From contig CAZNIV010000003.1 in assembly GCA_964573235.1 (NCBI GenBank), positions 1,482-65,481 of the forward strand: a stretch of 64,000 nt of DNA, given 5' to 3'. Positions within the stretch are counted from its first letter, which is position 1. Every line of letters begins with the position of its first letter. The stretch is from an uncultured Gammaproteobacteria bacterium. Its GTDB lineage: Bacteria > Patescibacteriota > Patescibacteriia > 2-01-FULL-39-33. A program made the translations under genes and the position numbers. The notes beneath the pieces are model-generated. The model did not search any database, had not been told where the DNA came from, and saw only the letters and a list, made by a program, of their open reading frames with translations. Positions 1-64,000 of the stretch are shown one piece after another.

Positions 1-1568
1 AGGTGGAGCGTGTTTTGCGTTCCATTGATTCCGTTTTATTGGTGGTTGATGCTCAAGAAGGTCCAATGCCTCAAACTAAATTTGTTTTGAAAAAGTCTTT
101 AGAGTTGGGCTTAAAGCCGATCGTGGTTATTAATAAAGTGGATAAACCGGCCGCTAATCCAAAGCGTGTTGAAGAAATGGTTTTTGAATTATTTTTTGAT
201 TTAGGTGCGACCGATGAACAATTAGATTTTACTACCGTTTACGCCATTGGCTTAAAAGGAGTAGCTAAATTGAATTTAGAAGATGAGTTTGTTGATTTAT
301 CGCCGTTGTTGGATGTAGTTTTGGCGCAGGTGCCACCCGCTTCTTTAGAGGGAGTGGATCAGTTGCCCTTAAAGTTACAGCCGTTTAACTTGGCTTATGA
401 TAATTACATGGGTCGTTTAGCGATTTGTCGTATTTATGATGGCGTTTTACATCAAGGTGAGGCAGTATATGTTAAAAGATTAGATGGTACTACTGAACAA
501 GGTAAGATTTTAAAGATTTTCACTTTTCATGGCTTAGAGAGAAAAGAAGTTAAAGAGGCCGTAGCTGGTGATATTGTGATGATTGCTGGTTTGCCAAATA
601 TTGATATTGGTCAGACTATTTGTGTTAATCCAGAAACTGAATCTTTGCCAGCCATTAAAATTGACGAACCAACAATTTCCTTAAATTTCTTGGTAAATAA
701 CTCTCCATTTGCTGGTCGTGAAGGTAAATATGTGACTACTCGTCAGATTAAAGAGCGCTTAGAAAAAGAATTAGAAGTTAATGTGGGATTAAAGGTAGAT
801 TTTTCTAGTTCTGAATTTTATAAAGTATTTGGTCGTGGCGAATTGCATATTGCTATTTTACTAGAAAATATGCGTCGCGAAGGTTTTGAAATGCAAGTAT
901 CTCAGCCTCAAGTAGTGATTAGAGAAGAAAATGGTGAAAAATTTGAACCATTTGAAGAATTGACGATTGATGTACCAGATAATATGGCTGGAATGGTTAT
1001 TGAAAAGGTAGCTAAGAGAAAGGGTTTAATGACAGAAATGAAATTAGCAGGTGGTCATACGAGATTAATTTTTGAAATCCCAACTCGCGGCTTATTAGGT
1101 TATCGTGGTGAATTTATCGTAGATACTCGTGGCGCTGGCATTATTTGTGCTCGTGTAGTTGGTTTTAGACAGCATGTAGGTGAAATTGAAAAGCATGAAT
1201 TCGGCTCTATGATTTCTACCGAAACCGGCAAGGCCTTGGCTTATTCTTTGTGGAATTTACAGGAACGAGGATCTTTGTATATACCAGCTAATACCGATGT
1301 ATATGAAGGTATGGTAATCGGTAATGTTTCTAAGGGTAATGAAATGAGTGTTAACCCGATTAAGGGTAAACATTTAACCAATATGCGCTCGGCTGGTGCA
1401 GAGGAGGCGATTCAGCTAATCACACCTCTTACTATGACACTAGAGCGTGGTTTGGAAATAATGAAAAATGATGAGTTTTTAGAAATTACGCCACTTAGTA
1501 TTAGATTGCGCAAACAGATGCTAAAAGAAAGTGAGCGCGTTAGATCAGACAGACAAACAAAAAAATAA
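1..1568 (+). CDS. typA: Translational GTPase BipA/TypA, 5' end cut by window edge (frame of ORF 3..1568)
   Basis: Open from base 3 to TAA at 1566-1568. G4 box NKVD (VVINKVDKP), EF-G-like domain order and BipA-type C-terminus. The GTG at 3 is internal, not a start. Confidence 0.9.
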   Translation, partial: VERVLRSIDSVLLVVDAQEGPMPQTKFVLKKSLELGLKPIVVINKVDKPAANPKRVEEMVFELFFDLGATDEQLDFTTVYAIGLKGVAKLNLEDEFVDLSPLLDVVLAQVPPASLEGVDQLPLKLQPFNLAYDNYMGRLAICRIYDGVLHQGEAVYVKRLDGTTEQGKILKIFTFHGLERKEVKEAVAGDIVMIAGLPNIDIGQTICVNPETESLPAIKIDEPTISLNFLVNNSPFAGREGKYVTTRQIKERLEKELEVNVGLKVDFSSSEFYKVFGRGELHIAILLENMRREGFEMQVSQPQVVIREENGEKFEPFEELTIDVPDNMAGMVIEKVAKRKGLMTEMKLAGGHTRLIFEIPTRGLLGYRGEFIVDTRGAGIICARVVGFRQHVGEIEKHEFGSMISTETGKALAYSLWNLQERGSLYIPANTDVYEGMVIGNVSKGNEMSVNPIKGKHLTNMRSAGAEEAIQLITPLTMTLERGLEIMKNDEFLEITPLSIRLRKQMLKESERVRSDRQTKK

Positions 1569-1579
1569 GGATTAATTAT

Positions 1580-1612
1580 AAAGACGAGGTGAAAGCCTCG
1601 TCTTTGCTTTTT
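1580..1612 (+). terminator. Rho-independent terminator after typA
   Basis: 10-bp stem AAAGACGAGG / CCTCGTCTTT (1580-1589 / 1596-1605), loop TGAAAG, followed by a T-rich run. Confidence 0.7.
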
Positions 1613-1658
1613 AGTGTTTTTTTCAGTATGATTATGGTAGTTAAATAAGGTAACTATT

Positions 1659-2180
1659 ATGGATAAAAAAATTAAAAATATTATTTATTGGGCAATCTTT
1701 TTTTTGGCAATCGGTTTTTCTTGTTTTTTGATTTTTCGAGGAGAGGAAGATGGTTGGTTTTGTCAAAACGGTCAATGGGTTAAGCATGGTCAGCCTAGCG
1801 CGGCTATGCCGGTTTATAATTGCCTGACTTATATAGTTCCGGTGCCAAAATTTATTGCTTCAATCTCTCAAAATATTCAGGTGTTATATCCACAACCTGG
1901 TCAGATATTACCCGCATCAGCCCCGTTGGTGATTAAGGGTAAGGCTAGGGTTTTTGAGAATAATTTTAATTATAGCGTTAAAGATGGTAATGGCAAGGAG
2001 TTAGCTGGTGGCTATGGTACTACCAATGCCAAAGATATTGGTTTGTTTGGTTATTTTGAATTAAAAATAGAAGATATTCAACCGATGACGGCTACGGGTT
2101 CGGTTGAGGTTTTTGATTATTCCATGAAAGATGGTTCGGTTCAGGATTTAGTAGTTATTCCCATTAAATTTTCTAAATAA
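1659..2180 (+). CDS. Membrane-anchored Gmad2-type immunoglobulin-like domain protein
   Basis: N-terminal TM (IIYWAIFFLAIGFSCFLIF). C-terminal pattern PQPGQILPASAPLVIKGKARVFENNFNYSVKDGNGKELA resembles the Gmad2 Ig-like domain. Confidence 0.6.
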   Translation: MDKKIKNIIYWAIFFLAIGFSCFLIFRGEEDGWFCQNGQWVKHGQPSAAMPVYNCLTYIVPVPKFIASISQNIQVLYPQPGQILPASAPLVIKGKARVFENNFNYSVKDGNGKELAGGYGTTNAKDIGLFGYFELKIEDIQPMTATGSVEVFDYSMKDGSVQDLVVIPIKFSK

Positions 2181-4277
2181 ATGAAAAAATATATTCTCGC
2201 TAGTCATAGTAATGATTCAAGATTAGATATTGATTTTAGGGCGGCTCTTAATGAAGAGCAGCATAGTATTGTTACTACTTCTGACGGTCCCTGCTTAGTT
2301 TTGGCCGGCGCTGGTAGTGGTAAAACTAGGGTACTGGTTTATCGTTTGTTATATTTGTTATCCCAAGGGGTTAATCCACATAATATTTTATTAGTTACTT
2401 TTACTAATAAGGCGGCGAAAGAGATGATGTCGCGCGTAGAATCCTTGTGTAAGGTCAAACCAGAAGGTTTGTGGGGTGGAACTTTTCATAGCGTGGGCAA
2501 TCGTATTTTGCGTCAGTATGGTGAGGCGATTGGTTTAAAATCTAATTTTATTATTCTTGATTCCGATGATAGTTCCCAATTAGTAAAATCTTGTTATACC
2601 GAAGCAGATGTCCCTAAAGATAAATATTTTCCTAAGGCGGATTTAGTGCACAAGATAATTAGTCTGGCGGTAAATTTAAATTTATCGATCGAAGATGTAA
2701 TCGTAGAAAGATTTCCGCAGATTGATCAGGGATATATCCAAGTTATTTCTAATATTGGCGCGCGTTATCAGCAAAAAAAACAATTGGCTAATGCTGTTGA
2801 TTATGATGATTTGTTGTCTAAATGGTTGGAGTTATTGATGAAGCACCCAAATGTTTGTCAGAAATTATCAGAAAAATTTGAGTATCTTTTAGTGGATGAG
2901 TATCAGGATACTAATTATTTGCAAGGCGCGATTATTAGTTATTTATCAGGTCGGCGTAAAAATGTTTTAGTAGTAGGTGATGATTCTCAGAGTATTTATT
3001 CTTTTCGTGGCGCGGATGTGAACAATATTTTTAATTTTCCTAAAGATTTTTTGGGTTGTAAAATATTTCGTCTAGAAACTAATTATCGTTCGGTGCCAGA
3101 AATTTTGAGCTTGGCTAATCATTCTATTTCGCACAATGAACATAAGTTTAAAAAAACTTTGCGTACACACAAACCTTCTGGTGATAAGCCAGCGTTGGTA
3201 GCATTGCAAGATAATTATCAGCAAGCCGATTTTATTTGTCAGCGGATTTTAGAATTACAAAAAGAAGATGGTTGGGAGTTAAAGAACATGGCAGTGCTTT
3301 TTAGATCACATTATCATTCGATGGAATTGGAAATGGAATTGAATAAGCGAAATATTTCTTATGTGATGCGTGGCGGTTTGCGGTTTTTTGAACAAGCCCA
3401 TGTTAAGGATGTGGTGTCATTTATTAGGGTTTTAGTTAATCATCGAGATGAATTGTCTTGGCTTAGACTGTTAATGATGCAATCAGGTATTGGTGAAGCA
3501 AATGCCAAAAAGTTGTTTGTTAAGATTAGTCAGTTTGAAAGCTTAAAAGAAGTGCTGGCGCATGATTGGGATTTAGAATTGAGTGGTAAGATTTTAGTGG
3601 GTTATTTATCGCTGAACAAAATACTTGTTCGATTATTTAGTGGCTTAATTGATGAGGTGGGTGAGGTAATTAAAAAAATTCTTGAATCAAACTATATAGA
3701 TTATTTAAAGAGTAATTTTGATAATTATCAGGAGCGGTTGGAGGATTTGGAGCAGATGGTGATTTTCGCCAATAGTTACAAGGCAGTTGATAAATTTTTG
3801 GCGGATGTGGCACTTTCTGAAGGTTTTAAAAAAGAATCTGGGGCCAATAAGATGCCGATTGATGCTATCGTTTTATCCACCATTCATCAGGCTAAGGGGC
3901 TAGAGTGGAAAGCGGTTTTTGTAATGAATTTGGCCGATGGGCAGTTTCCGAGCGTTCGGGTTTTTGATAAACCAAGAGAAATAGAAGAGGAGCGCCGATT
4001 ATTTTATGTGGCCGTAACCAGGGCGGAAGATCAATTATATTTAACCTACCCTCTAATTAGTGCCAGAACAGATAATGTAAACAGTATCTCTCAATTTATT
4101 AAAGAATTGCCAAAAGATGTTTATGAGCAGTGGACGGTTAGTCGTCATGGCGCGGCTTATGCCCCGCATAATTGTTTTAGTGATAGTGATGAAGAAGTAA
4201 TTGTTCGCGATGAGGATGGTGAAGATTTAGCAACTGATTTTTGGACAGCAGTGATGAATAAGCGTAAACAAAAGTAA
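2181..4277 (+). CDS. pcrA: UvrD/PcrA-type ATP-dependent DNA helicase
   Basis: Walker A AGAGSGKT, motif II LLVDEYQDTN, STIHQAKGLEW, YVAVTRA. Confidence 0.9.
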   Translation: MKKYILASHSNDSRLDIDFRAALNEEQHSIVTTSDGPCLVLAGAGSGKTRVLVYRLLYLLSQGVNPHNILLVTFTNKAAKEMMSRVESLCKVKPEGLWGGTFHSVGNRILRQYGEAIGLKSNFIILDSDDSSQLVKSCYTEADVPKDKYFPKADLVHKIISLAVNLNLSIEDVIVERFPQIDQGYIQVISNIGARYQQKKQLANAVDYDDLLSKWLELLMKHPNVCQKLSEKFEYLLVDEYQDTNYLQGAIISYLSGRRKNVLVVGDDSQSIYSFRGADVNNIFNFPKDFLGCKIFRLETNYRSVPEILSLANHSISHNEHKFKKTLRTHKPSGDKPALVALQDNYQQADFICQRILELQKEDGWELKNMAVLFRSHYHSMELEMELNKRNISYVMRGGLRFFEQAHVKDVVSFIRVLVNHRDELSWLRLLMMQSGIGEANAKKLFVKISQFESLKEVLAHDWDLELSGKILVGYLSLNKILVRLFSGLIDEVGEVIKKILESNYIDYLKSNFDNYQERLEDLEQMVIFANSYKAVDKFLADVALSEGFKKESGANKMPIDAIVLSTIHQAKGLEWKAVFVMNLADGQFPSVRVFDKPREIEEERRLFYVAVTRAEDQLYLTYPLISARTDNVNSISQFIKELPKDVYEQWTVSRHGAAYAPHNCFSDSDEEVIVRDEDGEDLATDFWTAVMNKRKQK

Positions 4278-4918
4278 TGAATATTTTTCCGGTATATAAA
4301 CCTAAAGGGCCCACTTCTTTCGGTATGATTAGTCGGGTTAGGCGGGCAACGGGTGTTAAAAAAGTTGGTCATGCAGGAACGCTTGATCCGTTGGCAAGTG
4401 GGGTTTTAATTATCGCGGTTGGTCGAGAGGCGACGAGAGAGATTCATAATTTTGTAAGTAAAGAAAAAGAATACGAAGTTTCTATTAGACTAGGCATGAA
4501 TAGTACTACTGATGACGCCGAGGGAGAGAAAGAAATTATCGAGGTTAAGGCGCCCCCAAAAATTAAGGAGGTCAAATTTTTTTTACCGGATTTTATTGGT
4601 AAGATTAATCAGACGCCACCAATATATAGTTCAATTAAAATTCATGGGCAAAATGCGCATCGCTTAGCTAGAAAAGGTCAAATAGTAGAAATGAAGCCCC
4701 GAGAGGTGGAAATTAAAAAAATTGAAATTTTGAGTTATCATTGGCCGTATTTGCGGTTACGCGTTACTACTGGTCCCGGTGTTTATATTCGCTCGTTGGC
4801 TCGAGATTTAGGTAAAAAATTAGGCACAGGTGGCTATGTGGCTAATCTTATTCGTACGCGAATAGGTGATTATAGGCTAGTTGATTGTCTTCAAGCGGAA
4901 GCGGTTAAAATTAAGTAG
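4277..4918 (+). CDS. truB: tRNA pseudouridine(55) synthase
   Basis: Catalytic Asp motif GHAGTLDPLASGVL. ATG overlaps the upstream stop (TAATG). Confidence 0.9.
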   Translation: MNIFPVYKPKGPTSFGMISRVRRATGVKKVGHAGTLDPLASGVLIIAVGREATREIHNFVSKEKEYEVSIRLGMNSTTDDAEGEKEIIEVKAPPKIKEVKFFLPDFIGKINQTPPIYSSIKIHGQNAHRLARKGQIVEMKPREVEIKKIEILSYHWPYLRLRVTTGPGVYIRSLARDLGKKLGTGGYVANLIRTRIGDYRLVDCLQAEAVKIK

Positions 4919-4954
4919 TTTATTTATTAGGGGCTTTGTTGTAAAATAAAGAAT

Positions 4955-5704
4955 ATGATGAATATTTGGTTGTGGACAATTGGTAGTGTTGTGGTTATCA
5001 GTTTATTGTCGGTTATTGGGGCGGTTGGTTTATTATTAAAAGAGAAGGCGCTTAATCGCGCTTTGATTTATTTTGTTTCCTTTTCGGCTGGTAGCTTATT
5101 GGGAGGGGCATTTTTTCATTTACTTCCTGAGAGTTTTGACTTAAGTAACGACGCGATGATGATTTTTGGTTTTTTGGTTATTGGTTTTTGTGCTTTTTTT
5201 GTGTTAGAAAAAGTATTGCGCTGGCGTCATTGTCATGATCATGGTTGTCATGAGCATGCGCACATTGGTTGGATGAATTTAATTGGCGGTTCCGTTCATA
5301 ATATGCTTGATGGCATGGTGATAGCCGCTGCCTTTATGGTTGGTCCATTTCTGGGCGTTCCAGTGGTTATTTCTATTATTTCACATGAGATTCCCCATGA
5401 ACTTGGTGATTTTGGAGTGTTGTTATATTCTGGTTTTAGTAAATCAAAAGCATTATTGTATAATTTTATTTCCGCTCTATTTTGCTTGCTTGGTGCCGTG
5501 CTGGTGTTATCTTTTGCTAATAGTGATAAGTATTTAGAAATTATTTTATTGCCAATTGCAGCCGGAGGATTTATTTATATTGCCGCTTCTGATTTAATTC
5601 CAGAATTGCATAAAGAAACTTCTAAAACCCACGGTAATTTTTCTTTCGCTTTATTTTTAGTAGCCTTGGTGATGATGTATTTTTTAAAAATATTATTTGA
5701 ATAA
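4955..5704 (+). CDS. ZIP-family divalent metal (zinc) transporter
   Basis: Polytopic. His/Cys-rich loop HCHDHGCHEHAH and the ZIP signature HEIPHELGDF. Confidence 0.8.
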   Translation: MMNIWLWTIGSVVVISLLSVIGAVGLLLKEKALNRALIYFVSFSAGSLLGGAFFHLLPESFDLSNDAMMIFGFLVIGFCAFFVLEKVLRWRHCHDHGCHEHAHIGWMNLIGGSVHNMLDGMVIAAAFMVGPFLGVPVVISIISHEIPHELGDFGVLLYSGFSKSKALLYNFISALFCLLGAVLVLSFANSDKYLEIILLPIAAGGFIYIAASDLIPELHKETSKTHGNFSFALFLVALVMMYFLKILFE

Positions 5705-5719
5705 TAAATTAAATAAATT

Positions 5720-6598
5720 ATGCAAAATTGGTTTAAACAATTGTTTCACAAGCGCAAAGAAGAGAATGGCAATAAGGCTATGGCCAAAGGCATGCTCTAT
5801 GGCGGAGTGGTTCTTTTATTAGTTGTTTTGGTAGTACTATTGATTGTTTTTCGCAGTCAGATGAAAGTCGATTTTTTGGTTAAAGATGATGGGTCATTGC
5901 CGTTGCGTTACACAATTATAACCCAAAAAGATTGCGCTCAGTGTTACGATATTGATCTAGTACTCACTGCCTTAAAACAATATAATATCAAAGAGGTTAG
6001 TCGAGAAACTTTATACCTAGGAGATAAAAAAACAGATGAATTGGTAAAAAAGTATAGTATCACTAAAGTGCCAACTGTGATTGTTTCTGGTAACCTTGAT
6101 CGTAGTAAAGACTTAAAGTCTAGTAACCCTGGTGTAACCTATGCCTTGGGTGAAATATGGAATAATTTAGGTGAAATTGTAGATGGAGTATTTATATTGC
6201 GTCAAGTGGCGCCACCGTATGTTGAGGTGAGCACTGATCAGATTCGTGGTTTGGCTAAGGCGTTTTATATTACGGACGTTTCGTGTAAGGAATGTTATGA
6301 TGTTATGTTGCATGAAAAAGCGCTTCTTAGTCTAGGGACAGACATTAAAGATAAAACCGTTATTGATATTAATAGTGATGCTGGTAAGGCATTGATTAAG
6401 CAATATGATATTAAAACAGTTCCAACCATTGTTTTGCAAGGTGATTTGACGCCATATACATTATTGAATCAGTTTTGGGGTCGTTACGGTCAAATTACTG
6501 CGGATAAAACTTATATTTTTACTAAATTAGATGAGGTGGGTACCTATCGCGATTTAACTACTAATAAAATTATTAAGGTGGATTTACCGGTTTACTAA
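5720..6598 (+). CDS. Membrane-anchored protein with two tandem thioredoxin-like CxxC modules
   Basis: One N-terminal TM. Two paralogous modules: CAQCYD...KKYSITKVPTVIVSG and CKECYD...KQYDIKTVPTIVLQG. Confidence 0.55.
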   Translation: MQNWFKQLFHKRKEENGNKAMAKGMLYGGVVLLLVVLVVLLIVFRSQMKVDFLVKDDGSLPLRYTIITQKDCAQCYDIDLVLTALKQYNIKEVSRETLYLGDKKTDELVKKYSITKVPTVIVSGNLDRSKDLKSSNPGVTYALGEIWNNLGEIVDGVFILRQVAPPYVEVSTDQIRGLAKAFYITDVSCKECYDVMLHEKALLSLGTDIKDKTVIDINSDAGKALIKQYDIKTVPTIVLQGDLTPYTLLNQFWGRYGQITADKTYIFTKLDEVGTYRDLTTNKIIKVDLPVY

Positions 6599-6612
6599 GC
6601 AATAATCTCTTT

Positions 6613-6637
6613 AAAAGCCCGCTTTCGGCGGGTTTTT
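6613..6637 (+). terminator. Rho-independent terminator
   Basis: Stem CCCGC / GCGGG (6618-6622 / 6628-6632) flanked by an A-run and TTTTT. Confidence 0.55.
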
Positions 6638-6653
6638 AGTTTTGGGTGTTTTC

Positions 6654-6682
6654 TTGATTTTAGTGCCCTTTTCTGGTATAGT
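6654..6682 (+). promoter_or_regulatory. Sigma70-type promoter upstream of rsmI
   Basis: TTGATT (6654-6659), 17-nt spacer, TATAGT (6677-6682), preceded by TGG (extended -10). Confidence 0.4.
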
Positions 6683-6694
6683 TAAAATAAATAT

Positions 6695-7402
6695 ATGAGT
6701 CAATTATTCATTGTGGCTACGCCAATTGGCAATTTAGCCGATATCACTTTTCGCGCCGTAGAAACACTTAAAAGTGTCGATATTATTGCCTGCGAGGATA
6801 CTCGTAATTCTAGGGTTTTGTTGGATCATTATCAAATTAAAAAACCGCTTATTTCTTATCATCAGCACAGTGGTGAAACTAAGGTTGATGAGATTATTGC
6901 CTTATTAAAGGTGGGTAAAAATTTAGCAGTAATTACTGATGCCGGTACTCCCGGTATTTCCGATCCTGGTAATAAATTAGTGGCGGAAGTAATTAATCAG
7001 CTTGGCGATGATTGTCAGATTATTGCTATTCCTGGCGCTTCGGCAGTTGTAACCGCTTTGGCGGTTTGTGGTTTACCTACGGATAAATTTTTATTTCTGG
7101 GTTTTATGCCACATAAAAAAGGTAAAGAAACCATGATGCGACTGATGGCAGAAGGTAAGATTACCTCGGTTTTTTATGAATCGACACATCGGATTTTAAA
7201 AACTTTAAATAAAATGGTGGAAATTATTGGTGAGAGTAGAAAAATTGTAGTTTGTCGTGAATTAACAAAAAAATTTGAAACAATTTATCGTGGTAGTCTT
7301 AAAGAGGTGGCAGAAAAATTAAATAATAATATTGTCAAAGGAGAGTTTGTAGTGATCGTCTCCGGCAATTATGAAGATAAAAATAAAGAAATCTATGAGT
7401 AA
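6695..7402 (+). CDS. rsmI: 16S rRNA (cytidine1402-2'-O)-methyltransferase
   Basis: Tetrapyrrole-methylase fold. N-terminus LFIVATPIGNLADIT, CEDTR, and a size typical of RsmI. Confidence 0.9.
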   Translation: MSQLFIVATPIGNLADITFRAVETLKSVDIIACEDTRNSRVLLDHYQIKKPLISYHQHSGETKVDEIIALLKVGKNLAVITDAGTPGISDPGNKLVAEVINQLGDDCQIIAIPGASAVVTALAVCGLPTDKFLFLGFMPHKKGKETMMRLMAEGKITSVFYESTHRILKTLNKMVEIIGESRKIVVCRELTKKFETIYRGSLKEVAEKLNNNIVKGEFVVIVSGNYEDKNKEIYE

Positions 7403-8900
7403 ATTTTATATCACAACGCCAATTTATTATGTTAATGGCAGTCCACATATCGGGCATGCTTATACTACAATTATCGCGGATGTTTTAGCGCGTTATCATC
7501 GCTTGCTGGGTGATAAAGTTTTCTTTTTAACTGGTACCGATGAGCATGGCTCTAAAGTAGCTAAATCAGCCGAGATGGCAGGTAAAACTCCGTTAGAATT
7601 TTGTGATGAATATTCGGCTAAATTTCAATTGGCTTGGGAGGAATTAAATATTTCTCATAATCGCTTTATTCGTACTACCGAAGCAGATCATAAAAATGGC
7701 GTAGCGGTATTTTTGAACAAACTTAAAGCGAGTGGCGCGATCTATCAAGGAGAATATCAGGGTTTATATTGCAGTGGTTGTGAAAGATTTTTGACAGAAA
7801 AAGATTTGATTGACGGCAAGTGTCCTGATCATTTAAAAGAGCCGGAGGTGGTAAAAGAAAAAAATTATTTTTTTAATTTAAAAAAGTTTTTACCAGAAAT
7901 TGAACGTTTAATTGATACAAGAGAAATAAAAATCGTTCCAGAATCTTATCGTCGCGAAGTGTTAGGTTTTTTTAAGCAGAATTTAGATGATTTTTCTATT
8001 TCTCGGGAAAGTGTAAAGTGGGGTATAGAATTGCCTTTTGATAAAACGCAAGTGACCTATGTTTGGATTGAGGCGTTGCAAAATTATTTAACCGGCATTG
8101 GCTATGGTTATAATGATAAGCAATTTCAGGAATTTTGGCCGGCCGATGTACACTTAATGTCTAAGGATATTATTAAATTTCATACTATTTTTTGGCCCGC
8201 TCTTTTATTAGCGGTAGGAGAAAAGGTGCCTAAGCATATTTTTGTGCATGGATTTTTCACTATCGATGGACAAAAAATGGGCAAGTCGTTGGGTAATGTG
8301 ATTGACCCCGTGGCCTTGGCCGAACAATTCGGTTCCGATGTGGTGCGTTATTTATTGTTGTCACAGTTTCCTTTAGGTAGTGATGGAGATATTAAAGCAG
8401 CTAACTTTGCGTTGCAATATAATTCCGATTTAGCTAATGGTTTGGGTAATCTAGTTAGTCGTGTCGTGGCTATGAATGAAAAATATTTTGCTGGCGTGGT
8501 GCCGGTAGCTTCTAAGAAAGAATTAGTAACGGAGGTAAAAAATGTATGGCAGGAATATGAAACGGCCATGCAAGAGTTTGCGGTAGACAAGGCATTGGCG
8601 CAAATTCGCCATTTGAATAAAGTGTGTGATGAATTTGTTGATCAGCATAAGCCATGGGAATTGGCTAAGCAGGGGGATACCGAAGCGTTAAAGGAGGCGA
8701 TTTATGGCTTATTAGAAGGTATTAGAAATTTAGCGGTGATGTTATATCCATTTATGCCTGAAACGAGCGCTAGAATCTTAGAACAGTTTGGTTTTGCCGA
8801 TTTTACTAGTCGCAGTTTTAGTGAATTAAAAACTTGGGGCTTATTGTCGGCCGGTACGATTATTGTTAAGGCTGACGGTTTATTTCCCAGAATTAAATAA
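7395..8900 (+). CDS. metG: Methionine--tRNA ligase (short form)
   Basis: HIGH (PHIGHAY), KMSKS (KMGKS), zinc knuckle CSGC...CPDH. The likely start MSKFYITTPIYY at 7395 overlaps the rsmI stop (ATGAGTAA). Confidence 0.9.
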   Translation: MSKFYITTPIYYVNGSPHIGHAYTTIIADVLARYHRLLGDKVFFLTGTDEHGSKVAKSAEMAGKTPLEFCDEYSAKFQLAWEELNISHNRFIRTTEADHKNGVAVFLNKLKASGAIYQGEYQGLYCSGCERFLTEKDLIDGKCPDHLKEPEVVKEKNYFFNLKKFLPEIERLIDTREIKIVPESYRREVLGFFKQNLDDFSISRESVKWGIELPFDKTQVTYVWIEALQNYLTGIGYGYNDKQFQEFWPADVHLMSKDIIKFHTIFWPALLLAVGEKVPKHIFVHGFFTIDGQKMGKSLGNVIDPVALAEQFGSDVVRYLLLSQFPLGSDGDIKAANFALQYNSDLANGLGNLVSRVVAMNEKYFAGVVPVASKKELVTEVKNVWQEYETAMQEFAVDKALAQIRHLNKVCDEFVDQHKPWELAKQGDTEALKEAIYGLLEGIRNLAVMLYPFMPETSARILEQFGFADFTSRSFSELKTWGLLSAGTIIVKADGLFPRIK

Positions 8901-8906
8901 TATAAA

Positions 8907-9419
8907 ATGCTTTTTAATTTAACGGATGTCATTTTGCTAGTATTGATCGCTTCTTTTGGCGTAATTGGCTTTGCGTTCGGATTAATTAGGGTTATTGGTG
9001 CCTTAGTGGGCTTGGTGCTCGGTTCTTGGGTTGCTAGTGTATATTATTTATCTTTTGCCGTCTGGATCAATGAACATCTTTGGAATTTTTCTTCGGCGAC
9101 TAAGATTATTGCTTTTATTTTATTATTTGGCATTGCTAATCGCGTTATTACTTTTGGTTTTTATATTATTGGAAAGTTTTTTAATCTACTTTCGATTATT
9201 CCTTTTTTGGGCATGATTAATCGTATTACGGGTGCTATTTTAGGATTATTAGAGGGTATTTTGGTTTTGGGTTTAGTGGTTTATGTTTCTTTTAAATTTT
9301 CACAAGATATTACTTGGATTTTTTCGCAAATTAATGATTCAAAAATAGCAATGTGGTTAGTTTGGTTAACGGATAGGGTGGCCGCAACTTTCCCATTATT
9401 GTATAGTAAAATAAATTAG
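8907..9419 (+). CDS. cvpA: CvpA-family membrane protein
   Basis: Four-TM small protein whose N-terminal pattern (DVILLVLIASFGVIGFAFGLIR) is typical of CvpA. Confidence 0.7.
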   Translation: MLFNLTDVILLVLIASFGVIGFAFGLIRVIGALVGLVLGSWVASVYYLSFAVWINEHLWNFSSATKIIAFILLFGIANRVITFGFYIIGKFFNLLSIIPFLGMINRITGAILGLLEGILVLGLVVYVSFKFSQDITWIFSQINDSKIAMWLVWLTDRVAATFPLLYSKIN

Positions 9420-9420
9420 T

Positions 9421-10239
9421 ATGACATCACCTTTAATTGATACTCATGCCCACTTGAATCTGGCTGATTTTGATATTGATCGTGAGCGGATTATTACTCA
9501 AGCGCAAAGGGCTGATATGAAGATCGTAAATATTGGAGCTGATTTAGAATCATCTCGTGGAGCTTTAGTATTAGCAGAAAAGCATCAGGGCCTTTATGCT
9601 ACTATTGGTATTCACCCAGAAGTGGTGGGTGATTATCTGGGTCAAGAAGATAAGCTGGGCGCAGATTTATCAGGGTTGGCTAAATTAACGGGTATTAATC
9701 TAGTGGCTATTGGTGAAATTGGTTTAGATTATTTTAGAGCTAAAGATCAGAAGGTAGAAGTTAAAGAACTGCAGAAAAAAATATTATTGTATCAATTAGA
9801 CTTGGCTCTAGAAAAAAATTTGCCCGTAGTATTACATTGTCGAGCGAGTAATGGTAGTAATGAAGCTTATTCGGATTTATTAAATATTTTAGCCTTGCCA
9901 AAATACAATAGTCTCATTGGGGTGGTTCATTGTTTCGGTTCTACCATCGAAATGGCGAATAAGTTTATTGCCCTTGGTTTTTTAATTGGCGTAACCGGTA
10001 TCGTGACTTTTAAAAATAAATCTAAAGAATTACAGGAGTTAGTTAGACAAATACCTTTGGATAAATTATTAATGGAAACGGATTGTCCATATTTAGCACC
10101 GGAGCCTTATCGTGGTGGTCGCAATGAGCCACAATATGTTTTGGCTGTCGGTCAAAAAATTGCCGAAGTTAAACAGCTTTCGCTAGAGAGTGTAATAACG
10201 CAACTTAATTGCAATGCTCAAAAATTATTTGCCATTTAA
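9421..10239 (+). CDS. tatD: TatD-family metal-dependent hydrolase/DNase
   Basis: DTHAHL, GEIGLDY, HCR, ETDCPYL metal-ligand motifs. Confidence 0.9.
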   Translation: MTSPLIDTHAHLNLADFDIDRERIITQAQRADMKIVNIGADLESSRGALVLAEKHQGLYATIGIHPEVVGDYLGQEDKLGADLSGLAKLTGINLVAIGEIGLDYFRAKDQKVEVKELQKKILLYQLDLALEKNLPVVLHCRASNGSNEAYSDLLNILALPKYNSLIGVVHCFGSTIEMANKFIALGFLIGVTGIVTFKNKSKELQELVRQIPLDKLLMETDCPYLAPEPYRGGRNEPQYVLAVGQKIAEVKQLSLESVITQLNCNAQKLFAI

Positions 10240-12310
10240 TTGGTTTAAGTCGAATTATTGTATCTGGTTAGCTATTTTCGGTGTTAGCTTATTTTTAGTT
10301 AATGATTTTTATTGGCATTGGCCAGTGGTTGGCTTTATTTTTTTGGGAACCTATCTTGGCGCAGTTGGGTTTATGACCTATCGTTTTCTGATTCGTTTTT
10401 TTCAATCCAGTGGCTTAATGTTGGGGTGGTTAGCAGTGTTGTTAAATATATTCTTTTTGGGGTTTGTTAATAATATTTTTTTAGCATGGTTTAAATTAAC
10501 AGATTGGACAATTTTAGTTTCATTTATTTTAGTGTTGTCTTTTAATTTTAGTTTAAAATATTTAAAATTTCCGGTAGTTACCGAGGAAAAGAAAATAAAT
10601 GAGAAAATAAATCTTTGGTTAGTGGTGTTGATGGGAGTGATTACCGCCATCGGTTTTTGGTTGATATTTAGAGGGGTAACGGGAGAATATTTAATATCTC
10701 CTTGGCAGGTTTTGGGTTTTTGGTTTGTAGTGGTGGTGTCGGTACTTGGCTTGGTGGCATTTTATTTGCCGTTTTCCAAAGAAAGTGCAAAGACGGTAAT
10801 GGTAGTGATTTTATTCTTTTCTTTCTTGGTACACGGTTATTTATTGGTTTATAATAACGGCTTTGGCGGAGATCGTTGGCGTCATTTGGGTTCAGAATAT
10901 CGTGTTATGCAGGAGATAGAATATCAACCGACGCTTTTGGCGAAAGATGTTTGGTACGCTAAGGTTTTAGGTGTTGAGGTTCCACGCGCCTTGGTTGATG
11001 GTCCAAAGATATCATATGGCTTTGGTTGGTCTTTGGCCGTTATTAGTGCTAAGGCGGGTCAAATAGATTTGTTTTTTGTAGATAAATTTTTAGGTTGGAT
11101 TATCTTCTCTTTGGCAATCCCGATTTTGCTTTATTGGGTTTTAAAGCAATTAGGTTTGGATGATAGGTTGGCGCTATTGGGTGGCGCTATGACCACTATT
11201 TTTTATGGTTGGCAATATTATGGGGCGCAGTCATTGCCAGCGGGTTATGGTTTAATTAGTTTATTGATGCTTTGGTTGTTATGGTTAGTAGTGGCTAAAA
11301 GAGAAAAGAAGTGGTTTTTTATTCCACTTATTTTTTCTGGCTTAATGTATTTTGGTTATTCCTTAGCTTTTATTTTAGCGGTTATTACGGATGTTATATT
11401 TTTGGTGTATTTATTTTCACCTAAATTTTGGTGGCTCAAGGTAATGCCTTTGTGTTTGGTTGTTTTTATTATGGAAGCTTATTCTGGCTATGGTGTTTGG
11501 CTTAATCAGTGGTCGTTAAAATCCCTTTTTGGTGCGGTAGTGGATAGGTTAAACATCTTTTTTTATGGTCAGGGTCAGTGGTTGTTGGGTGTTAATTTTT
11601 GGTCGCCATGGATCTCTCACTTAGTGGCGTTGTTAGCTTTATTTTTATTAGTGCTTGCTATTTGGCTGATTTTAAAAAAGAAAGATGGATTATCTAAATT
11701 GCCTTTGGTATTTTTAATTATTTTAACAGCTAATTATTTATTGGCGTGGCTATTTTTGGGTGGGTTGCATATTTTATCCCGTCGGTTAGATATTTTTCTG
11801 GTGATACCGTTATTAATATTGCTTAGTATTGGTTTATCCGGGATAATTAAAATTAAAAGGGTTAAATATTTTATCCCCGTTATTTTGACCTTTATTTTTA
11901 TCAATGGTTATATTACTGGCCCATTATTGGAGGCTAATATTACTAATGAGGATGTTAAGGTTATGTCTTATGTTTGGCAGGAGATTCAGGTTGATCCTCA
12001 GAAATATTGTGTCTTGGCGGATACTTGGCCACTTTTAGCCCTAGAAGCATTTTCGGCTCAACAGGTAGTGGCCGGTAATTATGAGAGTGATTTTAATCAT
12101 CAACAAGATCAGCGAGTGCGTGATTATCAATTAATTATTACAGGTATTTCTGATATTAATTTGAGTATAATAAAAAACAGTTGCATCCGAAATCAATTGA
12201 TTTTAATTCTGCCAAAAGATAATGTTAATGCTAGTCAATTCGATTTATTAAAAAAGCGGCTAGGTGAGCCGCAAATTTTTCAAAATAGTTTGGTTTACCC
12301 ACCTTTTTGA
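10214..12310 (+). CDS. Large polytopic membrane protein of unknown function (GT-C-like architecture possible)
   Basis: 698 aa: more than 12 hydrophobic segments followed by a ~110-aa soluble C-terminus. No family recognised. Confidence 0.7.
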   Translation: MLKNYLPFNWFKSNYCIWLAIFGVSLFLVNDFYWHWPVVGFIFLGTYLGAVGFMTYRFLIRFFQSSGLMLGWLAVLLNIFFLGFVNNIFLAWFKLTDWTILVSFILVLSFNFSLKYLKFPVVTEEKKINEKINLWLVVLMGVITAIGFWLIFRGVTGEYLISPWQVLGFWFVVVVSVLGLVAFYLPFSKESAKTVMVVILFFSFLVHGYLLVYNNGFGGDRWRHLGSEYRVMQEIEYQPTLLAKDVWYAKVLGVEVPRALVDGPKISYGFGWSLAVISAKAGQIDLFFVDKFLGWIIFSLAIPILLYWVLKQLGLDDRLALLGGAMTTIFYGWQYYGAQSLPAGYGLISLLMLWLLWLVVAKREKKWFFIPLIFSGLMYFGYSLAFILAVITDVIFLVYLFSPKFWWLKVMPLCLVVFIMEAYSGYGVWLNQWSLKSLFGAVVDRLNIFFYGQGQWLLGVNFWSPWISHLVALLALFLLVLAIWLILKKKDGLSKLPLVFLIILTANYLLAWLFLGGLHILSRRLDIFLVIPLLILLSIGLSGIIKIKRVKYFIPVILTFIFINGYITGPLLEANITNEDVKVMSYVWQEIQVDPQKYCVLADTWPLLALEAFSAQQVVAGNYESDFNHQQDQRVRDYQLIITGISDINLSIIKNSCIRNQLILILPKDNVNASQFDLLKKRLGEPQIFQNSLVYPPF

Positions 12311-13663
12311 TTATCGAATATTAAGATAAATTAATTTATTCTGTTTGTTTATACTTCCGGTAAAGTATAAATTTTGGCCGTTAGTATCAGTGATTAGGTT
12401 ATTAATTTCTGAGGTGTTATCGATTGCTAGATTGACAACGTTGCGCAATTCGCGGTTATCGATTTCAATAATTTTTATATTATCGTCAGTGGCTATAATA
12501 ATGTGTCTTCCTAATGGGTGCCAGGCGGTTGTTTTTATTTGTTTTCCAAGGCGAGTGATAATTTCGGGATTATTTTTATTGATATCGTAAAGCCAAACCT
12601 CAAAATCATTGTTAAATAGGATCACATCTTTATTGAGCCAAGAAGCCCCCGTGATGTTTATGGCGATAGGAGAATCGTTGCCACTAAGATCAATAATCGC
12701 GCCGTTAGCCTTTTCTAGATTAGCAATAACTAGACGGTCACTATTTAGGGAAGTTAAAAACTTACCATCATTAAAATCTAGTTGAGATAGTTGGCGAATG
12801 GTTTTATTTTTATTAATTGCTATTAACTGTTTTTCGTTAATGGCGTAAATGGTGTCATTATTAATCAAATAGTCGCTAATTTTTTTATCCTTTAAAATAA
12901 TGGAATTTTGTTTTTTAATTAAATCAATTTGCCATAAGTTTGAACCAGCTAGCGCAAAAATAATAGTTCCGGCGTTGTTGATGCGTGCTATAGTTGTTTG
13001 AGGTGGAATTAGTGATGTTATTTTTGTTAAATTAATATTGCTAAAAAAATAACGGCCATTAGTTAAAAGGTAATAGTCTATTTGATTTTTATTGTTTTTT
13101 GTTTTTAATAAAGTTTTATAACCACCAATATTCCAATCGTAACTTTCAATGATCGTTCCAATTCCAAGACTGGCTATTGCTTGGTAGCTGGCCGAGGCGG
13201 TATCTAGGAAGTTTAGCGATCCCTTATTATCTATAAAATAAGCATCTTGTTTGTTGGGAGAAATGGCTATTTGACCGCTAGAGGCAATATTTGTCAGGGG
13301 TGAAGATGTAGTTTGCTTCCAGAGTAAAATATTTTCGGCAAAAGAAGTATAGTTTTCGTAAATAGGTAATTTTTTCTCCCAAGAATAGTAGCCGGGTTTA
13401 CTTAATTTAATATTATAATTGCCAGGCATTAAATTTTCTAAACGAGTAGGTGTGTTTTTTTCAGTATATTTATCGTTGAGGGTAATATCAGCCTTTTTGG
13501 GGTTGGAAGAAATAACTAAAATACCGGTTTGTTGGATGTGTTGATTTTTAAAATTAAAACGATACCCTTGAGTGTAAAAAATAATTAAGGGCGTGACAAT
13601 TAAAAATAGAATAATAAATAGGGAATAGGTGATGCGACGATAAATGAGTTCGCTTTTATTCAT
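12311..13663 (-). CDS. PEGA-domain protein with beta-propeller-like C-terminal region
   Basis: N-terminal TM. PEGA-like segment ISSNPKKADITLNDK...PGNYNIKLSKPGYYSWEKKL. Start overlaps the murA stop by 8 nt. Confidence 0.7.
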   Translation of the reverse strand: MNKSELIYRRITYSLFIILFLIVTPLIIFYTQGYRFNFKNQHIQQTGILVISSNPKKADITLNDKYTEKNTPTRLENLMPGNYNIKLSKPGYYSWEKKLPIYENYTSFAENILLWKQTTSSPLTNIASSGQIAISPNKQDAYFIDNKGSLNFLDTASASYQAIASLGIGTIIESYDWNIGGYKTLLKTKNNKNQIDYYLLTNGRYFFSNINLTKITSLIPPQTTIARINNAGTIIFALAGSNLWQIDLIKKQNSIILKDKKISDYLINNDTIYAINEKQLIAINKNKTIRQLSQLDFNDGKFLTSLNSDRLVIANLEKANGAIIDLSGNDSPIAINITGASWLNKDVILFNNDFEVWLYDINKNNPEIITRLGKQIKTTAWHPLGRHIIIATDDNIKIIEIDNRELRNVVNLAIDNTSEINNLITDTNGQNLYFTGSINKQNKLIYLNIR

Positions 13664-14909
13664 TGACTTTAGAGATATTAGCGCCTAGGGATTGTAATCT
13701 GGTGATGATATTTTCGTAACCACGCTCAATTTGATAGATATTTTCTACGGTAGTAGTGCCTTCGGCAATTAAGCCAGCTAAAACCAATGCCATGCCAGCG
13801 CGTAAGTCGGGACTTTCTAATTTTTTGCCAATTAGTTGAGTGGGGCCATGAACAATGACACGATGAGGGTCGCACATGATGATGTTGGCGCCCATATTGG
13901 ATAGTTTGTCGGTGTAAAATAAGCGACCTTCATAAATGGTTTCGTGGATTAAGCTTTGACCATGTGCTTGAGTCATTAAAACAGTAAATGGCGCTTGCAA
14001 GTCGGTGGCAAAACCTGGGTATTCGTGGGTGCGTAATTCTATGCCATGAAAGATACCTTTTTTGGTTTTAATCCAATTAGAACCAATTTCTAATTCGGCC
14101 CCTGCTTTTTGCAAGGTGAATAGTTCGTTTTCTAGATGATGTGGGTTGCAATTAGTGATAGTGACTTCACTACCAGTAATTAATCCCATAACCACAAAGG
14201 TACCAGCTTCAATACGGTCGGGAATTAGTTCACAAGTACCACCAGATATTTTTTCAACACCCTCGATAGTAATTATGGGAGTTCCAGCGCCAGTAATTTT
14301 AGCCCCGCAATTATTTAAATGCTCAGCTAGGGCGGTAATTTCTGGTTCCATAGCCGCATTGATAATGGTGGTAGTTCCTTCGGCTAAGCAAGCGGTCATC
14401 ATCATGCTTTCGGTGACAGTAACAGAAATCCAAGGTAAAACAATTTTAGCTCCCTTAAGTTTATTTGCTTTTAGAGTGTAAAAATTTTCATGTTCAAAAA
14501 TTTTGGCGCCCAATGATTTGAAACCACTTAAAAACATGTCGATTGGTCTTTTGCCAATAACGCAACCACCCGGGTGAGCCATGGTTACTTCGCCAAAGCG
14601 GGCGAGGAGTGGACCAGCTACCATAATAGAAGAACGCAATCTTTCGGAAAGTTTGGGATCAGGGGAAAAGCGATTGATACTTTTGGATTCAATAGTTAGG
14701 GTTGATCCTTCTCTGGTGACCTTAGCTCCGATGTTTTCTAATATTTCTACTAATCTTTTAATATCTTCAATATCAGGAACATTTTTAATGATAGTAGTTT
14801 CTTCTGATAAAATAGCGGCTGGTAAGATTTTTAGCGCTTCATTTTTAGCGCCAGCAACGGAGATGGTTCCGCTTAGCTTTTGACCGCCCTTAATAACATA
14901 TTTTTCCAT
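13656..14909 (-). CDS. murA: UDP-N-acetylglucosamine 1-carboxyvinyltransferase
   Basis: Full-length EPSP-synthase-fold protein with active-site Cys loop HPGGCVIGKRPID. Confidence 0.95.
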   Translation of the reverse strand: MEKYVIKGGQKLSGTISVAGAKNEALKILPAAILSEETTIIKNVPDIEDIKRLVEILENIGAKVTREGSTLTIESKSINRFSPDPKLSERLRSSIMVAGPLLARFGEVTMAHPGGCVIGKRPIDMFLSGFKSLGAKIFEHENFYTLKANKLKGAKIVLPWISVTVTESMMMTACLAEGTTTIINAAMEPEITALAEHLNNCGAKITGAGTPIITIEGVEKISGGTCELIPDRIEAGTFVVMGLITGSEVTITNCNPHHLENELFTLQKAGAELEIGSNWIKTKKGIFHGIELRTHEYPGFATDLQAPFTVLMTQAHGQSLIHETIYEGRLFYTDKLSNMGANIIMCDPHRVIVHGPTQLIGKKLESPDLRAGMALVLAGLIAEGTTTVENIYQIERGYENIITRLQSLGANISKVNE

Positions 14910-15009
14910 GGATATAATAGCTTTATGATTGTTGGTTTATGGGTAATATGTTAGCATATTTTACATTTTTTTTAAATAGCCGTGGGGATTATTAAAATTT
15001 AATCAATTA

Positions 15010-15038
15010 TTGCGGTAAAAGGTGCTTTCTGGTAAAAT
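15010..15038 (+). promoter_or_regulatory. Sigma70-type promoter upstream of the S41 peptidase gene
   Basis: TTGCGG (15010-15015), 17-nt spacer, TGG-TAAAAT (15033-15038). Confidence 0.4.
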
Positions 15039-15063
15039 TAATTAATAATTAATTATTTGATTT

Positions 15064-16344
15064 ATGGATTTGAAAGTTAATCGAAGAGTATATTTTATTG
15101 GCTTGATTTTTTTAGTGATTGTTGGTGCTTTTGGAGCGGGTTATTGGTCTGGTGCGGAGCGTCAGATAGGGGTTGAAAAAAAAGTAGCTCAAAAAATTGA
15201 AGTTAATAGCACCTCTACTCCCGTTGGGCAGGTAGAAAATATCAATACTCCACCCCCAGCTTTTTTGAGTAAGGATGTAGACTTTAAATTATTTTGGCAA
15301 ACCTGGGAATTGGTTAAGAGTAATTATTATCAAAAGAATGTTCCGGATACTAAATTATTTTATGGCGCCTTGCAAGGAATGGTTGCCTCCTTGGGTGATC
15401 CGTATACTGTTTTTATGACCCCGCAGGAATCTCAGGATTTTAAGGATAGTTTTAATGGAAGTTTTGAAGGGATTGGAGCGGAGATTAGTATTAAGAATAA
15501 TGTTTTAACCATAGTCACACCGTTACCAGATACTCCAGCTGATAAAGCTAAATTGCGTGCGGGTGATATTATTACCAAGATAAATGGCAAGAGTACCGAA
15601 AATATGTCGGTCAATACAGCTGTTAGTTTGATTCGTGGTAAAAAAGGCACAGCAGTAACTTTGGCTATTTTTAGAACTGGTTTTGATAAGCCAAGGGATT
15701 TTGCGATTACGCGAGATGCGATTCTAGTTAAAAGCGTTAGCTTGGAATATAAAGAGGGTGGTGATGTGGCTTATATTAAGGTTCGTCAATTTAACGATGA
15801 TACAATGCCACTTTTAGATGAAGCCATTGCTAATATTGAAAAGCGTAGCGTTAAAGGTATTATTTTAGATTTGCGCAATAATCCCGGTGGTTATTTAGAG
15901 TCAGCTATTGAGATGAGTAGCGAGTGGATTGGCAATAAGATTTCTGTTTCCGAAAAGTCTCGTGATGGATTGAGTACAGATCATCGTTTAAATCATGAGG
16001 CGCGTTTGGATAATTATTCAACGGTAGTATTAGTTAATCAGGGAAGCGCTTCTGCTTCGGAGATTGTTTCTGGTGCTTTGAAAGATTGGGGTAAGGCTAA
16101 AATTGTGGGTATGAAAACCTTTGGCAAGGGTTCTGTGCAAAATTTATTACCACTTGGCGAAGGTTCTTCTTTAAAGGTAACTATTGCAAAGTGGTTTACG
16201 CCAAAGGGGGTTTCTATTCAAGATGAAGGAATTACTCCAGATGTGGTAATTGACTTAACCGAAAAAGATTATAACGAAAATAAGGATCCTCAACTGGATA
16301 AGGCAATAGAAATCATTAAACCAGTAGTAACGGTTAAAAAATAA
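15064..16344 (+). CDS. ctpA: S41-family carboxy-terminal processing peptidase
   Basis: N-terminal TM, PDZ segment, LRNNPGGYL, Ser nucleophile GSASASEI, Lys in TFGKGSVQ. Confidence 0.9.
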   Translation: MDLKVNRRVYFIGLIFLVIVGAFGAGYWSGAERQIGVEKKVAQKIEVNSTSTPVGQVENINTPPPAFLSKDVDFKLFWQTWELVKSNYYQKNVPDTKLFYGALQGMVASLGDPYTVFMTPQESQDFKDSFNGSFEGIGAEISIKNNVLTIVTPLPDTPADKAKLRAGDIITKINGKSTENMSVNTAVSLIRGKKGTAVTLAIFRTGFDKPRDFAITRDAILVKSVSLEYKEGGDVAYIKVRQFNDDTMPLLDEAIANIEKRSVKGIILDLRNNPGGYLESAIEMSSEWIGNKISVSEKSRDGLSTDHRLNHEARLDNYSTVVLVNQGSASASEIVSGALKDWGKAKIVGMKTFGKGSVQNLLPLGEGSSLKVTIAKWFTPKGVSIQDEGITPDVVIDLTEKDYNENKDPQLDKAIEIIKPVVTVKK

Positions 16345-16355
16345 GTTATAAAAAA

Positions 16356-16377
16356 ACACCCCGCAAAAGCGAGGTGT
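16356..16377. terminator. Bidirectional hairpin terminator between ctp (+) and rpmA (-)
   Basis: ACACCCCGC / GCGAGGTGT (one mismatch), loop AAAA, with an A-run on one side and a T-run on the other. Confidence 0.6.
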
Positions 16378-16391
16378 TTTTTGGTATGTAA

Positions 16392-16664
16392 CTATTCAAC
16401 ATTAACGAATTGAGCGTATTCTAGTTTACCATTGAATTTTTTAATCTTCTTTTTATTGAAGTTAACTTTTCCGGTGGTAATAGAGTAAAGAGAATCGTCT
16501 TTAGCTAATTCTACATTTTTACCTGGGCGATAGTTAGTGCCCCTCTGTCTAATGATAATGGATCCTGGTTTAGCGATTTCACCAGCATATAACTTAACAC
16601 CCAAACGCTGTGCATTTGAATCTCGGCCTAATCTAGTACTACCGCCTGCTTTTTTATGTGACAT
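16392..16664 (-). CDS. rpmA: 50S ribosomal protein L27
   Basis: [24 protein letters not shown]... is a canonical L27 N-terminus. Confidence 0.95.
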
Positions 16665-16786
16665 ACTGCGTCTTATTAGTTATCATGATTTACAGGTAAT
16701 ATTCTATCCAATTTTGCCATAAATGTCAAGGGTTTTGATAAAGTTGGATTTTTGTTATAATAAAAGCGTAATTATAAGGATTATTT

Positions 16787-17623
16787 ATGGTTAATAAAAT
16801 AGCGTTTATTTGCTTATTGGGAGTGGCTTTAATGGCCTCCGGTTGTCAGCGCGAGTTGATAGTGGAAATAGATAATAATCTCGTTCAAACTGGATCAGTT
16901 TCTGTTATTAATAAAGAGAGGCCCTCTTCGTCTGGTGTTTTGAGTTCTACGGCAAAAATTACATTGCCAATAGCAAAAGAGGCAGTAGGTTTAGTGGTAC
17001 CAAAAAAAGAGCGAATAACTATTCCAGCATCTTTTGATAATATAGTTCCTTTTGTTTCGCAAGCCCCATTACGTGATTGGTCTATGCCATATCAGGAAGC
17101 ATGCGAAGAGGCTTCAATGATTTCGGCGGATAAATTTCTAGGCCGTCAGGGGGTGGAGAAAAATAGTTTAAATAAGGAATTGTTGGATTTAATCGCTTGG
17201 GAGGAAAAAAATAGTTATCCCATAGATGTTAATGCTTCTGATATGGTAAAGATTTTAAGGGATTATTTTGGTATCGAGGCTAAATTATTTTTCAAGCCAT
17301 CAGTGGATTTAATAAAATATGAATTATCACAGGGGCGCATTATTTTGGTGCCAACTTCAGGCCGTGATTTGGGTAATCCATATTTTCATCAACCAGGTCC
17401 AATTTATCATATGCTAGTTATTAGGGGTTATAATGGCAATAATTTTATTACCAATGATGTGGGTACTAACACTAAAGGGGAGGCAATGAAATATAATGTA
17501 AATAAATTAATGTCCACGATTCATGATTGGAATTACGTTTTAGGTAAAGATGGCATGACTTTGGATGAAATGCGCTTGGGCGAAAGTGTGATTATTGTGA
17601 TTAATGGTTATTTGCCAAAATAG
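16787..17623 (+). CDS. Lipoprotein with C39-like (papain-fold) peptidase domain
   Basis: Lipobox LMASGC. VPFVSQAP...QEACEEAS (Cys) and YHMLVIRGY (His) resemble Peptidase_C39_2. Confidence 0.6.
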   Translation: MVNKIAFICLLGVALMASGCQRELIVEIDNNLVQTGSVSVINKERPSSSGVLSSTAKITLPIAKEAVGLVVPKKERITIPASFDNIVPFVSQAPLRDWSMPYQEACEEASMISADKFLGRQGVEKNSLNKELLDLIAWEEKNSYPIDVNASDMVKILRDYFGIEAKLFFKPSVDLIKYELSQGRIILVPTSGRDLGNPYFHQPGPIYHMLVIRGYNGNNFITNDVGTNTKGEAMKYNVNKLMSTIHDWNYVLGKDGMTLDEMRLGESVIIVINGYLPK

Positions 17624-17686
17624 CCCTTTTGTGGTTAAATTAAGATGTTGTTGCTAGTATTGTTATAGTTAAATATTAAATTTTAT

Positions 17687-18067
17687 ATGTATAATGAAAA
17701 AGTATTAGATCATTTTTCTCATCCCAGGAATCAAGGAGTAATTAAGGATGCTGATGGAGTTGGTCAAGTGGGTAATCAAAAGTGTGGTGATATCATGAAG
17801 GTTTATATTAAAGTTGCTAAAAATAAGACTAAACAAGAAGTAATAAAAAATATTAAGTTTGAAACTTTGGGTTGTGGCGCAGCTATAGCCACTTCTTCGA
17901 TGTTAACTGAAATGGCTAAGGGAAAAACAATTACTGAGGCTTCAAAAATTGGTAAATTAGATATTGCCAATGCTTTGGGTGGTTTGCCTGAGGCAAAACT
18001 GCATTGTTCTGTTTTGGCGCACGAAGCCTTGGCAGAGGCAATTAAAGATTATGAACAAAAAAAGTAA
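17687..18067 (+). CDS. iscU: Fe-S cluster scaffold, IscU/NifU N-terminal type
   Basis: Three conserved Cys contexts: GNQKCGD, LGCGAAIA, LHCSVLA. Confidence 0.9.
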   Translation: MYNEKVLDHFSHPRNQGVIKDADGVGQVGNQKCGDIMKVYIKVAKNKTKQEVIKNIKFETLGCGAAIATSSMLTEMAKGKTITEASKIGKLDIANALGGLPEAKLHCSVLAHEALAEAIKDYEQKK

Positions 18068-18308
18068 TATGCCAAGAAAAAGCGTGGAAACAAAAATTCG
18101 TGAAGCCTTGGATGTAGTACGACCACATCTACAAATGGATGGTGGTAATGTGGAGTTTGTTGCTTATGATAGTAAAAATAAAATAGTAAGCGTTAAGTTA
18201 CAGGGCGCTTGCCATGGTTGCCCGATGGCAGAAATGACTTTACAAAATGGCATTGGTCGGATTGTGAAGCAAAAAGTAAAAGAAGTTAAAGAGGTGGTGG
18301 CAGTTTAA
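18051..18308 (+). CDS. NifU C-terminal (Nfu-type) Fe-S domain protein
   Basis: DGGNVEFV...CHGCPMA motif. Start is probably ATG 18051 or 18069; the 17964 extension overlaps iscU. Confidence 0.8.
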   Translation: MNKKSNMPRKSVETKIREALDVVRPHLQMDGGNVEFVAYDSKNKIVSVKLQGACHGCPMAEMTLQNGIGRIVKQKVKEVKEVVAV

Positions 18309-18325
18309 TTAAATTATTTTTTAAT

Positions 18326-19336
18326 ATGAAATTGTTAGTTACTGGTGGTGCTGGATTTATTGGTTCTAATTTTATTCGTTATTGGTTAAAAAAATATTCT
18401 CAAGACCAGATTGTTAATTTGGATAAATTGACCTATGCTGGTAACTTAGAAAATTTGCATGAGCTTGCTGGCCAGAGTAATTATAAATTTATCAAGGGTG
18501 ATATTTGCGATCGAGAATTGGTTAATTCTTTAGTAAGTGATTGTGATATAATTGTGCATTTTGCCGCAGAGAGTCATGTAGATCGCTCTATCGCCGATTC
18601 TACGCCATTTATTGTGACTAATGTTTTAGGTACTCAGGTATTGTTGGATGCGGCGGTTAAAAATGGCAATAAACGATTTCATCATGTGTCTACGGATGAA
18701 GTTTTTGGCGCCCTGCCCTTAACCGGAGAGGAAAAGTTCACTGAAGATACTGCTTATAATCCACATAGTCCGTATGCGGCCTCTAAGGCGGCTTCGGATC
18801 ATTTGGTGCGTGCTTTTGGCGACACCTTTGGTTTGCCTTATACTATTTCTAATTGTTCTAATAATTTTGGGCCATGGCAATTTCCAGAAAAGTTTTTACC
18901 ATTGATGATTACTAATTTAATGGAAGGAAAAAAAATTCCAGTTTATGGTGATGGTCAATATGTTAGAGATTGGTTGTATGTCGATGATCATTGTCGGGCT
19001 ATTGATTTAATTTTGCATCAAGGAAAAGTAGGAGAAACTTATTGTATCGGTGGAATGGATAAAGATGTAAATAACTTAGAATTAGTAAAAAAAGTTTTAC
19101 AGATTATGAATTTATCTGAAGATCGCATTGAGTTTATTAAAGATCGTCCTGGTCATGATCGTCGCTATGCAGTTGATTTTAATAAAGCTAAAATAGAGTT
19201 GGGTTATGAGCCTCAATATAATTTAGATGAGTATTTAAGGTTAACGGTAGAGTGGTATGTGAATAATAAAGATTGGTGGCAAGGGGTAAAGAGTGGCGAA
19301 TATAAAAAATATTACGAAAAACAATATACACAATAA
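18326..19336 (+). CDS. rfbB: dTDP-glucose 4,6-dehydratase
   Basis: SDR Rossmann motif GGAGFIGSN, catalytic YAASKAASD, full-length match to the RmlB pattern. Confidence 0.95.
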   Translation: MKLLVTGGAGFIGSNFIRYWLKKYSQDQIVNLDKLTYAGNLENLHELAGQSNYKFIKGDICDRELVNSLVSDCDIIVHFAAESHVDRSIADSTPFIVTNVLGTQVLLDAAVKNGNKRFHHVSTDEVFGALPLTGEEKFTEDTAYNPHSPYAASKAASDHLVRAFGDTFGLPYTISNCSNNFGPWQFPEKFLPLMITNLMEGKKIPVYGDGQYVRDWLYVDDHCRAIDLILHQGKVGETYCIGGMDKDVNNLELVKKVLQIMNLSEDRIEFIKDRPGHDRRYAVDFNKAKIELGYEPQYNLDEYLRLTVEWYVNNKDWWQGVKSGEYKKYYEKQYTQ

Positions 19337-19337
19337 T

Positions 19338-20081
19338 ATGAAAGGAATTATTTTAGCGGGTGGTTACGGAACTAGATTGTTGCCTTGTACTAAGGTAACT
19401 AATAAACATTTATTGCCAGTTTATGATCGTCCGATGATTATGTATCCATTAAATACTTTAGTTCAAGCTGGAATCAGGGATATTATGATTGTCTCTGGCA
19501 CTGGTCATGCGGGACATTTTTTGGAGTTATTGGGATCTGGTCGCGATCTTGGTGTTAGATTATCTTATGCGGTGCAAGAAAAGGCTGGTGGCATTGCTGA
19601 AGCTTTGGGTCTGTGCGAAGATTTCGCTGATAATGATAAAATTGCGGTGATCTTAGGGGATAATATTTTTTTGGAGCAAGCTCAAATTAATAAGGCGGTA
19701 AAAGATTTTGATGTACAAAATCGAGGCGCCAAGATTCTAATCAAAGAAGTGGCAAATCCTAAGCGCTTCGGAGTAGCAGAGATTGCCGATGGCAACGTTA
19801 TTGGTATTGAAGAAAAGCCGGCCGAACCAAAATCTAATTATGCAGTAACTGGATTTTATTGTTACGATGGTCAAGTGTGGGAAATAGTTAAAACCCTAAA
19901 ACCATCTGGGCGCGGTGAATTAGAAATTACGGATGTAAATAATTATTATCTCAATAATAGTTTATTGACTTGCGAAATTTATCACGGTGACTGGACTGAT
20001 GCTGGTACACTAGATTCTTTATTAAAGGCTGCTAATTTAGTAGCTAATAAAACTAAAAAAGACTTTTTGTATGTTGAATAA
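19338..20081 (+). CDS. rfbA: Glucose-1-phosphate thymidylyltransferase-like sugar nucleotidyltransferase (short form)
   Basis: MKGIILAGGYGTRLLP signature. Real start at 19338; the upstream extension overlaps rfbB. Confidence 0.85.
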   Translation: MKGIILAGGYGTRLLPCTKVTNKHLLPVYDRPMIMYPLNTLVQAGIRDIMIVSGTGHAGHFLELLGSGRDLGVRLSYAVQEKAGGIAEALGLCEDFADNDKIAVILGDNIFLEQAQINKAVKDFDVQNRGAKILIKEVANPKRFGVAEIADGNVIGIEEKPAEPKSNYAVTGFYCYDGQVWEIVKTLKPSGRGELEITDVNNYYLNNSLLTCEIYHGDWTDAGTLDSLLKAANLVANKTKKDFLYVE

Positions 20082-21276
20082 AAAAATAGTTTATTTAGAT
20101 TATGCTGCTACTACGCCGGTGGATAAGCGGGTTCTGACAGCAATGATGCCATATTTTTCTGATAATTTTGGTAACGCTTCTTCAATTCATGTGGCGGGAT
20201 CCATGGCCTTGAGTGCAGTAGATAAGGCGAGGGGTCAAATAGCCCTTCTTTTGCATTGCAATGCCTCAGATGTGTATTTCACCAGTGGTGCTACGGAAAG
20301 TGATAATTTGGCCATTTTGGGGCTAATTAGGGGTATTGTTAAAAATCAAACAGGATTTAAGCCACATGTTATTGTTTCAGCAATTGAGCATGAAGCAATA
20401 TTAGAACCGGTCAAAAGGCTGGCTAATGATGGTTTAATTGAAGTTTATTTTTTAGGAGTAGATAATGATGGTTTAGTAAATTTAGATGAATTGAAGAGGG
20501 TTGTTCAAGAGAATACGGTTTTAGTTTCTATTATGTTAGCTAATAATGAAATTGGAGCTATTCAGCCAATTACTGAAGTTGCCTCAGTGATAGCAGATAT
20601 TAATATTGATCGTAAGCAGAAAATATATTTTCATACCGATGCCACTCAGGCCCCAGCTTATGTTAATTGTGATGTCAATAAGTTAGGTGTTGATACGATG
20701 TCGTTGTCGGCACATAAAATTTATGGTCCAAAGGGAGTTGGTGCTTTGTATGTTAAAAAAGGAACCCCTATGGAGTCTTTAGTTTATGGCGGGGGGCAAC
20801 AAGGTGGGGTGCGCTCAGGCACTTATAATGTGTCTGGCATCGTAGGATTTGGTCAGGCGATCGCTATTCTGGCGGATAAAAAAAATCAGATTAAAGAAAA
20901 TAGTCGGATCAAAAAAATGCGTGATTATTTGATTAAAGGTTTAAAAAAGAAAATTTCTAAAATAACTGTTAACGGATCGCTAAAGCAGCGGTTACCTAAT
21001 AATGCCAGTTTTATCATTCCGGGCGTAGAGGGGGAGAGTATGCTATTGATGTTATCGCAAAGAGGCATAGCAGTCTCTACTGGCTCTGCTTGTTCTTCAG
21101 GGTCACTAGAGCCGTCCCATGTTTTATTGGCTATTGGCGTTCCTCAAGAGTTGGCTCATGGTAGTTTAAGGGTTACGCTGGGGAGATTTACAGTCAAAAA
21201 AGATGTAGATAAGTTAATTAAAGAATTGCCTTTAATAGTTGAAAACTTAAGACGAATGTCGCCACTTAAAAGTTAA
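20071..21276 (+). CDS. nifS: Cysteine desulfurase (class V aminotransferase)
   Basis: PLP-lysine SAHKIYGPKG and active-site Cys GSACSSG. Start overlaps the rfbA stop. Confidence 0.9.
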   Translation: MLNKKIVYLDYAATTPVDKRVLTAMMPYFSDNFGNASSIHVAGSMALSAVDKARGQIALLLHCNASDVYFTSGATESDNLAILGLIRGIVKNQTGFKPHVIVSAIEHEAILEPVKRLANDGLIEVYFLGVDNDGLVNLDELKRVVQENTVLVSIMLANNEIGAIQPITEVASVIADINIDRKQKIYFHTDATQAPAYVNCDVNKLGVDTMSLSAHKIYGPKGVGALYVKKGTPMESLVYGGGQQGGVRSGTYNVSGIVGFGQAIAILADKKNQIKENSRIKKMRDYLIKGLKKKISKITVNGSLKQRLPNNASFIIPGVEGESMLLMLSQRGIAVSTGSACSSGSLEPSHVLLAIGVPQELAHGSLRVTLGRFTVKKDVDKLIKELPLIVENLRRMSPLKS

Positions 21277-21280
21277 AAAA

Positions 21281-21304
21281 AACTCCCTCAAAAATGAGGG
21301 AGTT
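21281..21304. terminator. Bidirectional terminator between nifS (+) and the pil operon (-)
   Basis: Perfect 10-bp stem AACTCCCTCA / TGAGGGAGTT, loop AAAA, with an A-run upstream and a T-run downstream. Confidence 0.75.
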
Positions 21305-21318
21305 TTTTAAAAGATAAA

Positions 21319-21633
21319 TTATATCTTTTTTTCGGTAAAGGGGATAGGAGCAATAGGAGTAAATGGACTTTTAATGTCGGTATAATTATTATTATCGATG
21401 GTTTTTGATTTTAGATTGGTAATGATTTCTTGGAGGTCATTTTTTTTGATGACATTCTGGCTTGTATTGTTGTTTAAGTCACTAGGGTTGATTTCACAAG
21501 AAAGTGGCTTATAGATGCTTTGATAATAAAAATTTATAAAAAATAATAAAATAACCAAGATTAATATGATAGTAATGGAAAATGATTTTTCAGTTAATAA
21601 TGAAAGATTTATTTTTTTTGTTTGATAGTTCAT
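21319..21633 (-). CDS. Small N-terminally anchored protein, last gene of the pilus operon (PilP-like position)
   Basis: One TM (FSITIILILVILLFFINFY). Follows pilO with a 6-nt gap. No family recognised. Confidence 0.5.
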   Translation of the reverse strand: MNYQTKKINLSLLTEKSFSITIILILVILLFFINFYYQSIYKPLSCEINPSDLNNNTSQNVIKKNDLQEIITNLKSKTIDNNNYTDIKSPFTPIAPIPFTEKKI

Positions 21634-21639
21634 ATGAGT

Positions 21640-22194
21640 TTAATTTTCTTGTAGATATACTTTGCCGATTAGCTGGACGGAAACAAAATCAGGGTTGTTG
21701 GTACTAGAGTTATCAGTTATGGTGATTGAGTCGCTATTATAGTAGGTTGGTAATAGGCTCATTTCTTTAATAAAATTTAATATTTTTAAGAAACTGCCAT
21801 TTAAAATAATTTTGAATATCAAAACCTTGGTATTGTTATTGATGTTTTGAGTAATGAAATCAGAACTCACATTGATAGTAATGTTATTTTTATTGGCAAT
21901 GGATTCTAATTGAGAGATGTATTCTAATTCTTTGTCTTTTAAGACAAAAATATTAACTGTCTGTTTAATAAGCTCTTTAGCGTTTTTAATATCCTCTTTA
22001 TTTTTTTTGTCGTTGGCGCTATAAGCGACTTTATTTTCTAAATCGGCTTGCTTAAGACTAATACTAGAGCCAATTTTTTTGATATCTTTAATGGTGGGTA
22101 AGGTAATAAAGAAAATTATTAAACTGGAAATGGCTAATAATCCAAGTAAACGATAAGTAAAGTTTTTTTGTAAATTTTTATCCATGGAATTCAT
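21640..22194 (-). CDS. pilO: PilO-like type IV pilus assembly protein
   Basis: Bitopic: TM, then a coiled-coil-like segment, then a small alpha/beta domain. Sits after pilN and overlaps the pilN stop. Confidence 0.6.
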   Translation of the reverse strand: MNSMDKNLQKNFTYRLLGLLAISSLIIFFITLPTIKDIKKIGSSISLKQADLENKVAYSANDKKNKEDIKNAKELIKQTVNIFVLKDKELEYISQLESIANKNNITINVSSDFITQNINNNTKVLIFKIILNGSFLKILNFIKEMSLLPTYYNSDSITITDNSSTNNPDFVSVQLIGKVYLQEN

Positions 22195-22717
22195 CTAAAT
22201 TTATTTTGGCCTTGATGGTAAAGGAATTTTTTTCTTGCGATAAAAGGTCGCTGTTGGGCAGAGCTACTTGAGAAATAAATCCAGAATCGTTAAGGATTTT
22301 TTTAAATTCTATTAAGGCATTGCGGTTAAGGGCGGTACCGGATAGCTCTATTTCTTTGGTTTGTTTGCGAACAGTGATGGTTTTTAAATTAATATCAGCC
22401 GGAATAATAGTAGATAGCTTGGCTAATATCTTAGTATCATTGTAATATTGGCTCTGAATAGCCTTAGCAGAATTAATTTGCTTGTTAATTGTGTTGATTT
22501 CTTGATTATGCAATTCAGCGTTTTGTTCTTGCATGGCATTTTTTTCGGTAACATTAATCAGTTGTTGTTCCAAAAAAGACTTAGCAATAACTAATAAAAA
22601 TGATATTAGTAAAGTAAAAAGTAAAATCAATAAAACTGATTCTTTGATTAGGGAATATGTTCTTTTGGCTTGAATAATTTTTCTTTGTTCTGGGGATAAC
22701 AAATTAATACCTATCAT
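22178..22717 (-). CDS. pilN: PilN-type pilus assembly protein
   Basis: N-terminus IGINLLSPEQRK, then a TM and a coiled coil. 4-nt overlap with pilM. Confidence 0.7.
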   Translation of the reverse strand: MIGINLLSPEQRKIIQAKRTYSLIKESVLLILLFTLLISFLLVIAKSFLEQQLINVTEKNAMQEQNAELHNQEINTINKQINSAKAIQSQYYNDTKILAKLSTIIPADINLKTITVRKQTKEIELSGTALNRNALIEFKKILNDSGFISQVALPNSDLLSQEKNSFTIKAKINLDEFHG

Positions 22718-23778
22718 AGTAAATTTTTATGATCAATACCTCTTAAGGCTAAGCCAATAGTGGTAGTATATGATTGAGAGCGATGAATATCAAAGTAGTT
22801 TGGTAAGTTGTTGATGACATTTTTCCAGGGGTCACTAGTGGAAACGGGTAAGCCGAGTCTTTCTTTTAAAAGATCGGATATACCAGGAAGATTGGCGCCA
22901 CCACCGCATAGGGTGATTTGCTTGATCTCTTTTTCGATACCAAAATTGTCTTCATAAAAATTAATCGCTTGTTTTATTTCGATTATTAACTCGTCTACTA
23001 GATCGGAAAGTATTTCAATTAGTGCTCCGTGGCATTTGTTGCGATCAAGACCGCAAACTAATTTTATTTTTTCAGCTTTTTCTTGGTCAATATCTAAAAC
23101 TTTGGCAATATCTTTGGTTAGCCCGTTACCAGAAATGCCAAGAGAAATAGTGAACATAATATAGCCATTATCGTAAACAAAGAGCCCGGTACGATTAGCA
23201 CCAAAATCAATAACAATTTGTGGATCAGTGGTGAGATTGACTGGAAAAAGGGCGCGAGCAATAGCGGCTGCTTCAATTTCGAGTACCACGGGCGTGATGC
23301 CTGCCTGACTAATAAGTTTTGTGTAGGAGTTAACAATATTTTTAGGGCAGGTGCCGATTAAGATATTGTAGTTAGTTGGGGTTTCTGAAATTATTTGCCA
23401 ATTGAAAAAGATATTTTCAAAATCTAGAGGGATATGTTGAGGAATAATTTCTTTGATTTTATTTTCAATGTCGGTATTTTTTTCTTTGGCGATAGTAATG
23501 ACTTTTAAAAACGTTTTACTTTCAGGTAAAGTTGCAACCACCTCTTTGCTTAATTCACCCGAGCCAACTTTGGTTTTGATTAATTCTTTTAGTTTTTCAA
23601 GACAAATTTCAGGGTTAATTATTTCACCTTCTTTGATGGCACCAATAGGTAAATTAACCTCATTATAGAATTGAATGATTTTTTTACTGTTATTTTTTTG
23701 TGTCAGCTGAACTAACCTTAGACTGGAATCGGAAATGTCTAGGCCAAAGGCGTGCTCAGTTGTTTTAAAAATAGACAT
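22714..23778 (-). CDS. pilM: PilM, actin-like ATPase-fold pilus assembly protein
   Basis: FGLDISDSSLRLV phosphate-1-like motif, IDFGANRTG, LCGGGANLPG. Confidence 0.9.
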   Translation of the reverse strand: MSIFKTTEHAFGLDISDSSLRLVQLTQKNNSKKIIQFYNEVNLPIGAIKEGEIINPEICLEKLKELIKTKVGSGELSKEVVATLPESKTFLKVITIAKEKNTDIENKIKEIIPQHIPLDFENIFFNWQIISETPTNYNILIGTCPKNIVNSYTKLISQAGITPVVLEIEAAAIARALFPVNLTTDPQIVIDFGANRTGLFVYDNGYIMFTISLGISGNGLTKDIAKVLDIDQEKAEKIKLVCGLDRNKCHGALIEILSDLVDELIIEIKQAINFYEDNFGIEKEIKQITLCGGGANLPGISDLLKERLGLPVSTSDPWKNVINNLPNYFDIHRSQSYTTTIGLALRGIDHKNLL

Positions 23779-23862
23779 AATTGATTAGGCACAATAGCTG
23801 AAGAATATTACTTCTATTATACAATAAAAATTAATAAATGACTAATGTATAAATAGTATTAA

Positions 23863-25329
23863 TTATTTAACCTCTTCCCAAGAAATAATGGAATAATAAT
23901 CAGAAGCTAATGGAATGTATGGAGGGGGGTTGTAAAGTAAGTTGGTATCATAAATAATATTTCTGATTTGGTAGCCATTTCCATCAGTGTAGGCAAAGCC
24001 ATATCTCAAATTGGTGGCAATCATACCATAGAGGGTGATAGTGCTTCTGGTATCGTAAGCTTCGCATTGGGAATGATCATAGTAGTATCTTCCTACGCGG
24101 CCATTTTGGGCGATAAGAGCCGCGTCTATTTCTAGGTTGTCTTCGCTAACTAGACCGACATTAATATTGCCTTGGGCGATTAGGGCCATGGTATCTTGAC
24201 CGTCGTGGTTGGTGTATTTAATGTCGTTATTAATAATTATGTTGTTTTTATTTAGGTTATTATCAATAAAGCGTGCTGAAGCAATAGTTAAATGGGCGGT
24301 ATTGATAGTGCCATCAACCCAAATATTGTCTTCGGCAAAAATTAAGCCGTTGGTGGGAAAGGCAAGATTAGAGCTGATTATTGTTTCAGTTCCAATACTC
24401 CATTGCGACCAATTTTCTTGATCTGACTTATTAGCGCAAGCTCCTTGAACTTTATATTGTTTATTGACTTTATATAGATCATAAGTGTCATTGGTTTTTA
24501 AAACAATATGATAGCCTTCAACACCGGAATTGCCCAGATATTTGCCGGATGTTTGCGCTATCGTTTTCATATTCGATAAGTTTTGAGTGATGCCAGTAAA
24601 ATCAAAGGCAGGGACGGATATTTGGCGACCGCCTAAAAACACATCTGGACGATTAGGCAGAGAGTTGGGTGGAGCTTCAGCGGCAACATAATTATCAGTT
24701 ACTTGTGAATTGGGTGGCGTTGTAACATGAGTATGAACGCCAAGTTCCGATCCGCCGGTGTGATCGGGGTCATCATAGGAAGCTTTTGAGGAGGCGACTA
24801 AGTTGTGTGCTAAGCCATCAAAGCGCACGCCATTATTGACTTGAATTTGGCCAAAAACTTCCGTGCCTTCGCCGAAGCGCATCATTTCATCGGCAGCGAC
24901 AGCAAACCTAGCTAATGATGGTATAGCCATACGTACTTTAATTTTTCGATAGGTAGATGAACTAACGTCTACTCTTCCGGTAGAAATAATAGTAATAATA
25001 GTTGAACCAACGGTTGGTGGAGTAATATCTAAAGAAAATGTTCCTATTTTTTTATTATCACGGTCATAATAGGAGTGTACATAAGGGCCAGCGCTCTGCC
25101 CCCCATCTTTGTAGTCGGTGGGGTTATGGGCCAAGTGCCAACGATAATATTCAATACCAGCCTCAGCTATTTGAAACGCTTGCTCGCTATTATTTAGTCG
25201 TTTGGCAGAAGTAAATAATATAGAGAACCAACCAGATAAACTAAGCATAATAAAAGTTCCTAATGCAGTGAATACTAGAATAGTTAACAGGATGTAACCC
25301 CTTGATTTTTTTGTTTTCTGGTTTGGCAT
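23863..25329 (-). CDS. PilX-like large minor pilin / pilus-tip protein (non-canonical prepilin N-terminus)
   Basis: KKSRG|YILLTILVF hydrophobic N-terminus without Glu5. QAFQIAEAGIEYY resembles the PilX_N motif. Gene order is pilV-W-X-like. Confidence 0.55.
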   Translation of the reverse strand: MPNQKTKKSRGYILLTILVFTALGTFIMLSLSGWFSILFTSAKRLNNSEQAFQIAEAGIEYYRWHLAHNPTDYKDGGQSAGPYVHSYYDRDNKKIGTFSLDITPPTVGSTIITIISTGRVDVSSSTYRKIKVRMAIPSLARFAVAADEMMRFGEGTEVFGQIQVNNGVRFDGLAHNLVASSKASYDDPDHTGGSELGVHTHVTTPPNSQVTDNYVAAEAPPNSLPNRPDVFLGGRQISVPAFDFTGITQNLSNMKTIAQTSGKYLGNSGVEGYHIVLKTNDTYDLYKVNKQYKVQGACANKSDQENWSQWSIGTETIISSNLAFPTNGLIFAEDNIWVDGTINTAHLTIASARFIDNNLNKNNIIINNDIKYTNHDGQDTMALIAQGNINVGLVSEDNLEIDAALIAQNGRVGRYYYDHSQCEAYDTRSTITLYGMIATNLRYGFAYTDGNGYQIRNIIYDTNLLYNPPPYIPLASDYYSIISWEEVK

Positions 25330-25344
25330 TTTGCTTAAGAGGTA

Positions 25345-25986
25345 TTAATAGTTATCTTTAAAGTTCCGAATAGATATTTGGGTGGTAAATATTTGTTGAT
25401 AAGGGGCTCGATTAATATCAATATCAGTAACAAGATTAATTTTTATTAAATTAATACTTTGAATGTTTACAGGCTGGGTTAATGGGGTGCTACTACCAGT
25501 ATAGGTGTCTGGATAATATTGAAAAACAGGAGTAGAAGAGGTATTGCGAAGACCTTCAATTAAAGTGCTAAATTTTTCTTGATTGGCTGGGTAGGTTATT
25601 GGTGTGCCGGTAGCTTTTATTACGCCTTTTTTAAAGTAATCTCCTGATACAAAATAATGTACAAGTTCAGTTGAGCCGTCTAGATCGATGTCGCTAAAAA
25701 ATATAAAAGTGGATGTCCCAGCCTGTTCAATGCCGTAAGCGCCGGTCATCGAGGCGCGGATAGAGCGAATTTCTGTTGCCATAGGGCGAATAATTGCCTT
25801 GGATTGACCTTCAGAGGTATAGCTTTCTTGAACATAGTTTTTAATGAAAAAAATATTTCGAGAAAAAGCACCAATGAGTAATATTATAATACTAGAAATA
25901 GCAACAACAATAGCTATTTCTAATAGGGTGAAACCGGTAGTAGTGGTTTTATGTTTTAAAAATGATTTAAACTTATGCTTTTTCAT
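25345..25986 (-). CDS. Prepilin-type minor pilin (PilW-like)
   Basis: Class III signal TTTG|FTLLEIAIVVAISSIIILL with Glu at +5. Confidence 0.75.
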   Translation of the reverse strand: MKKHKFKSFLKHKTTTTGFTLLEIAIVVAISSIIILLIGAFSRNIFFIKNYVQESYTSEGQSKAIIRPMATEIRSIRASMTGAYGIEQAGTSTFIFFSDIDLDGSTELVHYFVSGDYFKKGVIKATGTPITYPANQEKFSTLIEGLRNTSSTPVFQYYPDTYTGSSTPLTQPVNIQSINLIKINLVTDIDINRAPYQQIFTTQISIRNFKDNY

Positions 25987-27803
25987 TATTTTTGCATTAA
26001 GTTAAATATTGCTTCTTGCCAGGGTGAAGATAAACTAATACTTTTAGTTGAGCTTTGGTAGCCATCTTTTTCTATTAGAATATTGTATGAGCCAAGAGTC
26101 AAACCACCAAAAGAAACTTGTCCCGAAGGAGCACAGGAGTAGGTGTAAGTAATATATAAATCATTTAGTGTTGGAGTATATTTAGTATCAGTGGTGGTTA
26201 AAAATATTTTATAGCGAAAATATCTTTTTCCACTGGATGAAGATGATGGAATATTTTGATTATCAATAGTGAAATAGCTAGCCGCAGTGTCATCGGGACC
26301 AATAAATGACCAAGTGGTAGTGGCCGTATCTGTATCGGCAAAAGCCATCTGAGCTTTAATAGTAGTAGAGGCAGTGTTTATATTTGGTACCCATAAAATT
26401 TGATTATATTGAGGTAGTATTTGTGTATCAAAGGTCGAGGATTCTAGATTTCCGTTATTTAAATAGTAGCCAAAACTTTTGACGAGAGAAATTTGACCAG
26501 CAGTGGCATAATTAATACCACTAGAAAAGGAATAGAACTTTGCTGGGTTGGCGTAGCTTACTTGTCCGTCACCGCCAGACCAATCGGTTTGAGATAGATA
26601 GCCACGACCAGAAATTTTTTGGCCAATGTAATTTAAATTACCATCTGTTAATGTTACCCTGGCATCGGTTATGGCTAATCCGGTTACATTGTCTTTTACA
26701 GTGACAATTAGGCGGTTGGGATTTTTGGAGGCTAAAATAGCAAATACGGAAACGGTAGAGCTAGGTGAGATAAAAACTGGCCAAAGTGGATTGGTACCGA
26801 TCAAATCGTAGGTGGAGCTAGAAAAATTAAAATTATAGCTGTCCCATTCCATGTTGCTGAGATTAAGAGATCCGGAGGCGTCGGTGGTATATGGTTGATT
26901 GAATTTATAAACAGTGGGATTGGTACCAATAATTTTAGTTCCGGTAATTTTTAGGGGGACTGAGCCTATGGGGTTACACGATGAATTGAGAGTGGTTAAT
27001 TGTAGTTGGCTAGTTTTATCAATTGAGAAACTTATTTTGGTTAATTGTTGTATGCTAACGGTTGAATGCGGTTTGCTGGGATAAGGGTTTTCCGTGGCAC
27101 CGTTTTTGTAAGTTTTTTCTGTTGAATAGCCGGATTTAGAAACGGTTATTTCGTAATTTTGAGCGCTAGGTGGGGTGTCGACAATTTGAACTTGTCCGCT
27201 GGAATTAGTTACTTCATCAATACTGATTTTAGGAGTTGAGGCGTTATTTTCAATATGAACATTGGCGTCGGCGATTGATATGCCAGTTGCATCAAAAACA
27301 TTAATAAAAAGCGAACCGTTAGTAGAAGCTTGCTCGAGATTTTTTGGGGCAATAAAAGAGGAATAAATTAACGGTTGAAAATTTTTACAGCTAGTGCAAG
27401 TTACCTCCACTTCCATTAATTTATAGTCAGCCGGAGAAGTATCATTGCGGGTGCTACTACCAACTTGACCATCAAAGGCGTCATCAATATTTCTAATGGT
27501 AGTAGTAATTAAAAAGCTAAGATTGTTTCTGGTTAATGTTTGGAAACGGGAAAGAGTGCCACTAGGAACGCCATTAATTAGACCAACCGAGGAGTAGGGT
27601 AAATTATGGGCAATTTCAAATTGCTCGTTGGCTAAATCAATTGCCGCAGCTTTGATACGTAAAAGATTTGAACCTTCAACGAGTTTGGCATAGCCTTGGT
27701 ATATGGCCATGGCCACGATACTAAAAATGGCGATACTAAAAATGACTTCAATAAGAGTAAAGCCAGCACGGGATTTTATTGGCCTAGTTAAGTATTTTTT
27801 CAT
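25986..27803 (-). CDS. Giant prepilin-type pseudopilin (PilV-like N-terminus, 605 aa) with carboxypeptidase-regulatory-like beta-sandwich segments
   Basis: Class III signal SRAG|FTLIEVIFSIAIFSIVAMA. Segments such as ANVHIENNAS...YEITVSKSGYSTEKTY and ARVTLTDGN. Confidence 0.75.
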   Translation of the reverse strand: MKKYLTRPIKSRAGFTLIEVIFSIAIFSIVAMAIYQGYAKLVEGSNLLRIKAAAIDLANEQFEIAHNLPYSSVGLINGVPSGTLSRFQTLTRNNLSFLITTTIRNIDDAFDGQVGSSTRNDTSPADYKLMEVEVTCTSCKNFQPLIYSSFIAPKNLEQASTNGSLFINVFDATGISIADANVHIENNASTPKISIDEVTNSSGQVQIVDTPPSAQNYEITVSKSGYSTEKTYKNGATENPYPSKPHSTVSIQQLTKISFSIDKTSQLQLTTLNSSCNPIGSVPLKITGTKIIGTNPTVYKFNQPYTTDASGSLNLSNMEWDSYNFNFSSSTYDLIGTNPLWPVFISPSSTVSVFAILASKNPNRLIVTVKDNVTGLAITDARVTLTDGNLNYIGQKISGRGYLSQTDWSGGDGQVSYANPAKFYSFSSGINYATAGQISLVKSFGYYLNNGNLESSTFDTQILPQYNQILWVPNINTASTTIKAQMAFADTDTATTTWSFIGPDDTAASYFTIDNQNIPSSSSSGKRYFRYKIFLTTTDTKYTPTLNDLYITYTYSCAPSGQVSFGGLTLGSYNILIEKDGYQSSTKSISLSSPWQEAIFNLMQK

Positions 27804-27842
27804 TAAAAAAGAATTTATTACCGTATAAGTAACGTTTTACGT

Positions 27843-28925
27843 TTAGAAGTTATTAGCCAAGGAGTACATTGGCATCATAACGGCTAAGGCAACTATGGCA
27901 ATGGCGCCACCCATACACAACATTAAAACAGGCTCAATAATAGTCGGTAAATTGTTCATAGTATTTGAAACTTCTTCTTCGTAAAAGCCAGCGATAGTAT
28001 CTAAAATTTCATCTAATGATCCCGTTTCTTCGCCGACGGCCACCATTTGTTGCATGATAGGTGGAAAGATATCGGGGTGACTGGTAAAAACGGATTCTAA
28101 TTTTTGACCCTTTTTTATAAATTCTACCGATTCAATTAAGGCATTGCGATAAAAAGAATTGGTTACTACCTTAGAAGTTATTTCTAAGGCATTAATGATG
28201 TTAATGTCGGTTTTAATTAAAGAGCTAAGACTGCGAGAAATTCTGGCCAGATTAATTTTCGTAATAATCGGGCTGAGAATTGGTGTTTTAATCATAAGAT
28301 AGTCGAAAGTTCTTTTGCCAGAGGCGGTTTTCAATAAGCGAGTAATTAATACCGCTGAAAAAATGACTATGCCAAGGGTTAGTAAGCCATTGTTTTGAAG
28401 AAAACTACTAGTGCCAATTAATATTTTAGTGGCTAACGGCAATTCGATATTCATGTCTGTAAATACCTTGGTTAAGTTTGGCAAAATAAATAACATAATA
28501 AATATGCCAATACCCAACATGGCACATAAAATAATGATTGGATAAATCATGGCGCTTTTTATTTTGCCCTTGAGTTCGTAATCTTTCTTGGTTTGTAGGT
28601 ATAGAGTTTTTAATGTTTCTTCTAGTTTACCAGAAATTTCACCACTTTTAATCATATTAATGAACATTTCGTCAAAATCATCTTTGTAGTCTTCTAGGCT
28701 TTCGCCAAAATTTTTTCCTTGATTAATTTTGTCACTAACGGCAGTTAAAATCATTTTTAACTTTTTGTTGCTAGTTTGAGTAGTTAAAGTTTTTAAAGAT
28801 TCCGCCAAGGGGATGCCGGCCTTAATCATGATAGATAGGTTTTGCAATAAAAAAACTTTAGCCGTGACCGGCACTTTTTGAATTTTCTGAATGTAGTCAT
28901 CAATTTGATTAAAAGAAAAGCTCAT
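27843..28925 (-). CDS. pilC: Type IV pilus platform protein PilC (GspF family)
   Basis: Two T2SSF repeats and three TM regions. Immediately downstream of pilB. Confidence 0.9.
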   Translation of the reverse strand: MSFSFNQIDDYIQKIQKVPVTAKVFLLQNLSIMIKAGIPLAESLKTLTTQTSNKKLKMILTAVSDKINQGKNFGESLEDYKDDFDEMFINMIKSGEISGKLEETLKTLYLQTKKDYELKGKIKSAMIYPIIILCAMLGIGIFIMLFILPNLTKVFTDMNIELPLATKILIGTSSFLQNNGLLTLGIVIFSAVLITRLLKTASGKRTFDYLMIKTPILSPIITKINLARISRSLSSLIKTDINIINALEITSKVVTNSFYRNALIESVEFIKKGQKLESVFTSHPDIFPPIMQQMVAVGEETGSLDEILDTIAGFYEEEVSNTMNNLPTIIEPVLMLCMGGAIAIVALAVMMPMYSLANNF

Positions 28926-28927
28926 AA

Positions 28928-30649
28928 TTATTCTCTAGTTACTCTTAATACTTCTTCGATAGTGGTATCGCCAAATTTGGCTTTAATAAAACCGTCTTGC
29001 ATAATGGTGGTCATGCCATTTTTAATAGCAGTACTTTCTAATTGTTCGCGAGAAGCTTTTTGGAGGATTAATTCAGACATTTCAGTGTTAACTTCTAATA
29101 ATTCATATAAACCAACGCGGCCTTTGTAGCCGGTATTATTACAAATTTGGCAACCCTTGCCTCGGAAAAATAATATGGAACGAATGTTTTGATCTTTACT
29201 TAAATAACCACGAGACATTAGGGATTTTTCTACCTTATCCAGATCAAATTGTTTTTCTAATTCGGTAATAGTTTTCTTGTCTAAGTTATAGCTCTCGATG
29301 CAATTTTTACAAATTTTTCGGGCTAAACGTTGAGCAATAATTAAGTTAATAGTGGAGGCTAATAAAAAGGTTGGGATATTCATATCAAGCAAGCGAGGAA
29401 TAGCAGTAACCGCATCATTAGTATGCAATGTAGTGAGTACTAAGTGACCTGTCATGGCGGCATTAATGCTGATTTCGGCAGTTTCGGTATCGCGAGTTTC
29501 ACCAACTAGAATAATGTTAGGGTCTTGGCGTAAAAAGGCGCGCAAAGCCGAAGCAAAAGTATAGCCGATCTTTGGTTGAATTTGGCTTTGGTTGACTCCT
29601 GGCATGCGATATTCGATTGGGTCTTCAACAGTGGAAATATTAATTTCAGGCTTATTTAAAACACCGATAATTGTGTATAGGGTAGTGGTTTTACCAGAAC
29701 CGGTAGGGCCAGTTACTAAGATCATGCCGTGAGGTTTATAAATATTGCGCTCTAAAATCTCTAGGGCCTGAGGTAACAAGCCTAGTTGCTTGAGAGTCAG
29801 GGTTTGATTAGTATCAGGTAATAAACGCAAGACAATTTTTTCGCCGTCAAAAGTGGGGATAATAGAAACACGGAAAGATACTTGGTATTCGTTAGTTTTT
29901 ATCTTAAAGCGCCCATCTTGAGGTAAGCGATGTTCATCGATTTTTAAATTAGACAAGATTTTGATACGGGCTACTACGCCAGCATGAATAGCCTTGGGCA
30001 GTGTCATTACCTTTTTTAAGATGCCATCAATACGGTAACGCACGATTACCTCTTTTTCTAATGGTTCAATATGAATATCTGAGGCTTTTTCTAAATATGC
30101 GTATTCTAATAAAGTATCTACTACGCGAACAACGGGTAGATCTTGAGCTAGGGTTTTTAATTTGTCACTGCTTTCATTATCTTTATTTTCACTTTCTAAT
30201 TCTTTAAATTCAGCGTTTAACCCTTTATGATAGTGCTTTAAACCTTCTTGAATGCCTTCGGGGGTGGTAATATGTAGTTTGATTTTTAGTTCAGTTTTTT
30301 TGGCTAAAAAATCGCATAACTCCATGTTGGAAATATCTAGGCCAGCGATGAGTAATTCCGTATCGGTTTTATCAAAGGCAATCGTTTTATGAGCTTGAGC
30401 GGTAATTTCTGGAACTAATGATAAAACATCTGGGCGGATAGTTTTAACTTTTAAATCAATAAATGGCAGCTTATAAAATTTAGCTACCATTTCGTATAAG
30501 GCAACGGGGGTAACAAATTTATCGCGGATTAATAAATCCTCCACATTCTCACCATTCTTTTTGCTGGATTCAACATATGAAATAAGTTGCTTTTCATTAA
30601 GCAAGTTATTTTCTTTGACGATGATTTCTAAATCTTTTCGATTAATCAT
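28928..30649 (-). CDS. pilB: Type IV pilus assembly ATPase PilB (GspE family)
   Basis: Walker A GPTGSGKTTT, LRQDPNIILVGETRD, His box TGHLVLTTLHTN, tetracysteine CKNC...CQICNNTGYKGR. Confidence 0.95.
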   Translation of the reverse strand: MINRKDLEIIVKENNLLNEKQLISYVESSKKNGENVEDLLIRDKFVTPVALYEMVAKFYKLPFIDLKVKTIRPDVLSLVPEITAQAHKTIAFDKTDTELLIAGLDISNMELCDFLAKKTELKIKLHITTPEGIQEGLKHYHKGLNAEFKELESENKDNESSDKLKTLAQDLPVVRVVDTLLEYAYLEKASDIHIEPLEKEVIVRYRIDGILKKVMTLPKAIHAGVVARIKILSNLKIDEHRLPQDGRFKIKTNEYQVSFRVSIIPTFDGEKIVLRLLPDTNQTLTLKQLGLLPQALEILERNIYKPHGMILVTGPTGSGKTTTLYTIIGVLNKPEINISTVEDPIEYRMPGVNQSQIQPKIGYTFASALRAFLRQDPNIILVGETRDTETAEISINAAMTGHLVLTTLHTNDAVTAIPRLLDMNIPTFLLASTINLIIAQRLARKICKNCIESYNLDKKTITELEKQFDLDKVEKSLMSRGYLSKDQNIRSILFFRGKGCQICNNTGYKGRVGLYELLEVNTEMSELILQKASREQLESTAIKNGMTTIMQDGFIKAKFGDTTIEEVLRVTRE

Positions 30650-30711
30650 GTTCTAAGTTATTATTGTTATCAATATTATAACATATTTTGGGGTTAAAGA
30701 GAAAACTAAAA

Positions 30712-30733
30712 AACCCTGAAGTTATTCAGGGTT
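30712..30733 (-). terminator. Terminator downstream of the GT4 gene (minus strand)
   Basis: AACCCTGAA / TTCAGGGTT with loop GTTA. The T-run is on the minus-strand side (plus-strand CTAAAAA). Confidence 0.6.
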
Positions 30734-30750
30734 TTAGAGCGGGGAGTTTT

Positions 30751-31890
30751 TTAGGCGATTTTTAAAGATTTTTTAGCGATTAAGTTTTGGTATTGGATAA
30801 TAGTTTTGTGAGCGATATCATCCCAATTATAATCTTTATCTACCATGATTTTGGCTTTTCTGGCCAAGTCAGTAATAAGGTCATGGTCAGTATCGGCTAA
30901 GACTAATTGTTTGGTTAAATCAGCTCCACTTTTATTTTTAAAAGATAAGCTGTAGTCGCCAGTAGCTTCTAGGTTTTCTGGAATATCACTAACAATGACT
31001 GGGATTTCATAAGCCATAGCTTCTAGTAGGGCGATAGATAAGCCCTCAGCTTCTGAAGGTTGCACGAATAAGTAAGCGTTGGTGAATAAGGTATTTAATT
31101 CATTACCGGATTGAGAGCCAGTAAAAATAATATTTGGATTATTTACAGCTAAACGGTGTAAGTAAGAAACATATTCATCAGTATTGGATCCGCCACCAAC
31201 AATGACTAATTTTTTATCGGTTTTAATTTTTTGGTAAGCATCAATTAAAGTATGAACACCTTTATGTTGTACTAGGCGAGAAACTAAAACAAAGTATTTT
31301 TGCTTCTCTAAGCCATATTTATTTAAAATAGCAATTTGATGGCTGGAATTTTTTGCTGGGCTAATATTAACACCATTAGGAATGTAAGTAGCTTCTCGGT
31401 TAAATTGGGTTTTGACATATTTTTGTAATCCCTTAGAAATGACAATGGTTTCATGAGGAAAGTGGCAAGCGGCCCATTCTCCCATGGCTAACATTAATTT
31501 AGCAAAGTGACCCCATTTTTGATGTTCTTTATCTTGGCAGTGAAAGGTAACAACGACTTTGGTTTTTGGCGCTAACAATCTAGGAATCCAAGATAATAAA
31601 GCGGGGCCAACGCCATGGTAATGAATGACATTATAATTTTGAAAGATGGCATGCAAAGAAGAGAATAGGGTATGAGAAATAGCGTCTAAATTTTTGGTGT
31701 TAATGGATGGGCAATAAATTAAATTAACATTTTTATATTCGCTGTGACGATTGCCGGTATAATGCTCGCGAGCATACACAGTAACCGATTCATGGGCTTG
31801 GGCTAAACGCACAGCTAACTCCTCGACATGTTTTTCAATGCCGCCTTGTTTAGTAGGGATGCCTTTTTGTCCAATGAATGCGATTTTCAT
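30751..31890 (-). CDS. Family 4 glycosyltransferase
   Basis: GT-B fold with E-x7-E region EAEGLSIALLEAMAYEIPVIVSDIPEN. Confidence 0.85.
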   Translation of the reverse strand: MKIAFIGQKGIPTKQGGIEKHVEELAVRLAQAHESVTVYAREHYTGNRHSEYKNVNLIYCPSINTKNLDAISHTLFSSLHAIFQNYNVIHYHGVGPALLSWIPRLLAPKTKVVVTFHCQDKEHQKWGHFAKLMLAMGEWAACHFPHETIVISKGLQKYVKTQFNREATYIPNGVNISPAKNSSHQIAILNKYGLEKQKYFVLVSRLVQHKGVHTLIDAYQKIKTDKKLVIVGGGSNTDEYVSYLHRLAVNNPNIIFTGSQSGNELNTLFTNAYLFVQPSEAEGLSIALLEAMAYEIPVIVSDIPENLEATGDYSLSFKNKSGADLTKQLVLADTDHDLITDLARKAKIMVDKDYNWDDIAHKTIIQYQNLIAKKSLKIA

Positions 31891-31920
31891 ATATTTTTGG
31901 CTATTTGTTGTTGACTAATG

Positions 31921-31949
31921 ATTATAGCACAATGTGATAATTCTGTCAA
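31921..31949 (-). promoter_or_regulatory. Consensus sigma70 promoter for the GT4 gene
   Basis: Minus strand reads TTGACA (31949-31944), 17-nt spacer, TGC-TATAAT (31926-31921). Confidence 0.55.
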
Positions 31950-31986
31950 GTATTTAAGAAAAGTGAGAAATTTTGGAATTAAAGAA

Positions 31987-32038
31987 GCCCCGCGACCCTA
32001 GTGATTGCATTGGTTGCGTTCACTTTGGGTGGCGGGGC
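31987..32038 (-). terminator. Long GC-rich imperfect hairpin at the 3' end of the high-GC cassette (probable terminator)
   Basis: GCCCCGCGACCC (31987-31998) pairs with GGGTGGCGGGGC (32027-32038) with one mismatch. Inner GTGA/TCAC pairing. T-rich run follows on the minus strand. Confidence 0.5.
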
Positions 32039-32054
32039 TGGAGGCGGTTGGGGT

Positions 32055-32552
32055 TCAGTTGATCGGAATATTTTCTTCCGCGTCACCGTCCTTGGCGGCG
32101 ACAAGTTTGGTGTCCTTGCCATTGCGGGTGACGGCGGTTTTTTTGGTGTTTAGGAACACCTTGCTGCCGTCCTTGAGGACGACGTAGATGTTACACACCG
32201 TTCCAGCTGGCAACTTGCTCAGGTCGTAACCAACGGCAGTCTTGCCGTCGTAGCTGAATCCTGCTCCCGTGATGGGGTCGGCGCTGACCAGATTACCGGC
32301 CTCGTCGAGTTTCGCGTTGCTTTCGCTGTGGCAACCGTAGGGCGCCGATTTCGACATGATGAGCACGCCGATCTTGGTGATCTGGTCGATGGCGACGGGC
32401 TTGATGAGCCCGACGACATTCCCATCCTTGACAGCGACGGCGACGTGGATACCATTGGCATCCTTGGTCACATCGGCATCGGCGGCCTGGGTGTTGATGG
32501 CGGACAGTGCGGTCAGGGCGACCGCGGCGAGGATTGCGATTGTCTTTTTCAT
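32055..32552 (-). CDS. Secreted protein of unrecognised family, encoded in a high-GC cassette (165 aa)
   Basis: AGGGAG lies 8 nt upstream of ATG 32552. Signal peptide MKKTIAILAAVALTALSAINTQA|AD. Strong G/C third-position bias, two Cys. The ORF-track start at 32618 is an upstream extension. Confidence 0.7.
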   Translation of the reverse strand: MKKTIAILAAVALTALSAINTQAADADVTKDANGIHVAVAVKDGNVVGLIKPVAIDQITKIGVLIMSKSAPYGCHSESNAKLDEAGNLVSADPITGAGFSYDGKTAVGYDLSKLPAGTVCNIYVVLKDGSKVFLNTKKTAVTRNGKDTKLVAAKDGDAEENIPIN

Positions 32553-32728
32553 GGTAACTACTCCCTGTTGTTTTGAATACACACCACCGACAGTCGTTGC
32601 CGGCAGTAGGAACGACACCAGAACCAGGCACTGAAACTTTTTTCTCCTTTGTTTTTTTGTTTTTGTTGTATTGAAAGGTTCGAAGCTAATCGATTTGTCT
32701 AAAGCACTTTATCAGTACTCGACTAAGT

Positions 32729-32757
32729 ATTGTATCAGATAAGTGTGTATTTGTCAA
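32729..32757 (-). promoter_or_regulatory. Near-consensus sigma70 promoter reading into the high-GC cassette
   Basis: Minus strand reads TTGACA (32757-32752), 17-nt spacer, TACAAT (32734-32729). Lies in AT-rich, host-like DNA. Confidence 0.5.
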
Positions 32758-32793
32758 TAGTTAAATGATTAAAATCCCTTAGATTAGCTAAAT

Positions 32794-34482
32794 TTATCTA
32801 ATTTTACCATTAATTAGCCCATTTTTATCTAAAGCGGCATCAGTATTAATTGGTTTGGTGCTATAAGTTAAGGTTTCACCAGTAAGGGTGTCTTGGGCGC
32901 TAGCGGTAGTGGTGTTGATGATTTTTCCAACCATTCCGCCTTGGTCGGCAGTAGGAGTAAACTCTACTTCAAAGGCGCAAGCAATGCTAGGATAATTAGC
33001 ACTAGGGGCATTCACGGTATCAACATTCCAAGTGATTAAGTTATTTTTGGTATCGTAATGAACTCCACCATTAGCGGTAGTAGTGTATTGCCCGGTCCAG
33101 CGGACATTTTGACCAAGAGAAGTTTTAACTTGTAAATCTCTTAGATCATTTATATTGCTAGTAACTTGCATGGCTACCCAATAGCGAGTGGCCTCGCCGA
33201 TTTTCGGCGGTAATGGGCCAAAGCCAATTTGGTCACCTTCGGCGGTGAAGTATTTTAGGGTCACTGGCAAGGTCATTAAAGTGTTGATTTTTTGATTGAT
33301 AACATCAGCTGATTGAAAGCCAATATTGCCATCTGGCATAGTGTAATTTAGTTGGGTGGCTATGTTAAGAAAATTATTTTTTTGTTCACCATCCTTAAGA
33401 TTAATAGAAAAGGGAATGACTATAGACGCTTCTGGATTTAGACTGGCTAAGGCTAAAGTATTAGTGCGATCAAATTTAATGTTAGTGTCGCCTAATAGAT
33501 TATCCTCAGTAATATTAAGGGTGATATTTTTGACGGTAAAGTTTTCATGATTAATAATGGTGGCCAAATAAGAATTAACGCCAAAATTGGCATTTGTACT
33601 ATTGGCTTTAATGACTAAATCAATCTTAGATTTTTTAAAATTAATGGTAATGTTATTTTCAGCTAATTGATTTGAGCTATTGTCGGTAGTAATTTGGATC
33701 TTAAAAGAGTTGAGGGTTTTATTAATATTGTTTTTTACAGTTTTGGCAACAATCGTGCCAGTTAAACTTTGCTTAGGGTTTAGGGTAATGTTTTTTATGG
33801 GCAAAGTAGAAGAAGTGATGATTAAATTATTAGATAATAAATTATGACTCAGGGATAAGTTATTAATCGTGTTGTCACTTTTATTTTCAAGCGTAACATA
33901 GAAGGTAACTGGTTGACCGGCAAAAGCCCAGTCGGTAGCCTTTATGGTTAGAGACAATGGAGAGTCGCTGATATTTATTAGCTGGTTAATTTTTTTGGTA
34001 CGCTTGGCAGTATTGCCCTCGGGGATGAAAGTTAGTATTGAGTAAATTTGTTGTTCAGTTTTTGGCATCGCCCAAAACTTGCCGGAAAGGTTAATGGCGC
34101 CCTTGGCATTAATATCTAAGTCACCTAAGTTAAAGGTGATAGTTTTTTGGTCAAATTTTTGACTTGGAGATCCGCCAATTAATTCAAAGCTGTTAGGTAG
34201 ATTAAAAGTTAGTGTGGCTTGATTAAGTTGTTTACCTGATTTATTTTCGTAAGAAAAAATAAGATTAGTAACATCACCAGCAACAGTAGATTGATTTTGA
34301 TTTTCAGCGATTAAATCAATTTTATTTTCAATACGAAAGGCCACTTTATCTAAATGGCTATATAAACTAAGTGCCAATAAAATACCGACTAAAAAAAGCA
34401 AGAAAAAATTAAATACCAATGGGACCTTTTTTGTTTCAAATCGGCTGGCCGCAAAATCTTTTAGGAGTTTTTTTAGTTTCAT
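32794..34482 (-). CDS. Membrane-anchored, repeat-rich surface protein (DUF11/CARDB-like beta-sandwich modules, unverified)
   Basis: N-terminal TM (VPLVFNFFLLFLVGILLALSLY). N/T/S-rich beta-strand periodicity with recurring L.F.L.N...G....L.G modules. Confidence 0.6.
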   Translation of the reverse strand: MKLKKLLKDFAASRFETKKVPLVFNFFLLFLVGILLALSLYSHLDKVAFRIENKIDLIAENQNQSTVAGDVTNLIFSYENKSGKQLNQATLTFNLPNSFELIGGSPSQKFDQKTITFNLGDLDINAKGAINLSGKFWAMPKTEQQIYSILTFIPEGNTAKRTKKINQLINISDSPLSLTIKATDWAFAGQPVTFYVTLENKSDNTINNLSLSHNLLSNNLIITSSTLPIKNITLNPKQSLTGTIVAKTVKNNINKTLNSFKIQITTDNSSNQLAENNITINFKKSKIDLVIKANSTNANFGVNSYLATIINHENFTVKNITLNITEDNLLGDTNIKFDRTNTLALASLNPEASIVIPFSINLKDGEQKNNFLNIATQLNYTMPDGNIGFQSADVINQKINTLMTLPVTLKYFTAEGDQIGFGPLPPKIGEATRYWVAMQVTSNINDLRDLQVKTSLGQNVRWTGQYTTTANGGVHYDTKNNLITWNVDTVNAPSANYPSIACAFEVEFTPTADQGGMVGKIINTTTASAQDTLTGETLTYSTKPINTDAALDKNGLINGKIR

Positions 34483-34485
34483 ATA

Positions 34486-36585
34486 TTATTGGTTATTATT
34501 GATTATGGAGCTGATAGTAAATACGTTACTACTCAAAGCAATAATTTCTTTTTTGCCATCACCGTTTAAATCAGCTACGGTTACGCTGATGCCTTGACGA
34601 TTTTTCGGTACATAAGCCATAAAAGAGGAAAGTTGTTTACCGGTGTTAGAAAATACTTTTATTTCTGGCAAGGCATTGAAGCCGGCGCCAGTAATAATTT
34701 CTGCCCTGCCATCACCATTAACATCGCCAGCGGTTAGATTAACCCCATTGCGTAATTTATTATTATAAGCAAAAAAATCATTTATTAACTTGCCATTAGT
34801 ATCAAAAACTTTAACATGTGGACCGCCTCCATTGCCAGCTCCAGCGATAATTTCTACCTTGTTGTCGTCATTAATATCACCGACAGCGACATTTACTCCT
34901 AGCTTGATAGTTTTATTATTAAAAGCAGAAAACGATTTTGATTCTTGGCCGTACCAATTGAAAATTTTAATAGTATTGCCACCACCATTTTCTGATCCGG
35001 TGATAATTTCTTTTTTGCCATCGCCATTAATATCGGCTACAGCCAAAGAGATGCCATCTTGATATTTTTCACCATAAGGCATGAAGGTGGCAATGTTAAT
35101 TCCAGTTTCGCCAATAACATTAATAGTATTATTAGAAGCGCTAACGGTTTCAATAGTGCCATTATTATTAACATCGGTTTTGATTACTTTGTTGCTACCC
35201 TTTTGGTTTTTGTCGTAAGTAAAAAAACCGGTGCGAATATTATTTCCGGTGCTATCAAAAATTCTGGCGAAGGCGCCATTGATAAATACCGCATCTTTGA
35301 TTTCATTAACCCGACGGAGAAGAATAATGCCATCACGAGAAGCGAGGGTGACTTTGTTTATGATAGAGCCGTCATTAGTAATAGGATCTTGGTTGCCATG
35401 AATTTTTTCATACTCGCCATCAAAATAGGCTTCTTGGGGGTAGTCGGTAGAATTAACTAAAACAATGCCGTTAGTGAAATCGCGTTGCCAGAGACCACTA
35501 GTCATTTCGGGGTTGTTGGGGTTGAGTAAATTTTTTGTTCGTGATTGTGGTTCACCTAGATTAATATCAAATTCATCATACCACCAAAAGTGTTCACGCA
35601 ATTGTGGGCCGTAATCCATGGCATAAAAACCATTAAAGAGTAAGGAAGAGGCTAGAGTAAAACGCATTTTTTGATAGTCTTGGTTATTGGTGTTACCGGT
35701 ATTGCTATCTATTATATTAATGCGAGGCAAATAGCCGTTACCGTCTACTTGCTCATATTTTTTCATAGAACCAAGCCAGTCACCTTCGTATTGTTCCGGA
35801 AACCCTTCAAACATACGACCATTTAAGTATTGATGGTATAAGCCATCGCCATTGCCGACGATTAAATATTTGCTATCAATACGGGTGCGTAGTTTTTTGA
35901 GCAGATCAATATTGCCCTGTTGCCAGAGGCGGTCAATTTTTTCTTTGTTGTCATATATGCCGTCATTATCGATATCAATTTTGGCGTCCACCCAAGAAAC
36001 GGTTTGCCAGATATTATCTAATAATAAGCCATCCCATAAGCCCGTATTTAAAATTTTGTTTTGGTAAAAATCAGCCAAGAAATCGCCGTAAGTTTTATTG
36101 TTTTCATCTTTACTATAAGGATTCATTGAGACATTACCAGTCCACCAGGAAATATTTTTTCCATCAGTGGTTTTTAATTGCCATTGAGTTTTGGCGGCGC
36201 TAGTTAAATCATGCCACAAACCAATACCGCTTGGCTCGACTTCGTTTAGTCGGTATAGTGGTATTTCGTTGGAAGAAGTATAGGCGAGAATGATAATGTT
36301 TTTATTAAGTTGGCGCATTAGCCTGATAGCATCTGCAGAGTCATTTTGAGCTTGCATGCTTAAAGAAACTAAATCATATTTAGCTAGTTTTTTAGCTTCT
36401 TCTAAAGTAACGGGAGTTTTCCAAAACATGTTGGCCACTTTTGGATATTTGCCATCATTTTTTTGAGTCGCATCACCAGTGAAGTCGGGAAAAAATAAAA
36501 CCAAAGCTAAGAAAGCCGAAGCAAGGATGGTAGCCAAGGTGAAATCTAATTTTTGATATTTATTTCTTTTTCTTCTCATAATCAA
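34486..36585 (-). CDS. Membrane-anchored fusion of a glycoside-hydrolase-like TIM-barrel region and C-terminal FG-GAP/VCBS repeats
   Basis: N-terminal TM. GLWDGLLLDNIW is a GHL-type motif. At least four repeats of the form D(I/V/L)NGDGKKEIITG...GG..IKVF. Confidence 0.7.
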   Translation of the reverse strand: MIMRRKRNKYQKLDFTLATILASAFLALVLFFPDFTGDATQKNDGKYPKVANMFWKTPVTLEEAKKLAKYDLVSLSMQAQNDSADAIRLMRQLNKNIIILAYTSSNEIPLYRLNEVEPSGIGLWHDLTSAAKTQWQLKTTDGKNISWWTGNVSMNPYSKDENNKTYGDFLADFYQNKILNTGLWDGLLLDNIWQTVSWVDAKIDIDNDGIYDNKEKIDRLWQQGNIDLLKKLRTRIDSKYLIVGNGDGLYHQYLNGRMFEGFPEQYEGDWLGSMKKYEQVDGNGYLPRINIIDSNTGNTNNQDYQKMRFTLASSLLFNGFYAMDYGPQLREHFWWYDEFDINLGEPQSRTKNLLNPNNPEMTSGLWQRDFTNGIVLVNSTDYPQEAYFDGEYEKIHGNQDPITNDGSIINKVTLASRDGIILLRRVNEIKDAVFINGAFARIFDSTGNNIRTGFFTYDKNQKGSNKVIKTDVNNNGTIETVSASNNTINVIGETGINIATFMPYGEKYQDGISLAVADINGDGKKEIITGSENGGGNTIKIFNWYGQESKSFSAFNNKTIKLGVNVAVGDINDDNKVEIIAGAGNGGGPHVKVFDTNGKLINDFFAYNNKLRNGVNLTAGDVNGDGRAEIITGAGFNALPEIKVFSNTGKQLSSFMAYVPKNRQGISVTVADLNGDGKKEIIALSSNVFTISSIINNNQ

Positions 36586-37753
36586 TTAATGCTTCATATA
36601 TGGCGGATATTTTTTCGTAGTGTTTATTGGCAGAATAATCTAAACTAAAGGCGTAAGCATTTTTACCCATCCTTGTTGTTTCATTTGGGTTGTCTAGTAA
36701 ATATTGTATTTGCTCAGCCAGTTCTTGGTGATTGTCGCTAGTAAAAAGCAAGCCAGTTTGTTGTGGTTGGATTAGGTTGTTAAATGATCCGGCACGGGAA
36801 GCAATGACTGGCTTGCCACAGGCGAAGGTTTCTAGGGCGCCTAAGCCGAAAGTTTCGTGAACCCGAGAAGGAAAAACGGCAAAGTCAGCATTTTGAATAA
36901 AATTAAGCAATTCGTTTTTTTCTTTGCGTCCGATAAAAACCACCTTGTCAGTTAAGTTTAATTTTTTGACTTGATTTTTTAAATTAATTTCTTCTGGCCC
37001 CGAACCAATGATGACTAATTTGTGGTCGGTTTTAATTTGGGCAAAAGCATTAATTAAAACATCGGCACCTTTGCTTTCATCTAAACGGCCAAAGAATAAG
37101 ACATAAGGATAGCCGATAGGCTTGGGTTGAGTTTGATATCTTTCTAAATCGATAAAGTGGGGAATGACAATAATTTTTTGGGCGTCAAAACCATTTTTAA
37201 TTAGTTGTTCTTTGACAAATAGTGAGGGCGCAATAAACATATCTACATAACGGCGATAGATATTAATTTTTTTATGAAAAGCAAATTCTAGTTTTAGCAG
37301 TAGATCCACTAGACGAGAATTTTTAGCGGGTTGATTTTGGCCGATGCGTAAGGTGTAGTCGTGCTTGATTAGTTTAAAGTCATGAACGGTCATTACAATG
37401 GGTAAATTAAATTTTTTGATCGCTGGCAAAATAGAAGGCGATATTTGATGATAAATATTATGAAGATGGATTAAATCTGGGCGCTCTTTTTTAATTAGGG
37501 CGGAAATTTTTCTGGCGGCGCTGAACGACCAAAATAAGCGACCTAGGCGCCAAAAGCTAGACCAGCTAAATTTATCCAATGGTAAGTCGCTAATAAATAA
37601 GTCACTATTTGGGGAGGGGTAGTTTAGGGGGTGTTTTTGGGAGAAAGTTACATTTTTGTGGCCTTTTTTTTCTAATAAATTCATCAATGAAAATAGGTAA
37701 GTTTCGGTACCGCCTTTAGGATAAAAAAATTTGTTTATATGTAATATTTTCAT
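36560..37753 (-). CDS. Family 4 glycosyltransferase
   Basis: E-x7-E region HETFGLGALETFACGKPVIASRAG with a GT-B N-terminal domain. Confidence 0.85.
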   Translation of the reverse strand: MKILHINKFFYPKGGTETYLFSLMNLLEKKGHKNVTFSQKHPLNYPSPNSDLFISDLPLDKFSWSSFWRLGRLFWSFSAARKISALIKKERPDLIHLHNIYHQISPSILPAIKKFNLPIVMTVHDFKLIKHDYTLRIGQNQPAKNSRLVDLLLKLEFAFHKKINIYRRYVDMFIAPSLFVKEQLIKNGFDAQKIIVIPHFIDLERYQTQPKPIGYPYVLFFGRLDESKGADVLINAFAQIKTDHKLVIIGSGPEEINLKNQVKKLNLTDKVVFIGRKEKNELLNFIQNADFAVFPSRVHETFGLGALETFACGKPVIASRAGSFNNLIQPQQTGLLFTSDNHQELAEQIQYLLDNPNETTRMGKNAYAFSLDYSANKHYEKISAIYEALIDYEKKKK

Positions 37754-37757
37754 ATAT

Positions 37758-39218
37758 TTAATTTTGAATACTATTTTTGTTCACCACGGTGATAGTGCGA
37801 ATTAGACCCAGGATAATCCAGAAAAAAATGCCGGTTAAGTTAGTTTCTAAATAGGGCTGAAAGAAGCTAGCAATAAAAAATAGGACACCAGCGCTAATGA
37901 TTGGTAGGTAGTAAGGGGTTAATTCATGATTGAGATAAATTTGTTTAAAACTAGTAGCTAAAACGGAGATGATAAAAGCAATGAATAAGATAAAACCAAT
38001 TAGGCCGGTTTGAATGAGAATGGCCAACGGGGAATTATGTAGATTGCGTAATTCTTCGTAGTTTTGCCAATCGCCAGTTTGCAAGTTGACACGCTTGCCA
38101 AAGCCGGTGCCAAGCATTGGGTTTTTTAGCCAAGAGTTTAAAGCAATGGTCCACAAGTCTTTGCGCCAAATAGCACTAGCATCTTCTTGTAAATTAACAA
38201 TAGAAGAAGCGCGAGTTACTAGATATTCTCCGGTAGTATTAATATTAGCGCTAAGTTGTTGGCGTGGATACAATGAAGTAATAGTAAGAATGATGGCGAT
38301 GGCGCTAAAAATAATTAAAATATTTTTGGCAGAAAAATTAAGGATTTTCTTTTTTGCTTCTTTGGGAATAATTAAGATTAAAATTACCAGAGCAACAATT
38401 AAGGCTAGCCAGAGATGACGCATTAAAGATACGGCAATGCCAAGTAGCCAAATCCATAAAATTAATCCGGCTATTTGTTGGTTAGCGAATTTTTTAAATG
38501 CCAAAAAGCTTAATAAGATTAAAGAGGAAAGACATAAATAAAAAGCGTGAGTGCCAGCTAGTAAGCGCAGGCCAGTAGTGGATAGGGGAGTAAATTCAGT
38601 CCACAAGCCTTGCCCAGTGATTAAGCCGTAGAGGATAAAAGGAATAATGATTACGCCACCCAAAAGAATTACTTCTATAAGTCGTTTTAAATCTTTGGCT
38701 TTTTGAACTGAATAGATAATTAAAAAGTAGATGGCGGAATAAAAGACATAATTTTTTAAGGTAGAAAAGGCGATATCGACTTGCACATTGTAGTCGGTTA
38801 AGGAACGAATAAAGGTAAATAGATTAATCAATATAAATATAATTAGGAGTGTTTCTGGCCAACCCCAAATGAATTGCACGCGCGCTCTTTTTTGTAGGCG
38901 TAAATGGATTAAAAAACTAATAGCAGTTAAGATAATTAAAATATCCAAGGGATATAGTTTATAGATGGTTTGGTCAATGACTAATGATTGCAAGGTAAAA
39001 TATCGTTCAAAGACCATAGTAAGTAGAATAATCATGTTCAATCCCAATTGTTCGCTGTAGAAAATAAAAGCTAAGCCCGTAATGACAAAAATCGAATACA
39101 GCCAGATATTGGGAGCCAGTATCATTAAGAGGATTAAGATGGCAAAATAAATAAAAGCCAGACTATTGATTAGAATAGTACGGCTTTTGGTATTAGAATT
39201 TTGGTCGATGGCCAGCAT
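37758..39218 (-). CDS. O-antigen ligase/polymerase-like (Wzy_C) polytopic membrane protein
   Basis: At least 10 TM segments and a large loop followed by LRNLHNSPLAILIQTGLIGF, resembling the Wzy_C motif. Confidence 0.7.
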   Translation of the reverse strand: MLAIDQNSNTKSRTILINSLAFIYFAILILLMILAPNIWLYSIFVITGLAFIFYSEQLGLNMIILLTMVFERYFTLQSLVIDQTIYKLYPLDILIILTAISFLIHLRLQKRARVQFIWGWPETLLIIFILINLFTFIRSLTDYNVQVDIAFSTLKNYVFYSAIYFLIIYSVQKAKDLKRLIEVILLGGVIIIPFILYGLITGQGLWTEFTPLSTTGLRLLAGTHAFYLCLSSLILLSFLAFKKFANQQIAGLILWIWLLGIAVSLMRHLWLALIVALVILILIIPKEAKKKILNFSAKNILIIFSAIAIILTITSLYPRQQLSANINTTGEYLVTRASSIVNLQEDASAIWRKDLWTIALNSWLKNPMLGTGFGKRVNLQTGDWQNYEELRNLHNSPLAILIQTGLIGFILFIAFIISVLATSFKQIYLNHELTPYYLPIISAGVLFFIASFFQPYLETNLTGIFFWIILGLIRTITVVNKNSIQN

Positions 39219-39221
39219 AAT

Positions 39222-39992
39222 TTATTTTTGGGATGAATCCTGACTTGGTTCTTCTGGAGTGTAATGAGGAGTAGGGTATTGATATTGATTAAGTAAGTTT
39301 TCGTTAGTAGATTCGGCTAGTAATTCCGACTCAAGAGAGGCTTGATTGTTGTATTGGTTAACTAATTCTTTACGATTGCTAGTAATGGAGAATAGTCTTT
39401 GTTGAGGAAAAATAACGATCAAGGTAAGGCTTAAAAATAACCCAGCCACCAAACCGAGTAAGCTGTTGCGTAATATTTTTGGTTCGGCCCATTTATCGGA
39501 AACAGATGGTTCATTAACAGTGCGAATTAAAACATTACTACCAAAGCCGTGATAGTATTGATGATTATTTTTAATAGTAGTAATAATGGCGTTAATCATT
39601 TTTTCGGCTTGATCGCGATCTGGATGTAAGACAGCCACTTCCATGATGCCGTTGCCATCTTTAATTTTTACGGTTACCATATTTTTCCAATTGTTCAATC
39701 TTTTTTCGTCAGTAGTGCCAAGATTATCAATTAAAGCAGGGTTGGTTTTGTAGACTTGACTAATAAAGGAATTAGAATAAGCTACTTCGCCTAAAATTCC
39801 GGCGATATAGTCAGAAGAGCGGGAGGCGGTGTATGGGTCGATGCTATTCTGATTGAAAACGACAATGATTTTAGAGGTAGCTAGATATTTTGGTGTTTGC
39901 ATAAAGCTTAAAAGTAAGCTTAAGGCACCAAAAAAAAGCGTAATAATTGTTACGGTAATGAGGTTGTGACGATTGAATAAGGTTTGGTTCAT
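39222..39992 (-). CDS. Wzz/PCP-like bitopic protein (two TMs flanking an external domain)
   Basis: TM1 (ITVTIITLFFGALSLLLSF), external domain, then TM2 (LLGLVAGLFLSLTLIVIF). Start moved to ATG 39992 because the annotated TTG start at 40079 is a -35 box. Confidence 0.45.
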   Translation of the reverse strand: MNQTLFNRHNLITVTIITLFFGALSLLLSFMQTPKYLATSKIIVVFNQNSIDPYTASRSSDYIAGILGEVAYSNSFISQVYKTNPALIDNLGTTDEKRLNNWKNMVTVKIKDGNGIMEVAVLHPDRDQAEKMINAIITTIKNNHQYYHGFGSNVLIRTVNEPSVSDKWAEPKILRNSLLGLVAGLFLSLTLIVIFPQQRLFSITSNRKELVNQYNNQASLESELLAESTNENLLNQYQYPTPHYTPEEPSQDSSQK

Positions 39993-40049
39993 AGCTATTT
40001 GGCTAAAATTAGGTTTATTTAAAATATAAATTATCTGTTTAAACTTTTT

Positions 40050-40078
40050 TATTATAACAAATTTAACATAATTTGTCA
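40050..40078 (-). promoter_or_regulatory. Consensus sigma70 promoter of the surface-glycan operon
   Basis: Minus strand reads TTGACA (40078-40073), 17-nt spacer, TGT-TATAAT (40055-40050). Confidence 0.55.
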
Positions 40079-40115
40079 ATAGGGGTTAATTTTATTAAAG
40101 ATTTGTATTTAAAAG

Positions 40116-40144
40116 TAGACATTAATGTCAAAAATTATTATAAT
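40116..40144 (+). promoter_or_regulatory. Sigma70 promoter of the small-membrane-protein/mraY transcription unit
   Basis: TAGACA (40116-40121), 17-nt spacer, TATAAT (40139-40144). Back-to-back with the minus-strand promoter. Confidence 0.5.
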
Positions 40145-40156
40145 GATACCAAATAA

Positions 40157-40537
40157 TTGCCAAATATGATACTTTCTTTTTTGGAGGAGAAAATTAAAAC
40201 CAATCCGGCACGACGGGACAAAGTTATTCTAATCAACGCTTTATTGGCTTTGGTTTTTAATGTAGCCCTATGGGTGTTATTTTTGTATTATTTTCATTCA
40301 GCTAGTGAATATATTGTGTTGAAGTATAATATCTATTTTGGCATCAGTGACTTAGGACTATGGTATTATGTGCTATTTTTGCCCTTAATAGGTTTGTTGG
40401 TTTTGTTGATAAATTATTTTGTGGCTTTGCTTATTTTTTTGCGCAATACTTATTTGAGTTATTTATTATCTTTCAGTTCTAGTATTGTTAATTTATTGTT
40501 ATTAATTGCTGGGTTGTTTTTAATTTATAAAAATTAA
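40157..40537 (+). CDS. Small 3-4 TM membrane protein of unknown function (intact copy)
   Basis: ORF of 126 aa from TTG 40157 (ATG alternative at 40166). Hydrophobic segments ALLALVFNVALWVLFLYYF, VLFLPLIGLLVLLINYFVALLIF, IVNLLLLIAGLFLIY. Confidence 0.6.
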   Translation: MPNMILSFLEEKIKTNPARRDKVILINALLALVFNVALWVLFLYYFHSASEYIVLKYNIYFGISDLGLWYYVLFLPLIGLLVLLINYFVALLIFLRNTYLSYLLSFSSSIVNLLLLIAGLFLIYKN

Positions 40538-40551
40538 TTAGTTATTATATT

Positions 40552-40707
40552 ATGTCTATAGAGTTTTTGGTGGTCAAAGTATTCTTTTTTGCTTTTATTT
40601 CTTTTGTAATTGCTATTTTGTGGACGCCATTATTAACTCATTTTTTGTATAAATATCGCTTGGGACAAAGTTATTCTAATCAACGCTTTATTGGCTTTGG
40701 TTTTTAA
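40552..40707 (+). pseudogene. mraY 5' fragment created by the duplication (first 38 codons, then out-of-frame tail)
   Basis: MSIEFLVVKVFFFAFISFVIAILWTPLLTHFLYKYRLG is identical to the intact MraY N-terminus, then QSYSNQRFIGFGF and a stop at 40705-40707. Confidence 0.7.
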
Positions 40708-40984
40708 TGTAGCCCTATGGGTGTTATTTTTGTATTATTTTCATTCAGCTAGTGAATATATTGTGTTGAAGTATAATATCTATTTTGGCATCAGTGACTT
40801 AGGACTATGGTATTATGTGCTATTTTTGCCCTTAATAGGTTTGTTGGTTTTGTTGATAAATTATTTTGTGGCTTTGCTTATTTTTTTGCGCAATACTTAT
40901 TTGAGTTATTTATTATCTTTCAGTTCTAGTATTGTTAATTTATTGTTATTAATTGCTGGGTTGTTTTTAATTTATAAAAATTAA
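40691..40984 (+). pseudogene. 5'-truncated duplicate of the small membrane-protein gene
   Basis: 97 aa identical to the C-terminal 97 aa of ORF 40157..40537. Only a TTG start is available and the original N-terminus and promoter are missing. Confidence 0.55.
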
Positions 40985-40998
40985 TTAGTTATTATATT

Positions 40999-42108
40999 AT
41001 GTCTATAGAGTTTTTGGTGGTCAAAGTATTCTTTTTTGCTTTTATTTCTTTTGTAATTGCTATTTTGTGGACGCCATTATTAACTCATTTTTTGTATAAA
41101 TATCGCTTGGGTAAGCAAATTCGCGCCAGTGAAGATGCGCCAATCTTTGCGCAGTTACATCAAAAAAAATCTGGCACGCCGGTAATGGGTGGTATGTTGG
41201 TATGGGTAACCACCTTGGTATTGGCGTTACTTTTTTGGTTGTTAGGATTTTTATTTAATGGGATGTTTAGCGGTCTTAATTTTTTAAGTCGCGCCCAAAC
41301 CTGGTTACCGCTGGGAGCATTGGTTATTACGGCTTTGGTTGGTATGGTGGATGATTATTTAAATGTGCGTCGTATTGGGCCAAAGGGGGGCGGTTTTTCT
41401 ATGAAGCATCGTTTGATTTTATATACAATCATTGCCATTGTGGTGGCTTGTTGGTTTTACTTTAAGTTAGATTGGGATTTAGTGCGAGTGCCTTTTTTGG
41501 GAGATTTTAATATTGGTTGGTGGTATATTCCATTCGCAGTATTTGTAGTAGTGGCGACCGCCTTTTCGGTTAATGAAACAGATGGCTTAGATGGTTTGGC
41601 TGGTGGCACCTTAATGACTTCTTTTTTGGCGATTGGTGCCATTGCTTTTATCCAGCAGCGTTATGACTTGGCTACTTTTTGTGCTGTAATTGCTGGGTCT
41701 TTATTGGCATTTTTATGGTTTAATATTGCTCCGGCTCGTTTTTTTATGGGTGATACGGGCGCTATGTCTATGGGGGTGGTATTAGCCATTATCGCCCTGC
41801 TAACCAATTCTGTTTTATTGTTGCCAGTTATTGGTTTGGTTTTTGTCTTAGAATCAGTTTCGGTGTTAATCCAAATGATTTCTAAAAAGTTAAGAAAAGG
41901 AAAAAAGATTTTTTTATCTACTCCGATCCATCATCACTTCGAGGCCGTTGGTTGGCCAGAAACTAAAATAGTGATGCGTGCCTGGGTAATATCGATGGTA
42001 GTAGCGGTAGCTGGTTTAGCTTTGTTTTTAACAGATGTTAAAACTAATAAAGATAATCAATATACAACGCAATGCAAAATTTTAGATAATAAATTAGATC
42101 ATAAATAA
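40999..42108 (+). CDS. mraY: Phospho-N-acetylmuramoyl-pentapeptide transferase
   Basis: NETDGLDGLA, FMGDTGAMSMG, PIHHHFE motifs. 10-TM architecture. Confidence 0.95.
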   Translation: MSIEFLVVKVFFFAFISFVIAILWTPLLTHFLYKYRLGKQIRASEDAPIFAQLHQKKSGTPVMGGMLVWVTTLVLALLFWLLGFLFNGMFSGLNFLSRAQTWLPLGALVITALVGMVDDYLNVRRIGPKGGGFSMKHRLILYTIIAIVVACWFYFKLDWDLVRVPFLGDFNIGWWYIPFAVFVVVATAFSVNETDGLDGLAGGTLMTSFLAIGAIAFIQQRYDLATFCAVIAGSLLAFLWFNIAPARFFMGDTGAMSMGVVLAIIALLTNSVLLLPVIGLVFVLESVSVLIQMISKKLRKGKKIFLSTPIHHHFEAVGWPETKIVMRAWVISMVVAVAGLALFLTDVKTNKDNQYTTQCKILDNKLDHK

Positions 42109-42110
42109 TT

Positions 42111-42779
42111 ATGACTGAAACGAAAATAACAGTGGGCGGTCAAGTATTTGATCGTTTTCATGTTAAGACTCATGTAGTAATGTTTGGGGATAAAATTGAA
42201 GACGTAGTAGAAAAATATGCTAAGCCAATTTTGCAAGCAAATGATTGGTTGTTTATTAGTGAGAAAGTAGTAGCGGTTACCCAAGGTCGCGCTTATAAAA
42301 TTGTAGATATTAAAGTTTCATTTTTAGCTAATTTTTTAGTGAAGTTTGTTTATAAGTCACCGTATGGTATTGGCTTAGGCCGACCGCAAACAATGCAATT
42401 AGCTATTAACGAAGCGGGGGCTTGGCGTATTTTGTTAGGCGCTTTAGTTTCGGCTATTACTAAACCGTTTGGGGTTCGCGGTATTTTTTATAAAGTAGTG
42501 GGCAAGGGAATTAATGCGATTGATGGCCCATGTGACTATACTCTGCCGCCTTATAATCAATATGCTGTTCTTGGCCCTAAAGACCCGGATAAGGTAGCTG
42601 CTATGCTGGCGGAGAAAAATAATTGCGAAGTGGTGATTGTGGATGCTAATGATTTAGGAGTGGCCATTTTAGGTGCCAGCAAAAATGTTGATCGGAAGTT
42701 AGCAGCGGAAATTTTTCGGGATAATCCATTAGGGCAAACAAATGAACAAACCCCACTTTGTGTAGTGAGAAAAATTTAA
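42111..42779 (+). CDS. CofE / F420-0:gamma-glutamyl-ligase-like domain protein
   Basis: WLFISEKVVAVTQGRAY and EVVIVDANDLGVAILGAS resemble F420_ligase-family motifs. ~220 aa, tightly packed between mraY and murD. Confidence 0.5.
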   Translation: MTETKITVGGQVFDRFHVKTHVVMFGDKIEDVVEKYAKPILQANDWLFISEKVVAVTQGRAYKIVDIKVSFLANFLVKFVYKSPYGIGLGRPQTMQLAINEAGAWRILLGALVSAITKPFGVRGIFYKVVGKGINAIDGPCDYTLPPYNQYAVLGPKDPDKVAAMLAEKNNCEVVIVDANDLGVAILGASKNVDRKLAAEIFRDNPLGQTNEQTPLCVVRKI

Positions 42780-42780
42780 T

Positions 42781-44181
42781 ATGGATTTTAAAAATAAAAA
42801 AATAGTGGTTATGGGCTTGGGTCTTTATGCGGATGGCTCAGGTATTTCGGCCACTAAATATTTATTAGCCCAAGGTGCTAATATAGTAGTGACTGATTTA
42901 AAAACGGCTGAACAACTTAAATCGCAATTAGAGCGCTTAGGGGATTTAGTTAATCAGGTAGAATTGGTTTTGGGTCAGCATCGGGAGAGTGATTTTTTGG
43001 ACGCTGATTATATTATTCGTAATCCGGGCGTGCCAAAATCGTCTAGATTTTTGCAGATCGCTAGAGAACATAATATTCCGATTGAATCTGATATTTCTTT
43101 ATCATTTAAGCTTATAAATAAAGATCGTTTGTTGGCGGTAACAGGAACTCGTGGCAAGAGTACAACTACTAGCTTGCTTTATGAGATTATTAAAGCTAAT
43201 GATAAGCGAGCAGTTTTGGGGGGTAATATTACTAAATCGCCGTTAGCCCAAATGTCTGCTGTAAAAAAGGGTGGTCCGGTGGTTTTGGAGTTATCTTCTT
43301 TTTTATTAGAAACTTTGGAGCCGTTTAAAGTGTCTCCGCATGTGGCTGTGTTTACTAATATTTACCCAGATCATTTAAATGCTTATAATAATATTGCTGA
43401 ATATGTGGCAGCTAAAGAAAATATTTGGCGGTGGCAAGAAAAAGATGATTTTGTAATTTTAAATCGTGATAATTCGATTACTAAAGCCATGGGAAAGAGG
43501 GTGGTTAGTCAGCGCTTGTGGTTTTCTCTAAAGTCATTTACTCAAGAGAATGGTGTTTTTGTAAAAAAAGGTAAAATTGTGGCGCGTTTGAACGGGGAGG
43601 AAAAAAATATTTTGGCTGTTAAGCAATTAAAAATGATTGGTGAACATAATGTGGCCAATGCTTGCGCGGCGACGGCAGCCGCCTTGGTTTATGCCGTTCC
43701 TTTGGCAGTTATTAAGGTAGTGTTAAAAAATTTTAAGGGCATTGCTGATCGCTTAGAGTTACTGAAAGAAGTTAGGGGTGTAAAATATTATAACGATACC
43801 ACTTCGACTACACCAGAAGCGGGATTAGTGGCGCTGGATGCTTTTAAAAAATACAAAAAGAAAATCGTGATGATTGCTGGCGGTTCTGATAAGGGGTTAA
43901 ATTTTTCTGAAATTGTTAAAAAAATGAAAAGCCATTGTGAGGCCTTGGTGCTTTTAAATGGCACAGGTACGGTTAGATTATTAGAGACTATTAAACAATC
44001 TAAATTGCGTTGCCCTGTGCTTGTGGTTGATTCTATGTTAGAGGCGGTTAATCAGGCCAGTGGTTTAGTTAAAAAAGGTGGTATTGTTTTATTATCCCCT
44101 TGTTGTGCTAGCTTTGGCATGTTTTCCAATGAGTTTGATCGAGGGGAAAAATATCGCTCAGCGGTGAAAAAAATTAAATGA
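42781..44181 (+). CDS. murD: UDP-N-acetylmuramoylalanine--D-glutamate ligase
   Basis: Mur ligase P-loop GTRGKSTTT, NDTTSTTPEA, and dcw position after mraY. Confidence 0.9.
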   Translation: MDFKNKKIVVMGLGLYADGSGISATKYLLAQGANIVVTDLKTAEQLKSQLERLGDLVNQVELVLGQHRESDFLDADYIIRNPGVPKSSRFLQIAREHNIPIESDISLSFKLINKDRLLAVTGTRGKSTTTSLLYEIIKANDKRAVLGGNITKSPLAQMSAVKKGGPVVLELSSFLLETLEPFKVSPHVAVFTNIYPDHLNAYNNIAEYVAAKENIWRWQEKDDFVILNRDNSITKAMGKRVVSQRLWFSLKSFTQENGVFVKKGKIVARLNGEEKNILAVKQLKMIGEHNVANACAATAAALVYAVPLAVIKVVLKNFKGIADRLELLKEVRGVKYYNDTTSTTPEAGLVALDAFKKYKKKIVMIAGGSDKGLNFSEIVKKMKSHCEALVLLNGTGTVRLLETIKQSKLRCPVLVVDSMLEAVNQASGLVKKGGIVLLSPCCASFGMFSNEFDRGEKYRSAVKKIK

Positions 44182-45332
44182 AAGAAAATAAAATTAAAAA
44201 TTGGTTAAGGAGTTTTTTTTATAAATCAAATGGGCAACAGGCCGATTGGTATCTTATTGGCTTGGTAACCTTTTTGTTATTTTTTGGTTTGGCTATTTTG
44301 TCATCCGCTTCATCGGTAGAAAGTTATCGAGTGTATGGTGATACTTATTGGCATTTGCGCCACCAGTTAATATATGGAGTGCTACCAGGTGTATTGTTTT
44401 TTGTTTTTTTTGCCTTTTTTGATTATCAAAAGCTGCGTAAATGGGCTTTTCCAATATTTTTATTAGCCATTTTTTTATTAGTACTGGTTTTTATTCCTGG
44501 GTTTGGTAGTACTAACAATACTTTTGCCAAAAGTTGGATTCATCTTTTTGGTTTTTCTTTTCAGCCAGCAGAGGTTGCTAAGCTATCATTTATTCTTTAT
44601 TTATCATCTTGGTTAGCATCGCGTGATAGTGATGTGATTAAAGATGCGAAGCAGGGATTTTTTCCATTCCTTTTTTCTTTGGGCGTTATTGGTGTATTAA
44701 TGATTATGCAACCAGATTGGGGCACTTTATTAATTATTGTGTCGATTGCGATAGCTATTTTTTTTGTGGCCGGTGGTAGTTTAAAGCATATTTTTTGGTT
44801 GATTATTTGTGGAATTGGGGTTTTTTCTTTATTAGTATCTAAATCGGCCACTACCTTAAAACGCTTGACTACTTTTTTACATCCAGAGCTGGATCCTAAG
44901 GGTATGGGGTATCAGATTAATCAAGCATTGTTGGCGGTTGGCTCTGGTGGTTGGTTGGGTCGCGGATTTGGTCATTCGCGCCAAAAGTTTTCTTATTTGC
45001 CAGAGGTTTATGGTGATTCGGTTTACGCTATTGCGGCGGAGGAATTAGGTTTTGCATTTTCGGTATTGATTGTGTTGGTATTTTTATTATTGTTTTTTAG
45101 AGGATTGAAGATTGCTAATAATTGTGAGGATAAGTTTGGTAAATATGTAGCAGTTGGTATAGCGACTTGGTTGATTACTCAGGCGTTTTTAAATATCGGG
45201 GCCATTATTGGTATTTTTCCTTTGACCGGCGTGCCGTTGCCATTTATTTCTTATGGTGGCACATCGCTGGCGGTGGCTTTGGCGGCTTGTGGTATTTTAG
45301 TTAATATTTCTCGCCAAACAAATCGCTACTAA
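44178..45332 (+). CDS. ftsW: SEDS-family peptidoglycan polymerase FtsW
   Basis: QPDWGT and TGVPLPFISYGGTS motifs. ATGA overlap with murD. Confidence 0.9.
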   Translation: MKENKIKNWLRSFFYKSNGQQADWYLIGLVTFLLFFGLAILSSASSVESYRVYGDTYWHLRHQLIYGVLPGVLFFVFFAFFDYQKLRKWAFPIFLLAIFLLVLVFIPGFGSTNNTFAKSWIHLFGFSFQPAEVAKLSFILYLSSWLASRDSDVIKDAKQGFFPFLFSLGVIGVLMIMQPDWGTLLIIVSIAIAIFFVAGGSLKHIFWLIICGIGVFSLLVSKSATTLKRLTTFLHPELDPKGMGYQINQALLAVGSGGWLGRGFGHSRQKFSYLPEVYGDSVYAIAAEELGFAFSVLIVLVFLLLFFRGLKIANNCEDKFGKYVAVGIATWLITQAFLNIGAIIGIFPLTGVPLPFISYGGTSLAVALAACGILVNISRQTNRY

Positions 45333-45384
45333 TTGCCAAGATGGTCGGCTTTTGGTATTTTAAGTAGTAGAAAGGAATTAAATT

Positions 45385-46485
45385 ATGAACAATCAAACTG
45401 TAAGAGTTAGTGAAAAAATTATTAATCAAGGGCGTATTTTGTTTGCTGGAGGTGGTACTATGGGTTCCGTTAGTCCATTAATTGCCGTTCAGGAATACAT
45501 TAAAAAACAATTTCCTAATATTAAGTTTTTGTTTGTTGGCACTTATAGTGGTCCAGAAAAACAAGCTGTAGAAAGTTATAAGATTGTTTTTAAGGCTATT
45601 GCTTCTGGAAGATTGCGTCGTTATTTTTCTTGGCGTAATATTACCGATCCGTTTTTGGTAATTTGGGGATTTTTGCAGAGCTTGGTTATTCTTATTAAAT
45701 TTAAACCGAGCGTTGTAATGATTGCAGGTGCTTTTGTAGGGGTGCCCGTGGCTTGGGCGGCCTGGCTATTGGGTATTCCGGTAGTGATTCATCAACAAGA
45801 TATTTTACCGGGCTTGGCTAATAAGTTAATGCAAAGAGTGGCTAAAAGAATTACTGTTTCGTTCGATATTTCACTTAATGATTATTTGCAATCAAAAGTA
45901 GTATTAACCGGTAATCCGGTTAGAGAAGAATTTTTGTCTTGCGATTTACAGCATAGTCGCGATTTTTTTAATTTAAAAAGTGATTTACCAGTATTGTTAG
46001 TATTGGGCGGTGGAACCGGTGCGCAAATTATTAATGAATCAATAGTTAAGGCTTTAGCGGAGTTGTTGCAATTTTGTCAGGTGATTCATATTACGGGTAA
46101 GGGCAAGGCGATAAGAGTAGAAGCAGAAAATTATCATCAGTTTGAGTTCTTGTCTCATGAAATGCCAGATGCGCTTTGCGCGGCAGATGTAGTAGTAAGC
46201 AGGGCTGGTCTTTCTACTTTAACAGAATTAATTGCTATGGCTAAGCCGACTATTTTAGTACCTATTCCGGGGCATCAAGAAGATAACGCTTTATTTTTTC
46301 AAAAAAACAATGCAGTAACTTCTATTTCTCAAGACGCATTTAATTCGGAATTAATCATTTCTTTGGTTAAAGATATTATGTTTGATAAGGCCCGTAAAGA
46401 TAATTTGTCTCGTAATATTTCTAAGATGATGGAAGTTGGTGGGGCAGAAAAAGTAGCAGCCATCTTGTTGTCAGTAGCTAAATAA
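45385..46485 (+). CDS. murG: Undecaprenyldiphospho-muramoylpentapeptide beta-N-acetylglucosaminyltransferase
   Basis: GGGTMGSVSPLIAV and LGGGTGAQ glycine-rich loops, GT28 architecture. Confidence 0.9.
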   Translation: MNNQTVRVSEKIINQGRILFAGGGTMGSVSPLIAVQEYIKKQFPNIKFLFVGTYSGPEKQAVESYKIVFKAIASGRLRRYFSWRNITDPFLVIWGFLQSLVILIKFKPSVVMIAGAFVGVPVAWAAWLLGIPVVIHQQDILPGLANKLMQRVAKRITVSFDISLNDYLQSKVVLTGNPVREEFLSCDLQHSRDFFNLKSDLPVLLVLGGGTGAQIINESIVKALAELLQFCQVIHITGKGKAIRVEAENYHQFEFLSHEMPDALCAADVVVSRAGLSTLTELIAMAKPTILVPIPGHQEDNALFFQKNNAVTSISQDAFNSELIISLVKDIMFDKARKDNLSRNISKMMEVGGAEKVAAILLSVAK

Positions 46486-46487
46486 AT

Positions 46488-47861
46488 ATGGAATTAAAAG
46501 AGTTTAAAAAAGTATTTTTTACAGGCATTGGCGGTGTGGGAATATCGGCAACTGCGAGGATTTTAAATTTTCAGGGAATCAAAGTCTCTGGTTCTGAAGT
46601 AACTACTAGTGAGTTAACGGAACAGCTGATAAGAGAAGGAGTTAGCGTGGTGATCCCCCAAAAGGCGGAGAATGTGCCTATTGATGCAGGTCTATTGGTT
46701 TATAGTGTAGCTGTGCCAGAAGATAATCCAGAGCGTCAAGTGGCGAAAAAATATGGCATCAAAGAAATAACTTATCCTCAGTTATTGGGATTATTAATGA
46801 AGGATCAGTATGGCATAGGTGTTTCTGGTACTAATGGTAAAACCACCACGACCGCTCTGTTGAGTTTATTGTTTTTGGAAGCGGAAAAAGATCCGACCGT
46901 GGTTTTGGGTGGCAAGACAGATTATTTAGGGGGGAATTCACGAGTGGGCAGTAGTCAATATTTTATTTTTGAAAGCGATGAGTACCGTCGCGCATTTGTT
47001 AATTATTTTCCTAAAATGGCAGTGGTGACTTATGTGACTGAGGATCACCTGGATTATTATAAAGATATTAACGATATTAAAGCGGCTTTTAGGGATTATT
47101 TGGTCAAAGTACCGGCCGATGGTTTTATTTTTGCTAACGCTGATGATGCTAATTCTTTAGAGGTGGCTGGCGGTGCGCAGGCGCGAAAAATTACTTTTGG
47201 CATGGATAATCAAGCGGATATTATGGCAAAAAATATTCGCGTGGCTAATGGTCAGCAAATTTTTGATTTAAGTTTTATGGATAAAAAACTGGGGGAAATG
47301 CAATTGCATTTGCCAGCCAAATATAATATTTATAATGTATTAGCGGCTGTTGGCCCAGCGCTCATGGTTGGTTTGGATTTTAAAGTAATTCAAAAGGCGG
47401 TGGCTAAGTTTAAGGGTAGTTGGCGTCGTTTTGAAAAGATCGGCCAATTTATGGGTATTGATGTAATTTCGGATTACGCTCATACACCCGATGCGGTGGA
47501 GAAAACGATTTTAGCAGCGCAGGAATTTTATCCGGGTAAAAAAGTATTAACCATCTTTCAGCCCCATCAGTATAATCGGACGAAGAATTTTTTTGAGCAA
47601 TTTGCGTTGGCATTTAAGGGCGCTGATCAGGCTTTTGTGATGGATATTTTTTTTGTGAAAGGCCGAGAAAATCCGGCGGATTTTGATGTGAGTAGTGAAA
47701 AATTGGCAGTTGAGGCAGTTAAGTTAGGCGGTAGGGTAGCTTATTTGAATAAATTAAATAAAGAGACCCTAAGTCAATTATTAAAGGCAGATAATTACGG
47801 TTTAATCTTAACTATGGGTGCGGGTGATATTTATAATTATGCCAAAGAATTAGTGAAGTAA
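46488..47861 (+). CDS. murC: UDP-N-acetylmuramate--L-alanine ligase
   Basis: N-terminal GIGGVGISA, P-loop GTNGKTTTT, DYAHTP. Confidence 0.9.
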   Translation: MELKEFKKVFFTGIGGVGISATARILNFQGIKVSGSEVTTSELTEQLIREGVSVVIPQKAENVPIDAGLLVYSVAVPEDNPERQVAKKYGIKEITYPQLLGLLMKDQYGIGVSGTNGKTTTTALLSLLFLEAEKDPTVVLGGKTDYLGGNSRVGSSQYFIFESDEYRRAFVNYFPKMAVVTYVTEDHLDYYKDINDIKAAFRDYLVKVPADGFIFANADDANSLEVAGGAQARKITFGMDNQADIMAKNIRVANGQQIFDLSFMDKKLGEMQLHLPAKYNIYNVLAAVGPALMVGLDFKVIQKAVAKFKGSWRRFEKIGQFMGIDVISDYAHTPDAVEKTILAAQEFYPGKKVLTIFQPHQYNRTKNFFEQFALAFKGADQAFVMDIFFVKGRENPADFDVSSEKLAVEAVKLGGRVAYLNKLNKETLSQLLKADNYGLILTMGAGDIYNYAKELVK

Positions 47862-47862
47862 T

Positions 47863-48825
47863 ATGAAATCAATAACAGAATTGGCAAAAATAGCCGGTGC
47901 AGAAGTTAAAGAAAAAGAGCCATTGGCCAAATGGACGACTTTTAAAATTGGTGGACCGGCAAAATATTTTGTAGTGATTAGGAGTATAGAAAAATTAGGG
48001 GCAGTTTTGAATTTTTGTCGCGAGAAAAAAATGCCTTATATTATTTTAGGTGGTGGCAGTAATCTGTTGATTGGTGAAAAAGGTTTTGCTGGATTGGCGA
48101 TAAGACTAATGGCAGATAATTTTTTAGTAACAGAAAATAAAATAACAGTGGATGCCGGGATGAGTTTGACGCGCTTGGTTGGTTTAACTGCCCAGTGTAG
48201 CTTAAGTGGTTTAGAGTGGGCGGCTGGTATTCCAGGAACAGTAGGCGGAGCGGTTCATGGCAATGCCGGAGCTTATGGAGGTAGTATGAGTCAATGCGTT
48301 AATGCGGTAACTATTTGGCGTGATGGTAAAATTGTTAAGCTAAACAAAGAGGATTGCCATTTTATTTATCGCGGTAGTATTTTTAAAGCTACTCACAATA
48401 AGGATGTGATTTTAAGTGCCGAGTTAGTTTTAAATTTGGGTGAGGAAAAGACGATTCGTGCCAAGATGATGGAAATTATTAACAAGCGTCGAGCAAAGTT
48501 TGTTAACATTAATTCGGCGGGATCTACTTTTAAAAATATTGAAATGACAGAGGCGGAAATTTTAGAGTTTAAGAAAAAATATCCTGATTTGCCAGATGAA
48601 TTTGTAAAATATAGAAAAATCCCGGCTGCTTGGTTAATCGATCAATGTGACTTGCGAGGCAAGACTATTGGTGGGGCGCAGGTTTATGAAAATCATGCTG
48701 GAATAGTAATAAACATTGGCCAAGCAACGGCTGAGAGTGTTATAATGTTAATAAGTGTCATTAAGCAAAAAGTAAGAATGGAATTCGGCTTGCAATTGCA
48801 TGAAGAAATAGAGTATATTGGATAA
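47863..48825 (+). CDS. murB: UDP-N-acetylenolpyruvoylglucosamine reductase
   Basis: FAD-binding ILGGGSNLL, AGIPGTVGGAV, GSTFKN. Confidence 0.9.
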   Translation: MKSITELAKIAGAEVKEKEPLAKWTTFKIGGPAKYFVVIRSIEKLGAVLNFCREKKMPYIILGGGSNLLIGEKGFAGLAIRLMADNFLVTENKITVDAGMSLTRLVGLTAQCSLSGLEWAAGIPGTVGGAVHGNAGAYGGSMSQCVNAVTIWRDGKIVKLNKEDCHFIYRGSIFKATHNKDVILSAELVLNLGEEKTIRAKMMEIINKRRAKFVNINSAGSTFKNIEMTEAEILEFKKKYPDLPDEFVKYRKIPAAWLIDQCDLRGKTIGGAQVYENHAGIVINIGQATAESVIMLISVIKQKVRMEFGLQLHEEIEYIG

Positions 48826-48861
48826 GGCGGAAGCCATACTAATTAATAACTAAAAAACAGT

Positions 48862-49170
48862 ATGGAAATCATTATTAAAGCAAAAAATGCTCAATTGACC
48901 CCAGAGGGTCATAAGCTAGTAGAAGAAAAAATCGGTTCTCTAGATAAATATTTTGATGGTATTATTAAGGCTCATGTAGAGGTTGGTATTAACTCGATGC
49001 ATCATCAGAAAGGTAATATTTATATAGCTGAAGTAGAGCTTCATGTGCCTGGTAAACAGTTGATGGCCACCGCTGAAACCGAAGATGTTCAGACCTCAAT
49101 CGACAAGGTCAAAGACATTTTGAAGCGAGAATTGATTAAGTATAAAGAAATGTTACAGTCACACAAATAA
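48862..49170 (+). CDS. hpf: Ribosome hibernation factor (short HPF/RaiA type)
   Basis: ~100-aa S30AE-family pattern (ITPEGHKLVEEKIGSLDKYF...AEVELHVPGKQL). Confidence 0.85.
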   Translation: MEIIIKAKNAQLTPEGHKLVEEKIGSLDKYFDGIIKAHVEVGINSMHHQKGNIYIAEVELHVPGKQLMATAETEDVQTSIDKVKDILKRELIKYKEMLQSHK

Positions 49171-49174
49171 TCTA

Positions 49175-49192
49175 AGCGGCCTTCGGGCCGCT
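49175..49192 (+). terminator. Rho-independent terminator after hpf
   Basis: AGCGGCC / GGCCGCT stem with a TTCG tetraloop, followed by TTTT. Confidence 0.7.
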
Positions 49193-49199
49193 TTTATAG

Positions 49200-49228
49200 T
49201 TGATAATTTTTGCTTATTTTGCTAAGAT
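49200..49228 (+). promoter_or_regulatory. Sigma70 promoter of secA
   Basis: TTGATA (49200-49205), 17-nt spacer, TAAGAT (49223-49228). Confidence 0.45.
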
Positions 49229-49255
49229 ATCTTCATTATTATTGATAAATGTAAT

Positions 49256-51979
49256 ATGTTTAATATCTTCAAAAAATGGCTAAAAAACCCGAGTGATAAG
49301 TTCTTGGAGCAAGCTTGGGCGGTAGTGGAGAAGGTTAACGCCCTGGAGCCGGAAATACAGGCTATGACCAATGAACAGTTAAAAGCGCAAACGGTTAAGT
49401 TTAAGGCTTTATTGGCAGAAGGCAAGACATTGGATGATATCTTGGTGGAAGCTTTTGCCACCATTCGTGAGGCGTCTAAGCGCGTGATCGGCCAAAGACA
49501 CTTTGATGTGCAGTTGATTGGTGGTTATTCCTTACATAAAGGCTGGATTGCGGAAATGAGAACTGGTGAAGGTAAAACTTTAACGGCTACTTCGGCGATC
49601 TATCTTAATGCCTTATCTGGCGAAGGCGCTCATTTGGTGACGGTTAATGATTATTTGGCACGTACTCATGCAGATTGGATGGGTCGTATTTATGATTTTT
49701 TAGGTTTGACTGTTTCTTGTATTCAACAACAGAACAGCTCACTTAAATTAAATACCAAAAAGCAAGCCGTAGAAGGTGATGAAAAATTAGATATTCAATA
49801 TTTAGAACCATGTAGTCGTCGCGAGGCTTATGCTTGCGATATTGTTTATGGTACTAATAACGAATTCGGCTTTGATTACTTGCGCGATAATATGGTGCAG
49901 AGTAAAGAAGATATGGCGCAAAGAGAATTATCCTATGCGATTGTGGATGAAGTTGATTCAATTTTGATTGATGAAGCTAGAACGCCGTTAATTATCTCGG
50001 CACCAGACATGGAGTCGACGGATAAGTATTTTCAATTTTCTAAATTAGTTTTGAAATTGACAGAAAAAGAAGATTATAATTTGGATGAAAAAATGCGCGC
50101 CGTTACTTTAACGGAGCATGGCATTGAAAAAGTGGAAAAAGAATTGGGAGTAGAAAATATTTACACCGATAGAGGTATTACTGAAGTGCATCATATTGAA
50201 CAAGCATTGAAGGCCCAAGTATTATTTAAAAAAGATCGCGACTATGTAGTTAAGGATGGCGAGATTGTGATTATTGATGAGTTTACTGGTCGTATGATGT
50301 TCGGTCGTCGTTATAGCGAAGGATTACATCAGGCAATTGAGGCCAAAGAAGGTGTTAACGTACAACGCGAGAGCCGAACATTGGCTACTGTTTCGTTGCA
50401 AAATTATTTCCGCTTATATAAAAAGTTAGCCGGTATGACCGGTACGGCCGCTACTGAAGCCGAAGAATTTTTTAAGATTTATAAATTAGAAGTAGCAGTA
50501 ATTCCTACTAATCGCCCAATGGTGAGACAGGATTTGAATGATCGTATTTATAAAAATGAGATGGGCAAGTTTAAGGCATTGGTGGTAGAAGTTAAAGAGC
50601 GTCATAAAAAAGGCCAGCCAGTGTTAATTGGTACGGTTTCGATTGAAAAAAATGAATTGTTGGCCGCTTTGTTAGAGCAAGCTGGCGTGCCTTGCCAAGT
50701 GTTGAATGCTAAATTCCATGAAAAAGAAGCGCATATTATTGCTCAAGCTGGTAAGGTGGGAGCGGTAACTGTAGCGACCAATATGGCTGGTCGTGGTGTG
50801 GATATTATTTTAGGCGGTTATCCATTTAATAAGGAAGAGTATGATAAGGTGGTGGCCGCGGGAGGTTTATGTGTTTTAGGTACAGAGCGCCATGAATCTC
50901 GTCGTATCGATAATCAGTTGCGTGGTCGTGCTGGTCGCCAAGGTGATCCAGGACTTAGCCAGTTTTATATTTCCATGGATGATGATTTGATGCGTATTTT
51001 TGGTTCTGATCGCATGAAATCTTTAATGACCGCTTTGCATGTACCAGAAGATCAGGCTATTGAAAGTGGTATGATTTCTAAATCAATTGAACAGGCGCAG
51101 AAAAAAGTAGAAGGCAATAACTTTGATATGCGTAAGCATTTGGTTGATTATGATGATGTGATGAATAAACAGCGCGAGACTATTTATCGTAAGCGTCGAG
51201 AGCTTTTAGCTGAAGATACCGATAGTAAGCAATTAATATTTTCGGCGATTACTAAAGAAATTATTGATTTAGTGCGTTTTCATACTCAGAATGCAGATGA
51301 GAAAGCTTGGGATTTAAATGCGATTTATGGGGCGGCGCATGCCATGTTTGAAATTAAAGCCGAAGCGCGTTTAGAGTTGGATAAAATTGAGGCTGAGGCG
51401 GGAAATAATTTTGATGATGATAATTCTCGCAATCTGATGATTGGCTATTTATTAAAATTAGCCACTCTGACTTATAATTCTTTGGAGGAGCAGATTAATA
51501 TTGTGCCAAATACGGATGGCATTAATACCATGCGCAAAGTGGAAAAATGGATTATGTTGCGCTCAATTGATAGCTTGTGGATTGAACACTTGGAAACAAT
51601 GGAGTATATGCGTCACGGTATTAATTTGCGCGGTTATGGTCAGCGCGACCCGTTGGTGGAATATAAGCGTGAATCTTTGCGTTTGTTTAGAGATTTATTA
51701 AATGCTATTGATAAACAAACAGTTTATACTATTTTTAAGGTAGGTGTGTCTGGTCAAGTAACGGTGCCAGAGGAAAAAATAGAACATAAAAATTTGCAGT
51801 TCTCAGCGCCGAGTGATCAGTCTTCACTTAAATCGCCAATGGCCGCGGATAGCGGATTGGAGGCGCGTAAGCAAGAGGCGATCAAGGATAATAGTCATTT
51901 TGACGGTGAAAAAGTTGGTCGTAATGATTTATGTCCTTGTGGCAGCGGCAAAAAGTTTAAAAAGTGTCATGGAAAATAG
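49256..51979 (+). CDS. secA: Preprotein translocase ATPase SecA
   Basis: MRTGEGKT Walker A, DEVDSILIDEARTPLIIS, RGRAGRQGDPG, C-terminal zinc site CPCGSGKKFKKCHG. Confidence 0.97.
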   Translation: MFNIFKKWLKNPSDKFLEQAWAVVEKVNALEPEIQAMTNEQLKAQTVKFKALLAEGKTLDDILVEAFATIREASKRVIGQRHFDVQLIGGYSLHKGWIAEMRTGEGKTLTATSAIYLNALSGEGAHLVTVNDYLARTHADWMGRIYDFLGLTVSCIQQQNSSLKLNTKKQAVEGDEKLDIQYLEPCSRREAYACDIVYGTNNEFGFDYLRDNMVQSKEDMAQRELSYAIVDEVDSILIDEARTPLIISAPDMESTDKYFQFSKLVLKLTEKEDYNLDEKMRAVTLTEHGIEKVEKELGVENIYTDRGITEVHHIEQALKAQVLFKKDRDYVVKDGEIVIIDEFTGRMMFGRRYSEGLHQAIEAKEGVNVQRESRTLATVSLQNYFRLYKKLAGMTGTAATEAEEFFKIYKLEVAVIPTNRPMVRQDLNDRIYKNEMGKFKALVVEVKERHKKGQPVLIGTVSIEKNELLAALLEQAGVPCQVLNAKFHEKEAHIIAQAGKVGAVTVATNMAGRGVDIILGGYPFNKEEYDKVVAAGGLCVLGTERHESRRIDNQLRGRAGRQGDPGLSQFYISMDDDLMRIFGSDRMKSLMTALHVPEDQAIESGMISKSIEQAQKKVEGNNFDMRKHLVDYDDVMNKQRETIYRKRRELLAEDTDSKQLIFSAITKEIIDLVRFHTQNADEKAWDLNAIYGAAHAMFEIKAEARLELDKIEAEAGNNFDDDNSRNLMIGYLLKLATLTYNSLEEQINIVPNTDGINTMRKVEKWIMLRSIDSLWIEHLETMEYMRHGINLRGYGQRDPLVEYKRESLRLFRDLLNAIDKQTVYTIFKVGVSGQVTVPEEKIEHKNLQFSAPSDQSSLKSPMAADSGLEARKQEAIKDNSHFDGEKVGRNDLCPCGSGKKFKKCHGK

Positions 51980-51981
51980 TT

Positions 51982-52149
51982 ATGGCAATTAAGCCTATTT
52001 GTGATAAATGTAAAAAAGAGCTAACTGAATTTGGTGGAATTTTATTAAGTCCACCAAAAGAGAATATGGTAAAGAAATTTCATCTTTGTCAGGAGTGCTA
52101 TAATAAAATTGCTTGTGGTTTAGAAGTAGAAAGGGGTTTATCTAAATAG
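51982..52149 (+). CDS. Small zinc-ribbon protein (55 aa)
   Basis: CDKC...CQEC pair of CxxC knuckles. ATG 51982 lies 2 nt after the secA stop; the ORF-track start at 51964 overlaps secA. Confidence 0.45.
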   Translation: MAIKPICDKCKKELTEFGGILLSPPKENMVKKFHLCQECYNKIACGLEVERGLSK

Positions 52150-52158
52150 CATAATTTT

Positions 52159-52626
52159 ATGAAAAAGCAATTAACTCTCTGCATTGTTCATCAGCATCCT
52201 AAGGTTTTATTAGGCATGAAAAAACGTGGATTTGGTGTCGGTAGGTGGAATGGTTTTGGTGGCAAATTAACTGAGGGAGAAACAATTGAAGATGGTGCTA
52301 AAAGAGAAATGCGTGAAGAGGCCGGAATAGAAATTATTACCATGAACAAGTTAGGAATTATTGATTTTGATTTTAGGGGTAAGCCAGATACCTTGGAGGT
52401 GCATATTTTTAAAGTGAATAATTTTTCTGGTGAGCCAATAGAGAGCGAGGAAATGAAACCGCATTGGTTTGGCGTGGATGAAATTCCGTTTAAAGAAATG
52501 TGGAAAGATGATATTTATTGGATGGAGATGTTTTTGAATGATAAAAAGTTCAAAGGCCGATTTCTATTTGATGAAGCTGATGCTATTTTAGAACATGAGT
52601 TAGTTGAGGTTATTAGCTTAGAATAA
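52159..52626 (+). CDS. NUDIX hydrolase, MTH1/NUDT1-like 8-oxo-dGTP diphosphatase
   Basis: NUDIX box [24 protein letters not shown]. Collinear over its full length with human MTH1 as I recall that sequence. Confidence 0.85.
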   Translation: [155 protein letters not shown]

Positions 52627-52629
52627 TTT

Positions 52630-53502
52630 ATGCCGGAATTACCGGAGGTAGAAACTTTGCGTCGTGACTTAGAAAAAGTGATTGACGGTAAAGTAATTAA
52701 AAAAGTAGAAGTGGATTGGGCCAAAACAGTTAGCCCATTATCTTTACTGGCTTTTAAAAAAGCGCTTACTGGCGATAAGTTTATTAGCGTTGGTCGAAAA
52801 GCTAAGATGCTTTATTTTAAATTAAAAAGTGGTAAATATTTATTGACGCATTTAAAAATGACTGGCCAATTAATTTATCAGGAAGCGGGTAAGAAGGCGC
52901 AACCGATTGTGGGTGGGCATCCACAAAAAGGTGGAGCGGATAATTTGCCGAATAAATTTACGCGCGTGGCCATGGAATTTGTTGATGGTTCCCGATTGTT
53001 TTTTAATGACATGCGCAAATTTGGCTATATGAAATTGGTAGATGAAAAAACGGCGCAAGATGCTTTTGTTAAATATGGTCCGGAGCCCCTGGTGTCTGAC
53101 TTTACCCTTAAATATTTTACTAGTATTCTGGCCAAGTATCCGAAGAGAAAATTAAAACAAATTTTATTGGATCAGCAATTGATTTCTGGTTTGGGCAATA
53201 TCTATGTGGATGAATCTTGTTTTGGTGCTGGTGTTTTGCCAATGCGTTTGGCCAAGTCATTGAGTGAGATGGAAGTAAAAAAGTTATATCAGGAAATTAA
53301 AAAAGTGATTAAGTTTTCTATTGAAAAAAGAGGAACTTCTTTTAGCACATATGTACATTTAAATGGTGGCGCTGGTGGCTTTGTGCCACATCTTAGGGTT
53401 TACGGCAGAAAAGGGGAAAGATGTAAGCGGTGTAGCGGTATTATTAATCGCATTAAACTTAATGGACGAGGGACTCATTTTTGCTCCGATTGTCAAAAAT
53501 AG
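52630..53502 (+). CDS. mutM: Formamidopyrimidine-DNA glycosylase
   Basis: N-terminal MPELPEVE (catalytic Pro2/Glu3), H2TH region, C-terminal zinc finger CKRCSG...HFCSDCQ. Confidence 0.95.
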   Translation: MPELPEVETLRRDLEKVIDGKVIKKVEVDWAKTVSPLSLLAFKKALTGDKFISVGRKAKMLYFKLKSGKYLLTHLKMTGQLIYQEAGKKAQPIVGGHPQKGGADNLPNKFTRVAMEFVDGSRLFFNDMRKFGYMKLVDEKTAQDAFVKYGPEPLVSDFTLKYFTSILAKYPKRKLKQILLDQQLISGLGNIYVDESCFGAGVLPMRLAKSLSEMEVKKLYQEIKKVIKFSIEKRGTSFSTYVHLNGGAGGFVPHLRVYGRKGERCKRCSGIINRIKLNGRGTHFCSDCQK

Positions 53503-53511
53503 TTAATAAAA

Positions 53512-53534
53512 AAACGGCTTTTCTTAAGCCGTTT
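53512..53534. terminator. Bidirectional terminator between mutM (+) and the DUF212 gene (-)
   Basis: AAACGGCTT / AAGCCGTTT with loop TTCTT. A-run upstream, T-run downstream. Confidence 0.7.
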
Positions 53535-53560
53535 TTTGTGTTAGAATTGCCTTAGAGGAT

Positions 53561-54001
53561 TTATAGAGGAAAGTAATTTTTAATTAAGACATAAATCACA
53601 ACAGTGGTGATTACACCCACGATTAGGCCGGCGCTAACTTGAGGAACGGTGTGGCCCATTTGCTCGTTTAAGTATTTGATGGATTTGTTTTTAAATACTT
53701 CTTTGCCAATTTTGTTAGTTAAAGTGGCGTTGCGACCAATTTCGCGTCTGAAACCCACAGCATCACGAATGACGACAACCAATAAGATAAGTGCCACAGC
53801 GAAGGCTGATGAGTTAAAGCCATCTCTGAGGCCAATTACTGTGGCTAGAGAGGCAACAAAGGCAGTGTGAGACGATGGCATGCCACCGTAGTCGCCAATA
53901 AAGTGTTCTAGAGTAAAATTACCGGGAATTTTATCGGTCACTAGCTTTAGGGCTTGAGTGAAAAAACCGACGATGACAGGGATGATAATGGCTTCAAACA
54001 T
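53561..54001 (-). CDS. Divergent PAP2 (DUF212, acid-phosphatase/haloperoxidase-related) membrane protein
   Basis: YGGMPSSHTAFVASLA motif, ~145 aa, four TMs. Confidence 0.75.
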   Translation of the reverse strand: MFEAIIIPVIVGFFTQALKLVTDKIPGNFTLEHFIGDYGGMPSSHTAFVASLATVIGLRDGFNSSAFAVALILLVVVIRDAVGFRREIGRNATLTNKIGKEVFKNKSIKYLNEQMGHTVPQVSAGLIVGVITTVVIYVLIKNYFPL

Positions 54002-54018
54002 AAATTATTATATTAAAT

Positions 54019-54828
54019 ATGAATTATTTTTTTTCGGTGCTTTCCGGCATGATTCAGGGTCTGACAGAATTTTTACCAGTTTCTAGCTCGGGGCATTTGG
54101 TTATATTACATGAAGTTTTTAGCTTTGACTTACCTAATGATTTGCTTTTTGACTTAATGTTACACTGGGGAACATTATTGGCAATTTTGATTTTTTTCTG
54201 GAAAGATATTTGGCAGGTAATCAACGGATTTTTTTCTAGTTTGATTAAATGGAATGTGCAAGGGGATAATAATCAAAGATTGGCTTGGCAAATTATTTTA
54301 GCAACCATTCCGGCAGCAAGTATTGGTTTTGTTTTTGGTCAAAAGATCGAAGATTCAGTTAGATCAGTGCCCGTGGTAGCAGTAATGTTTATTTTAATTG
54401 CCGGATTGTTTTGGCTGGCGGAAAAATATTCCACCAAACTTAAAACCTTGAATGAAATGCCATTTTGGTCAGCCCTAGGTATTGGCGTGGCACAGGTTTT
54501 AGCTTTTATTCCCGGAACATCGCGTTCGGGTATTACTATTATAACAGGTTTGTGGCTTAAATTAAAACGGGAAGAGGCGGCAAGATTTTCTTTCTTGCTT
54601 AGCGCCCCGCTTATTTTTGGGGCTGGCGTTAAACAATTATCGGCGGTTAAGTTAATAACCGCAGATAATGCTTTATTGATGTTGATTGGCCTAGTGACCT
54701 CGGCAGTGGTAGGTTATATTGTGATTAAATTTTTACTTAAATATTTAACTACCCATTCCCTAGGTGTTTTTGCTTGGTATCGTTTGGTTTTGGGCGTGGC
54801 GGTGTTAGCTTGGTGGTTAATTAAATAA
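54019..54828 (+). CDS. uppP: Undecaprenyl-diphosphate phosphatase
   Basis: EFLPVSSSGHL and PGTSRSGITI motifs. Confidence 0.9.
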   Translation: MNYFFSVLSGMIQGLTEFLPVSSSGHLVILHEVFSFDLPNDLLFDLMLHWGTLLAILIFFWKDIWQVINGFFSSLIKWNVQGDNNQRLAWQIILATIPAASIGFVFGQKIEDSVRSVPVVAVMFILIAGLFWLAEKYSTKLKTLNEMPFWSALGIGVAQVLAFIPGTSRSGITIITGLWLKLKREEAARFSFLLSAPLIFGAGVKQLSAVKLITADNALLMLIGLVTSAVVGYIVIKFLLKYLTTHSLGVFAWYRLVLGVAVLAWWLIK

Positions 54829-54831
54829 TAT

Positions 54832-55842
54832 ATGGATAAGAAAAAAATATTTTTAGCGGTAATTATTTTTTTTACTTTACTGGGTATTTATGTTTATGGT
54901 CAAATTCATTGGCCAATGAATGGCGTCAAAAACGAAACGGTTTATTTTCAAATTAGTAAAGGTGAATCAGTGATTAAGATTGCTAAAGATTTGGCGGATA
55001 AAAAATTAGTTAAGAGCGAGGTGGTTTTTAGGCTTTACGCTAAATATCGTCATGCGGATGAAAAGTTTCAGGCGGGTGGTTATAGCTTAGCTAAAAATTT
55101 GAGCATGAAGCAGGTAATTGATGAATTATTGTTAGGAGCGAATACGGGTAACGAGAAAAGTATTACGATTATTGAAGGTTGGCAGGGTGTTGAAATTGGT
55201 GATTATTTGGTTTCTATGGGAGTAACCAAAAAAACAGACTTTATTAAAGCAATAGAGGTTAGTCGCTGGCGTAGTGATTATGATTTTTTAGCGGATAAAC
55301 GGATTAAAACTCTTGAGGGTTTTATGTTCCCGGACACTTATCGTATTTATGCTAGTTCTACCATTGAAGCCGTGGTTAAAAAAATGTTAGATAATTTTGA
55401 GACCAAATTAACATCAGATATGATTAGCGCTATTAGTAAAGAAAAAAAGAAATTATATGATGTGATGATTTTAGCGTCGATCGTAGAAAAAGAGGCTTCT
55501 AGCTTGAGTTTAGTAGATAAGAAGATAGTAGCGGGTATTTTTTGGAATCGATTGTCTATTAATATGCCGTTACAGTCAGATGCTACTGTTAATTATATTA
55601 CGGGCAAGAGTAACTTGCGTCCGACTTATGATGAACTGGGAGCGGATTCATTATATAATACTTATAAATATGCGGGGTTGCCACCGACACCAATTGCTAA
55701 TCCTGGACTGGAGGCAATAGAGGCAGCGATTTATTCAGTTAAAACGGATTATTTATATTTTTTAACTGATAAGGATGGCAGAATTCATTACGGTAAGACA
55801 TTTGAGGATCATAATAAAAATATCAGACAGTTTTTAGATTAG
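54832..55842 (+). CDS. mltG: Endolytic murein transglycosylase MltG (YceG-like)
   Basis: N-terminal TM, LysM-like segment, catalytic region LASIVEKEA, NTYKYAGLPPTPI. Confidence 0.9.
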   Translation: MDKKKIFLAVIIFFTLLGIYVYGQIHWPMNGVKNETVYFQISKGESVIKIAKDLADKKLVKSEVVFRLYAKYRHADEKFQAGGYSLAKNLSMKQVIDELLLGANTGNEKSITIIEGWQGVEIGDYLVSMGVTKKTDFIKAIEVSRWRSDYDFLADKRIKTLEGFMFPDTYRIYASSTIEAVVKKMLDNFETKLTSDMISAISKEKKKLYDVMILASIVEKEASSLSLVDKKIVAGIFWNRLSINMPLQSDATVNYITGKSNLRPTYDELGADSLYNTYKYAGLPPTPIANPGLEAIEAAIYSVKTDYLYFLTDKDGRIHYGKTFEDHNKNIRQFLD

Positions 55843-55900
55843 TGATATTTATCTAAAATTAAATAAAAAATTATTGATGTCGTCGGTTTATGGCGAGATA

Positions 55901-55928
55901 TTGACAAATTTTTAATTTTTGTTATAAT
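55901..55928 (+). promoter_or_regulatory. Strong sigma70 promoter of rplJL
   Basis: TTGACA (55901-55906), 16-nt spacer, TGT-TATAAT (55923-55928). Confidence 0.55.
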
Positions 55929-55934
55929 TATCTC

Positions 55935-56058
55935 AGTCAATTTCCACAGACAGCCGGCAATATCAATAAGACCGACCGAGGAAAGCACTAGTTTTAATGC
56001 TTTTTGTCTGCGGAAACGCAGCTTTTTTTATTTTATTAATTAACCCATATTTAGCAAT
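55935..56058 (+). promoter_or_regulatory. Candidate L10 (rplJ) autoregulatory leader with attenuator-like hairpin
   Basis: ~125-nt 5' UTR, more GC-rich than other spacers. CTGCG-GAAA-CGCAG (56008-56021) plus a T7 run lies 30 nt before the ATG. CAGACA (55947-55952)/TGTCTG could pair long-range. Confidence 0.35.
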
Positions 56059-56583
56059 ATGCCAAAGACTAAGCAGCAAAAACAAGATGTTGTCGCTGAG
56101 TTGAACGACAATGTTAAAAAGATGAAGTCTGCGGTGTTCATCAACTTCGCCAATACATCTGTTAAAGATGTAACCGAGTTGAGAAACAATTGCCGCAAGG
56201 AAAATGTTGAATACGTGGTGGCTAAAAAGACATTGCTTAAGAAGGCTTTGATCGATAATGGTTATACTATCGCTCAAGACCGCGAATTATCAGGTGAAAT
56301 CGCCTCAGTGTTCGCTCTTAAGGATGAAGTTTCTGCCGCTAGAGTAATTAACGATTTTACCAAGGAACACAAGACAATTAAGATCGTAGCCGGTATCTTG
56401 GAAGGAAAATTTGTAGAAGTTGATCAGGTGATCGCTTTGGCAAAATTACCAAGCAAGCAAGAACTTATCGCCAAGGTGGTTGGTTCTATCGCCGCTCCAC
56501 TTTCTGGTATGGTCAATGTGTTGCAGGGCAATTTACGCAATTTCGTTTACGCTTTGAGTGCCATTAGGGATAAAAAAGCTTAA
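56059..56583 (+). CDS. rplJ: 50S ribosomal protein L10
   Basis: Typical L10 N-terminus and length, followed by rplL. Confidence 0.95.
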   Translation: MPKTKQQKQDVVAELNDNVKKMKSAVFINFANTSVKDVTELRNNCRKENVEYVVAKKTLLKKALIDNGYTIAQDRELSGEIASVFALKDEVSAARVINDFTKEHKTIKIVAGILEGKFVEVDQVIALAKLPSKQELIAKVVGSIAAPLSGMVNVLQGNLRNFVYALSAIRDKKA

Positions 56584-56623
56584 CAACAACTAAATTAAAT
56601 AAAAAATTATTAAATCAAAAATT

Positions 56624-57019
56624 ATGTCAGAACAAAATGTAACCGTTCCAGAAAAGTTTAAAGCTTTAGTGGAACAAATCGAAAATCTTAGCGTTTTGGA
56701 TTTAGCCGAATTGGTTAAAGTATTGGAATCTAAGTTTGGCGTTTCTGCTGCTGCTCCTGTAGCTGCTGCTGCCGCTGCTCCAGCTGCTGCCGCTGCTGAA
56801 GAAAAGACTTCTTTCAATGTAGAGTTGACTTCTTCTGGCGAAAGCAAAATTAACGTTATCAAAGCCGTTAGAACCGTTGTTGCTGAATTAGGCTTAAAGG
56901 AAGCTAAGGATTTAGTTGATGGCGCTCCAAAGATGGTGAAAGAAAACGTTACTAAGGAAGAAGCTGAAAAGATTAAAAAAGCTTTAGAAGAAGCTGGTGC
57001 AAAGGTTACTTTGAAATAA
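56624..57019 (+). CDS. rplL: 50S ribosomal protein L7/L12
   Basis: Ala-rich hinge [20 protein letters not shown] and C-terminal domain [14 protein letters not shown]...EAGAKV. Confidence 0.95.
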
Positions 57020-57041
57020 TATTTCTCAGTTATAATAAAAA

Positions 57042-57064
57042 AACTACCGGTTATGTCGGTAGTT
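57042..57064. terminator. Bidirectional terminator between rplL (+) and the 792-aa gene (-)
   Basis: AACTACCG / CGGTAGTT stem, flanked by an A-run and a T-run. Confidence 0.7.
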
Positions 57065-57080
57065 TTTTTATTGGGTAAAT

Positions 57081-59459
57081 TTAGTAATTTGTATCAATGG
57101 CGAATATTTTATTGTCGGAAAGGAGATAAATTTTCTTTTCTTTTTCTATGGCCAGCATAGATTTTAGTTGGCCAAATTCCTTAGAAGTATACTGGGTTTT
57201 TAGACTGCCATTGACATTGAAAATGGTCAATCGTTGATTTTGGGGGTCTAAAATATAAATATTATTGGAATCGGTTTCGGTGAATATTTGAGTTGGGTTT
57301 TTTAATGGAGGGTCTATTGTTAAATTGACGGATTCAGTTTTTTTGCCCTGATCAAAAATATTTAAAGTATTAGAGCTGTAAGTGATAACCTTTCCATTGA
57401 TGGTAATGAGTTTTGATTGGCTAAATTCATTAGTATTTTTAAGCCAAGCTGAGCCCGAATTAAACAGATTATTGGCCGGTAAGTGTTTGAATATTTGGTT
57501 TTTGGCGGATTGTAGTGAATAAATTTTACCGCCGTAGATGGTCAGATCGTCAACAGATTCTAGGGTTAAAACTTTTTTAGTGACAGTGGCGTTTTTTAAA
57601 TTTATTTGGTAAAGAGTATTGTCTTCATTGAGTAGTAATAGGCTATTACTATCAGTTAGGGGGTATATTTTTTTAATATTACCAATATTATCGGTAATGG
57701 TATAATTTTGGGTTAATTTTTTTTCGGGAGTGTAAGTGTATAAATTATTATTACTATTATCAAAGGCAATAAATATATTGTTAATTTTTGTAAAACCAGC
57801 AATATTAGCAGTGGAGGTGGTAATGCCAAAATCCACTAGAACTGTCGGCGAAGTTAAGTAGCTGATTTTTTGTAGTGCTTGATTGAGGTCGTCTATACGA
57901 TTTTGAATGGCGGTGATCGAAGTGGTATATTTTTTGTTTTTTGGTAATTGAGCGAGTAGAGTAACAGCTTCACTTAGTTTTTCTTTGGCGCCAATCTCGT
58001 TATTATTAAGAATGTTATTTGCCTCGGCGTTTTCTAGAGCATTAGTGATGGCTTGTAGTTTGGTGGTAAAAATATTATCTTGATTTGAGCCTAATTTTTG
58101 ACCAGTAATAACAATACTTAGACTAAAGCCAAATAGTAGCAAACCAACTGCTATCGCCATAAATTGCTGTTTTTTGTTTAAGTTAATAAAGTTAGCAATT
58201 TGTTTGTTTAGCCAGTCGCTGAAAGTTTGGGACCAAGTAAATCCAGGTAATTTTTTAGGTAGTAATTTGAGGATGATAGACCAATTAATTTTTAAATTGG
58301 CTATTTTTTTTGTTTCCTTAGTAATATCTTCTGGAGTGGTAGAAGATATATTTGTGGTTTCTTGTGGTTGTTCTGGTTGTACGACTTGAATTTCTTCGGG
58401 AATATTAATATTGTCAATTATTTCTAATTCTTTATTGTTAGTATTGACTTCAATTTTGGCCAGAGATTTTTTCTTTTCTTGGTGCGCCTTCCATGAGTGC
58501 TTTAATTGCTTGAAGGCGGCTAAGGTGAGGGATTTTATTTTTTTACTGGTAAATTTCCAGCCCTTTTTAGTTAAAACCAAAAGGGTTATCAATACCTTTT
58601 CCCAATTTGGGACAGGGGAGGGGTTGAGATATTTCTCAGTATTTTCTTGGATATTCATCAGGTTGGTGATGGATTTTTCTGGGTGTAAGTTTAATTTTTG
58701 TTGTTTAGGGACATTGATAATGGTTGGCACTTCGTGAGGGGTTAGCTGGACGCTAATAATTGGTTGAATGGCAACGAGGTAATAGTTTTGGCCAGTTTCT
58801 TTTTGCTCGTGAATTTTAGTTTCGATATAGCTAATAGCGGCGCTAGAAGGATTATTGATAATAATTTCTGATAAGCTGTTTTGTGATAAACACTCCATGA
58901 TAGAGTCGTTACAGAAACAGAGATTGTCTTTGATGCTAATTTCACCACTAATAATATTGGAAAACATTTTTTCTTGATTGATTTTGCTTTTCTTTTCGGC
59001 TACTTGATCAATAATATCAATAATGGCAGCGGTTTTATCGTTGCGTTTATGAAATAACATGGCGTTAGTAACGCCAATTTGGGATAGATAGATTTTATTA
59101 CGGTGAATTAAGCCAGCTAAAACATTGATATTTTTTAATTCAATATCGGCGATTGATTTTTTGATTAATTTATCAATGCGACGATTGGATCTTTGTAGGC
59201 ATTCTTCTAATCTTTTTTCTACTCCGTATTCGGCTTCGAGGGGAGGTAAATAATATTCGGTTTCTAAATCGGAGATGATTTGTAAAAATTCGTCGTTAAA
59301 GTTGTCTGGGAGGTTATTTAATTCAGTAAATCCAAAAAGAATACCTAGACGGTTTTCGGTTTTTTTATTTTCTACCTTAGAGATAAAAACTCGACCAACG
59401 TTTGTTTGTTGGCTAGTTTCGATGATAAGCTTATTTAATTTAGGATAAAATAACTCCAT
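57081..59459 (-). CDS. Large orphan protein: cytoplasmic N-domain, central TM, extracytoplasmic coiled coil and beta-propeller-like C-terminus
   Basis: 792-aa uninterrupted ORF. TM at FMAIAVGLLLFGFSLSIVITG. C-terminal strands recur with IY/LY periodicity. No family recognised. Confidence 0.75.
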   Translation of the reverse strand: MELFYPKLNKLIIETSQQTNVGRVFISKVENKKTENRLGILFGFTELNNLPDNFNDEFLQIISDLETEYYLPPLEAEYGVEKRLEECLQRSNRRIDKLIKKSIADIELKNINVLAGLIHRNKIYLSQIGVTNAMLFHKRNDKTAAIIDIIDQVAEKKSKINQEKMFSNIISGEISIKDNLCFCNDSIMECLSQNSLSEIIINNPSSAAISYIETKIHEQKETGQNYYLVAIQPIISVQLTPHEVPTIINVPKQQKLNLHPEKSITNLMNIQENTEKYLNPSPVPNWEKVLITLLVLTKKGWKFTSKKIKSLTLAAFKQLKHSWKAHQEKKKSLAKIEVNTNNKELEIIDNINIPEEIQVVQPEQPQETTNISSTTPEDITKETKKIANLKINWSIILKLLPKKLPGFTWSQTFSDWLNKQIANFINLNKKQQFMAIAVGLLLFGFSLSIVITGQKLGSNQDNIFTTKLQAITNALENAEANNILNNNEIGAKEKLSEAVTLLAQLPKNKKYTTSITAIQNRIDDLNQALQKISYLTSPTVLVDFGITTSTANIAGFTKINNIFIAFDNSNNNLYTYTPEKKLTQNYTITDNIGNIKKIYPLTDSNSLLLLNEDNTLYQINLKNATVTKKVLTLESVDDLTIYGGKIYSLQSAKNQIFKHLPANNLFNSGSAWLKNTNEFSQSKLITINGKVITYSSNTLNIFDQGKKTESVNLTIDPPLKNPTQIFTETDSNNIYILDPQNQRLTIFNVNGSLKTQYTSKEFGQLKSMLAIEKEKKIYLLSDNKIFAIDTNY

Positions 59460-59535
59460 TTATCTATTCTTCCTTTACAGTTTTCTTACAATATTATACT
59501 ATATAAGCAAAACAAAGTCTAACTTTTTATTAAAT

Positions 59536-60144
59536 ATGCTTGAACAAATTTTTGGTTCAAATACAAGAGTGCTTCTTTTACGTCTTTTTCTCAATAATCC
59601 TGAGCGTTTTTATTTTGTTCGAGAGATTACTAGGGATTTGGGTTTGCATTTAAATTCAGTTCGTCGTGAGCTTGATAATTTATCGCATATTGGTATTGTT
59701 ACTTCTCATAATAAAGCAGATTTGCAGGATGAGAGTGAAAAAGAAATTAAAGATAATAAGAGGTATTATAAACTTAACAACAACTTTGTTTTTATTGAAG
59801 AGTTGCGCGCTTTAATCATTAAGGCTAATTTGATTTTAGAAGAATCGTTGCCAGAGGCGGTGGATAAGCTAGGTGATATTAAATTTTGTTTATTATCTGG
59901 TAAATTTGTTGGTCGTGATGGTTCGTCTGTAGATTTGCTTTTGGTGGGCTCAAAGATTAATCAGACTAAGTTTTTAAAGTTAATTAATATGTTTGAGAGT
60001 GAGTTGCGTGTTATTATTGATTATACGGTTTTGACGGTAGAGGATTTTCTTTATCGCAAGTCTATTTCGGATCGATTCATCTATGACTTGTTAGATAATA
60101 AGAATCTAGTAGTCATTGATCGTTTATCCGCTTCAAAGTCATAA
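59536..60144 (+). CDS. Winged-helix (ArsR/MarR-like) DNA-binding protein with uncharacterised C-terminal domain
   Basis: wHTH pattern RVLLLRLFLNNPERFYFVREITRDLGLHLNSVRRELDNLSHIGIV. Confidence 0.55.
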   Translation: MLEQIFGSNTRVLLLRLFLNNPERFYFVREITRDLGLHLNSVRRELDNLSHIGIVTSHNKADLQDESEKEIKDNKRYYKLNNNFVFIEELRALIIKANLILEESLPEAVDKLGDIKFCLLSGKFVGRDGSSVDLLLVGSKINQTKFLKLINMFESELRVIIDYTVLTVEDFLYRKSISDRFIYDLLDNKNLVVIDRLSASKS

Positions 60145-60146
60145 TT

Positions 60147-60560
60147 ATGTTTTTGATTATTAATACAACCGATGGTAACTTTGTAGAACTGATTTTAGCT
60201 AATAATCAGGAGGTTTTTAAGGTAAAAACTAGTCCAGCGGCTTATCATCAGGCGGAAAAGTTATTAAAAATGGTTGAAGATTTTTTGCGATTAGAAAAGG
60301 TGGCTTTAACTGAATTGACGGCGATTGGGGTGGTTAATGGACCTGGTGGCTATACCTCATTGCGTATCGGAGTGATTGCTGCTAATACCTTGGCTTATGC
60401 TTTAAAAATTAAGACAGTGGGGATTAGCCTAAATGAGTTTAAGGGCAATAATCAGTTAGTTAAAAAAGTAATAGAAAAATTTCAATTAGTAGCTAAAAAT
60501 GAATTTGTTTTAGCGCATAATATAATTTTACCAGAATATAAAGATACTAAGGGAGTTTAG
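60147..60560 (+). CDS. tsaB: tRNA t6A biosynthesis protein TsaB (short, N-terminal half only)
   Basis: GPGGYTSLRIGVIAANTLAYAL signature. 137 aa. Confidence 0.7.
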   Translation: MFLIINTTDGNFVELILANNQEVFKVKTSPAAYHQAEKLLKMVEDFLRLEKVALTELTAIGVVNGPGGYTSLRIGVIAANTLAYALKIKTVGISLNEFKGNNQLVKKVIEKFQLVAKNEFVLAHNIILPEYKDTKGV

Positions 60561-60608
60561 GAGAGTTATGCACAGTTTAAGCGCTTAATTGGATTTTGTT
60601 TTTATAGA

Positions 60609-60628
60609 AATGGCTTTTTTAAGCCATT
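60609..60628 (+). terminator. Rho-independent terminator after tsaB
   Basis: AATGGCTT / AAGCCATT with loop TTTT, followed by a T-run. Confidence 0.7.
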
Positions 60629-60658
60629 TTTTATTTATTAAAAAACAACTGAAAAGTA

Positions 60659-60687
60659 TTGACGCTGGGTTAAAAATAGCTTATAAT
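60659..60687 (+). promoter_or_regulatory. Consensus sigma70 promoter of the mraZ (dcw) operon
   Basis: TTGACG (60659-60664), 17-nt spacer, TATAAT (60682-60687). Confidence 0.6.
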
Positions 60688-60697
60688 TTATTCATCA

Positions 60698-60722
60698 GTG
60701 GTGAACAGTGGGGATGGGTGGG
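60698..60722 (+). promoter_or_regulatory. MraZ operator: three direct GTGG(G/T) boxes at exact 10-bp spacing
   Basis: GTGGT at 60698, GTGGG at 60708, GTGGG at 60718. Lies between the -10 box and the mraZ ATG (60747). Confidence 0.6.
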
Positions 60723-60746
60723 GAAATATAAAGAAAACTAAAATCT

Positions 60747-61178
60747 ATGTTTGTCGGCCAATACACTCACAATTTGGACAATAAAGGACGATTAGCGGTT
60801 CCAGCCAAATATCGTTCTGAATTGAAAAAAGCGATTGTCACCAAGGGTTTTGATGATTGTTTGTTTTTGTACACTAAAAAAGATTGGGAACCAGTGGCTA
60901 AAAAATGGGCTGAGCTTTCTGTGAGTAAGTCTAATAATCGTGCCATTGCTAGATTTATGTTGGCGAGTGCTACCGAAGTAGAATTAGATAAACAAGGCAG
61001 AATTGTTTTACCGGAGTATCTTAGATTATTTGCTGGTTTAAGTAAGTCGGCCATTGTGGCTGGTTTATATAATCGTTTAGAAATCTGGGATGAAGAGCGT
61101 TGGAATAAATACCAAACAGAAACAGAAAAGCATACGAATGAAATTGCTGAAGCCCTAAGTGAAGTAAACGTAGAATAA
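60747..61178 (+). CDS. mraZ: Transcriptional regulator MraZ
   Basis: Two SpoVT/AbrB-like halves with DxxxR motifs: LDNKGRLAVP and LDKQGRIVLP. Confidence 0.95.
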   Translation: MFVGQYTHNLDNKGRLAVPAKYRSELKKAIVTKGFDDCLFLYTKKDWEPVAKKWAELSVSKSNNRAIARFMLASATEVELDKQGRIVLPEYLRLFAGLSKSAIVAGLYNRLEIWDEERWNKYQTETEKHTNEIAEALSEVNVE

Positions 61179-61179
61179 T

Positions 61180-62085
61180 ATGACTGTTCATGAACCAGTA
61201 ATGCTTAAAGAGGTTTTGGAATATTTAGCACCTAAACCAAATGGTAATTTTGTAGATTGTACTTTTGGCGGTGGAGGTCATAGCTTAGCGATTCTTAAGT
61301 TGATTAGACCAAATGGTCAAGTAGTTGGTATCGATTGGGATCCTAAGGCGGTTACTAAACTTGAATTAAGGGATGAAAACTTATTGATTATTAATGAAAA
61401 TTATCGCCAATTTTCTAAGATTGTTAAGCAGGTAAGAGAAAAATATAATTTTGGTGAAATTGATGGTATTTTGATGGACTTAGGTTATTCCTCTGATCAG
61501 TTGGAAGATGATAGAGGATTCAGTTTTCAAAAAAATGATTATCTAGATTTACGCTATAATCCAACTTCTGGTGGATTAACCGGCGCTGATATAATTCGCA
61601 CTTATAGCCAGAAAGAATTGTTTGAACTTTTGAAAAAATACGGAGAAGAAACCTTGGCTTGGGATATTTCCAAGAAGATTGTGTGGCAACGGGAAAATGG
61701 AAGAGTGCCAGAGACGGCTGATATGCTTGTCCAGCTTGTCTCTGATGCTTATCGTCGCCACTTTAAAACACCTTCAAAGAAAAATCCCTCCACTAAGGTT
61801 TTTCAGGCATTAAGAATTGCGGTTAATGATGAATATGGCAATATCTTAGCTACTTTACCTCAGGCAATCGCAGAATTAAAGGTGGGTGGTAGATTGGCGG
61901 TAATTACCTTTCATTCGGGAGAGGATAAGATAGTAAAAAGTTTTTTTTCTGAAATGGCCAAGGCTGAAGAGCCAAAAATCAAATTGGTTAATAGAAAGGC
62001 AATCGAAGCTAGTATTGAGGAGGTAGAAGTTAATCCGCGTAGTCGTAGTGCTAAATTAAGAGTGGTAGAAAAAATAAATCAATAA
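61180..62085 (+). CDS. rsmH: 16S rRNA (cytosine1402-N4)-methyltransferase
   Basis: HEPVML, DCTFGGGGHS, TFHSGEDKIVK, NPRSRSAKLR. Confidence 0.95.
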   Translation: MTVHEPVMLKEVLEYLAPKPNGNFVDCTFGGGGHSLAILKLIRPNGQVVGIDWDPKAVTKLELRDENLLIINENYRQFSKIVKQVREKYNFGEIDGILMDLGYSSDQLEDDRGFSFQKNDYLDLRYNPTSGGLTGADIIRTYSQKELFELLKKYGEETLAWDISKKIVWQRENGRVPETADMLVQLVSDAYRRHFKTPSKKNPSTKVFQALRIAVNDEYGNILATLPQAIAELKVGGRLAVITFHSGEDKIVKSFFSEMAKAEEPKIKLVNRKAIEASIEEVEVNPRSRSAKLRVVEKINQ

Positions 62086-62099
62086 ATAAATAAAATATC

Positions 62100-62474
62100 A
62101 TGTGTCGACTGTGGAATAACAATCAGGGAGGGTGTAATCATTTTCCTAATTTATCTAAAAAGAATAGAACTTCTTTATTTTTACTAAAAGCATTAACGCC
62201 AGTTAAGGTTTTTGTTCTAGTTTTTTTATTAATGATTGTTTCCGGAGGTTTTTATCTTAATTTAATCAATCAGTCAGCCACTACCGGTTATCAGATTAAT
62301 GAGTTGGAAAATGAAATGACTAGCCTACAAGATGAAAACGCTAAGTTAAGTTTGCAGTATGTGCAATTAAAATCAGTGGATAATATTGTTAGTTATGCTA
62401 AGAAGTCTGATTTAGTAGCGGTTATTAATATGGAGGTAATTGATAATTCAGGGATGGCGGTAGCTATGCGCTAA
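62100..62474 (+). CDS. ftsL: FtsL-like cell-division protein
   Basis: Bitopic: TM (VFVLVFLLMIVSGGFYLNL), then coiled coil INELENEMTSLQDENAKLSLQY. Lies between rsmH and ftsI. The exact start is uncertain. Confidence 0.55.
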   Translation: MCRLWNNNQGGCNHFPNLSKKNRTSLFLLKALTPVKVFVLVFLLMIVSGGFYLNLINQSATTGYQINELENEMTSLQDENAKLSLQYVQLKSVDNIVSYAKKSDLVAVINMEVIDNSGMAVAMR

Positions 62475-62550
62475 TAAGTGGCAAATATATTTCAAAAAAT
62501 GTTATGATAAGGGTGCCGATGAGGCTTTCTTTTCATATATAGATAAAATC

Positions 62551-64000
62551 GATGCGTTGGCGTAAACAATTTATTTTCAATCAAGGTAGTCATAATGCTT
62601 TAAAGGGTAAGGACAAGGGGCGTGTCCGTATTAGGGTTTTAACATTTATTTTTGTCGGCCTTGCTTTACTAATTTCGGGTCGTTTATTTAGTTTGCAAAT
62701 TTTGCGAGGTGATTCTTATACGGCCTTAGCAATGGGTCAACATGAGTTGTATAAAAAGCTTTTTCCAGAAAGAGGTTCAATTTTTGTAGTTGATAAAAAT
62801 GATGGTAAAAATACATTATTTCCGGTAGTGACTAATCAAACCATGATGATGCTTTATGCGGTGCCACCAGAAATCAAAGATGCCTCAAGTACAGCCACTC
62901 AATTATTTGATGTCTTGGGTTATAGTAAAGAAATAGATGAAAAGGAAGAAAAAGTTAAATTATTTGCGGATATTTCTGCGGAGTTAGATCCGATTATGAC
63001 GGCGGAAATTAAAAATACTCGTTGGAAGGATTTTTTAGATAATTTAAAGATGGAGGAAATTAATAAGATGATTTTGGCTTTTTCTAATAAAAAAAGTTTG
63101 TATAAACCGATCCGTCAACGCCTAACGGAAGAGCAAGTGAATAAGATTAAGGCTTTAAATATAGGTGGTTTATATTTTAAAGAGGAGGTTTGGCGTTTTT
63201 ATCCAGAGAAATCATTGGGCGGTCAGATTTTTGGTTTCATGGGGTATGTGGGCAATGATCGAAAGGGTGTTTATGGTTTAGAAGGATATTATAATGATCT
63301 GTTAACTGGTCAATTTGGGGAGATTACTTCAGAAAAGGATTTGTTTGGTAATATTATTCCAGTTAGTTGGCGGAATGTAGATGAAAAAGAAGATGGTTCA
63401 GATATAGTTTTAACAATTGATCGCGCCATTCAGTACAAGGCTTGCCAGGCTATTGGAGAGGCAGTTAAAAAGTATCAAGCGGAGAGTGGAACAGTGGTAG
63501 TGATGGATCCAAAAACGGGGGCGATTATTGCGATGTGTGGGGCGCCTGATTATGATCCGGATAATTATTCGGATGTTAAAGATTCTTCTATTTATGTTAA
63601 TAAGGCAACCTCAATGGCTTATGAACCTGGTTCTATTTTTAAGTCGTTTACCATGGCAGGCGCCTTAGATGCAGGTAAAGTTAAGCCAGATACGGTTTAT
63701 GAAGATACTGGCTTAGTGCAATATGATCAATTTAACATTCGTAATTTTAACGATAAAGTTTATGGTTTACAGACCATGACTCAGGTTTTAGAAAAATCCT
63801 TAAATACTGGCGTTATTTATGCTATGCGTCAGATGACAGCAAAGGTTTTTAAGCAGTATGTTAAAGATTTTGGATTTGGTGAAAAAACAGGAGTAGAATT
63901 ATCCAGCGAGGTTGGTGGTGATATTAATAATTTAAACAGAAAAGGAGAGGTTTATTCGGCCACGGCTTCGTTTGGTCAAGGTATTATGGCGACGCCATTG
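62551..64000 (+). CDS. ftsI: Class B penicillin-binding protein FtsI/PBP2, 3' end cut by window edge (not in ORF track)
   Basis: ATG 62551 follows an in-frame TAG at 62539. Translates MRWRKQF...RVLTFIFVGLALLISGRLFSLQILRGDSY (TM plus dimerisation domain). SxxK motif YEPGSIFK near 63630. Open to base 64000. Confidence 0.9.

Follow-up and report, generated by a model that had tools for sequence, protein, structure and literature searches.

A GC-rich gene beside the pilus operon of a Buchananbacteria-like Patescibacteria genome: probable resident of a conserved but variable surface-protein slot

Introduction

Atypical GC content and codon usage are routinely taken as signs of recent horizontal transfer, and atypical GC is also known from such loci as the rfb/O-antigen clusters of enterobacteria. 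The locus described here raises the question of whether such a conclusion always holds. In the stretch of DNA that we analysed (64,000 nt from a Buchananbacteria-like Patescibacteria genome, hereafter the window), an abruptly GC-rich block with a single gene for a secreted-type protein lies between envelope and pilus genes in otherwise AT-rich surroundings. Is this gene a fresh arrival from a GC-rich organism, or is it a resident of the locus whose composition has some other cause? Pilus genes have been implicated in episymbiont attachment and in DNA uptake and, for the uncultured Buchananbacteria-like organisms, we know of neither the host nor the attachment molecules. A preliminary description of the window had favoured the first answer. 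Here, we analyse the block itself, its expression signals, its junctions in independent assemblies and the corresponding position in related lineages, and we weigh the explanations that have been (or can be) proposed for its composition.

Results

The GC-rich block and its gene

The compositional jump reported in the preliminary description was borne out by sliding-window analysis. With 200-nt windows, G+C is 0.545-0.60 between positions 32000 and 32599 and 0.28-0.45 in the flanks, and the block (31987-32631) has a G+C content of 55-60% (0.58), against 36.2% for the whole window. With 500-nt windows across the 64 kb (mean 0.362, sd 0.036), the maximum of 0.58 is reached at 32051 and this block is the sole region above 0.46, while 40-nt windows reveal sharp edges at ~31985 and ~32630. 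The tetranucleotide composition of 31987-32631 departs from the window average as well (distance z=8.6), and the pile-up of open reading frames in several frames was also seen (eight overlapping ORFs of at least 40 aa). Since GC, tetranucleotides and the GC3 of its gene (see below) all deviate, the block has the composition of a recently acquired islet, and it further resembles a classical horizontally transferred islet, or ORFan, in holding a single gene that lacks database homologues.

The frame that had been proposed as coding, 32552->32055 on the minus strand, encodes a secreted-type protein of 165 aa (CDS 32055..32552, stop codon included). It is supported by codon periodicity (GC1/GC2/GC3 of 0.56/0.41/0.76), by a Shine-Dalgarno (SD) sequence, AGGGAG, located at 32561-32566 and hence exactly 8 nt upstream of the ATG, as previously stated, and by a putative signal peptide. 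The latter (residues 1-23, MKKTIAILAAVALTALSAINTQA followed by AD; 32484..32552, minus strand) was read by eye from the translation and has the Sec/SPase I form that the preliminary description had recognised, without a lipobox; at the N-terminus it is similar to SPase I-type leaders encoded by two genes from relatives (L012, 777-1697, and L009, 2124-3386). The third codon positions are rich in C (C3 of 0.54, G3 of 0.22), with C-ending codons dominating, and the GC3 of 0.76 lies 12.3 standard deviations above that of 55 host genes (0.314±0.036, range 0.24-0.45). An in-frame GTG at 32618, with AAGGAG ~12 nt upstream, offers a second candidate for the start codon; with this start, the GC-rich block would match the extent of the CDS plus the terminator.

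GC-rich islands in AT-rich genomes are often structured non-coding RNAs, and an intergenic-looking GC-rich block with a strong hairpin at one end might be one of these, with the ORF being incidental. We regard this as extremely improbable, given the codon periodicity, the correctly spaced SD sequence, the signal peptide and the protein-level homology to the island module described below; additionally, Rfam gave no match over the block at E<=1, and nothing relevant over the whole window or over the relative L168.

Pfam and NCBIfam scans of the 165-aa protein gave no match, and word-indexed and exhaustive phmmer searches (of a 5.8-billion-cluster and a 1.84-billion-representative set) returned only the protein itself at high identity, with no homologue above 30% identity. 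The weak matches (P0002-P0005) were rejected, being repeat proteins that disagree with one another and owe their scores to summation across repeats. An identity with DUF4397 (PF14344) was rejected as well, the Pfam scan being negative and the module profile (see below) reaching a probability of only 0.1% against DUF4397 repeats; the protein itself has a single 25-residue local match to this family, with a probability of 41%. The AlphaFold2 models, built from the single sequence (pLDDT of 46) and from a 3-row alignment (pLDDT of 48.5), are both all-beta, and at such low confidence they lend no support to a given fold or function.

A self-contained transcription unit

The expression signals of the gene, all on the minus strand, agree with the view of the preliminary description that it is expressed from a host-style promoter as a hairpin-terminated unit. 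Both of the promoters that had been noted were recovered. The one belonging to the island gene (32729..32757; TTGACA, a 17-nt spacer and TACAAT, with an extended -10 TG and an 11/12 match) sits in AT-rich, host-like DNA, and the TTGACAAA-17-TAnAAT layout is present upstream of 17/17 island genes examined in relatives. The other (31921..31949; 12/12, also with TG) belongs to the glycosyltransferase gene downstream, delimits the slot on that side and has equivalents in relatives. Directly after the -10 box of the island gene, a hairpin can be folded (32697..32723), which may have a role in mRNA stabilisation, and analogous post-promoter hairpins occur in the island genes of relatives. The 5' leader (~170 nt, 32553..32722, delimited from the sequence and from leader comparison) is AT-rich over its first ~90 nt, where it contains a shared GAACCTT..AAAA-like motif, and GC-rich over its last ~80 nt (32553-32631). 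As a whole, this leader folds no better than shuffles (z=-0.58), and a subclade leader RNA model (R1) found no match in the window.

At the other end, a GC-rich hairpin followed by a weak U tract (CUUCUUUAAUU) constitutes an intrinsic terminator (31975..32039), and the island genes of relatives all end similarly, in a strong hairpin and a T-run. The long terminal hairpin had been correctly noted: its 54 nt (31986-32039) fold with -32.4 kcal/mol (z=-5.9), a value matched by 0/200 shuffles. With its promoter, 5' hairpin, long leader and hairpin terminator, the gene has the organization of an autonomous unit that characterizes the island family; it is probably strongly expressed.

A single small secreted-protein ORF followed by an imperfect ~54-nt hairpin also recalls an integron gene cassette. 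This candidate was rejected, since the hairpin has no RYYYAAC/GTTRRRY core sites (no attC-like R or L boxes could be read in 31986-32039), a U tract follows it and relatives have terminators at this point. Moreover, unlike an integron cassette, the gene has its own promoter, with neither an integrase nor a cassette array.

Borders, neighbours and assembly integrity

The block is indeed situated among envelope and pilus genes, as identified by Pfam. Downstream lies a GT-PilB-PilC segment (27843..31890, minus strand) whose synteny is conserved in the clade, formed by a GT4 glycosyltransferase (30751-31890), the PilB ATPase (28928-30649) and PilC (27843-28925), and upstream lies an envelope-polysaccharide cluster, Wzz-Wzy-GT-GHL15-X. 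The last member of this cluster, X (562 aa; 32794..34482, minus strand), is a fast-evolving, putative surface protein of host-like composition, for which an exact-protein look-up gave no record. In agreement with the preliminary description, the repeat search found no meaningful direct or inverted repeats at the borders and no target-site duplication, and the Pfam scan found no integrase or mobility gene among the neighbours; the 64-kb window contains no tRNA gene.

An abrupt change of composition, together with three short contigs that stop near the downstream border, could point to an assembly or binning chimera, in which a fragment of a GC-rich organism was misjoined into an AT-rich contig, and this had been offered as the alternative to a recent transfer. 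However, both junctions are reproduced, with 99.9-100% identity, in five independent assemblies from five samples and two repositories (ENA and JGI), these other assemblies also encoding an identical protein. Three of the contigs (L001, L002 and L003) span the upstream junction, with L001 and L003 extending 40-72 nt beyond the downstream one, and two others (L166 and L167) span the downstream junction, reaching 200-370 nt into the block from 1.2-1.5 kb of host sequence. In addition, the contig ends correspond to Nextera adapter remnants, and the same architecture recurs in ~20 other lineages. The block is therefore not a chimera, and we assign a negligible probability to this explanation.

Membership of a clade-specific protein family

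The island proteins of relatives share a module of ~140 aa, a family defined in this analysis by the pattern dG..V.V / DV..IG / C.PYVV / [YF]F[IL]NT / LNG. Profile and hhalign matches place this module at residues 55-146 of the window protein (32115..32390, minus strand), where the motifs ITKIGVLIM..APYGC and VCNIYVV..KVFLNT..NG can be recognised. All four module profiles were built without the window protein and were controlled with 2000 shuffles. A 3-sequence HMM gave 8.0 bits, a score reached by 1/2000 shuffles, and the other three profiles gave 16.6-23.5 bits (23.5 for an 8-sequence HMM and 20.0 for a rebuilt HMM), with 0/2000 shuffles each; hhalign against A2 gave E=3.7e-5, with a probability of 71% over 89 columns. 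These profile scores (8-23.5 bits) are modest, and the other modules share only 10-24% identity with the window protein. Judging from the sequence, the window protein is thus a distant member of a clade-specific surface-protein family, which argues against its earlier description as a single odd cassette of unknown family, given that this family is present at the same slot in ~20 lineages.

The module itself had no Pfam match in scans of the proteins that carry it, a PDB sequence search with its profile returned nothing, and a search of a large collection with a profile of the module alignment retrieved only fragments of already-known island proteins. In relatives, the island proteins combine a signal peptide or lipobox with Ig I-set, Flg_new_2, Bact_surface_Ig-like or Dockerin domains, and so resemble adhesins and lipoproteins of the Ig-like/InlB-B-repeat/DUF5011 type (PF07679, PF13927, PF18998, PF16403), including their lipoprotein or Sec leaders. 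The window protein shares the ~140-aa module with these adhesin-like proteins but has none of their Pfam domains (Ig-like, InlB-B, DUF5011 or dockerin) and no lipobox. It appears to be the smallest, minimal form of the family, consisting of a signal peptide plus the module, and is the only complete module-only member seen.

The same slot in related lineages

The position occupied by the block, between an X-like gene and GT-pilB-pilC, holds one to three GC-rich genes in ~20 related lineages of Buchananbacteria-like Patescibacteria (L004, L006-L010, L012-L014, L087-L097 and L168-L174). In L013, L091, L168, L170, L171 and L172, the gene ahead of the island is X-like, and the order found in the window (GHL15-X-[gene]-GT-PilB-PilC) is the same in L168, L170, L171, L091 and L013. 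The window gene thus lies where the genes of the island family lie, directly 5' of GT-pilB-pilC and downstream of GHL15/X, and the slot combines a fixed position between core genes with a content that differs across relatives, as is the case for replacement islands. All five assemblies of the window strain carry the gene and are identical, and the clade relatives hold other GC-rich genes in the slot. In L019 (106 bp), L020 and L105, only a short spacer separates X from GT. No close strain with an empty site was found, genome and metagenome contigs giving nothing above ~63% GT identity; small ORFs that L015 and L008 have at this position are unrelated, and no remnant genes were found in the L168/L171 gap. 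The locus shows mosaic recombination, with signs of recombination at the borders. In many relatives the contigs break at the island, which is at most suggestive of coexisting versions of the slot.

Composition in the slot does not follow that of the host. The GC3 of island genes is ~0.46-0.83 while host GC3 spans 0.13-0.68 (the lowest host composition among the relatives being 28% G+C, with a GC3 of 0.13), and C3 exceeds G3 in all members. The window gene has the same profile, and its GC3 excess over the host, of +0.45, is among the largest seen. The preliminary description had reasoned that the universal presence of the same gene here in relatives, with a composition like that of the host, would tell against recent acquisition; a related family does occupy this position, but its composition there is not host-like.

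Age and origin of the GC-richness

Two species pairs allowed the age of the island genes to be compared with that of their flanks, by means of a rough measure of synonymous saturation. For polarising GC->AT against AT->GC changes, the only outgroup, L170, is itself saturated, and a GC-rich outgroup would introduce a bias. Between L168 and L171, amino acid identity is 84-99% in the flanks and 66% in the island, and dN is 0.005-0.09 and 0.285, respectively; synonymous saturation in the island (0.64) nevertheless falls in the range of the flanks (0.15-0.69), and GC3 is 0.80/0.81 in the island against 0.42-0.52. Between L091 and L172, synonymous saturation is 0.72 in the island and 0.77-0.84 in the flanks, with a GC3 of 0.66/0.83 in the island and of 0.15/0.43 in the hosts. 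The island orthologues are thus as old as their flanks and still have a GC3 of 0.66-0.83, which indicates that their GC-richness is maintained; they do not resemble imports that have yet to ameliorate. In the two tested pairs, these sequence comparisons indicate that GC-richness is a trait of the island family, kept against the AT mutational bias of the host.

This result bears directly on the reading of the block as a very recent acquisition, not yet ameliorated, from a high-GC donor or host. In its most general form, this reading holds that the gene arrived recently from a GC-rich source (an unrelated bacterium, possibly the host of the symbiont, or a GC-rich member of the same CPR clade) and was dropped into the locus by recombination after DNA uptake. 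Several observations are consistent with it. The GC3 of 0.76 contrasts with 0.31 in the host, codon usage is typical of a genome with ~60% GC, the borders are sharp and the GC-rich part takes in ~80 nt of leader as well as the terminator. The absence of protein homologues above 30% identity in the databases searched and a GC3 excess as large as would be expected of a newer arrival in the slot point in the same direction. Furthermore, three GC-rich members of the clade (L095, L096 and L097, with a host GC3 of 0.59-0.68) have island genes that look native there, which makes them possible donors, and both the mosaic recombination at the locus and the adjoining type IV pilus operon would provide a route, type IV pili having been put forward as the means by which Patescibacteria take up DNA (PMC12455944).

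Against an import stands the lack of any donor among ~15 billion proteins or in phage and plasmid collections, where tblastn gave no match. Mobility genes, border repeats and tRNA genes are all missing, and the promoter, the 5' hairpin and the leader motif all belong to a native type that is found across the clade. In relatives, the slot is occupied by a related family whose genes are GC-rich at host GC3 values from 0.13 to 0.68 and whose orthologues, in the two pairs tested, date back as far as the flanking genes; in the window strain, the gene is carried by all five assemblies and no empty-site contig was found. On balance, we consider a recent arrival unlikely, and the window copy was most likely inherited within a variable surface locus, instead of being recently captured from an unrelated high-GC organism.

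A native gene could also have acquired its composition through translational selection for the optimal codons of the host, at a very high level of expression. The strong promoter, the 5' hairpin and the strong terminator fit this idea, as do the dominance of C-ending codons and the preference for ATC and AAG, which is shared with the ribosomal protein genes of the host. However, the L10 and L7/L12 genes of the host prefer GTT, GCT, TTG/TTA, GAT, TCT and CCA (with a GC3 of 0.27 in L7/L12), whereas the cassette uses GTC, GCC, CTC/CTG, GAC, AGC and CCC, and the GC-richness extends into a non-coding part of the leader. Translational selection is, for these reasons, very unlikely to be the explanation.

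Discussion

Taken together, we consider it probable that the block is not a fresh foreign insertion but a resident, autonomously expressed surface or host-contact gene in a conserved variable slot. The gene forms one self-contained transcription unit of the host, in which a sigma-70 promoter is followed by a 5' hairpin, a ~170-nt leader that contains the SD sequence, the 165-aa ORF and its terminator, and the slot is a conserved but variable position between Wzz-Wzy-GT-GHL15-X and GT-pilB-pilC in Buchananbacteria-like Patescibacteria. The product is predicted (from the sequence and from low-confidence models) to be a Sec-exported, all-beta protein of ~15 kDa, made up of only the ~140-aa module. 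In relatives, this module occurs together with Ig-like, InlB-B-repeat, DUF5011 or dockerin domains in proteins that also have a lipoprotein or C-terminal membrane anchor. Such a protein may act in host contact (adhesion or recognition), either at the cell surface or after release, and may be under diversifying selection.

A bolder and more tentative proposal, possible although we would not favour it at present, is that the head of the pilus operon is a dedicated slot, in which a gene-specific process, independent of the host genome, holds surface genes at ~55-64% G+C (GC3 up to 0.83). The slot would then amount to a heritable "compositional compartment" for proteins of host contact, and would be a counter-example to the equation of atypical composition with recent transfer. 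Under the resident reading as well, candidate forces that may maintain GC are selection on the transcript or on the DNA, GC-biased gene conversion at a locus prone to recombination and repeated patching from an unsampled GC-rich pool; in the bolder version, the conversion would be strongly GC-biased, or the patching would be continual, with DNA taken up from GC-rich partner organisms.

Among the closest known parallels are the replacement flexible genomic islands ("metagenomic islands"), which encode exposed envelope structures at a fixed position, as in the O-antigen or glycotype islands of bacteria from marine and fresh waters (cf. PMC10872708). The slot shares with them a fixed location between conserved genes, a species-specific content with surface-exposed products, an atypical composition, frequent contig breaks and signs of recombination at the borders. 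It differs from them in holding one to three adhesin-like protein genes in place of glycosyltransferase clusters, in having a composition that remains roughly constant over the whole range of host GC3, with orthologues that appear to be vertically retained, and in the identity of the five assemblies from the window's own population; also, unlike classical islands, which are AT-richer, it is GC-richer than the genome. From the horizontally transferred islet, the block is set apart by the lack of an integrase, tRNA, repeats and donor, by its native promoter and leader, by the fact that relatives have a related family at this site and by signs, in two related lineages, of a long residence.

If the resident reading is correct, foreign-looking composition has persisted in two lineage pairs throughout the divergence of the neighbouring genes, and composition-based calls of horizontal transfer can be systematically wrong at some loci. 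This would suggest that synonymous sites in very small genomes are subject to a force that has gone unrecognised. For the CPR, the genes of this slot may provide a candidate set of host-contact proteins that are fast-evolving, exported and autonomously (and probably strongly) expressed, encoded beside the pilus genes.

A GC-rich coding cassette with its own signals

Across ~31985-32630 the G+C content climbs from about one third to 55-60%, and with 500-nt windows over the whole 64 kb (mean G+C 0.362, sd 0.036) this block is the sole region above 0.46, peaking at 0.58 at 32051; its tetranucleotide distance from the window average gives z=8.6. The overlapping multi-frame ORFs of the preliminary description are also recovered (8 ORFs of at least 40 aa), and the minus-strand frame 32552->32055, which it took as coding with G/C-rich third positions, shows codon periodicity (GC1/GC2/GC3 = 0.56/0.41/0.76), its GC3 lying at z=12.3 relative to 55 host genes (0.314±0.036). 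The further features described were likewise found: a Shine-Dalgarno-like AGGGAG 8 nt 5' of the ATG, an N-terminus resembling a Sec signal peptide, a hairpin closing the cassette (31986-32039, -32.4 kcal/mol, z=-5.9) and two flanking promoter-like sites (11/12 and 12/12 consensus matches, both with an extended -10), with no tRNA, mobility gene or border repeat in the neighbourhood and no Rfam match in the block. An alternative in-frame GTG start lies at 32618, 66 nt 5' of the ATG and ~12 nt after an AAGGAG; starting there would place 22 extra residues before the signal peptide, and the CDS plus terminator would then match the GC-rich block almost exactly. The ATG, preceded by AGGGAG at the 8-nt spacing, is still preferred.

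The preliminary description had kept an assembly chimera as an alternative. The exact window protein or the exact flanking GT (a GT4 glycosyltransferase) occurs on five short public contigs from five samples (four from ENA, one from JGI), 99.9-100% identical to the window. Three of them span the upstream junction (L001, window 33798..31947; L002, 33437..31995; L003, 32874..31915) and two the downstream junction, through GT (L167, 32354..30706) or through GT into pilB (L166, 32190..30455). Since both junctions are reproduced at this identity, the chimera is rejected. L001 and L003 stop near the block because their ends are Nextera adapter remnants (CTGTCTCTTATACACATCT and its complement, left on ENA MEGAHIT contigs at L001 1-15 and 1868-1888 and at L003 1-23), which match nothing in the window. 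No empty-site contig was found.

A GC-rich slot shared by relatives

Taken alone, the window protein resembles an orphan: Pfam, NCBIfam and the phage and plasmid collections gave no match, searches of 5.8 billion clusters and 1.84 billion representatives returned self-matches plus a few inconsistent repeat-protein matches, and a DUF4397 lead was rejected by a profile-profile test. AlphaFold models predict an all-beta protein, at low confidence. It was the neighbourhood in relatives that turned the search from an orphan to a family.

The flanking GT places the host in Patescibacteria, the nearest named MAGs being Candidatus Buchananbacteria (~60% identity). Within the clade in which pilB-pilC directly follows GT, a GC island lies immediately 5' of GT at almost all loci whose upstream sequence is long enough, its maximum 400-nt GC (0.54-0.64) showing no dependence on host background (0.28-0.55). 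The window and three relatives (L168, L170 and L171) share the order MurD-MraY-Wzz-Wzy-GT-GHL15-X-[island]-GT-PilB-PilC-pseudopilins-PilMNO, where X is a putative surface protein (562 aa in the window); X and GT are adjacent, with a 106-bp spacer, in the more distant relative L019. Many contigs of relatives break off inside the island or beside it. A search with the island protein of L091 found full-length relatives among metagenome proteins only; all five whose contigs were retrieved occupy the same slot, and named non-CPR matches are confined to the generic DUF5011 domain. Many public MAG records of the clade (e.g. L006, L008, L010, L011, L013, L014) bear the title 'uncultured Gammaproteobacteria bacterium' or 'Bdellovibrionales bacterium', seemingly placeholder or wrong labels given their Patescibacteria-type gene content and synteny.

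Many of the relatives' island proteins carry a ~140-aa module with no match in Pfam (scans of carrier proteins) or PDB, to which the window protein aligns collinearly. With profiles that all exclude the window protein itself, it scored 8.0 bits against a 3-sequence HMM (1/2000 shuffles as high), 23.5 bits against an 8-sequence HMM (module alignment A1 minus the window row; 0/2000) and 20.0 bits against an HMM rebuilt from the relatives' matches (0/2000, maximum 9.1), while hhalign against a second alignment, A2, where a shuffle control is not applicable, gave E=3.7e-5, probability 71%, over 89 columns. The earlier assignment to an unknown family is thus not supported. The window protein alone consists of signal peptide plus module; complete module-bearing proteins in relatives are all multidomain.

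Architecture and expression signals of the island genes

Each island holds 1-3 genes of 300-800 aa, most products starting with a lipoprotein leader (...[LI][TSC]GCP...) and combining, by mosaic shuffling, Ig I-set, divergent InlB B-repeat, DUF5011 Ig-like or dockerin domains and (GE)n linkers. In several island lipoproteins such linkers, of up to ~35 repeats, lie between the Ig-like domains (L007/L087 island proteins, L014 1576-3267, L088 1211-2866). The signals preceding the 17 island genes examined follow one layout in every case: a dedicated TTGACAAA-17-TAnAAT promoter lying in AT-rich DNA, then a hairpin immediately 3' of the -10 box, with a leader spanning 83-295 nt. Every 3' end examined has a strong hairpin and a T-run, so the window hairpin is a terminator and not a recombination site. 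Spacers in multi-gene islands drop to 24-38% GC, so it is the individual transcribed gene bodies that are GC-rich. On these features, every island gene forms a self-contained native unit.

In one subclade, the island gene is preceded by a conserved 5' leader of ~230 nt that is GC-rich and has multiple stems (L168 9735-9990, L169, L171 9735-9990, L170 9570-9812, L091 2750-2974), with compensatory changes at some base pairs and no Rfam match. The covariance model of its core (R1) matches those loci only and is absent from the window; the leader is a candidate new cis-regulatory RNA. Separately, a ~260-nt non-coding stretch just 3' of the island gene is 92% identical between L172 (3854-4111) and L171 (11378-11636), and weaker in L168 (11549-11719); it is part of an interval of 0.5-1 kb preceding GT, unannotated and moderately GC-rich, and shows no ORF, island-protein remnant or Rfam match.

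Age and composition of the islands

Host GC3 ranges across the clade from 0.13 (L091) to 0.68 (L096); island GC3 is ~0.46-0.83 throughout, always with C3 > G3. Host translational optimum is rejected as the source of this composition: L10 (GC3 0.45, top among host genes) and L7/L12 (GC3 0.27), encoded at window 56059-57019 and taken as the window's own standard for codon usage in highly expressed genes, favour GTT, GCT, TTG/TTA, GAT, TCT and CCA, whereas the cassette uses GTC, GCC, CTC/CTG, GAC, AGC and CCC.

The preliminary description read the block as a very recent import from a high-GC donor, a reading that is not borne out in the two species pairs where islands can be compared with flanks. 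Between L168 and L171, protein identity is 66% for the island and 84-99% for the flanks, dN 0.285 and 0.005-0.09, and the fraction of the way to synonymous saturation 0.64 and 0.15-0.69; between L091 and L172, identity is 75.5% and 75-81%, and saturation 0.72 and 0.77-0.84. GC3 is 0.80 (L168) and 0.81 (L171) in the island and 0.42-0.52 in the host for the first pair; for the second it is 0.66 (L091) and 0.83 (L172) in the island and 0.15 and 0.43 in the hosts. In each of the two pairs, island gene and flanks are of equal age, yet the gene has stayed GC-rich; in the L091 lineage host AT bias has shifted it only part of the way. Under neutral evolution a resident gene should by now be close to the host's composition; something maintains island GC in these pairs. 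For the window's own copy, whose GC3 excess ranks with the highest and for which no sister lineage is available, very recent acquisition retains some probability; it has, however, ceased to be the economical reading, and no donor was found in the databases searched. A much clearer candidate for horizontal transfer is the 725-aa H+-translocating pyrophosphatase of L019 (7384-9561; PF03030, E=5e-171; GC 0.64, GC3 0.90), directly 3' of GT on a Patescibacteria contig of ~36% GC.

Along L168 6000-16500, nucleotide identity to L171 switches between tracts of 100% (e.g. 6901-7301, 12046-12446) and tracts of 78-90%, a pattern that points to frequent homologous recombination among populations of related Patescibacteria around the envelope/pilus locus. 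Between L168 and L170, GT and PilB are 93% identical and the upstream genes 61-74%, so that the island lies at a recombination junction.

A variable slot for putative surface proteins beside the pilus operon

Genomic islands and intra-phylum exchange are reported to be common in Patescibacteria (PMC12455944), and a hypervariable repeat gene is known from a Gracilibacteria genome (PMC6851277); we found no earlier description of the GC-rich island in the literature, including these two papers. Among known concepts, the replacement-type flexible genomic island for surface structures comes nearest, although GC is low there and high here, where composition is held independently of the host. The most plausible reading is that the block represents this genome's own, minimal version of a family of exported surface proteins that is clade-wide, evolves fast and occupies a fixed variable slot adjoining the pilus operon, and that the window gene is expressed from native signals. 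From the domains of its relatives and its location, we infer that the window protein may have a cell-surface or host-contact role.

Follow-up and report, generated by a model that had tools for sequence, protein, structure and literature searches.

The minus-strand operon analysed here, together with a second glycosyltransferase gene downstream of it, is with modest confidence regarded as a lineage-typical Patescibacteria module for the assembly and processing of a cell-envelope glycan. The pairing of glycan enzymes with anchored proteins recurs in hundreds of related species, which points to an envelope glycan machine that is probably typical of the lineage and is not an LPS system. The anchored GHL15 protein is best read as an enzyme of this module more than as a glycosylation target, and protein decoration is one of several options for the acceptor. 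New in the present analysis are the GH168-like fold of the GHL15 protein, the WaaL-like Arg/Arg/His set of the Wzy_C protein, the spread of the module and the membership of the second GT4. The coordinates of the features are listed in Table 1; the window is the whole stretch of 64,000 nucleotides that was analysed, derived from a Patescibacteria/CPR MAG.

Table 1. Features of the module and of its surroundings in the window
Feature	Coordinates	Strand	Basis or remark
Operon promoter	40051..40079	-	TTGACA-17-TATAAT, 12/12, TG extended -10
PCP/Wzz-like bitopic protein, 256 aa	39222..39992	-	Domain matches, orthologs, topology
Wzy_C/WaaL-like polytopic membrane enzyme, 486 aa, ~11 TM helices	37758..39218	-	Pfam, WaaL profile match
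Cytoplasmic GT4 glycosyltransferase, 397 aa, without TM helix	36560..37753	-	Pfam GT4 domains
Membrane-anchored GHL15 (predicted GH168-like) TIM-barrel glycanase, 697 aa from ATG 36579	34486..36579	-	Pfam, AF2, Foldseek
Membrane-anchored all-beta surface protein, 562 aa	32794..34482	-	TM helix 22-40; family DUF11/CLIPPER
Foreign cassette	32021..32757	-	Own promoter, orphan ORF, GC-rich hairpin
Second GT4 gene, 379 aa	30751..31890 (unit 30710..31949)	-	GT4 domains and DUF1972
rmlB (dTDP-glucose 4,6-dehydratase) and rmlA-like thymidylyltransferase	18326..20081	+	NCBIfam matches

Operon structure and genomic surroundings

The five minus-strand ORFs described by a sequence-only reading of this DNA are all present, and together (32794-39992) they form one operon with a single strong promoter at its head and no strong promoter or terminator inside. 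The consensus promoter proposed in that reading was found with a full score, one base away from the position claimed (40079-40051 instead of 40078-40050). Only three minus-strand sites between 30500 and 41200 score 11/12 or better, each just 5' of a gene. A TTG at 40079, opening a 285-aa ORF, was rejected as a start because it is part of the -35 hexamer; the first gene begins at ATG 39992, and the annotation of GCA_037133135.1 has the same 256-aa gene. Neighbouring genes abut or overlap as described earlier, with gaps of 3 nt (wzz/wzy), 4 nt (wzy/GT4) and 3 nt (GHL15/562-aa gene), while the GT4 and GHL15 genes share 26 nt (36560-36585) if the latter starts at TTG 36585 (699 aa) and 20 nt if it starts at ATG 36579 (697 aa), which is the start given by NCBI.

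The five-gene extent of the operon stands, but the module was drawn too narrowly, as the GT4 gene further downstream (30751-31890) is a conserved member of it. A separate promoter (31949-31921, 12/12) and terminator (30735-30710) serve this gene, which is cut off from the rest by the foreign high-GC cassette; that cassette, like the second GT4 gene, lies downstream as previously noticed. The high-GC ORF (32055-32552) is an insertion between the 562-aa gene and the second GT4 gene and does not belong to the module. It encodes a secreted orphan protein of 165 aa with 57.6% GC, is preceded by a promoter scoring 11/12 (32757-32729) and uses GGGAG as a Shine-Dalgarno sequence, in which it differs from the native genes. 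The cassette occurs in the same context in three other assemblies with 99.9-100% identity and is missing from all 80 related loci; a search of 1.84 billion cluster representatives gave its ORF no relative below E 1e-7.

Among the 48 of 49 window ORFs of at least 150 aa that were scanned there is no MOP flippase, no Bac_transf/WecA-type initiating transferase (a genuine mraY aside) and no LPS-core family, in agreement with the earlier account; the 49th, outside the scan (42781-44181), is read as murD from the Mur-ligase Pfam matches of its ortholog. Two large window ORFs carry no assignment, one of them encoding 698 aa with 14 predicted TM helices (10214-12310). Likewise an initiating phosphoglycosyltransferase, a flippase and an ABC exporter were seen neither in the window nor in those neighbours at the 80 related loci that are annotated or visibly recurrent; part of the recurrent neighbour clusters is annotated. 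Und-P metabolism is represented in the window by uppP, mraY and murA, which favours a lipid-linked pathway. Classical synthesis of LPS O-antigen with ligation to lipid A-core is effectively refuted: it is favoured by the family names Wzz and Wzy_C/"O-antigen ligase" only, Wzy_C proteins being common in monoderm bacteria, and against it stand the Patescibacteria lineage, a type IV pilus cluster without a secretin and the lack of outer-membrane genes, lipid A, core, Lpt and Bam genes included, in the window. The same observations support the view of the sequence-only reading that the organism probably has no outer membrane and that its glycan is not LPS.

Spread of the module in Patescibacteria

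The GHL15 protein is encoded in at least 366 Patescibacteria species genomes, and the proposed linkage of the genes held in relatives. The GHL15 gene is followed immediately by a homolog of the 562-aa gene in 67 of 71 loci and has a GT4 gene next to it or fused to it in 44 of the same 71; a Wzy_C gene is found within 10 kb in 30 of 41 well-flanked loci, and independent precomputed Pfam annotation agrees. By their titles the relatives are Buchanan-, Falkow-, Uhr- and Kuenenbacteria or Parcubacteria group. In loci of the Uhrbacteria type, genes for an ECF sigma factor and a DUF5667 protein and an HTH gene are placed directly upstream of the GHL15 gene, which speaks for an envelope role. The connection of glycan enzymes with two anchored proteins is real and stronger than had been claimed, because GT4-TM-GHL15 fusions exist in many species: 11 of the top 120 homologs are GT4-TM-GHL15-FG-GAP proteins, to which one GT2 fusion has to be added. 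In the fungal alpha-1,3-glucan synthase Ags1 the GT-B synthase lies inside the cell and is fused to a GH13-like transglycosylase outside it, an arrangement which we take to be mirrored by the GT-TM-GH fusion of the module.

In 11 of the 41 well-flanked loci the GHL15/562-aa pair occurs without Wzy_C within 10 kb, so the two genes can function, or can at any rate be present, away from the transferases. Such loci, like the host dependence generally ascribed to CPR bacteria, would suit a device for attack or attachment, in which the GH168-like/FG-GAP enzyme and the CLIPPER protein act against host or environmental polysaccharides in feeding or episymbiotic adhesion, with synthesis genes near by through shared envelope regulation only. 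The characterised GH168 enzymes are all catabolic endo-fucanases (PMC12534559, PMC7401878) and CLIPPER/DUF11 domains are stalks of fibrillar adhesins (PMC12617251); nevertheless this explanation is rather improbable, as repeated independent N-terminal GT4/GT2 fusions are hard to reconcile with a purely catabolic or adhesive protein, in the window the GHL15 gene shares nucleotides with the GT4 gene 5' of it, and neither the window nor the annotated neighbours in related loci include genes for sugar uptake or catabolism.

Transferases, the Wzy_C enzyme and chain length

In the favoured reading, that of an envelope glycan assembly and processing module, the operon GT4 and the Cps2T-like second GT4 would lengthen an oligosaccharide, linked to polyprenyl diphosphate, in the cytoplasm. 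The former matches Glycos_transf_1 (1.3e-43) and Glyco_transf_4 (9.6e-24) in Pfam and reaches no NCBIfam equivalog; the best NCBIfam match of the latter is the Cps2T beta-1,4-rhamnosyltransferase (6.7e-28, full length, far below the cutoff). Of 51 loci that extend 8 kb or more downstream, 25 have a gene of this second type (gt4b), and in 8 of those 25 it comes directly after the 562-aa homolog. A possible precursor supply is the nearby pair of rmlB (TIGR01181, 466 bits, above the cutoff of 365) and the rmlA-like gene (TIGR01207, 275 bits, below the cutoff of 360.65), which may provide dTDP-6-deoxyhexose.

Both the Wzy_C and the Wzz assignment of the earlier reading hold in domain searches. The 486-aa protein exceeds the Pfam Wzy_C cutoff clearly (64.6 against 31.7 bits), its orthologs match the family too (30/30), and the only solved structure matched by the ortholog profile is Cupriavidus WaaL (7tpg, E 2.9e-12), along the Wzy_C half alone (profile positions 221-451). 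R267 (30/30 orthologs), R352 (27/30) and H394 (25/30) align with R191, R265 and H313 of WaaL, respectively. For these positions in WaaL and the O-oligosaccharyltransferases (O-OTases), binding of Und-PP and the part of the catalytic base have been proposed (PMC12800693). With the diphosphate-binding arginines and the position of the catalytic histidine kept, the enzyme would, after translocation, polymerise the glycan or hand it over to an acceptor on the outer side of the single membrane. The Arg, Arg and His positions are thus shared with WaaL of Cupriavidus metallidurans (7TPG/7TPJ) and with the O-OTases PglL, PglS and PilO, but, unlike in the case of WaaL, the organism can have no lipid A-core acceptor.

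The 256-aa protein has the topology of a PCP: two TM helices (11-29 and 177-195) enclose an external loop of ~150 aa, and the last ~60 aa form a tail in the cytoplasm. Pfam Wzz is sub-threshold on the window copy (21.4 bits, cutoff 25.5), NCBIfam gives TIGR01006 CpsC (2.8e-8), and Pfam Wzz is matched by 17 of 20 orthologs (best 1e-8) and GNVR by 4; one ortholog (locus L087) has a strong precomputed PF02706 match. Such a Wzz/CpsC-like co-polymerase might tune chain length in the clade of the window. As the gene is limited to that clade (11 of 41 well-flanked loci), polymerisation of the Wzy type under control of chain length cannot be how the module works in general. Wzx/Wzy-dependent pathways (O-antigen, Gram-positive Cps with CpsC, B. 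subtilis TuaE/TuaF/TuaC) likewise combine a PCP-like protein, a Wzy_C enzyme and GT4s in one operon. They differ from the module in that its locus has no Wzx flippase, initiating phosphoglycosyltransferase or CpsD-type kinase, most copies of the module lack a PCP, and the anchored glycanase and stalk protein are integral to it.

A glycolipid-anchored (lipoteichoic-acid-like) or teichuronic-acid-like wall polymer is a very doubtful alternative, in which a GT4 makes the anchor or extends the chain, Wzy_C is a TacL-like ligase or TuaE-like polymerase and the PCP is TuaF-like. The Wzy_C-family ligase TacL of Streptococcus pneumoniae uses glycolipid acceptors, the organism is monoderm-like, and NCBIfam matches comprise a weak TuaF (5e-3) on the PCP, TuaC (4e-16 and 8e-23) on the two GT4s and, also on the GT4s, the diacylglycerol glucosyltransferases Mgs, Dgs and IagA/BgsA (5e-20 to 8e-14). 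All the Tua and glucosyltransferase matches are, however, far below family cutoffs, the window has no equivalents of tuaA, tuaB, tuaD or tuaG and no LtaS or TacF, and the conserved GH168-like enzyme and CLIPPER protein are left unexplained.

Protein O-glycosylation is more tenable and a rival to be taken seriously, albeit still unlikely. Here Wzy_C would be an O-OTase of the PglL, PilO or PglS type, or resemble WsaB/WsfB, which act in S-layer glycosylation of Gram-positive bacteria, and would transfer a lipid-linked glycan to the 562-aa or 699-aa protein, an S-layer protein or pilins. One ortholog has its GT4 fused to a methyltransferase, and this fusion, the rhamnosyltransferase-like gt4b and the near rmlA/rmlB presumably recall the poly-rhamnan pathway of the Geobacillus S-layer. 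O-OTases contain Wzy_C/RfaL domains and the WaaL-like Arg/His layout (PMC12800693) whose residues are kept here, a stalk-type surface protein is always in the module, and in the closest clade a type IV pilus operon adjoins the cluster. Yet no more than 10 of 51 loci have pilB within 10 kb, each of them from that clade, so the association with pili seems to reflect inherited gene order; the sequence identifies no acceptor, the 699-aa protein is an enzyme with no obvious role as substrate, and a PCP and an intact endo-glycanase fused to a GT fit polymer assembly better than en-bloc decoration.

The anchored putative glycanase and its stalk-type partner

The sequence-only reading had linked two large surface proteins to a ligase-like enzyme and suggested glycan decoration of protein or cell wall; for the 699-aa protein its anchoring and its link to glycan genes stand, whereas the role of a passive target is not supported, as fold and invariant Asp/Glu fit an enzyme. 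A TM helix (15-33) is followed by a TIM-barrel, a beta-sandwich and an FG-GAP repeat region of beta-propeller type with five DxNxDGxxE Ca-loop motifs; Pfam matches are GHL15 (7.4e-29) and FG-GAP (1.6e-18 to 2.8e-20). Each of the 12 best Foldseek matches of the AF2 model (pLDDT 88.4, pTM 0.80) is a GH168-type structure of the fucanase family (E 3.5e-16 to 1.2e-12, TM-score 0.61-0.70). Sequence identity to these is 15-19%, so the fucanase substrate is not transferable. The structures 8rg3/8rg5, also matched by the GHL15 profile, were deposited as "GH114 TIM-barrel" and represent PbFucA, a GH168-type fucanase, and the true GH114 structure 9ep6 is a weaker match to the model (PMC12054363).

GH168 enzymes are retaining TIM-barrel enzymes with the Asp on beta4 and the Glu on beta6 (PMC12534559). 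D190 and E260 do not vary among the 24 sequences compared. In the solved chains 9nhf and 8rg3/8rg5 they are matched by the Asp of DG(I/V)FMD and the Glu of MIEHF, and they probably correspond to the catalytic D172/E243 of GH168, judging by their places in the barrel (at the end of beta4 and on the strand after it) and by spacing (70 versus 71 residues). The protein is therefore best read as a putatively competent pathway enzyme, and the tethered retaining enzyme would cut or transglycosylate the nascent polymer, in a manner comparable to PslG, PelA, Sph3/Ega3 or the extracellular domain of fungal alpha-glucan synthase.

It shares Pfam family, closest folds and, as read here, the retaining Asp/Glu pair with the GH168 endo-alpha-1,3/1,4-L-fucanases of marine Bacteroidota/Planctomycetota. 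Unlike these, it is membrane-anchored and not secreted, adds the beta-sandwich and FG-GAP propeller, sits in a biosynthetic locus, often GT-fused, whereas GH168 loci are catabolic, and comes from freshwater or groundwater CPR bacteria instead of fucoidan degraders. The exopolysaccharide systems Pel (PelF and PelA) and fungal galactosaminogalactan (Gtb3 and Ega3/Sph3) combine a GT4 synthase with a TIM-barrel endo-alpha-glycanase tethered to the membrane. These, and likewise Psl (PslG) and Ags1, also place a retaining GT-B transferase inside and a dedicated TIM-barrel glycanase/transglycosylase, required for polymer processing, outside. In contrast to them, the module has no deacetylase, PelD/E/G-type or synthase-type translocon or c-di-GMP receptor, possesses a Wzy_C enzyme instead and employs a different GH family.

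The co-translated 562-aa protein, with a single N-terminal TM helix, belongs to a family with DUF11/CLIPPER Ig-like stalk domains. The window copy has no significant Pfam match of its own; 23 of 27 family members contain DUF11 (best 3e-19), some members match the related DUF7619 or DUF7507, and precomputed PF01345 matches on orthologs are faint. The AF2 model is all-beta with low confidence (pLDDT 50.6). All-beta build, surface anchoring and DUF11 in orthologs are features of the CLIPPER/DUF11 stalks of fibrillar adhesins and archaeal S-layer-associated proteins (PMC12617251), but the 562-aa protein has no adhesive tip domain and is held by its TM helix, not by a sortase, OmpA or archaeosortase signal. 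Together with the FG-GAP propeller it may serve to bind the product, to space it or to expose it at the cell surface; conservation in the family is highest over the C-terminal ~150 aa.

Architecture and conservation of the operon

The five minus-strand ORFs were found as the sequence-only reading had described them, with gaps of 3-4 nt, and they encode a Wzz-like protein (wzz), a Wzy_C protein (wzy), a GT4 glycosyltransferase (gt4), an anchored protein with a GHL15 TIM barrel and FG-GAP repeats (ghl) and an anchored surface protein of 562 aa (p562). The overlap between gt4 and ghl is real as well, its length being 20 nt rather than the 26 nt noted before when the probable start of ghl, ATG 36579, is used, which gives a protein of 697 aa. 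The consensus promoter is also present, only its coordinates, earlier put at 40078-40050, had to be corrected (see the table). In the region 30500-41200 only three minus-strand sites of at least 11/12 exist; all are intergenic, and they immediately precede the operon, the high-GC ORF and the second GT4 gene (gt4b), respectively. The 285-aa version of the first ORF was rejected as too long, its apparent TTG start codon being the -35 hexamer; the actual gene comprises 256 aa from ATG 39992, in agreement with the NCBI call. Shine-Dalgarno sequences are not recognisable at native genes, which have A/T-rich leaders (e.g. 39992, 39218, 37753, 34482, 31890, 30649), and among the starts examined only the high-GC foreign ORF carries one (GGGAG).

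Features of the operon region (window coordinates) and of the GHL15 protein model (residues)
Feature	Position	Details
Operon promoter	40079-40051, minus	TTGACA-17-TATAAT, 12/12, TG extended -10
High-GC cassette	32021-32757	Own 11/12 promoter, secreted 165-aa ORF, then GC-rich hairpin
TM helix	10-31	GHL15 protein model
TIM barrel	~49-345	GHL15 protein model
Beta-sandwich	~365-424	GHL15 protein model
FG-GAP repeat region, read as beta-propeller	~439-685	Five DxNxDGxxE calcium-loop motifs

Both the high-GC cassette and the second GT4 gene, reported earlier to lie downstream, were located, the cassette separating p562 from gt4b by ~740 bp. The cassette ORF has a GC content of 57.6% vs 36% for the genome and encodes a signal peptide; among 1.84 billion cluster representatives it stands as an orphan, whose weak matches are repeats in unrelated large surface proteins. 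An RNA gene was rejected as an explanation of this segment, Rfam (gathering thresholds) and ARAGORN being empty across the whole window, and so was an assembly chimera, since identical junctions recur in three other metagenome assemblies. The cassette is a foreign insertion and stands outside the machine. The gt4b gene belongs to the module, and in a close relative (locus L004) it follows the p562 gene at a distance of 118 bp.

A relative of the 699-aa protein is encoded by 366 genomes in a pattern scan covering one genome per GTDB species. From these relatives 80 loci were retrieved and processed by six-frame ORF calling, phmmer, iterated HMMs and all-against-all clustering. Co-conservation of the genes in relatives, which the sequence-only reading required, was borne out by this survey: a p562 homolog lies directly downstream of the GHL15 gene in 67 of the 71 loci with at least 1.5 kb of downstream sequence, a GT4 gene is placed directly upstream of it or fused to it in 44/71, and a Wzy_C-like gene occurs within 10 kb in 30 of the 41 loci with at least 8 kb on both sides. 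The iterated model worked without drift, since Pfam Wzy_C was matched by each of the 30 family members sampled. A gt4b-type GT4 is present in 25 of the 51 loci with at least 8 kb downstream. The Wzz-like gene (11/41 loci, within 10 kb) is restricted to the closest clade, and 11/41 loci contain the pair of GHL15 and 562-aa proteins only. The same synteny picture was given by precomputed Pfam annotation on independent contigs.

Two arrangements can be distinguished, wzy-(gt4)-gt4-ghl-p562 on a single strand, and ghl-p562-gt4 followed by convergent gt4 and wzy, the latter often preceded by genes of an ECF sigma factor, a DUF5667 protein and an HTH protein. In Uhrbacteria-type loci (L086 8092-9999, L088 7780-9971) an ECF sigma factor, DUF5667 (a candidate anti-sigma factor) and a small HTH_17 protein are encoded immediately upstream of the GHL15 gene, which suggests envelope-stress control of the module. 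The full order, namely mraY, divergent wzz-wzy-gt4-ghl-p562 and then gt4b-pilB-pilC, is kept in ~15-20 of the closest species. Pilin glycosylation as the main role of the module was discounted because adjacency to pilB (within 10 kb of the GHL15 gene in 10/51 loci) is limited to the closest clade. Other variants of the module include a 668-aa fusion of GT4 and SAM methyltransferase domains (L087 7989-9995) and a radical-SAM/SPASM gene preceding wzy in 14 loci (e.g. L045 967-2016).

Properties of the encoded proteins

The assignment of GHL and FG-GAP domains made from the sequence was confirmed, with GHL15 at 7e-29 (101.9 bits vs 27) and FG-GAP at ~1e-18 to 3e-20. An AlphaFold2 model built on 24 homologs (pLDDT 88.4, pTM 0.80) comprises the domains listed in the table, and structures of the GH168-type fucanase family (9nhf, PbFucA 8rg3/8rg5, its Planctomycetota relative 9f9v and Fun168D/E) occupy all of the top 12 places in Foldseek, with E-values from 3.5e-16 to 1.2e-12 and target-normalised TM-scores of 0.61-0.70; a GH114 galactosaminidase matched far behind them. 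In the 9nhf deposition the chain is named as a GHL15 protein and the entry as a hydrolase of family 168, and therefore Pfam GHL15 corresponds to CAZy GH168. GH168 comprises retaining endo-fucanases of TIM-barrel fold in which an Asp on beta4 acts as nucleophile and a Glu on beta6 as acid/base, D172 and E243 being the catalytic pair (PMC12534559). In HMMER alignments to 9nhf and 8rg3/8rg5, D190 (WDGLLLD) falls on the Asp of the DG(I/V)FMD motif and E260 (NGRMFE) on the Glu of the MIEHF motif; both residues are invariant in 24/24 homologs. Because D190 ends a beta4-like strand and the spacing to E260 is 70 vs 71 for D172/E243, these two residues are taken as the GH168 catalytic pair, from strand position in the model and spacing rather than from direct alignment to that enzyme. 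Together with their invariance, this makes an active retaining glycanase or transglycosylase the most likely nature of the ectodomain. Identity to GH168 structures amounts to 15-19%, too low for the substrate of the GHL15 protein to be inferred. In several relatives a second, divergent paralog of GHL15 type (~125-190 bits) is found 7-9 kb upstream of the main gene and in the opposite orientation (L002 3173-4603; L053-L061 ~50-2900); none is present in the window.

The GT4 assignment holds equally well (1e-43 for the operon gene); in both GT4 genes the Glyco_transf_4 and Glycos_transf_1 halves score above threshold and neither gene reaches an NCBIfam equivalog cutoff, gt4b best resembling the Cps2T rhamnosyltransferase (6.7e-28, far below cutoff). 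Among the top 120 homologs of the GHL15 protein, 11 are single polypeptides composed of a GT4 domain, a TM helix and GHL15, followed by the FG-GAP region in ten of them (homolog P0092 ends after GHL15), and in one further homolog a GT2 domain takes the place of GT4. Fusions of this kind, with a cytoplasmic transferase and an external glycanase on either side of a TM helix, are a Rosetta-stone link which ties the anchored protein to synthesis.

The Wzy_C protein was correctly recognised, PF04932 scoring 64.6 bits against a gathering threshold of 31.7 and matching 30/30 sampled orthologs. A basic hydropathy scan, not a specialised topology predictor, gives 11 hydrophobic segments and a loop at ~319-405, in line with the polytopic layout of this family (~10-13 TM helices plus one large external loop). 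The single sequence found no match among PDB sequences and the ortholog profile was required; built from 30 orthologs, it found a single match, the Cupriavidus WaaL O-antigen ligase (E 2.9e-12). Residues R267, R352 and H394, conserved in 30/30, 27/30 and 25/30 orthologs respectively, align with R191, R265 and H313 of CmWaaL. In WaaL and in the O-oligosaccharyltransferase (O-OTase) PglS these Arg/His positions have been proposed as binders of the Und-PP diphosphate and as the catalytic base (PMC12800693). The residues thus point to a polyprenyl-diphosphate-linked donor, and the sequence fits a ligase, a polymerase and an O-OTase alike, so it does not discriminate between them or tell the acceptor. 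Decoration of proteins, favoured earlier, would have the Wzy_C protein act as an O-OTase; these residues suit that role equally well and the stalk protein (p562) always accompanies the enzymes, and this reading is kept as a rival, if a rather unlikely one.

The Wzz assignment is less direct. The window copy stays below threshold (21.4 vs 25.5 bits), and it is backed by its orthologs, 17/20 of which match Wzz at E <=0.01 (best 1e-8) and four GNVR, and by a bitopic topology with TM helices at 11-29 and 177-195 and an external domain between them. A match to TIGR01006 CpsC (2.8e-8, 33.5 bits, cutoff 296) covers positions 16-195 of the 226-position model, and the ortholog of L087 has a strong precomputed PF02706 match. 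The ortholog profile found no chain among PDB sequences. A BY-kinase partner (CpsD/Wzc kinase domain, PCP-2 class) was looked for as well, and neither the operon nor the rest of the window encodes a P-loop kinase.

In the 562-aa protein a single TM helix lies at the N-terminus, and the window copy itself gives no significant Pfam match; DUF11 (PF01345) was matched in 23 of 27 orthologs (best 3.1e-19). DUF11 has been renamed CLIPPER, a CnaA-like Ig domain which forms adhesin stalks (PMC12617251). Homolog searches returned only 2-3 proteins, whether started from one sequence or from an alignment of 27, low-complexity words swamping the prefilter. The model built from 3 sequences has a pLDDT of 50.6, and its Foldseek matches to integrin legs and macroglobulin domains (TM-score ~0.2) are not interpretable beyond putative strings of Ig-like beta-sandwiches. 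The family profile searched against PDB sequences gave noise only (arrestin, E ~0.2).

Proposed role of the module and known systems

It was claimed before that the window contains neither an initiating phosphoglycosyltransferase nor a flippase, and none was found: PF00953 is represented solely by a genuine mraY, which belongs to the dcw cluster (TIGR00445, 217 vs 192 bits), and Polysacc_synt and MurJ matches are absent from all scanned window ORFs. Neither function was found among those recurrent neighbour clusters which are annotated. LPS synthesis is rejected, as had been argued; Wzy_C and PCP proteins are ordinary in monoderm bacteria, for example TuaE/TuaF, CpsC, TacL and WsaB. The suggestion of an organism probably without an outer membrane is reasonable in view of its relatives, the absence of outer-membrane genes from the window and general knowledge of the group: all named homologs of the 699-aa protein and all related loci with informative titles belong to Patescibacteria (Buchanan-, Falkow-, Uhr-, Kuenenbacteria or Parcubacteria group). 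Many loci with clearly patescibacterial genes are titled “uncultured Gammaproteobacteria bacterium” and one “Nanoarchaeia archaeon” (L002-L081); these titles look mislabelled.

Slight preference is given to a generic module of envelope polysaccharide assembly and processing, which would draw on a lipid-linked donor and have its own external glycanase or transglycosylase of the retaining type. The weak points of lipid-linked models are the lack of an initiating transferase or flippase in the window and among the annotated recurrent neighbours, the clade restriction of Wzz and the 11/41 loci with the pair only. That the polymer contains 6-deoxyhexose is a reasonable guess, no more, because gt4b is Cps2T-like, rmlB is encoded together with an rmlA-like gene at a distance of 11 kb, and the characterised substrates of GH168 are only 6-deoxy-L-galactans.

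The pairing of a GT4 with a membrane-tethered TIM-barrel endo-alpha-glycanase is common to the module and to the Pel and galactosaminogalactan systems, whose hydrolase families have been described (PMC12054363). The likeness is functional only, and neither a CE4/CE18 deacetylase nor PelD/E/G was found in the window or among annotated recurrent neighbours. The GT-TM-GH fusions also recall fungal Ags1, in which a GT is fused to an external GH-like domain. It is a speculative and still less probable idea that proteins of the GT-TM-GH168-like-propeller type, represented here by two overlapping genes, are a bacterial counterpart of Ags1 which, with the WaaL-like and CLIPPER proteins, builds and cross-links a 6-deoxyhexose-rich (rhamnan- or fucan-like) coat or host-attachment matrix. 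If it were true, the polymer would be the main outer coat or host-attachment matrix of a large Patescibacteria clade, and the GH168/GHL15 fold would be biosynthetic (transglycosylation or maturation) and not catabolic; no description of such a pathway type was found in the literature searched.

The module itself has no description in the full-text literature searched. Its component families are already known. New are the widely conserved set of Wzy_C, GT4, GH168-like propeller and CLIPPER proteins, the GT-GH168 fusions, and the GH168/GHL15 fold in a membrane-anchored and, judged from its gene context, apparently biosynthetic role in CPR; the GH168/GHL15 family has so far been known, to our knowledge, for marine enzymes of fucoidan degradation only. 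Much of bacterial diversity falls into the mostly uncultured CPR/Patescibacteria, and next to nothing is known about the chemistry of their envelope. The module, present in at least 366 species-level genomes, is a concrete handle on this envelope because it offers recognisable enzymes and testable catalytic residues. It predicts a specific surface polymer, a soluble ectodomain open to expression and assay, and candidate surface antigens for labelling or enrichment; no established principle is overturned by the module alone.

Other genes of the window

The window has a GC content of ~36% and a strongly positive GC skew, and an NCBI MAG (GCA_037133135.1) contains an identical Wzy_C protein. It carries a dcw cell-wall cluster (mraW, mraY, murD, ftsW, murG, murC, murB) as well as uppP, murA and secA. 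Inside this cluster, between mraY and murD, lies an F420-0:gamma-glutamyl-ligase-like gene (42111-42779; PF01996, 1.7e-7), found in the same position in loci L001 and L002. A 447-bp segment occurs twice in perfect tandem (40215-40661 and 40662-41108). It contains the small ORF that precedes mraY together with ~110 nt from the 5' end of mraY, so that a 5' fragment of this gene remains at ~40552-40671. The otherwise 99.9% identical contig of GCA_037133135.1 lacks the repeat, which is due either to recent duplication or to an error of assembly.

A type IV pilus cluster (21640-30649) encodes pilB, pilC, pilM, pilN and N-methyl pilin-like genes and no secretin. Among its products are a pilin-like protein of 605 aa, in which an N-methylation motif is combined with a CarboxypepD_reg domain, and two anchored proteins of 213 and 488 aa without a family call. 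For a 698-aa ORF with 14 predicted TM helices (10214-12310), Pfam, NCBIfam and PDB sequences gave no match; it might encode a transporter, flippase or GT-C enzyme that escapes recognition. An anchored 450-aa protein with a PEGA domain and weak WD40-type beta-propeller matches (12311-13663) and a 792-aa ORF without a family match (57081-59459) may be further surface proteins.

Follow-up and report, generated by a model that had tools for sequence, protein, structure and literature searches.

Two perfect head-to-tail copies of a 447-bp unit that spans the boundary between a gene for a small membrane protein and mraY are present in the DNA examined here, a stretch of 64,000 nucleotides from an uncultivated bacterium that we call the window. 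Judging from the sequences of other assemblies, the duplication is private to one assembly and a single copy is both the ancestral and the prevalent arrangement. On balance, we favor the explanation that this is a very recent, near-neutral tandem duplication mediated by microhomology and private to the lineage or to a sub-population of it.

Direct string comparison showed that positions 40215-40661 are the same, letter for letter, as positions 40662-41108. TRF reported one array at this site (40215-41111) with a period of 447, 2.0 copies, 100% matches, 0 indels, and a score of 1794. These results bear out the perfect tandem duplication that had been described in a sequence-only reading of the window. 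The identity of the two copies continues for 3 bp to the right (GGG, to 40664 and 41111) and for 0 bp to the left. This GGG lies at 40662-40664, where the copies meet, and occurs again at 40215-40217 and 41109-41111. The same reading had pointed to a GGG microhomology at all three junction positions; it is there, but it is only mildly unusual since 7-8% would have it by chance. The novel junction between copy 1 and copy 2 (40657-40670, CGCTT-GGG-ACAAAG) is the string CGCTTGGGACAAAG, which has a single occurrence in the window and is contained in 0 of 100 shuffles. The wider string across this junction is TATCGCTTGGGACAAAGTT, the left boundary of the duplicated unit is GGCACGACGGGACAAAG, and the right boundary is TATCGCTTGGGTAAGCAA. 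An exact 25-mer scan identified the 447-bp pair as the sole repeat of this kind in the window and the window contains zero N.

Copy 1 of the unit (40215-40661) contains the small gene from codon 17 to its stop codon, a 14-bp spacer, and approximately the first 37 codons of mraY. The open reading frames that result from the duplication match the anatomy proposed earlier, that is, an intact small gene, a 51-codon chimera, a 5'-truncated copy of the small gene, and an intact mraY, all on the + strand. The intact small gene (40157-40537) has a TTG start at 40157; other assemblies start this gene at an ATG at 40166, which gives a protein of 123 aa. The chimeric open reading frame (40552-40707) is predicted to encode residues 1-38 of MraY, including the first transmembrane segment (TM1), followed by a 13-aa out-of-frame tail for a total of 51 aa. 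The second small-gene copy (40691-40984) encodes a putative protein of 97 aa from a TTG at 40691. The intact mraY gene (40999-42108) encodes a protein of 369 aa that matches PF00953 (E=1.5e-32). This protein is identical in three contigs from other assemblies (L001-L003) and is 75% identical to Patescibacteria MraY. It is longer than the MraY proteins of the closest relatives (369 aa versus approximately 345-354 aa), which cover only about 94% of it; the additional residues form a polar C-terminal tail (...TDVKTNKDNQYTTQCKILDNKLDHK).

The sequence-only reading had called the second copy of the small gene truncated. The 5' truncation was confirmed and the native start is lost, but this description needs refinement because the copy retains every residue that is nearly invariant in the family and thus the whole conserved core. 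Some representatives of the family are called at approximately 100 aa and start where the truncated copy starts. No Shine-Dalgarno-like sequence was visible before the TTG at 40691 when the sequence was read by eye.

The small open reading frame is a genuine gene. All of its nucleotide differences from a 96%-identical strain (L006) are synonymous (23 of 23), and the protein belongs to a family with 507 representatives at E<=1e-3 in a library clustered at 50%. Members of this family contain the motif YNIYFGIS..G.WY..L.LP..G. An AlphaFold (AF2) model of the small protein with a pLDDT of 90 predicts an N-terminal helix, TM1, a β-hairpin, TM2, and TM3, with three long helices. A search of Pfam and NCBIfam with this protein gave no match. 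The small gene is located directly upstream of mraY in four of four lineages examined, down to 24% identity (window 40166-40537; L013 249-623; L015 312-686; L004 3676-4047). This membrane protein of approximately 120 aa may be associated with MraY.

Independent contigs that contain the locus were recovered by exact-protein look-ups. The locus is collinear and 99.9-100% identical across other public assemblies of the same population. Three of the recovered contigs cover the unit and both flanks and each contains one copy. L001 (ENA ERZ27300010, assembled with MEGAHIT) matches the window at 38685-40664 and 40662-42889 with one mismatch and has the unit as a single copy. L008 (NCBI MAG GCA_037133135.1, JBAXOS010000012.1, 8542 bp) corresponds to window positions 33901-42889 at >99.9% identity with one copy. 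L006 (Logan assembly of SRR14578347) represents the 96%-identical strain (48 of 1245 bp differ) and is also single-copy. In all three of these contigs the unit runs directly into the remainder of mraY and copy 2 (40662-41108) has no counterpart. L001 and L008 may come from related data, as they have a common end position in the window and a common SNP. An additional contig (L007, ENA ERZ27300137) matches 42366-46472 at 100%. The extra copy aside, independent contigs bear out the window base for base from 33901 to 46472.

Other contigs from a 100%-identical population cross one boundary of the unit. The left boundary is crossed by L011 (JGI 3300021520) and L012 (Logan SRR7053533), the right boundary is crossed by L002 (JGI 3300021520) and L003 (ENA ERZ27300065), and none of the four breaks at the boundary that it crosses. 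We considered using contig ends as a proxy for branching in the assembly graph, where a duplicated allele might cause a break at k-1, and gave this argument little weight because both boundaries exist in the duplicated allele too. It is weakened further by the observation that L011 and L012, which come from assemblers with different k, both stop at 40316, and 40317-40445 is uncovered there. Stopping at the same base suggests low coverage in that sample, so junction reads may have been missed.

The junction string was absent from all 15 fetched loci. GTDB species genomes and JGI metagenome contigs were scanned with the terminal 26 bases of the unit, a pattern that can match either allele. The only match in the GTDB species genomes was a distant relative (L004) with a normal mraY, and the only match among the JGI metagenome contigs was L005, which is the same contig as L002. 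Neither the junction pattern nor the chimeric open reading frame was found in GTDB species genomes, JGI metagenome contigs, or a collection of 15 billion proteins, with the exception of the presumed source contig. The 51-aa chimeric open reading frame is on record only on one NCBI contig of 66,154 bp, presumably the source of the window, that also encodes the identical MraY and small protein. Protein look-ups for the 51-aa chimera, the 97-aa truncated copy, and a 106-aa partial product, which is expected if the unit formed its own de Bruijn contig, retrieved no encoding contig; by protein look-up the 97-aa product is not on record elsewhere.

The single-copy assemblies and the private junction rule out a conserved or fixed feature. 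The sequence-only reading had left two alternatives, a recent or population-variable duplication and an assembly artefact, and had asked whether single-copy variants exist in the population. They do, and every other assembly that spans the locus is single-copy. A junction that is private to one contig supports this pair of alternatives and fits both of them.

The two copies differ at 0 of 447 positions and co-occurring strains differ at approximately 4% of positions (48 of 1245, L006). Thus, the event, if biological, is far younger than the divergence of the strains. A G at 40456 and 40903, in both copies, sets this strain apart from L001 and L008. In the near-identical L001 and L008, the single-copy allele has GGG at both arms, and in the 96%-identical strain (L006) the left arm reads GAG. 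In this sequence, random pairs of breakpoints have at least 3 bp of microhomology 7-8% of the time, compared with a naive expectation of about 2%. Microhomology of at least 3 bp has been reported in approximately 70% of de novo and approximately 50% of strain-variable microbial tandem duplications, with the de novo set limited to events that fit within 150-bp reads so that its application to a 447-bp unit is an extrapolation (bioRxiv 10.64898/2026.02.28.708716). These frequencies give a likelihood ratio of about 6-10-fold, by which the microhomology favors a polymerase-mediated event over a random end-to-end join, although this is not decisive.

We infer that the junction is present in cells and not merely in the assembly, and that it probably arose by template switching or slippage between the two GGG triplets in replication. 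In this scheme, a nascent strand whose end lay at the GGG of mraY codon 38 would re-pair with the GGG located 447 bp upstream, in codons 17-18 of the small gene, and the interval between the triplets would then be copied a second time. The resulting order would be promoter, intact small gene, 51-aa MraY-TM1 chimera, 5'-truncated small gene, and intact mraY. Because the breakpoints are in two adjacent genes, one intact copy of each gene is kept. Instability is expected as well, since recombination between the two 447-bp copies can restore a single copy.

Three other origins were considered and rejected. Homologous recombination between flanking repeats (R-D-R-D-R) does not fit as the match extends only 3 bp and there is no other repeat of at least 25 bp. 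Two haplotypes from different strains placed in tandem would not give identical copies with a common G at 40456 and 40903. For a mobile element or programmed repeat, we found no notable inverted repeats and no recombinase nearby.

A putative strong promoter (TAGACA-17-TATAAT, 11 of 12 matches) precedes the small gene at 40116-40144 on the + strand and is not part of the duplicated unit. In L006, which differs at approximately 4% of positions elsewhere (96% identity), the 70 nt before this gene are 100% conserved. This site is one of two back-to-back, near-consensus sigma-70-type promoter-like sites (window 40051-40144) in the intergenic region at 39993-40165; the other is TTGACA-17-TATAAT with a TG at 40079-40051 on the - strand. 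No terminator-like site was found within the duplicated unit. Over the 337 nt before the intact mraY (40662-40998) the sequence does not differ from that of the single-copy allele, so the translation-initiation context of mraY is unchanged. All that changes for mraY is that its distance from the promoter-like site grows by 447 transcribed bases. With an unduplicated promoter and no change in the 337 nt before mraY, we expect the event to be nearly neutral. The sequence-only reading had suggested that a TM1-only peptide or the altered distance between the promoter and mraY could matter. The distance is indeed altered, but for the same two reasons the possible impact is smaller than was suggested.

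This arrangement resembles microhomology-mediated tandem duplications (MTDs) and strain-variable tandem duplications in that the two copies are perfect and head-to-tail, the single-copy allele has short exact microhomology at each breakpoint, and no long repeat flanks the unit; like the strain-variable class, it is in one genome and missing from conspecifics (bioRxiv 10.64898/2026.02.28.708716). The sequence-level features by which MTDs are recognized are observed here, namely adjacent identical copies, at least 1 bp of microhomology (3 bp in this case), and no long flanking direct repeat. Unlike most events in that study, the unit is longer at 447 bp and is known from assembled sequence alone. 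The microhomology-mediated explanation is also supported by the lack of N and of other repeats in the window, with no sign of a systematically faulty assembly. Counting against it are that the duplication is seen in one assembly only and that the 3-bp microhomology is weak, and template switching in library amplification yields microhomology too. The RecA-independent short-junction duplications of classical bacterial genetics are a related class.

The main alternative, for which there is a substantial chance that we judge to fall somewhat short of even, is an assembly or library artefact. In that case the organism has one copy and the second was created by artificial concatenation in the assembler or by post-assembly merging or gap-closing. 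The same estimate covers a variant in which chimeric reads, from PCR or MDA template switching, seeded a loop in the assembly graph. The zero divergence between the copies is in line with an artefact, as is the presence of the duplication on one contig alone with five other read sets or assemblies having no trace of it, although failure of independent assemblies to reproduce the repeat is also what would be expected for a real, private duplication. Artificial concatenation is a documented class of error in MAGs (Chen et al. 2020, Genome Res, PMC7111523). The cases in that paper, which include artificial concatenation and unmerged overlaps, are similar to ours in that an identical repeat of hundreds of bp is found in a MAG contig, can be detected with a repeat finder, and is unreproduced elsewhere. 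Unlike those cases, the repeat in the window has no Ns at the join, only two copies, and microhomology at the junction, and it lies within a 66-kb contig, neither at a contig end nor on a small circular element.

The window itself provides several observations that argue against an artefact. There is no N, scaffolding gap, or contig end at the join, no other segment is duplicated in 64 kb, and the remainder of the window is, base for base, as in independent contigs. The repeat is internal, about 40 kb into a contig of at least 64 kb. A 3-bp microhomology is expected in only 7-8% of blind end-to-end joins and the overlap length of 447/450 fits no usual k-1 overlap. On the side of an artefact, unitig assemblers of the MEGAHIT type, which produced the sister assemblies (k141_ names), to our knowledge cannot give a contig that traverses the 447-bp unit twice; thus, the source contig would have come from a different assembler or a post-processing step. 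Conversely, we know of no way for de Bruijn assemblers to invent a junction k-mer that is absent from the reads, although chimeric amplification reads could supply one. Some reads, therefore, probably carried the junction.

We think it very improbable that the duplication was selected. Selection that kept it at an appreciable frequency could act on a shortened, core-complete copy of the small protein, on a TM1 micropeptide of MraY, or on altered expression of mraY; under the micropeptide option, which is included in the same low estimate, the TM1-only product would modulate MraY or shield it from an inhibitor. That the truncated copy keeps all of the nearly invariant residues, at a position where representatives of approximately 100 aa also start, is consistent with selection, and the synteny of the small gene with mraY in four lineages suggests a functional link. 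However, no second lineage has the duplication, with relatives and conspecifics all single-copy, and with zero divergence the copies have had no time to acquire a signature of selection. The unit also lacks a promoter and the start of the small gene, no Shine-Dalgarno-like sequence is visible before the TTG of the shortened copy, and the mraY fragment is fused out of frame to an arbitrary tail of 13 aa. Similar to adaptive gene amplification (bioRxiv 10.64898/2026.05.22.727201; PMC11111574), this is a direct tandem duplication beside an essential, drug-targeted gene (mraY). Unlike adaptive gene amplification, no complete gene with its start or promoter is doubled, there are only two copies, and no increase in dosage of a full-length product is expected. 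The unit runs from codon 17 of the small gene to codon 38 of mraY and thus contains neither a complete expressible gene with its start nor a promoter, making it unlike a dosage amplification. There is no recurrence and no increase beyond two copies; the window has exactly 2.0 copies and all others are single-copy.

The duplication is located at the start of a cluster of cell-wall and division genes on the + strand that includes the small membrane gene, mraY, a CofE-like gene (PF01996), murD, ftsW, murG, a Mur ligase gene, and murB, followed by genes for a ribosome hibernation factor and secA. The Mur ligase gene between murG and murB is assigned as murC from its position in the cluster. The CofE-like gene (window 42111-42779), located between mraY and murD, encodes a 222-aa protein of the F420-0:gamma-glutamyl ligase family (PF01996). 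Such a gene is unusual in a cell-wall cluster, and its product is not named by any NCBIfam model. The gene is kept in relatives with 75%-identical MraY (L013 1696-2364, L014 1682-2350).

On the other strand is a divergent glycan-assembly block that encodes a Wzz-like protein, a Wzy_C protein, a GT4 glycosyltransferase, and a GHL15/FG-GAP protein. Positions 1-243 of L001, which correspond to window 38442-38684 within the Wzy_C gene (37758-39218), have no match whatever to the window. The remaining 3.7 kb of L001 is 99.95% identical to the window, and L008 matches the window at 38442-38684. Either this end of L001 is chimeric or the O-antigen-ligase-like gene has a segment here that varies between strains.

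The window has a low GC content of 36% and a GC skew that is positive in every 2-kb bin regardless of gene orientation. No tRNA, rRNA, or other Rfam family was found at the gathering score in the 64 kb. The closest MraY proteins (<=75% identity) are labelled Patescibacteria, Falkowbacteria, or Buchananbacteria. These labels indicate that the organism is an uncultivated Patescibacteria (CPR) bacterium. L004 (CAZRDN010000054.1), from a GTDB-representative MAG titled "uncultured Gammaproteobacteria bacterium", has the Patescibacteria-type arrangement of small membrane gene and mraY and contains a 39-base stretch that is 95% identical to the mraY of the window. This contig may have been mislabelled or misbinned.

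The phenomenon is ordinary either way, being a common class of mutation or a known assembly error. In practical terms, the result is a flag on the public record of the deposited contig. An artefact would matter for annotation only, as that contig would then contain two spurious genes, one of 51 aa and one truncated. If it is real, this is one more common, transient mutation, in an uncultivated Patescibacteria population beside an essential cell-wall gene, with little expected consequence. The more interesting biology is beside the duplication, where a conserved membrane protein without a family assignment is encoded directly upstream of mraY in four lineages.
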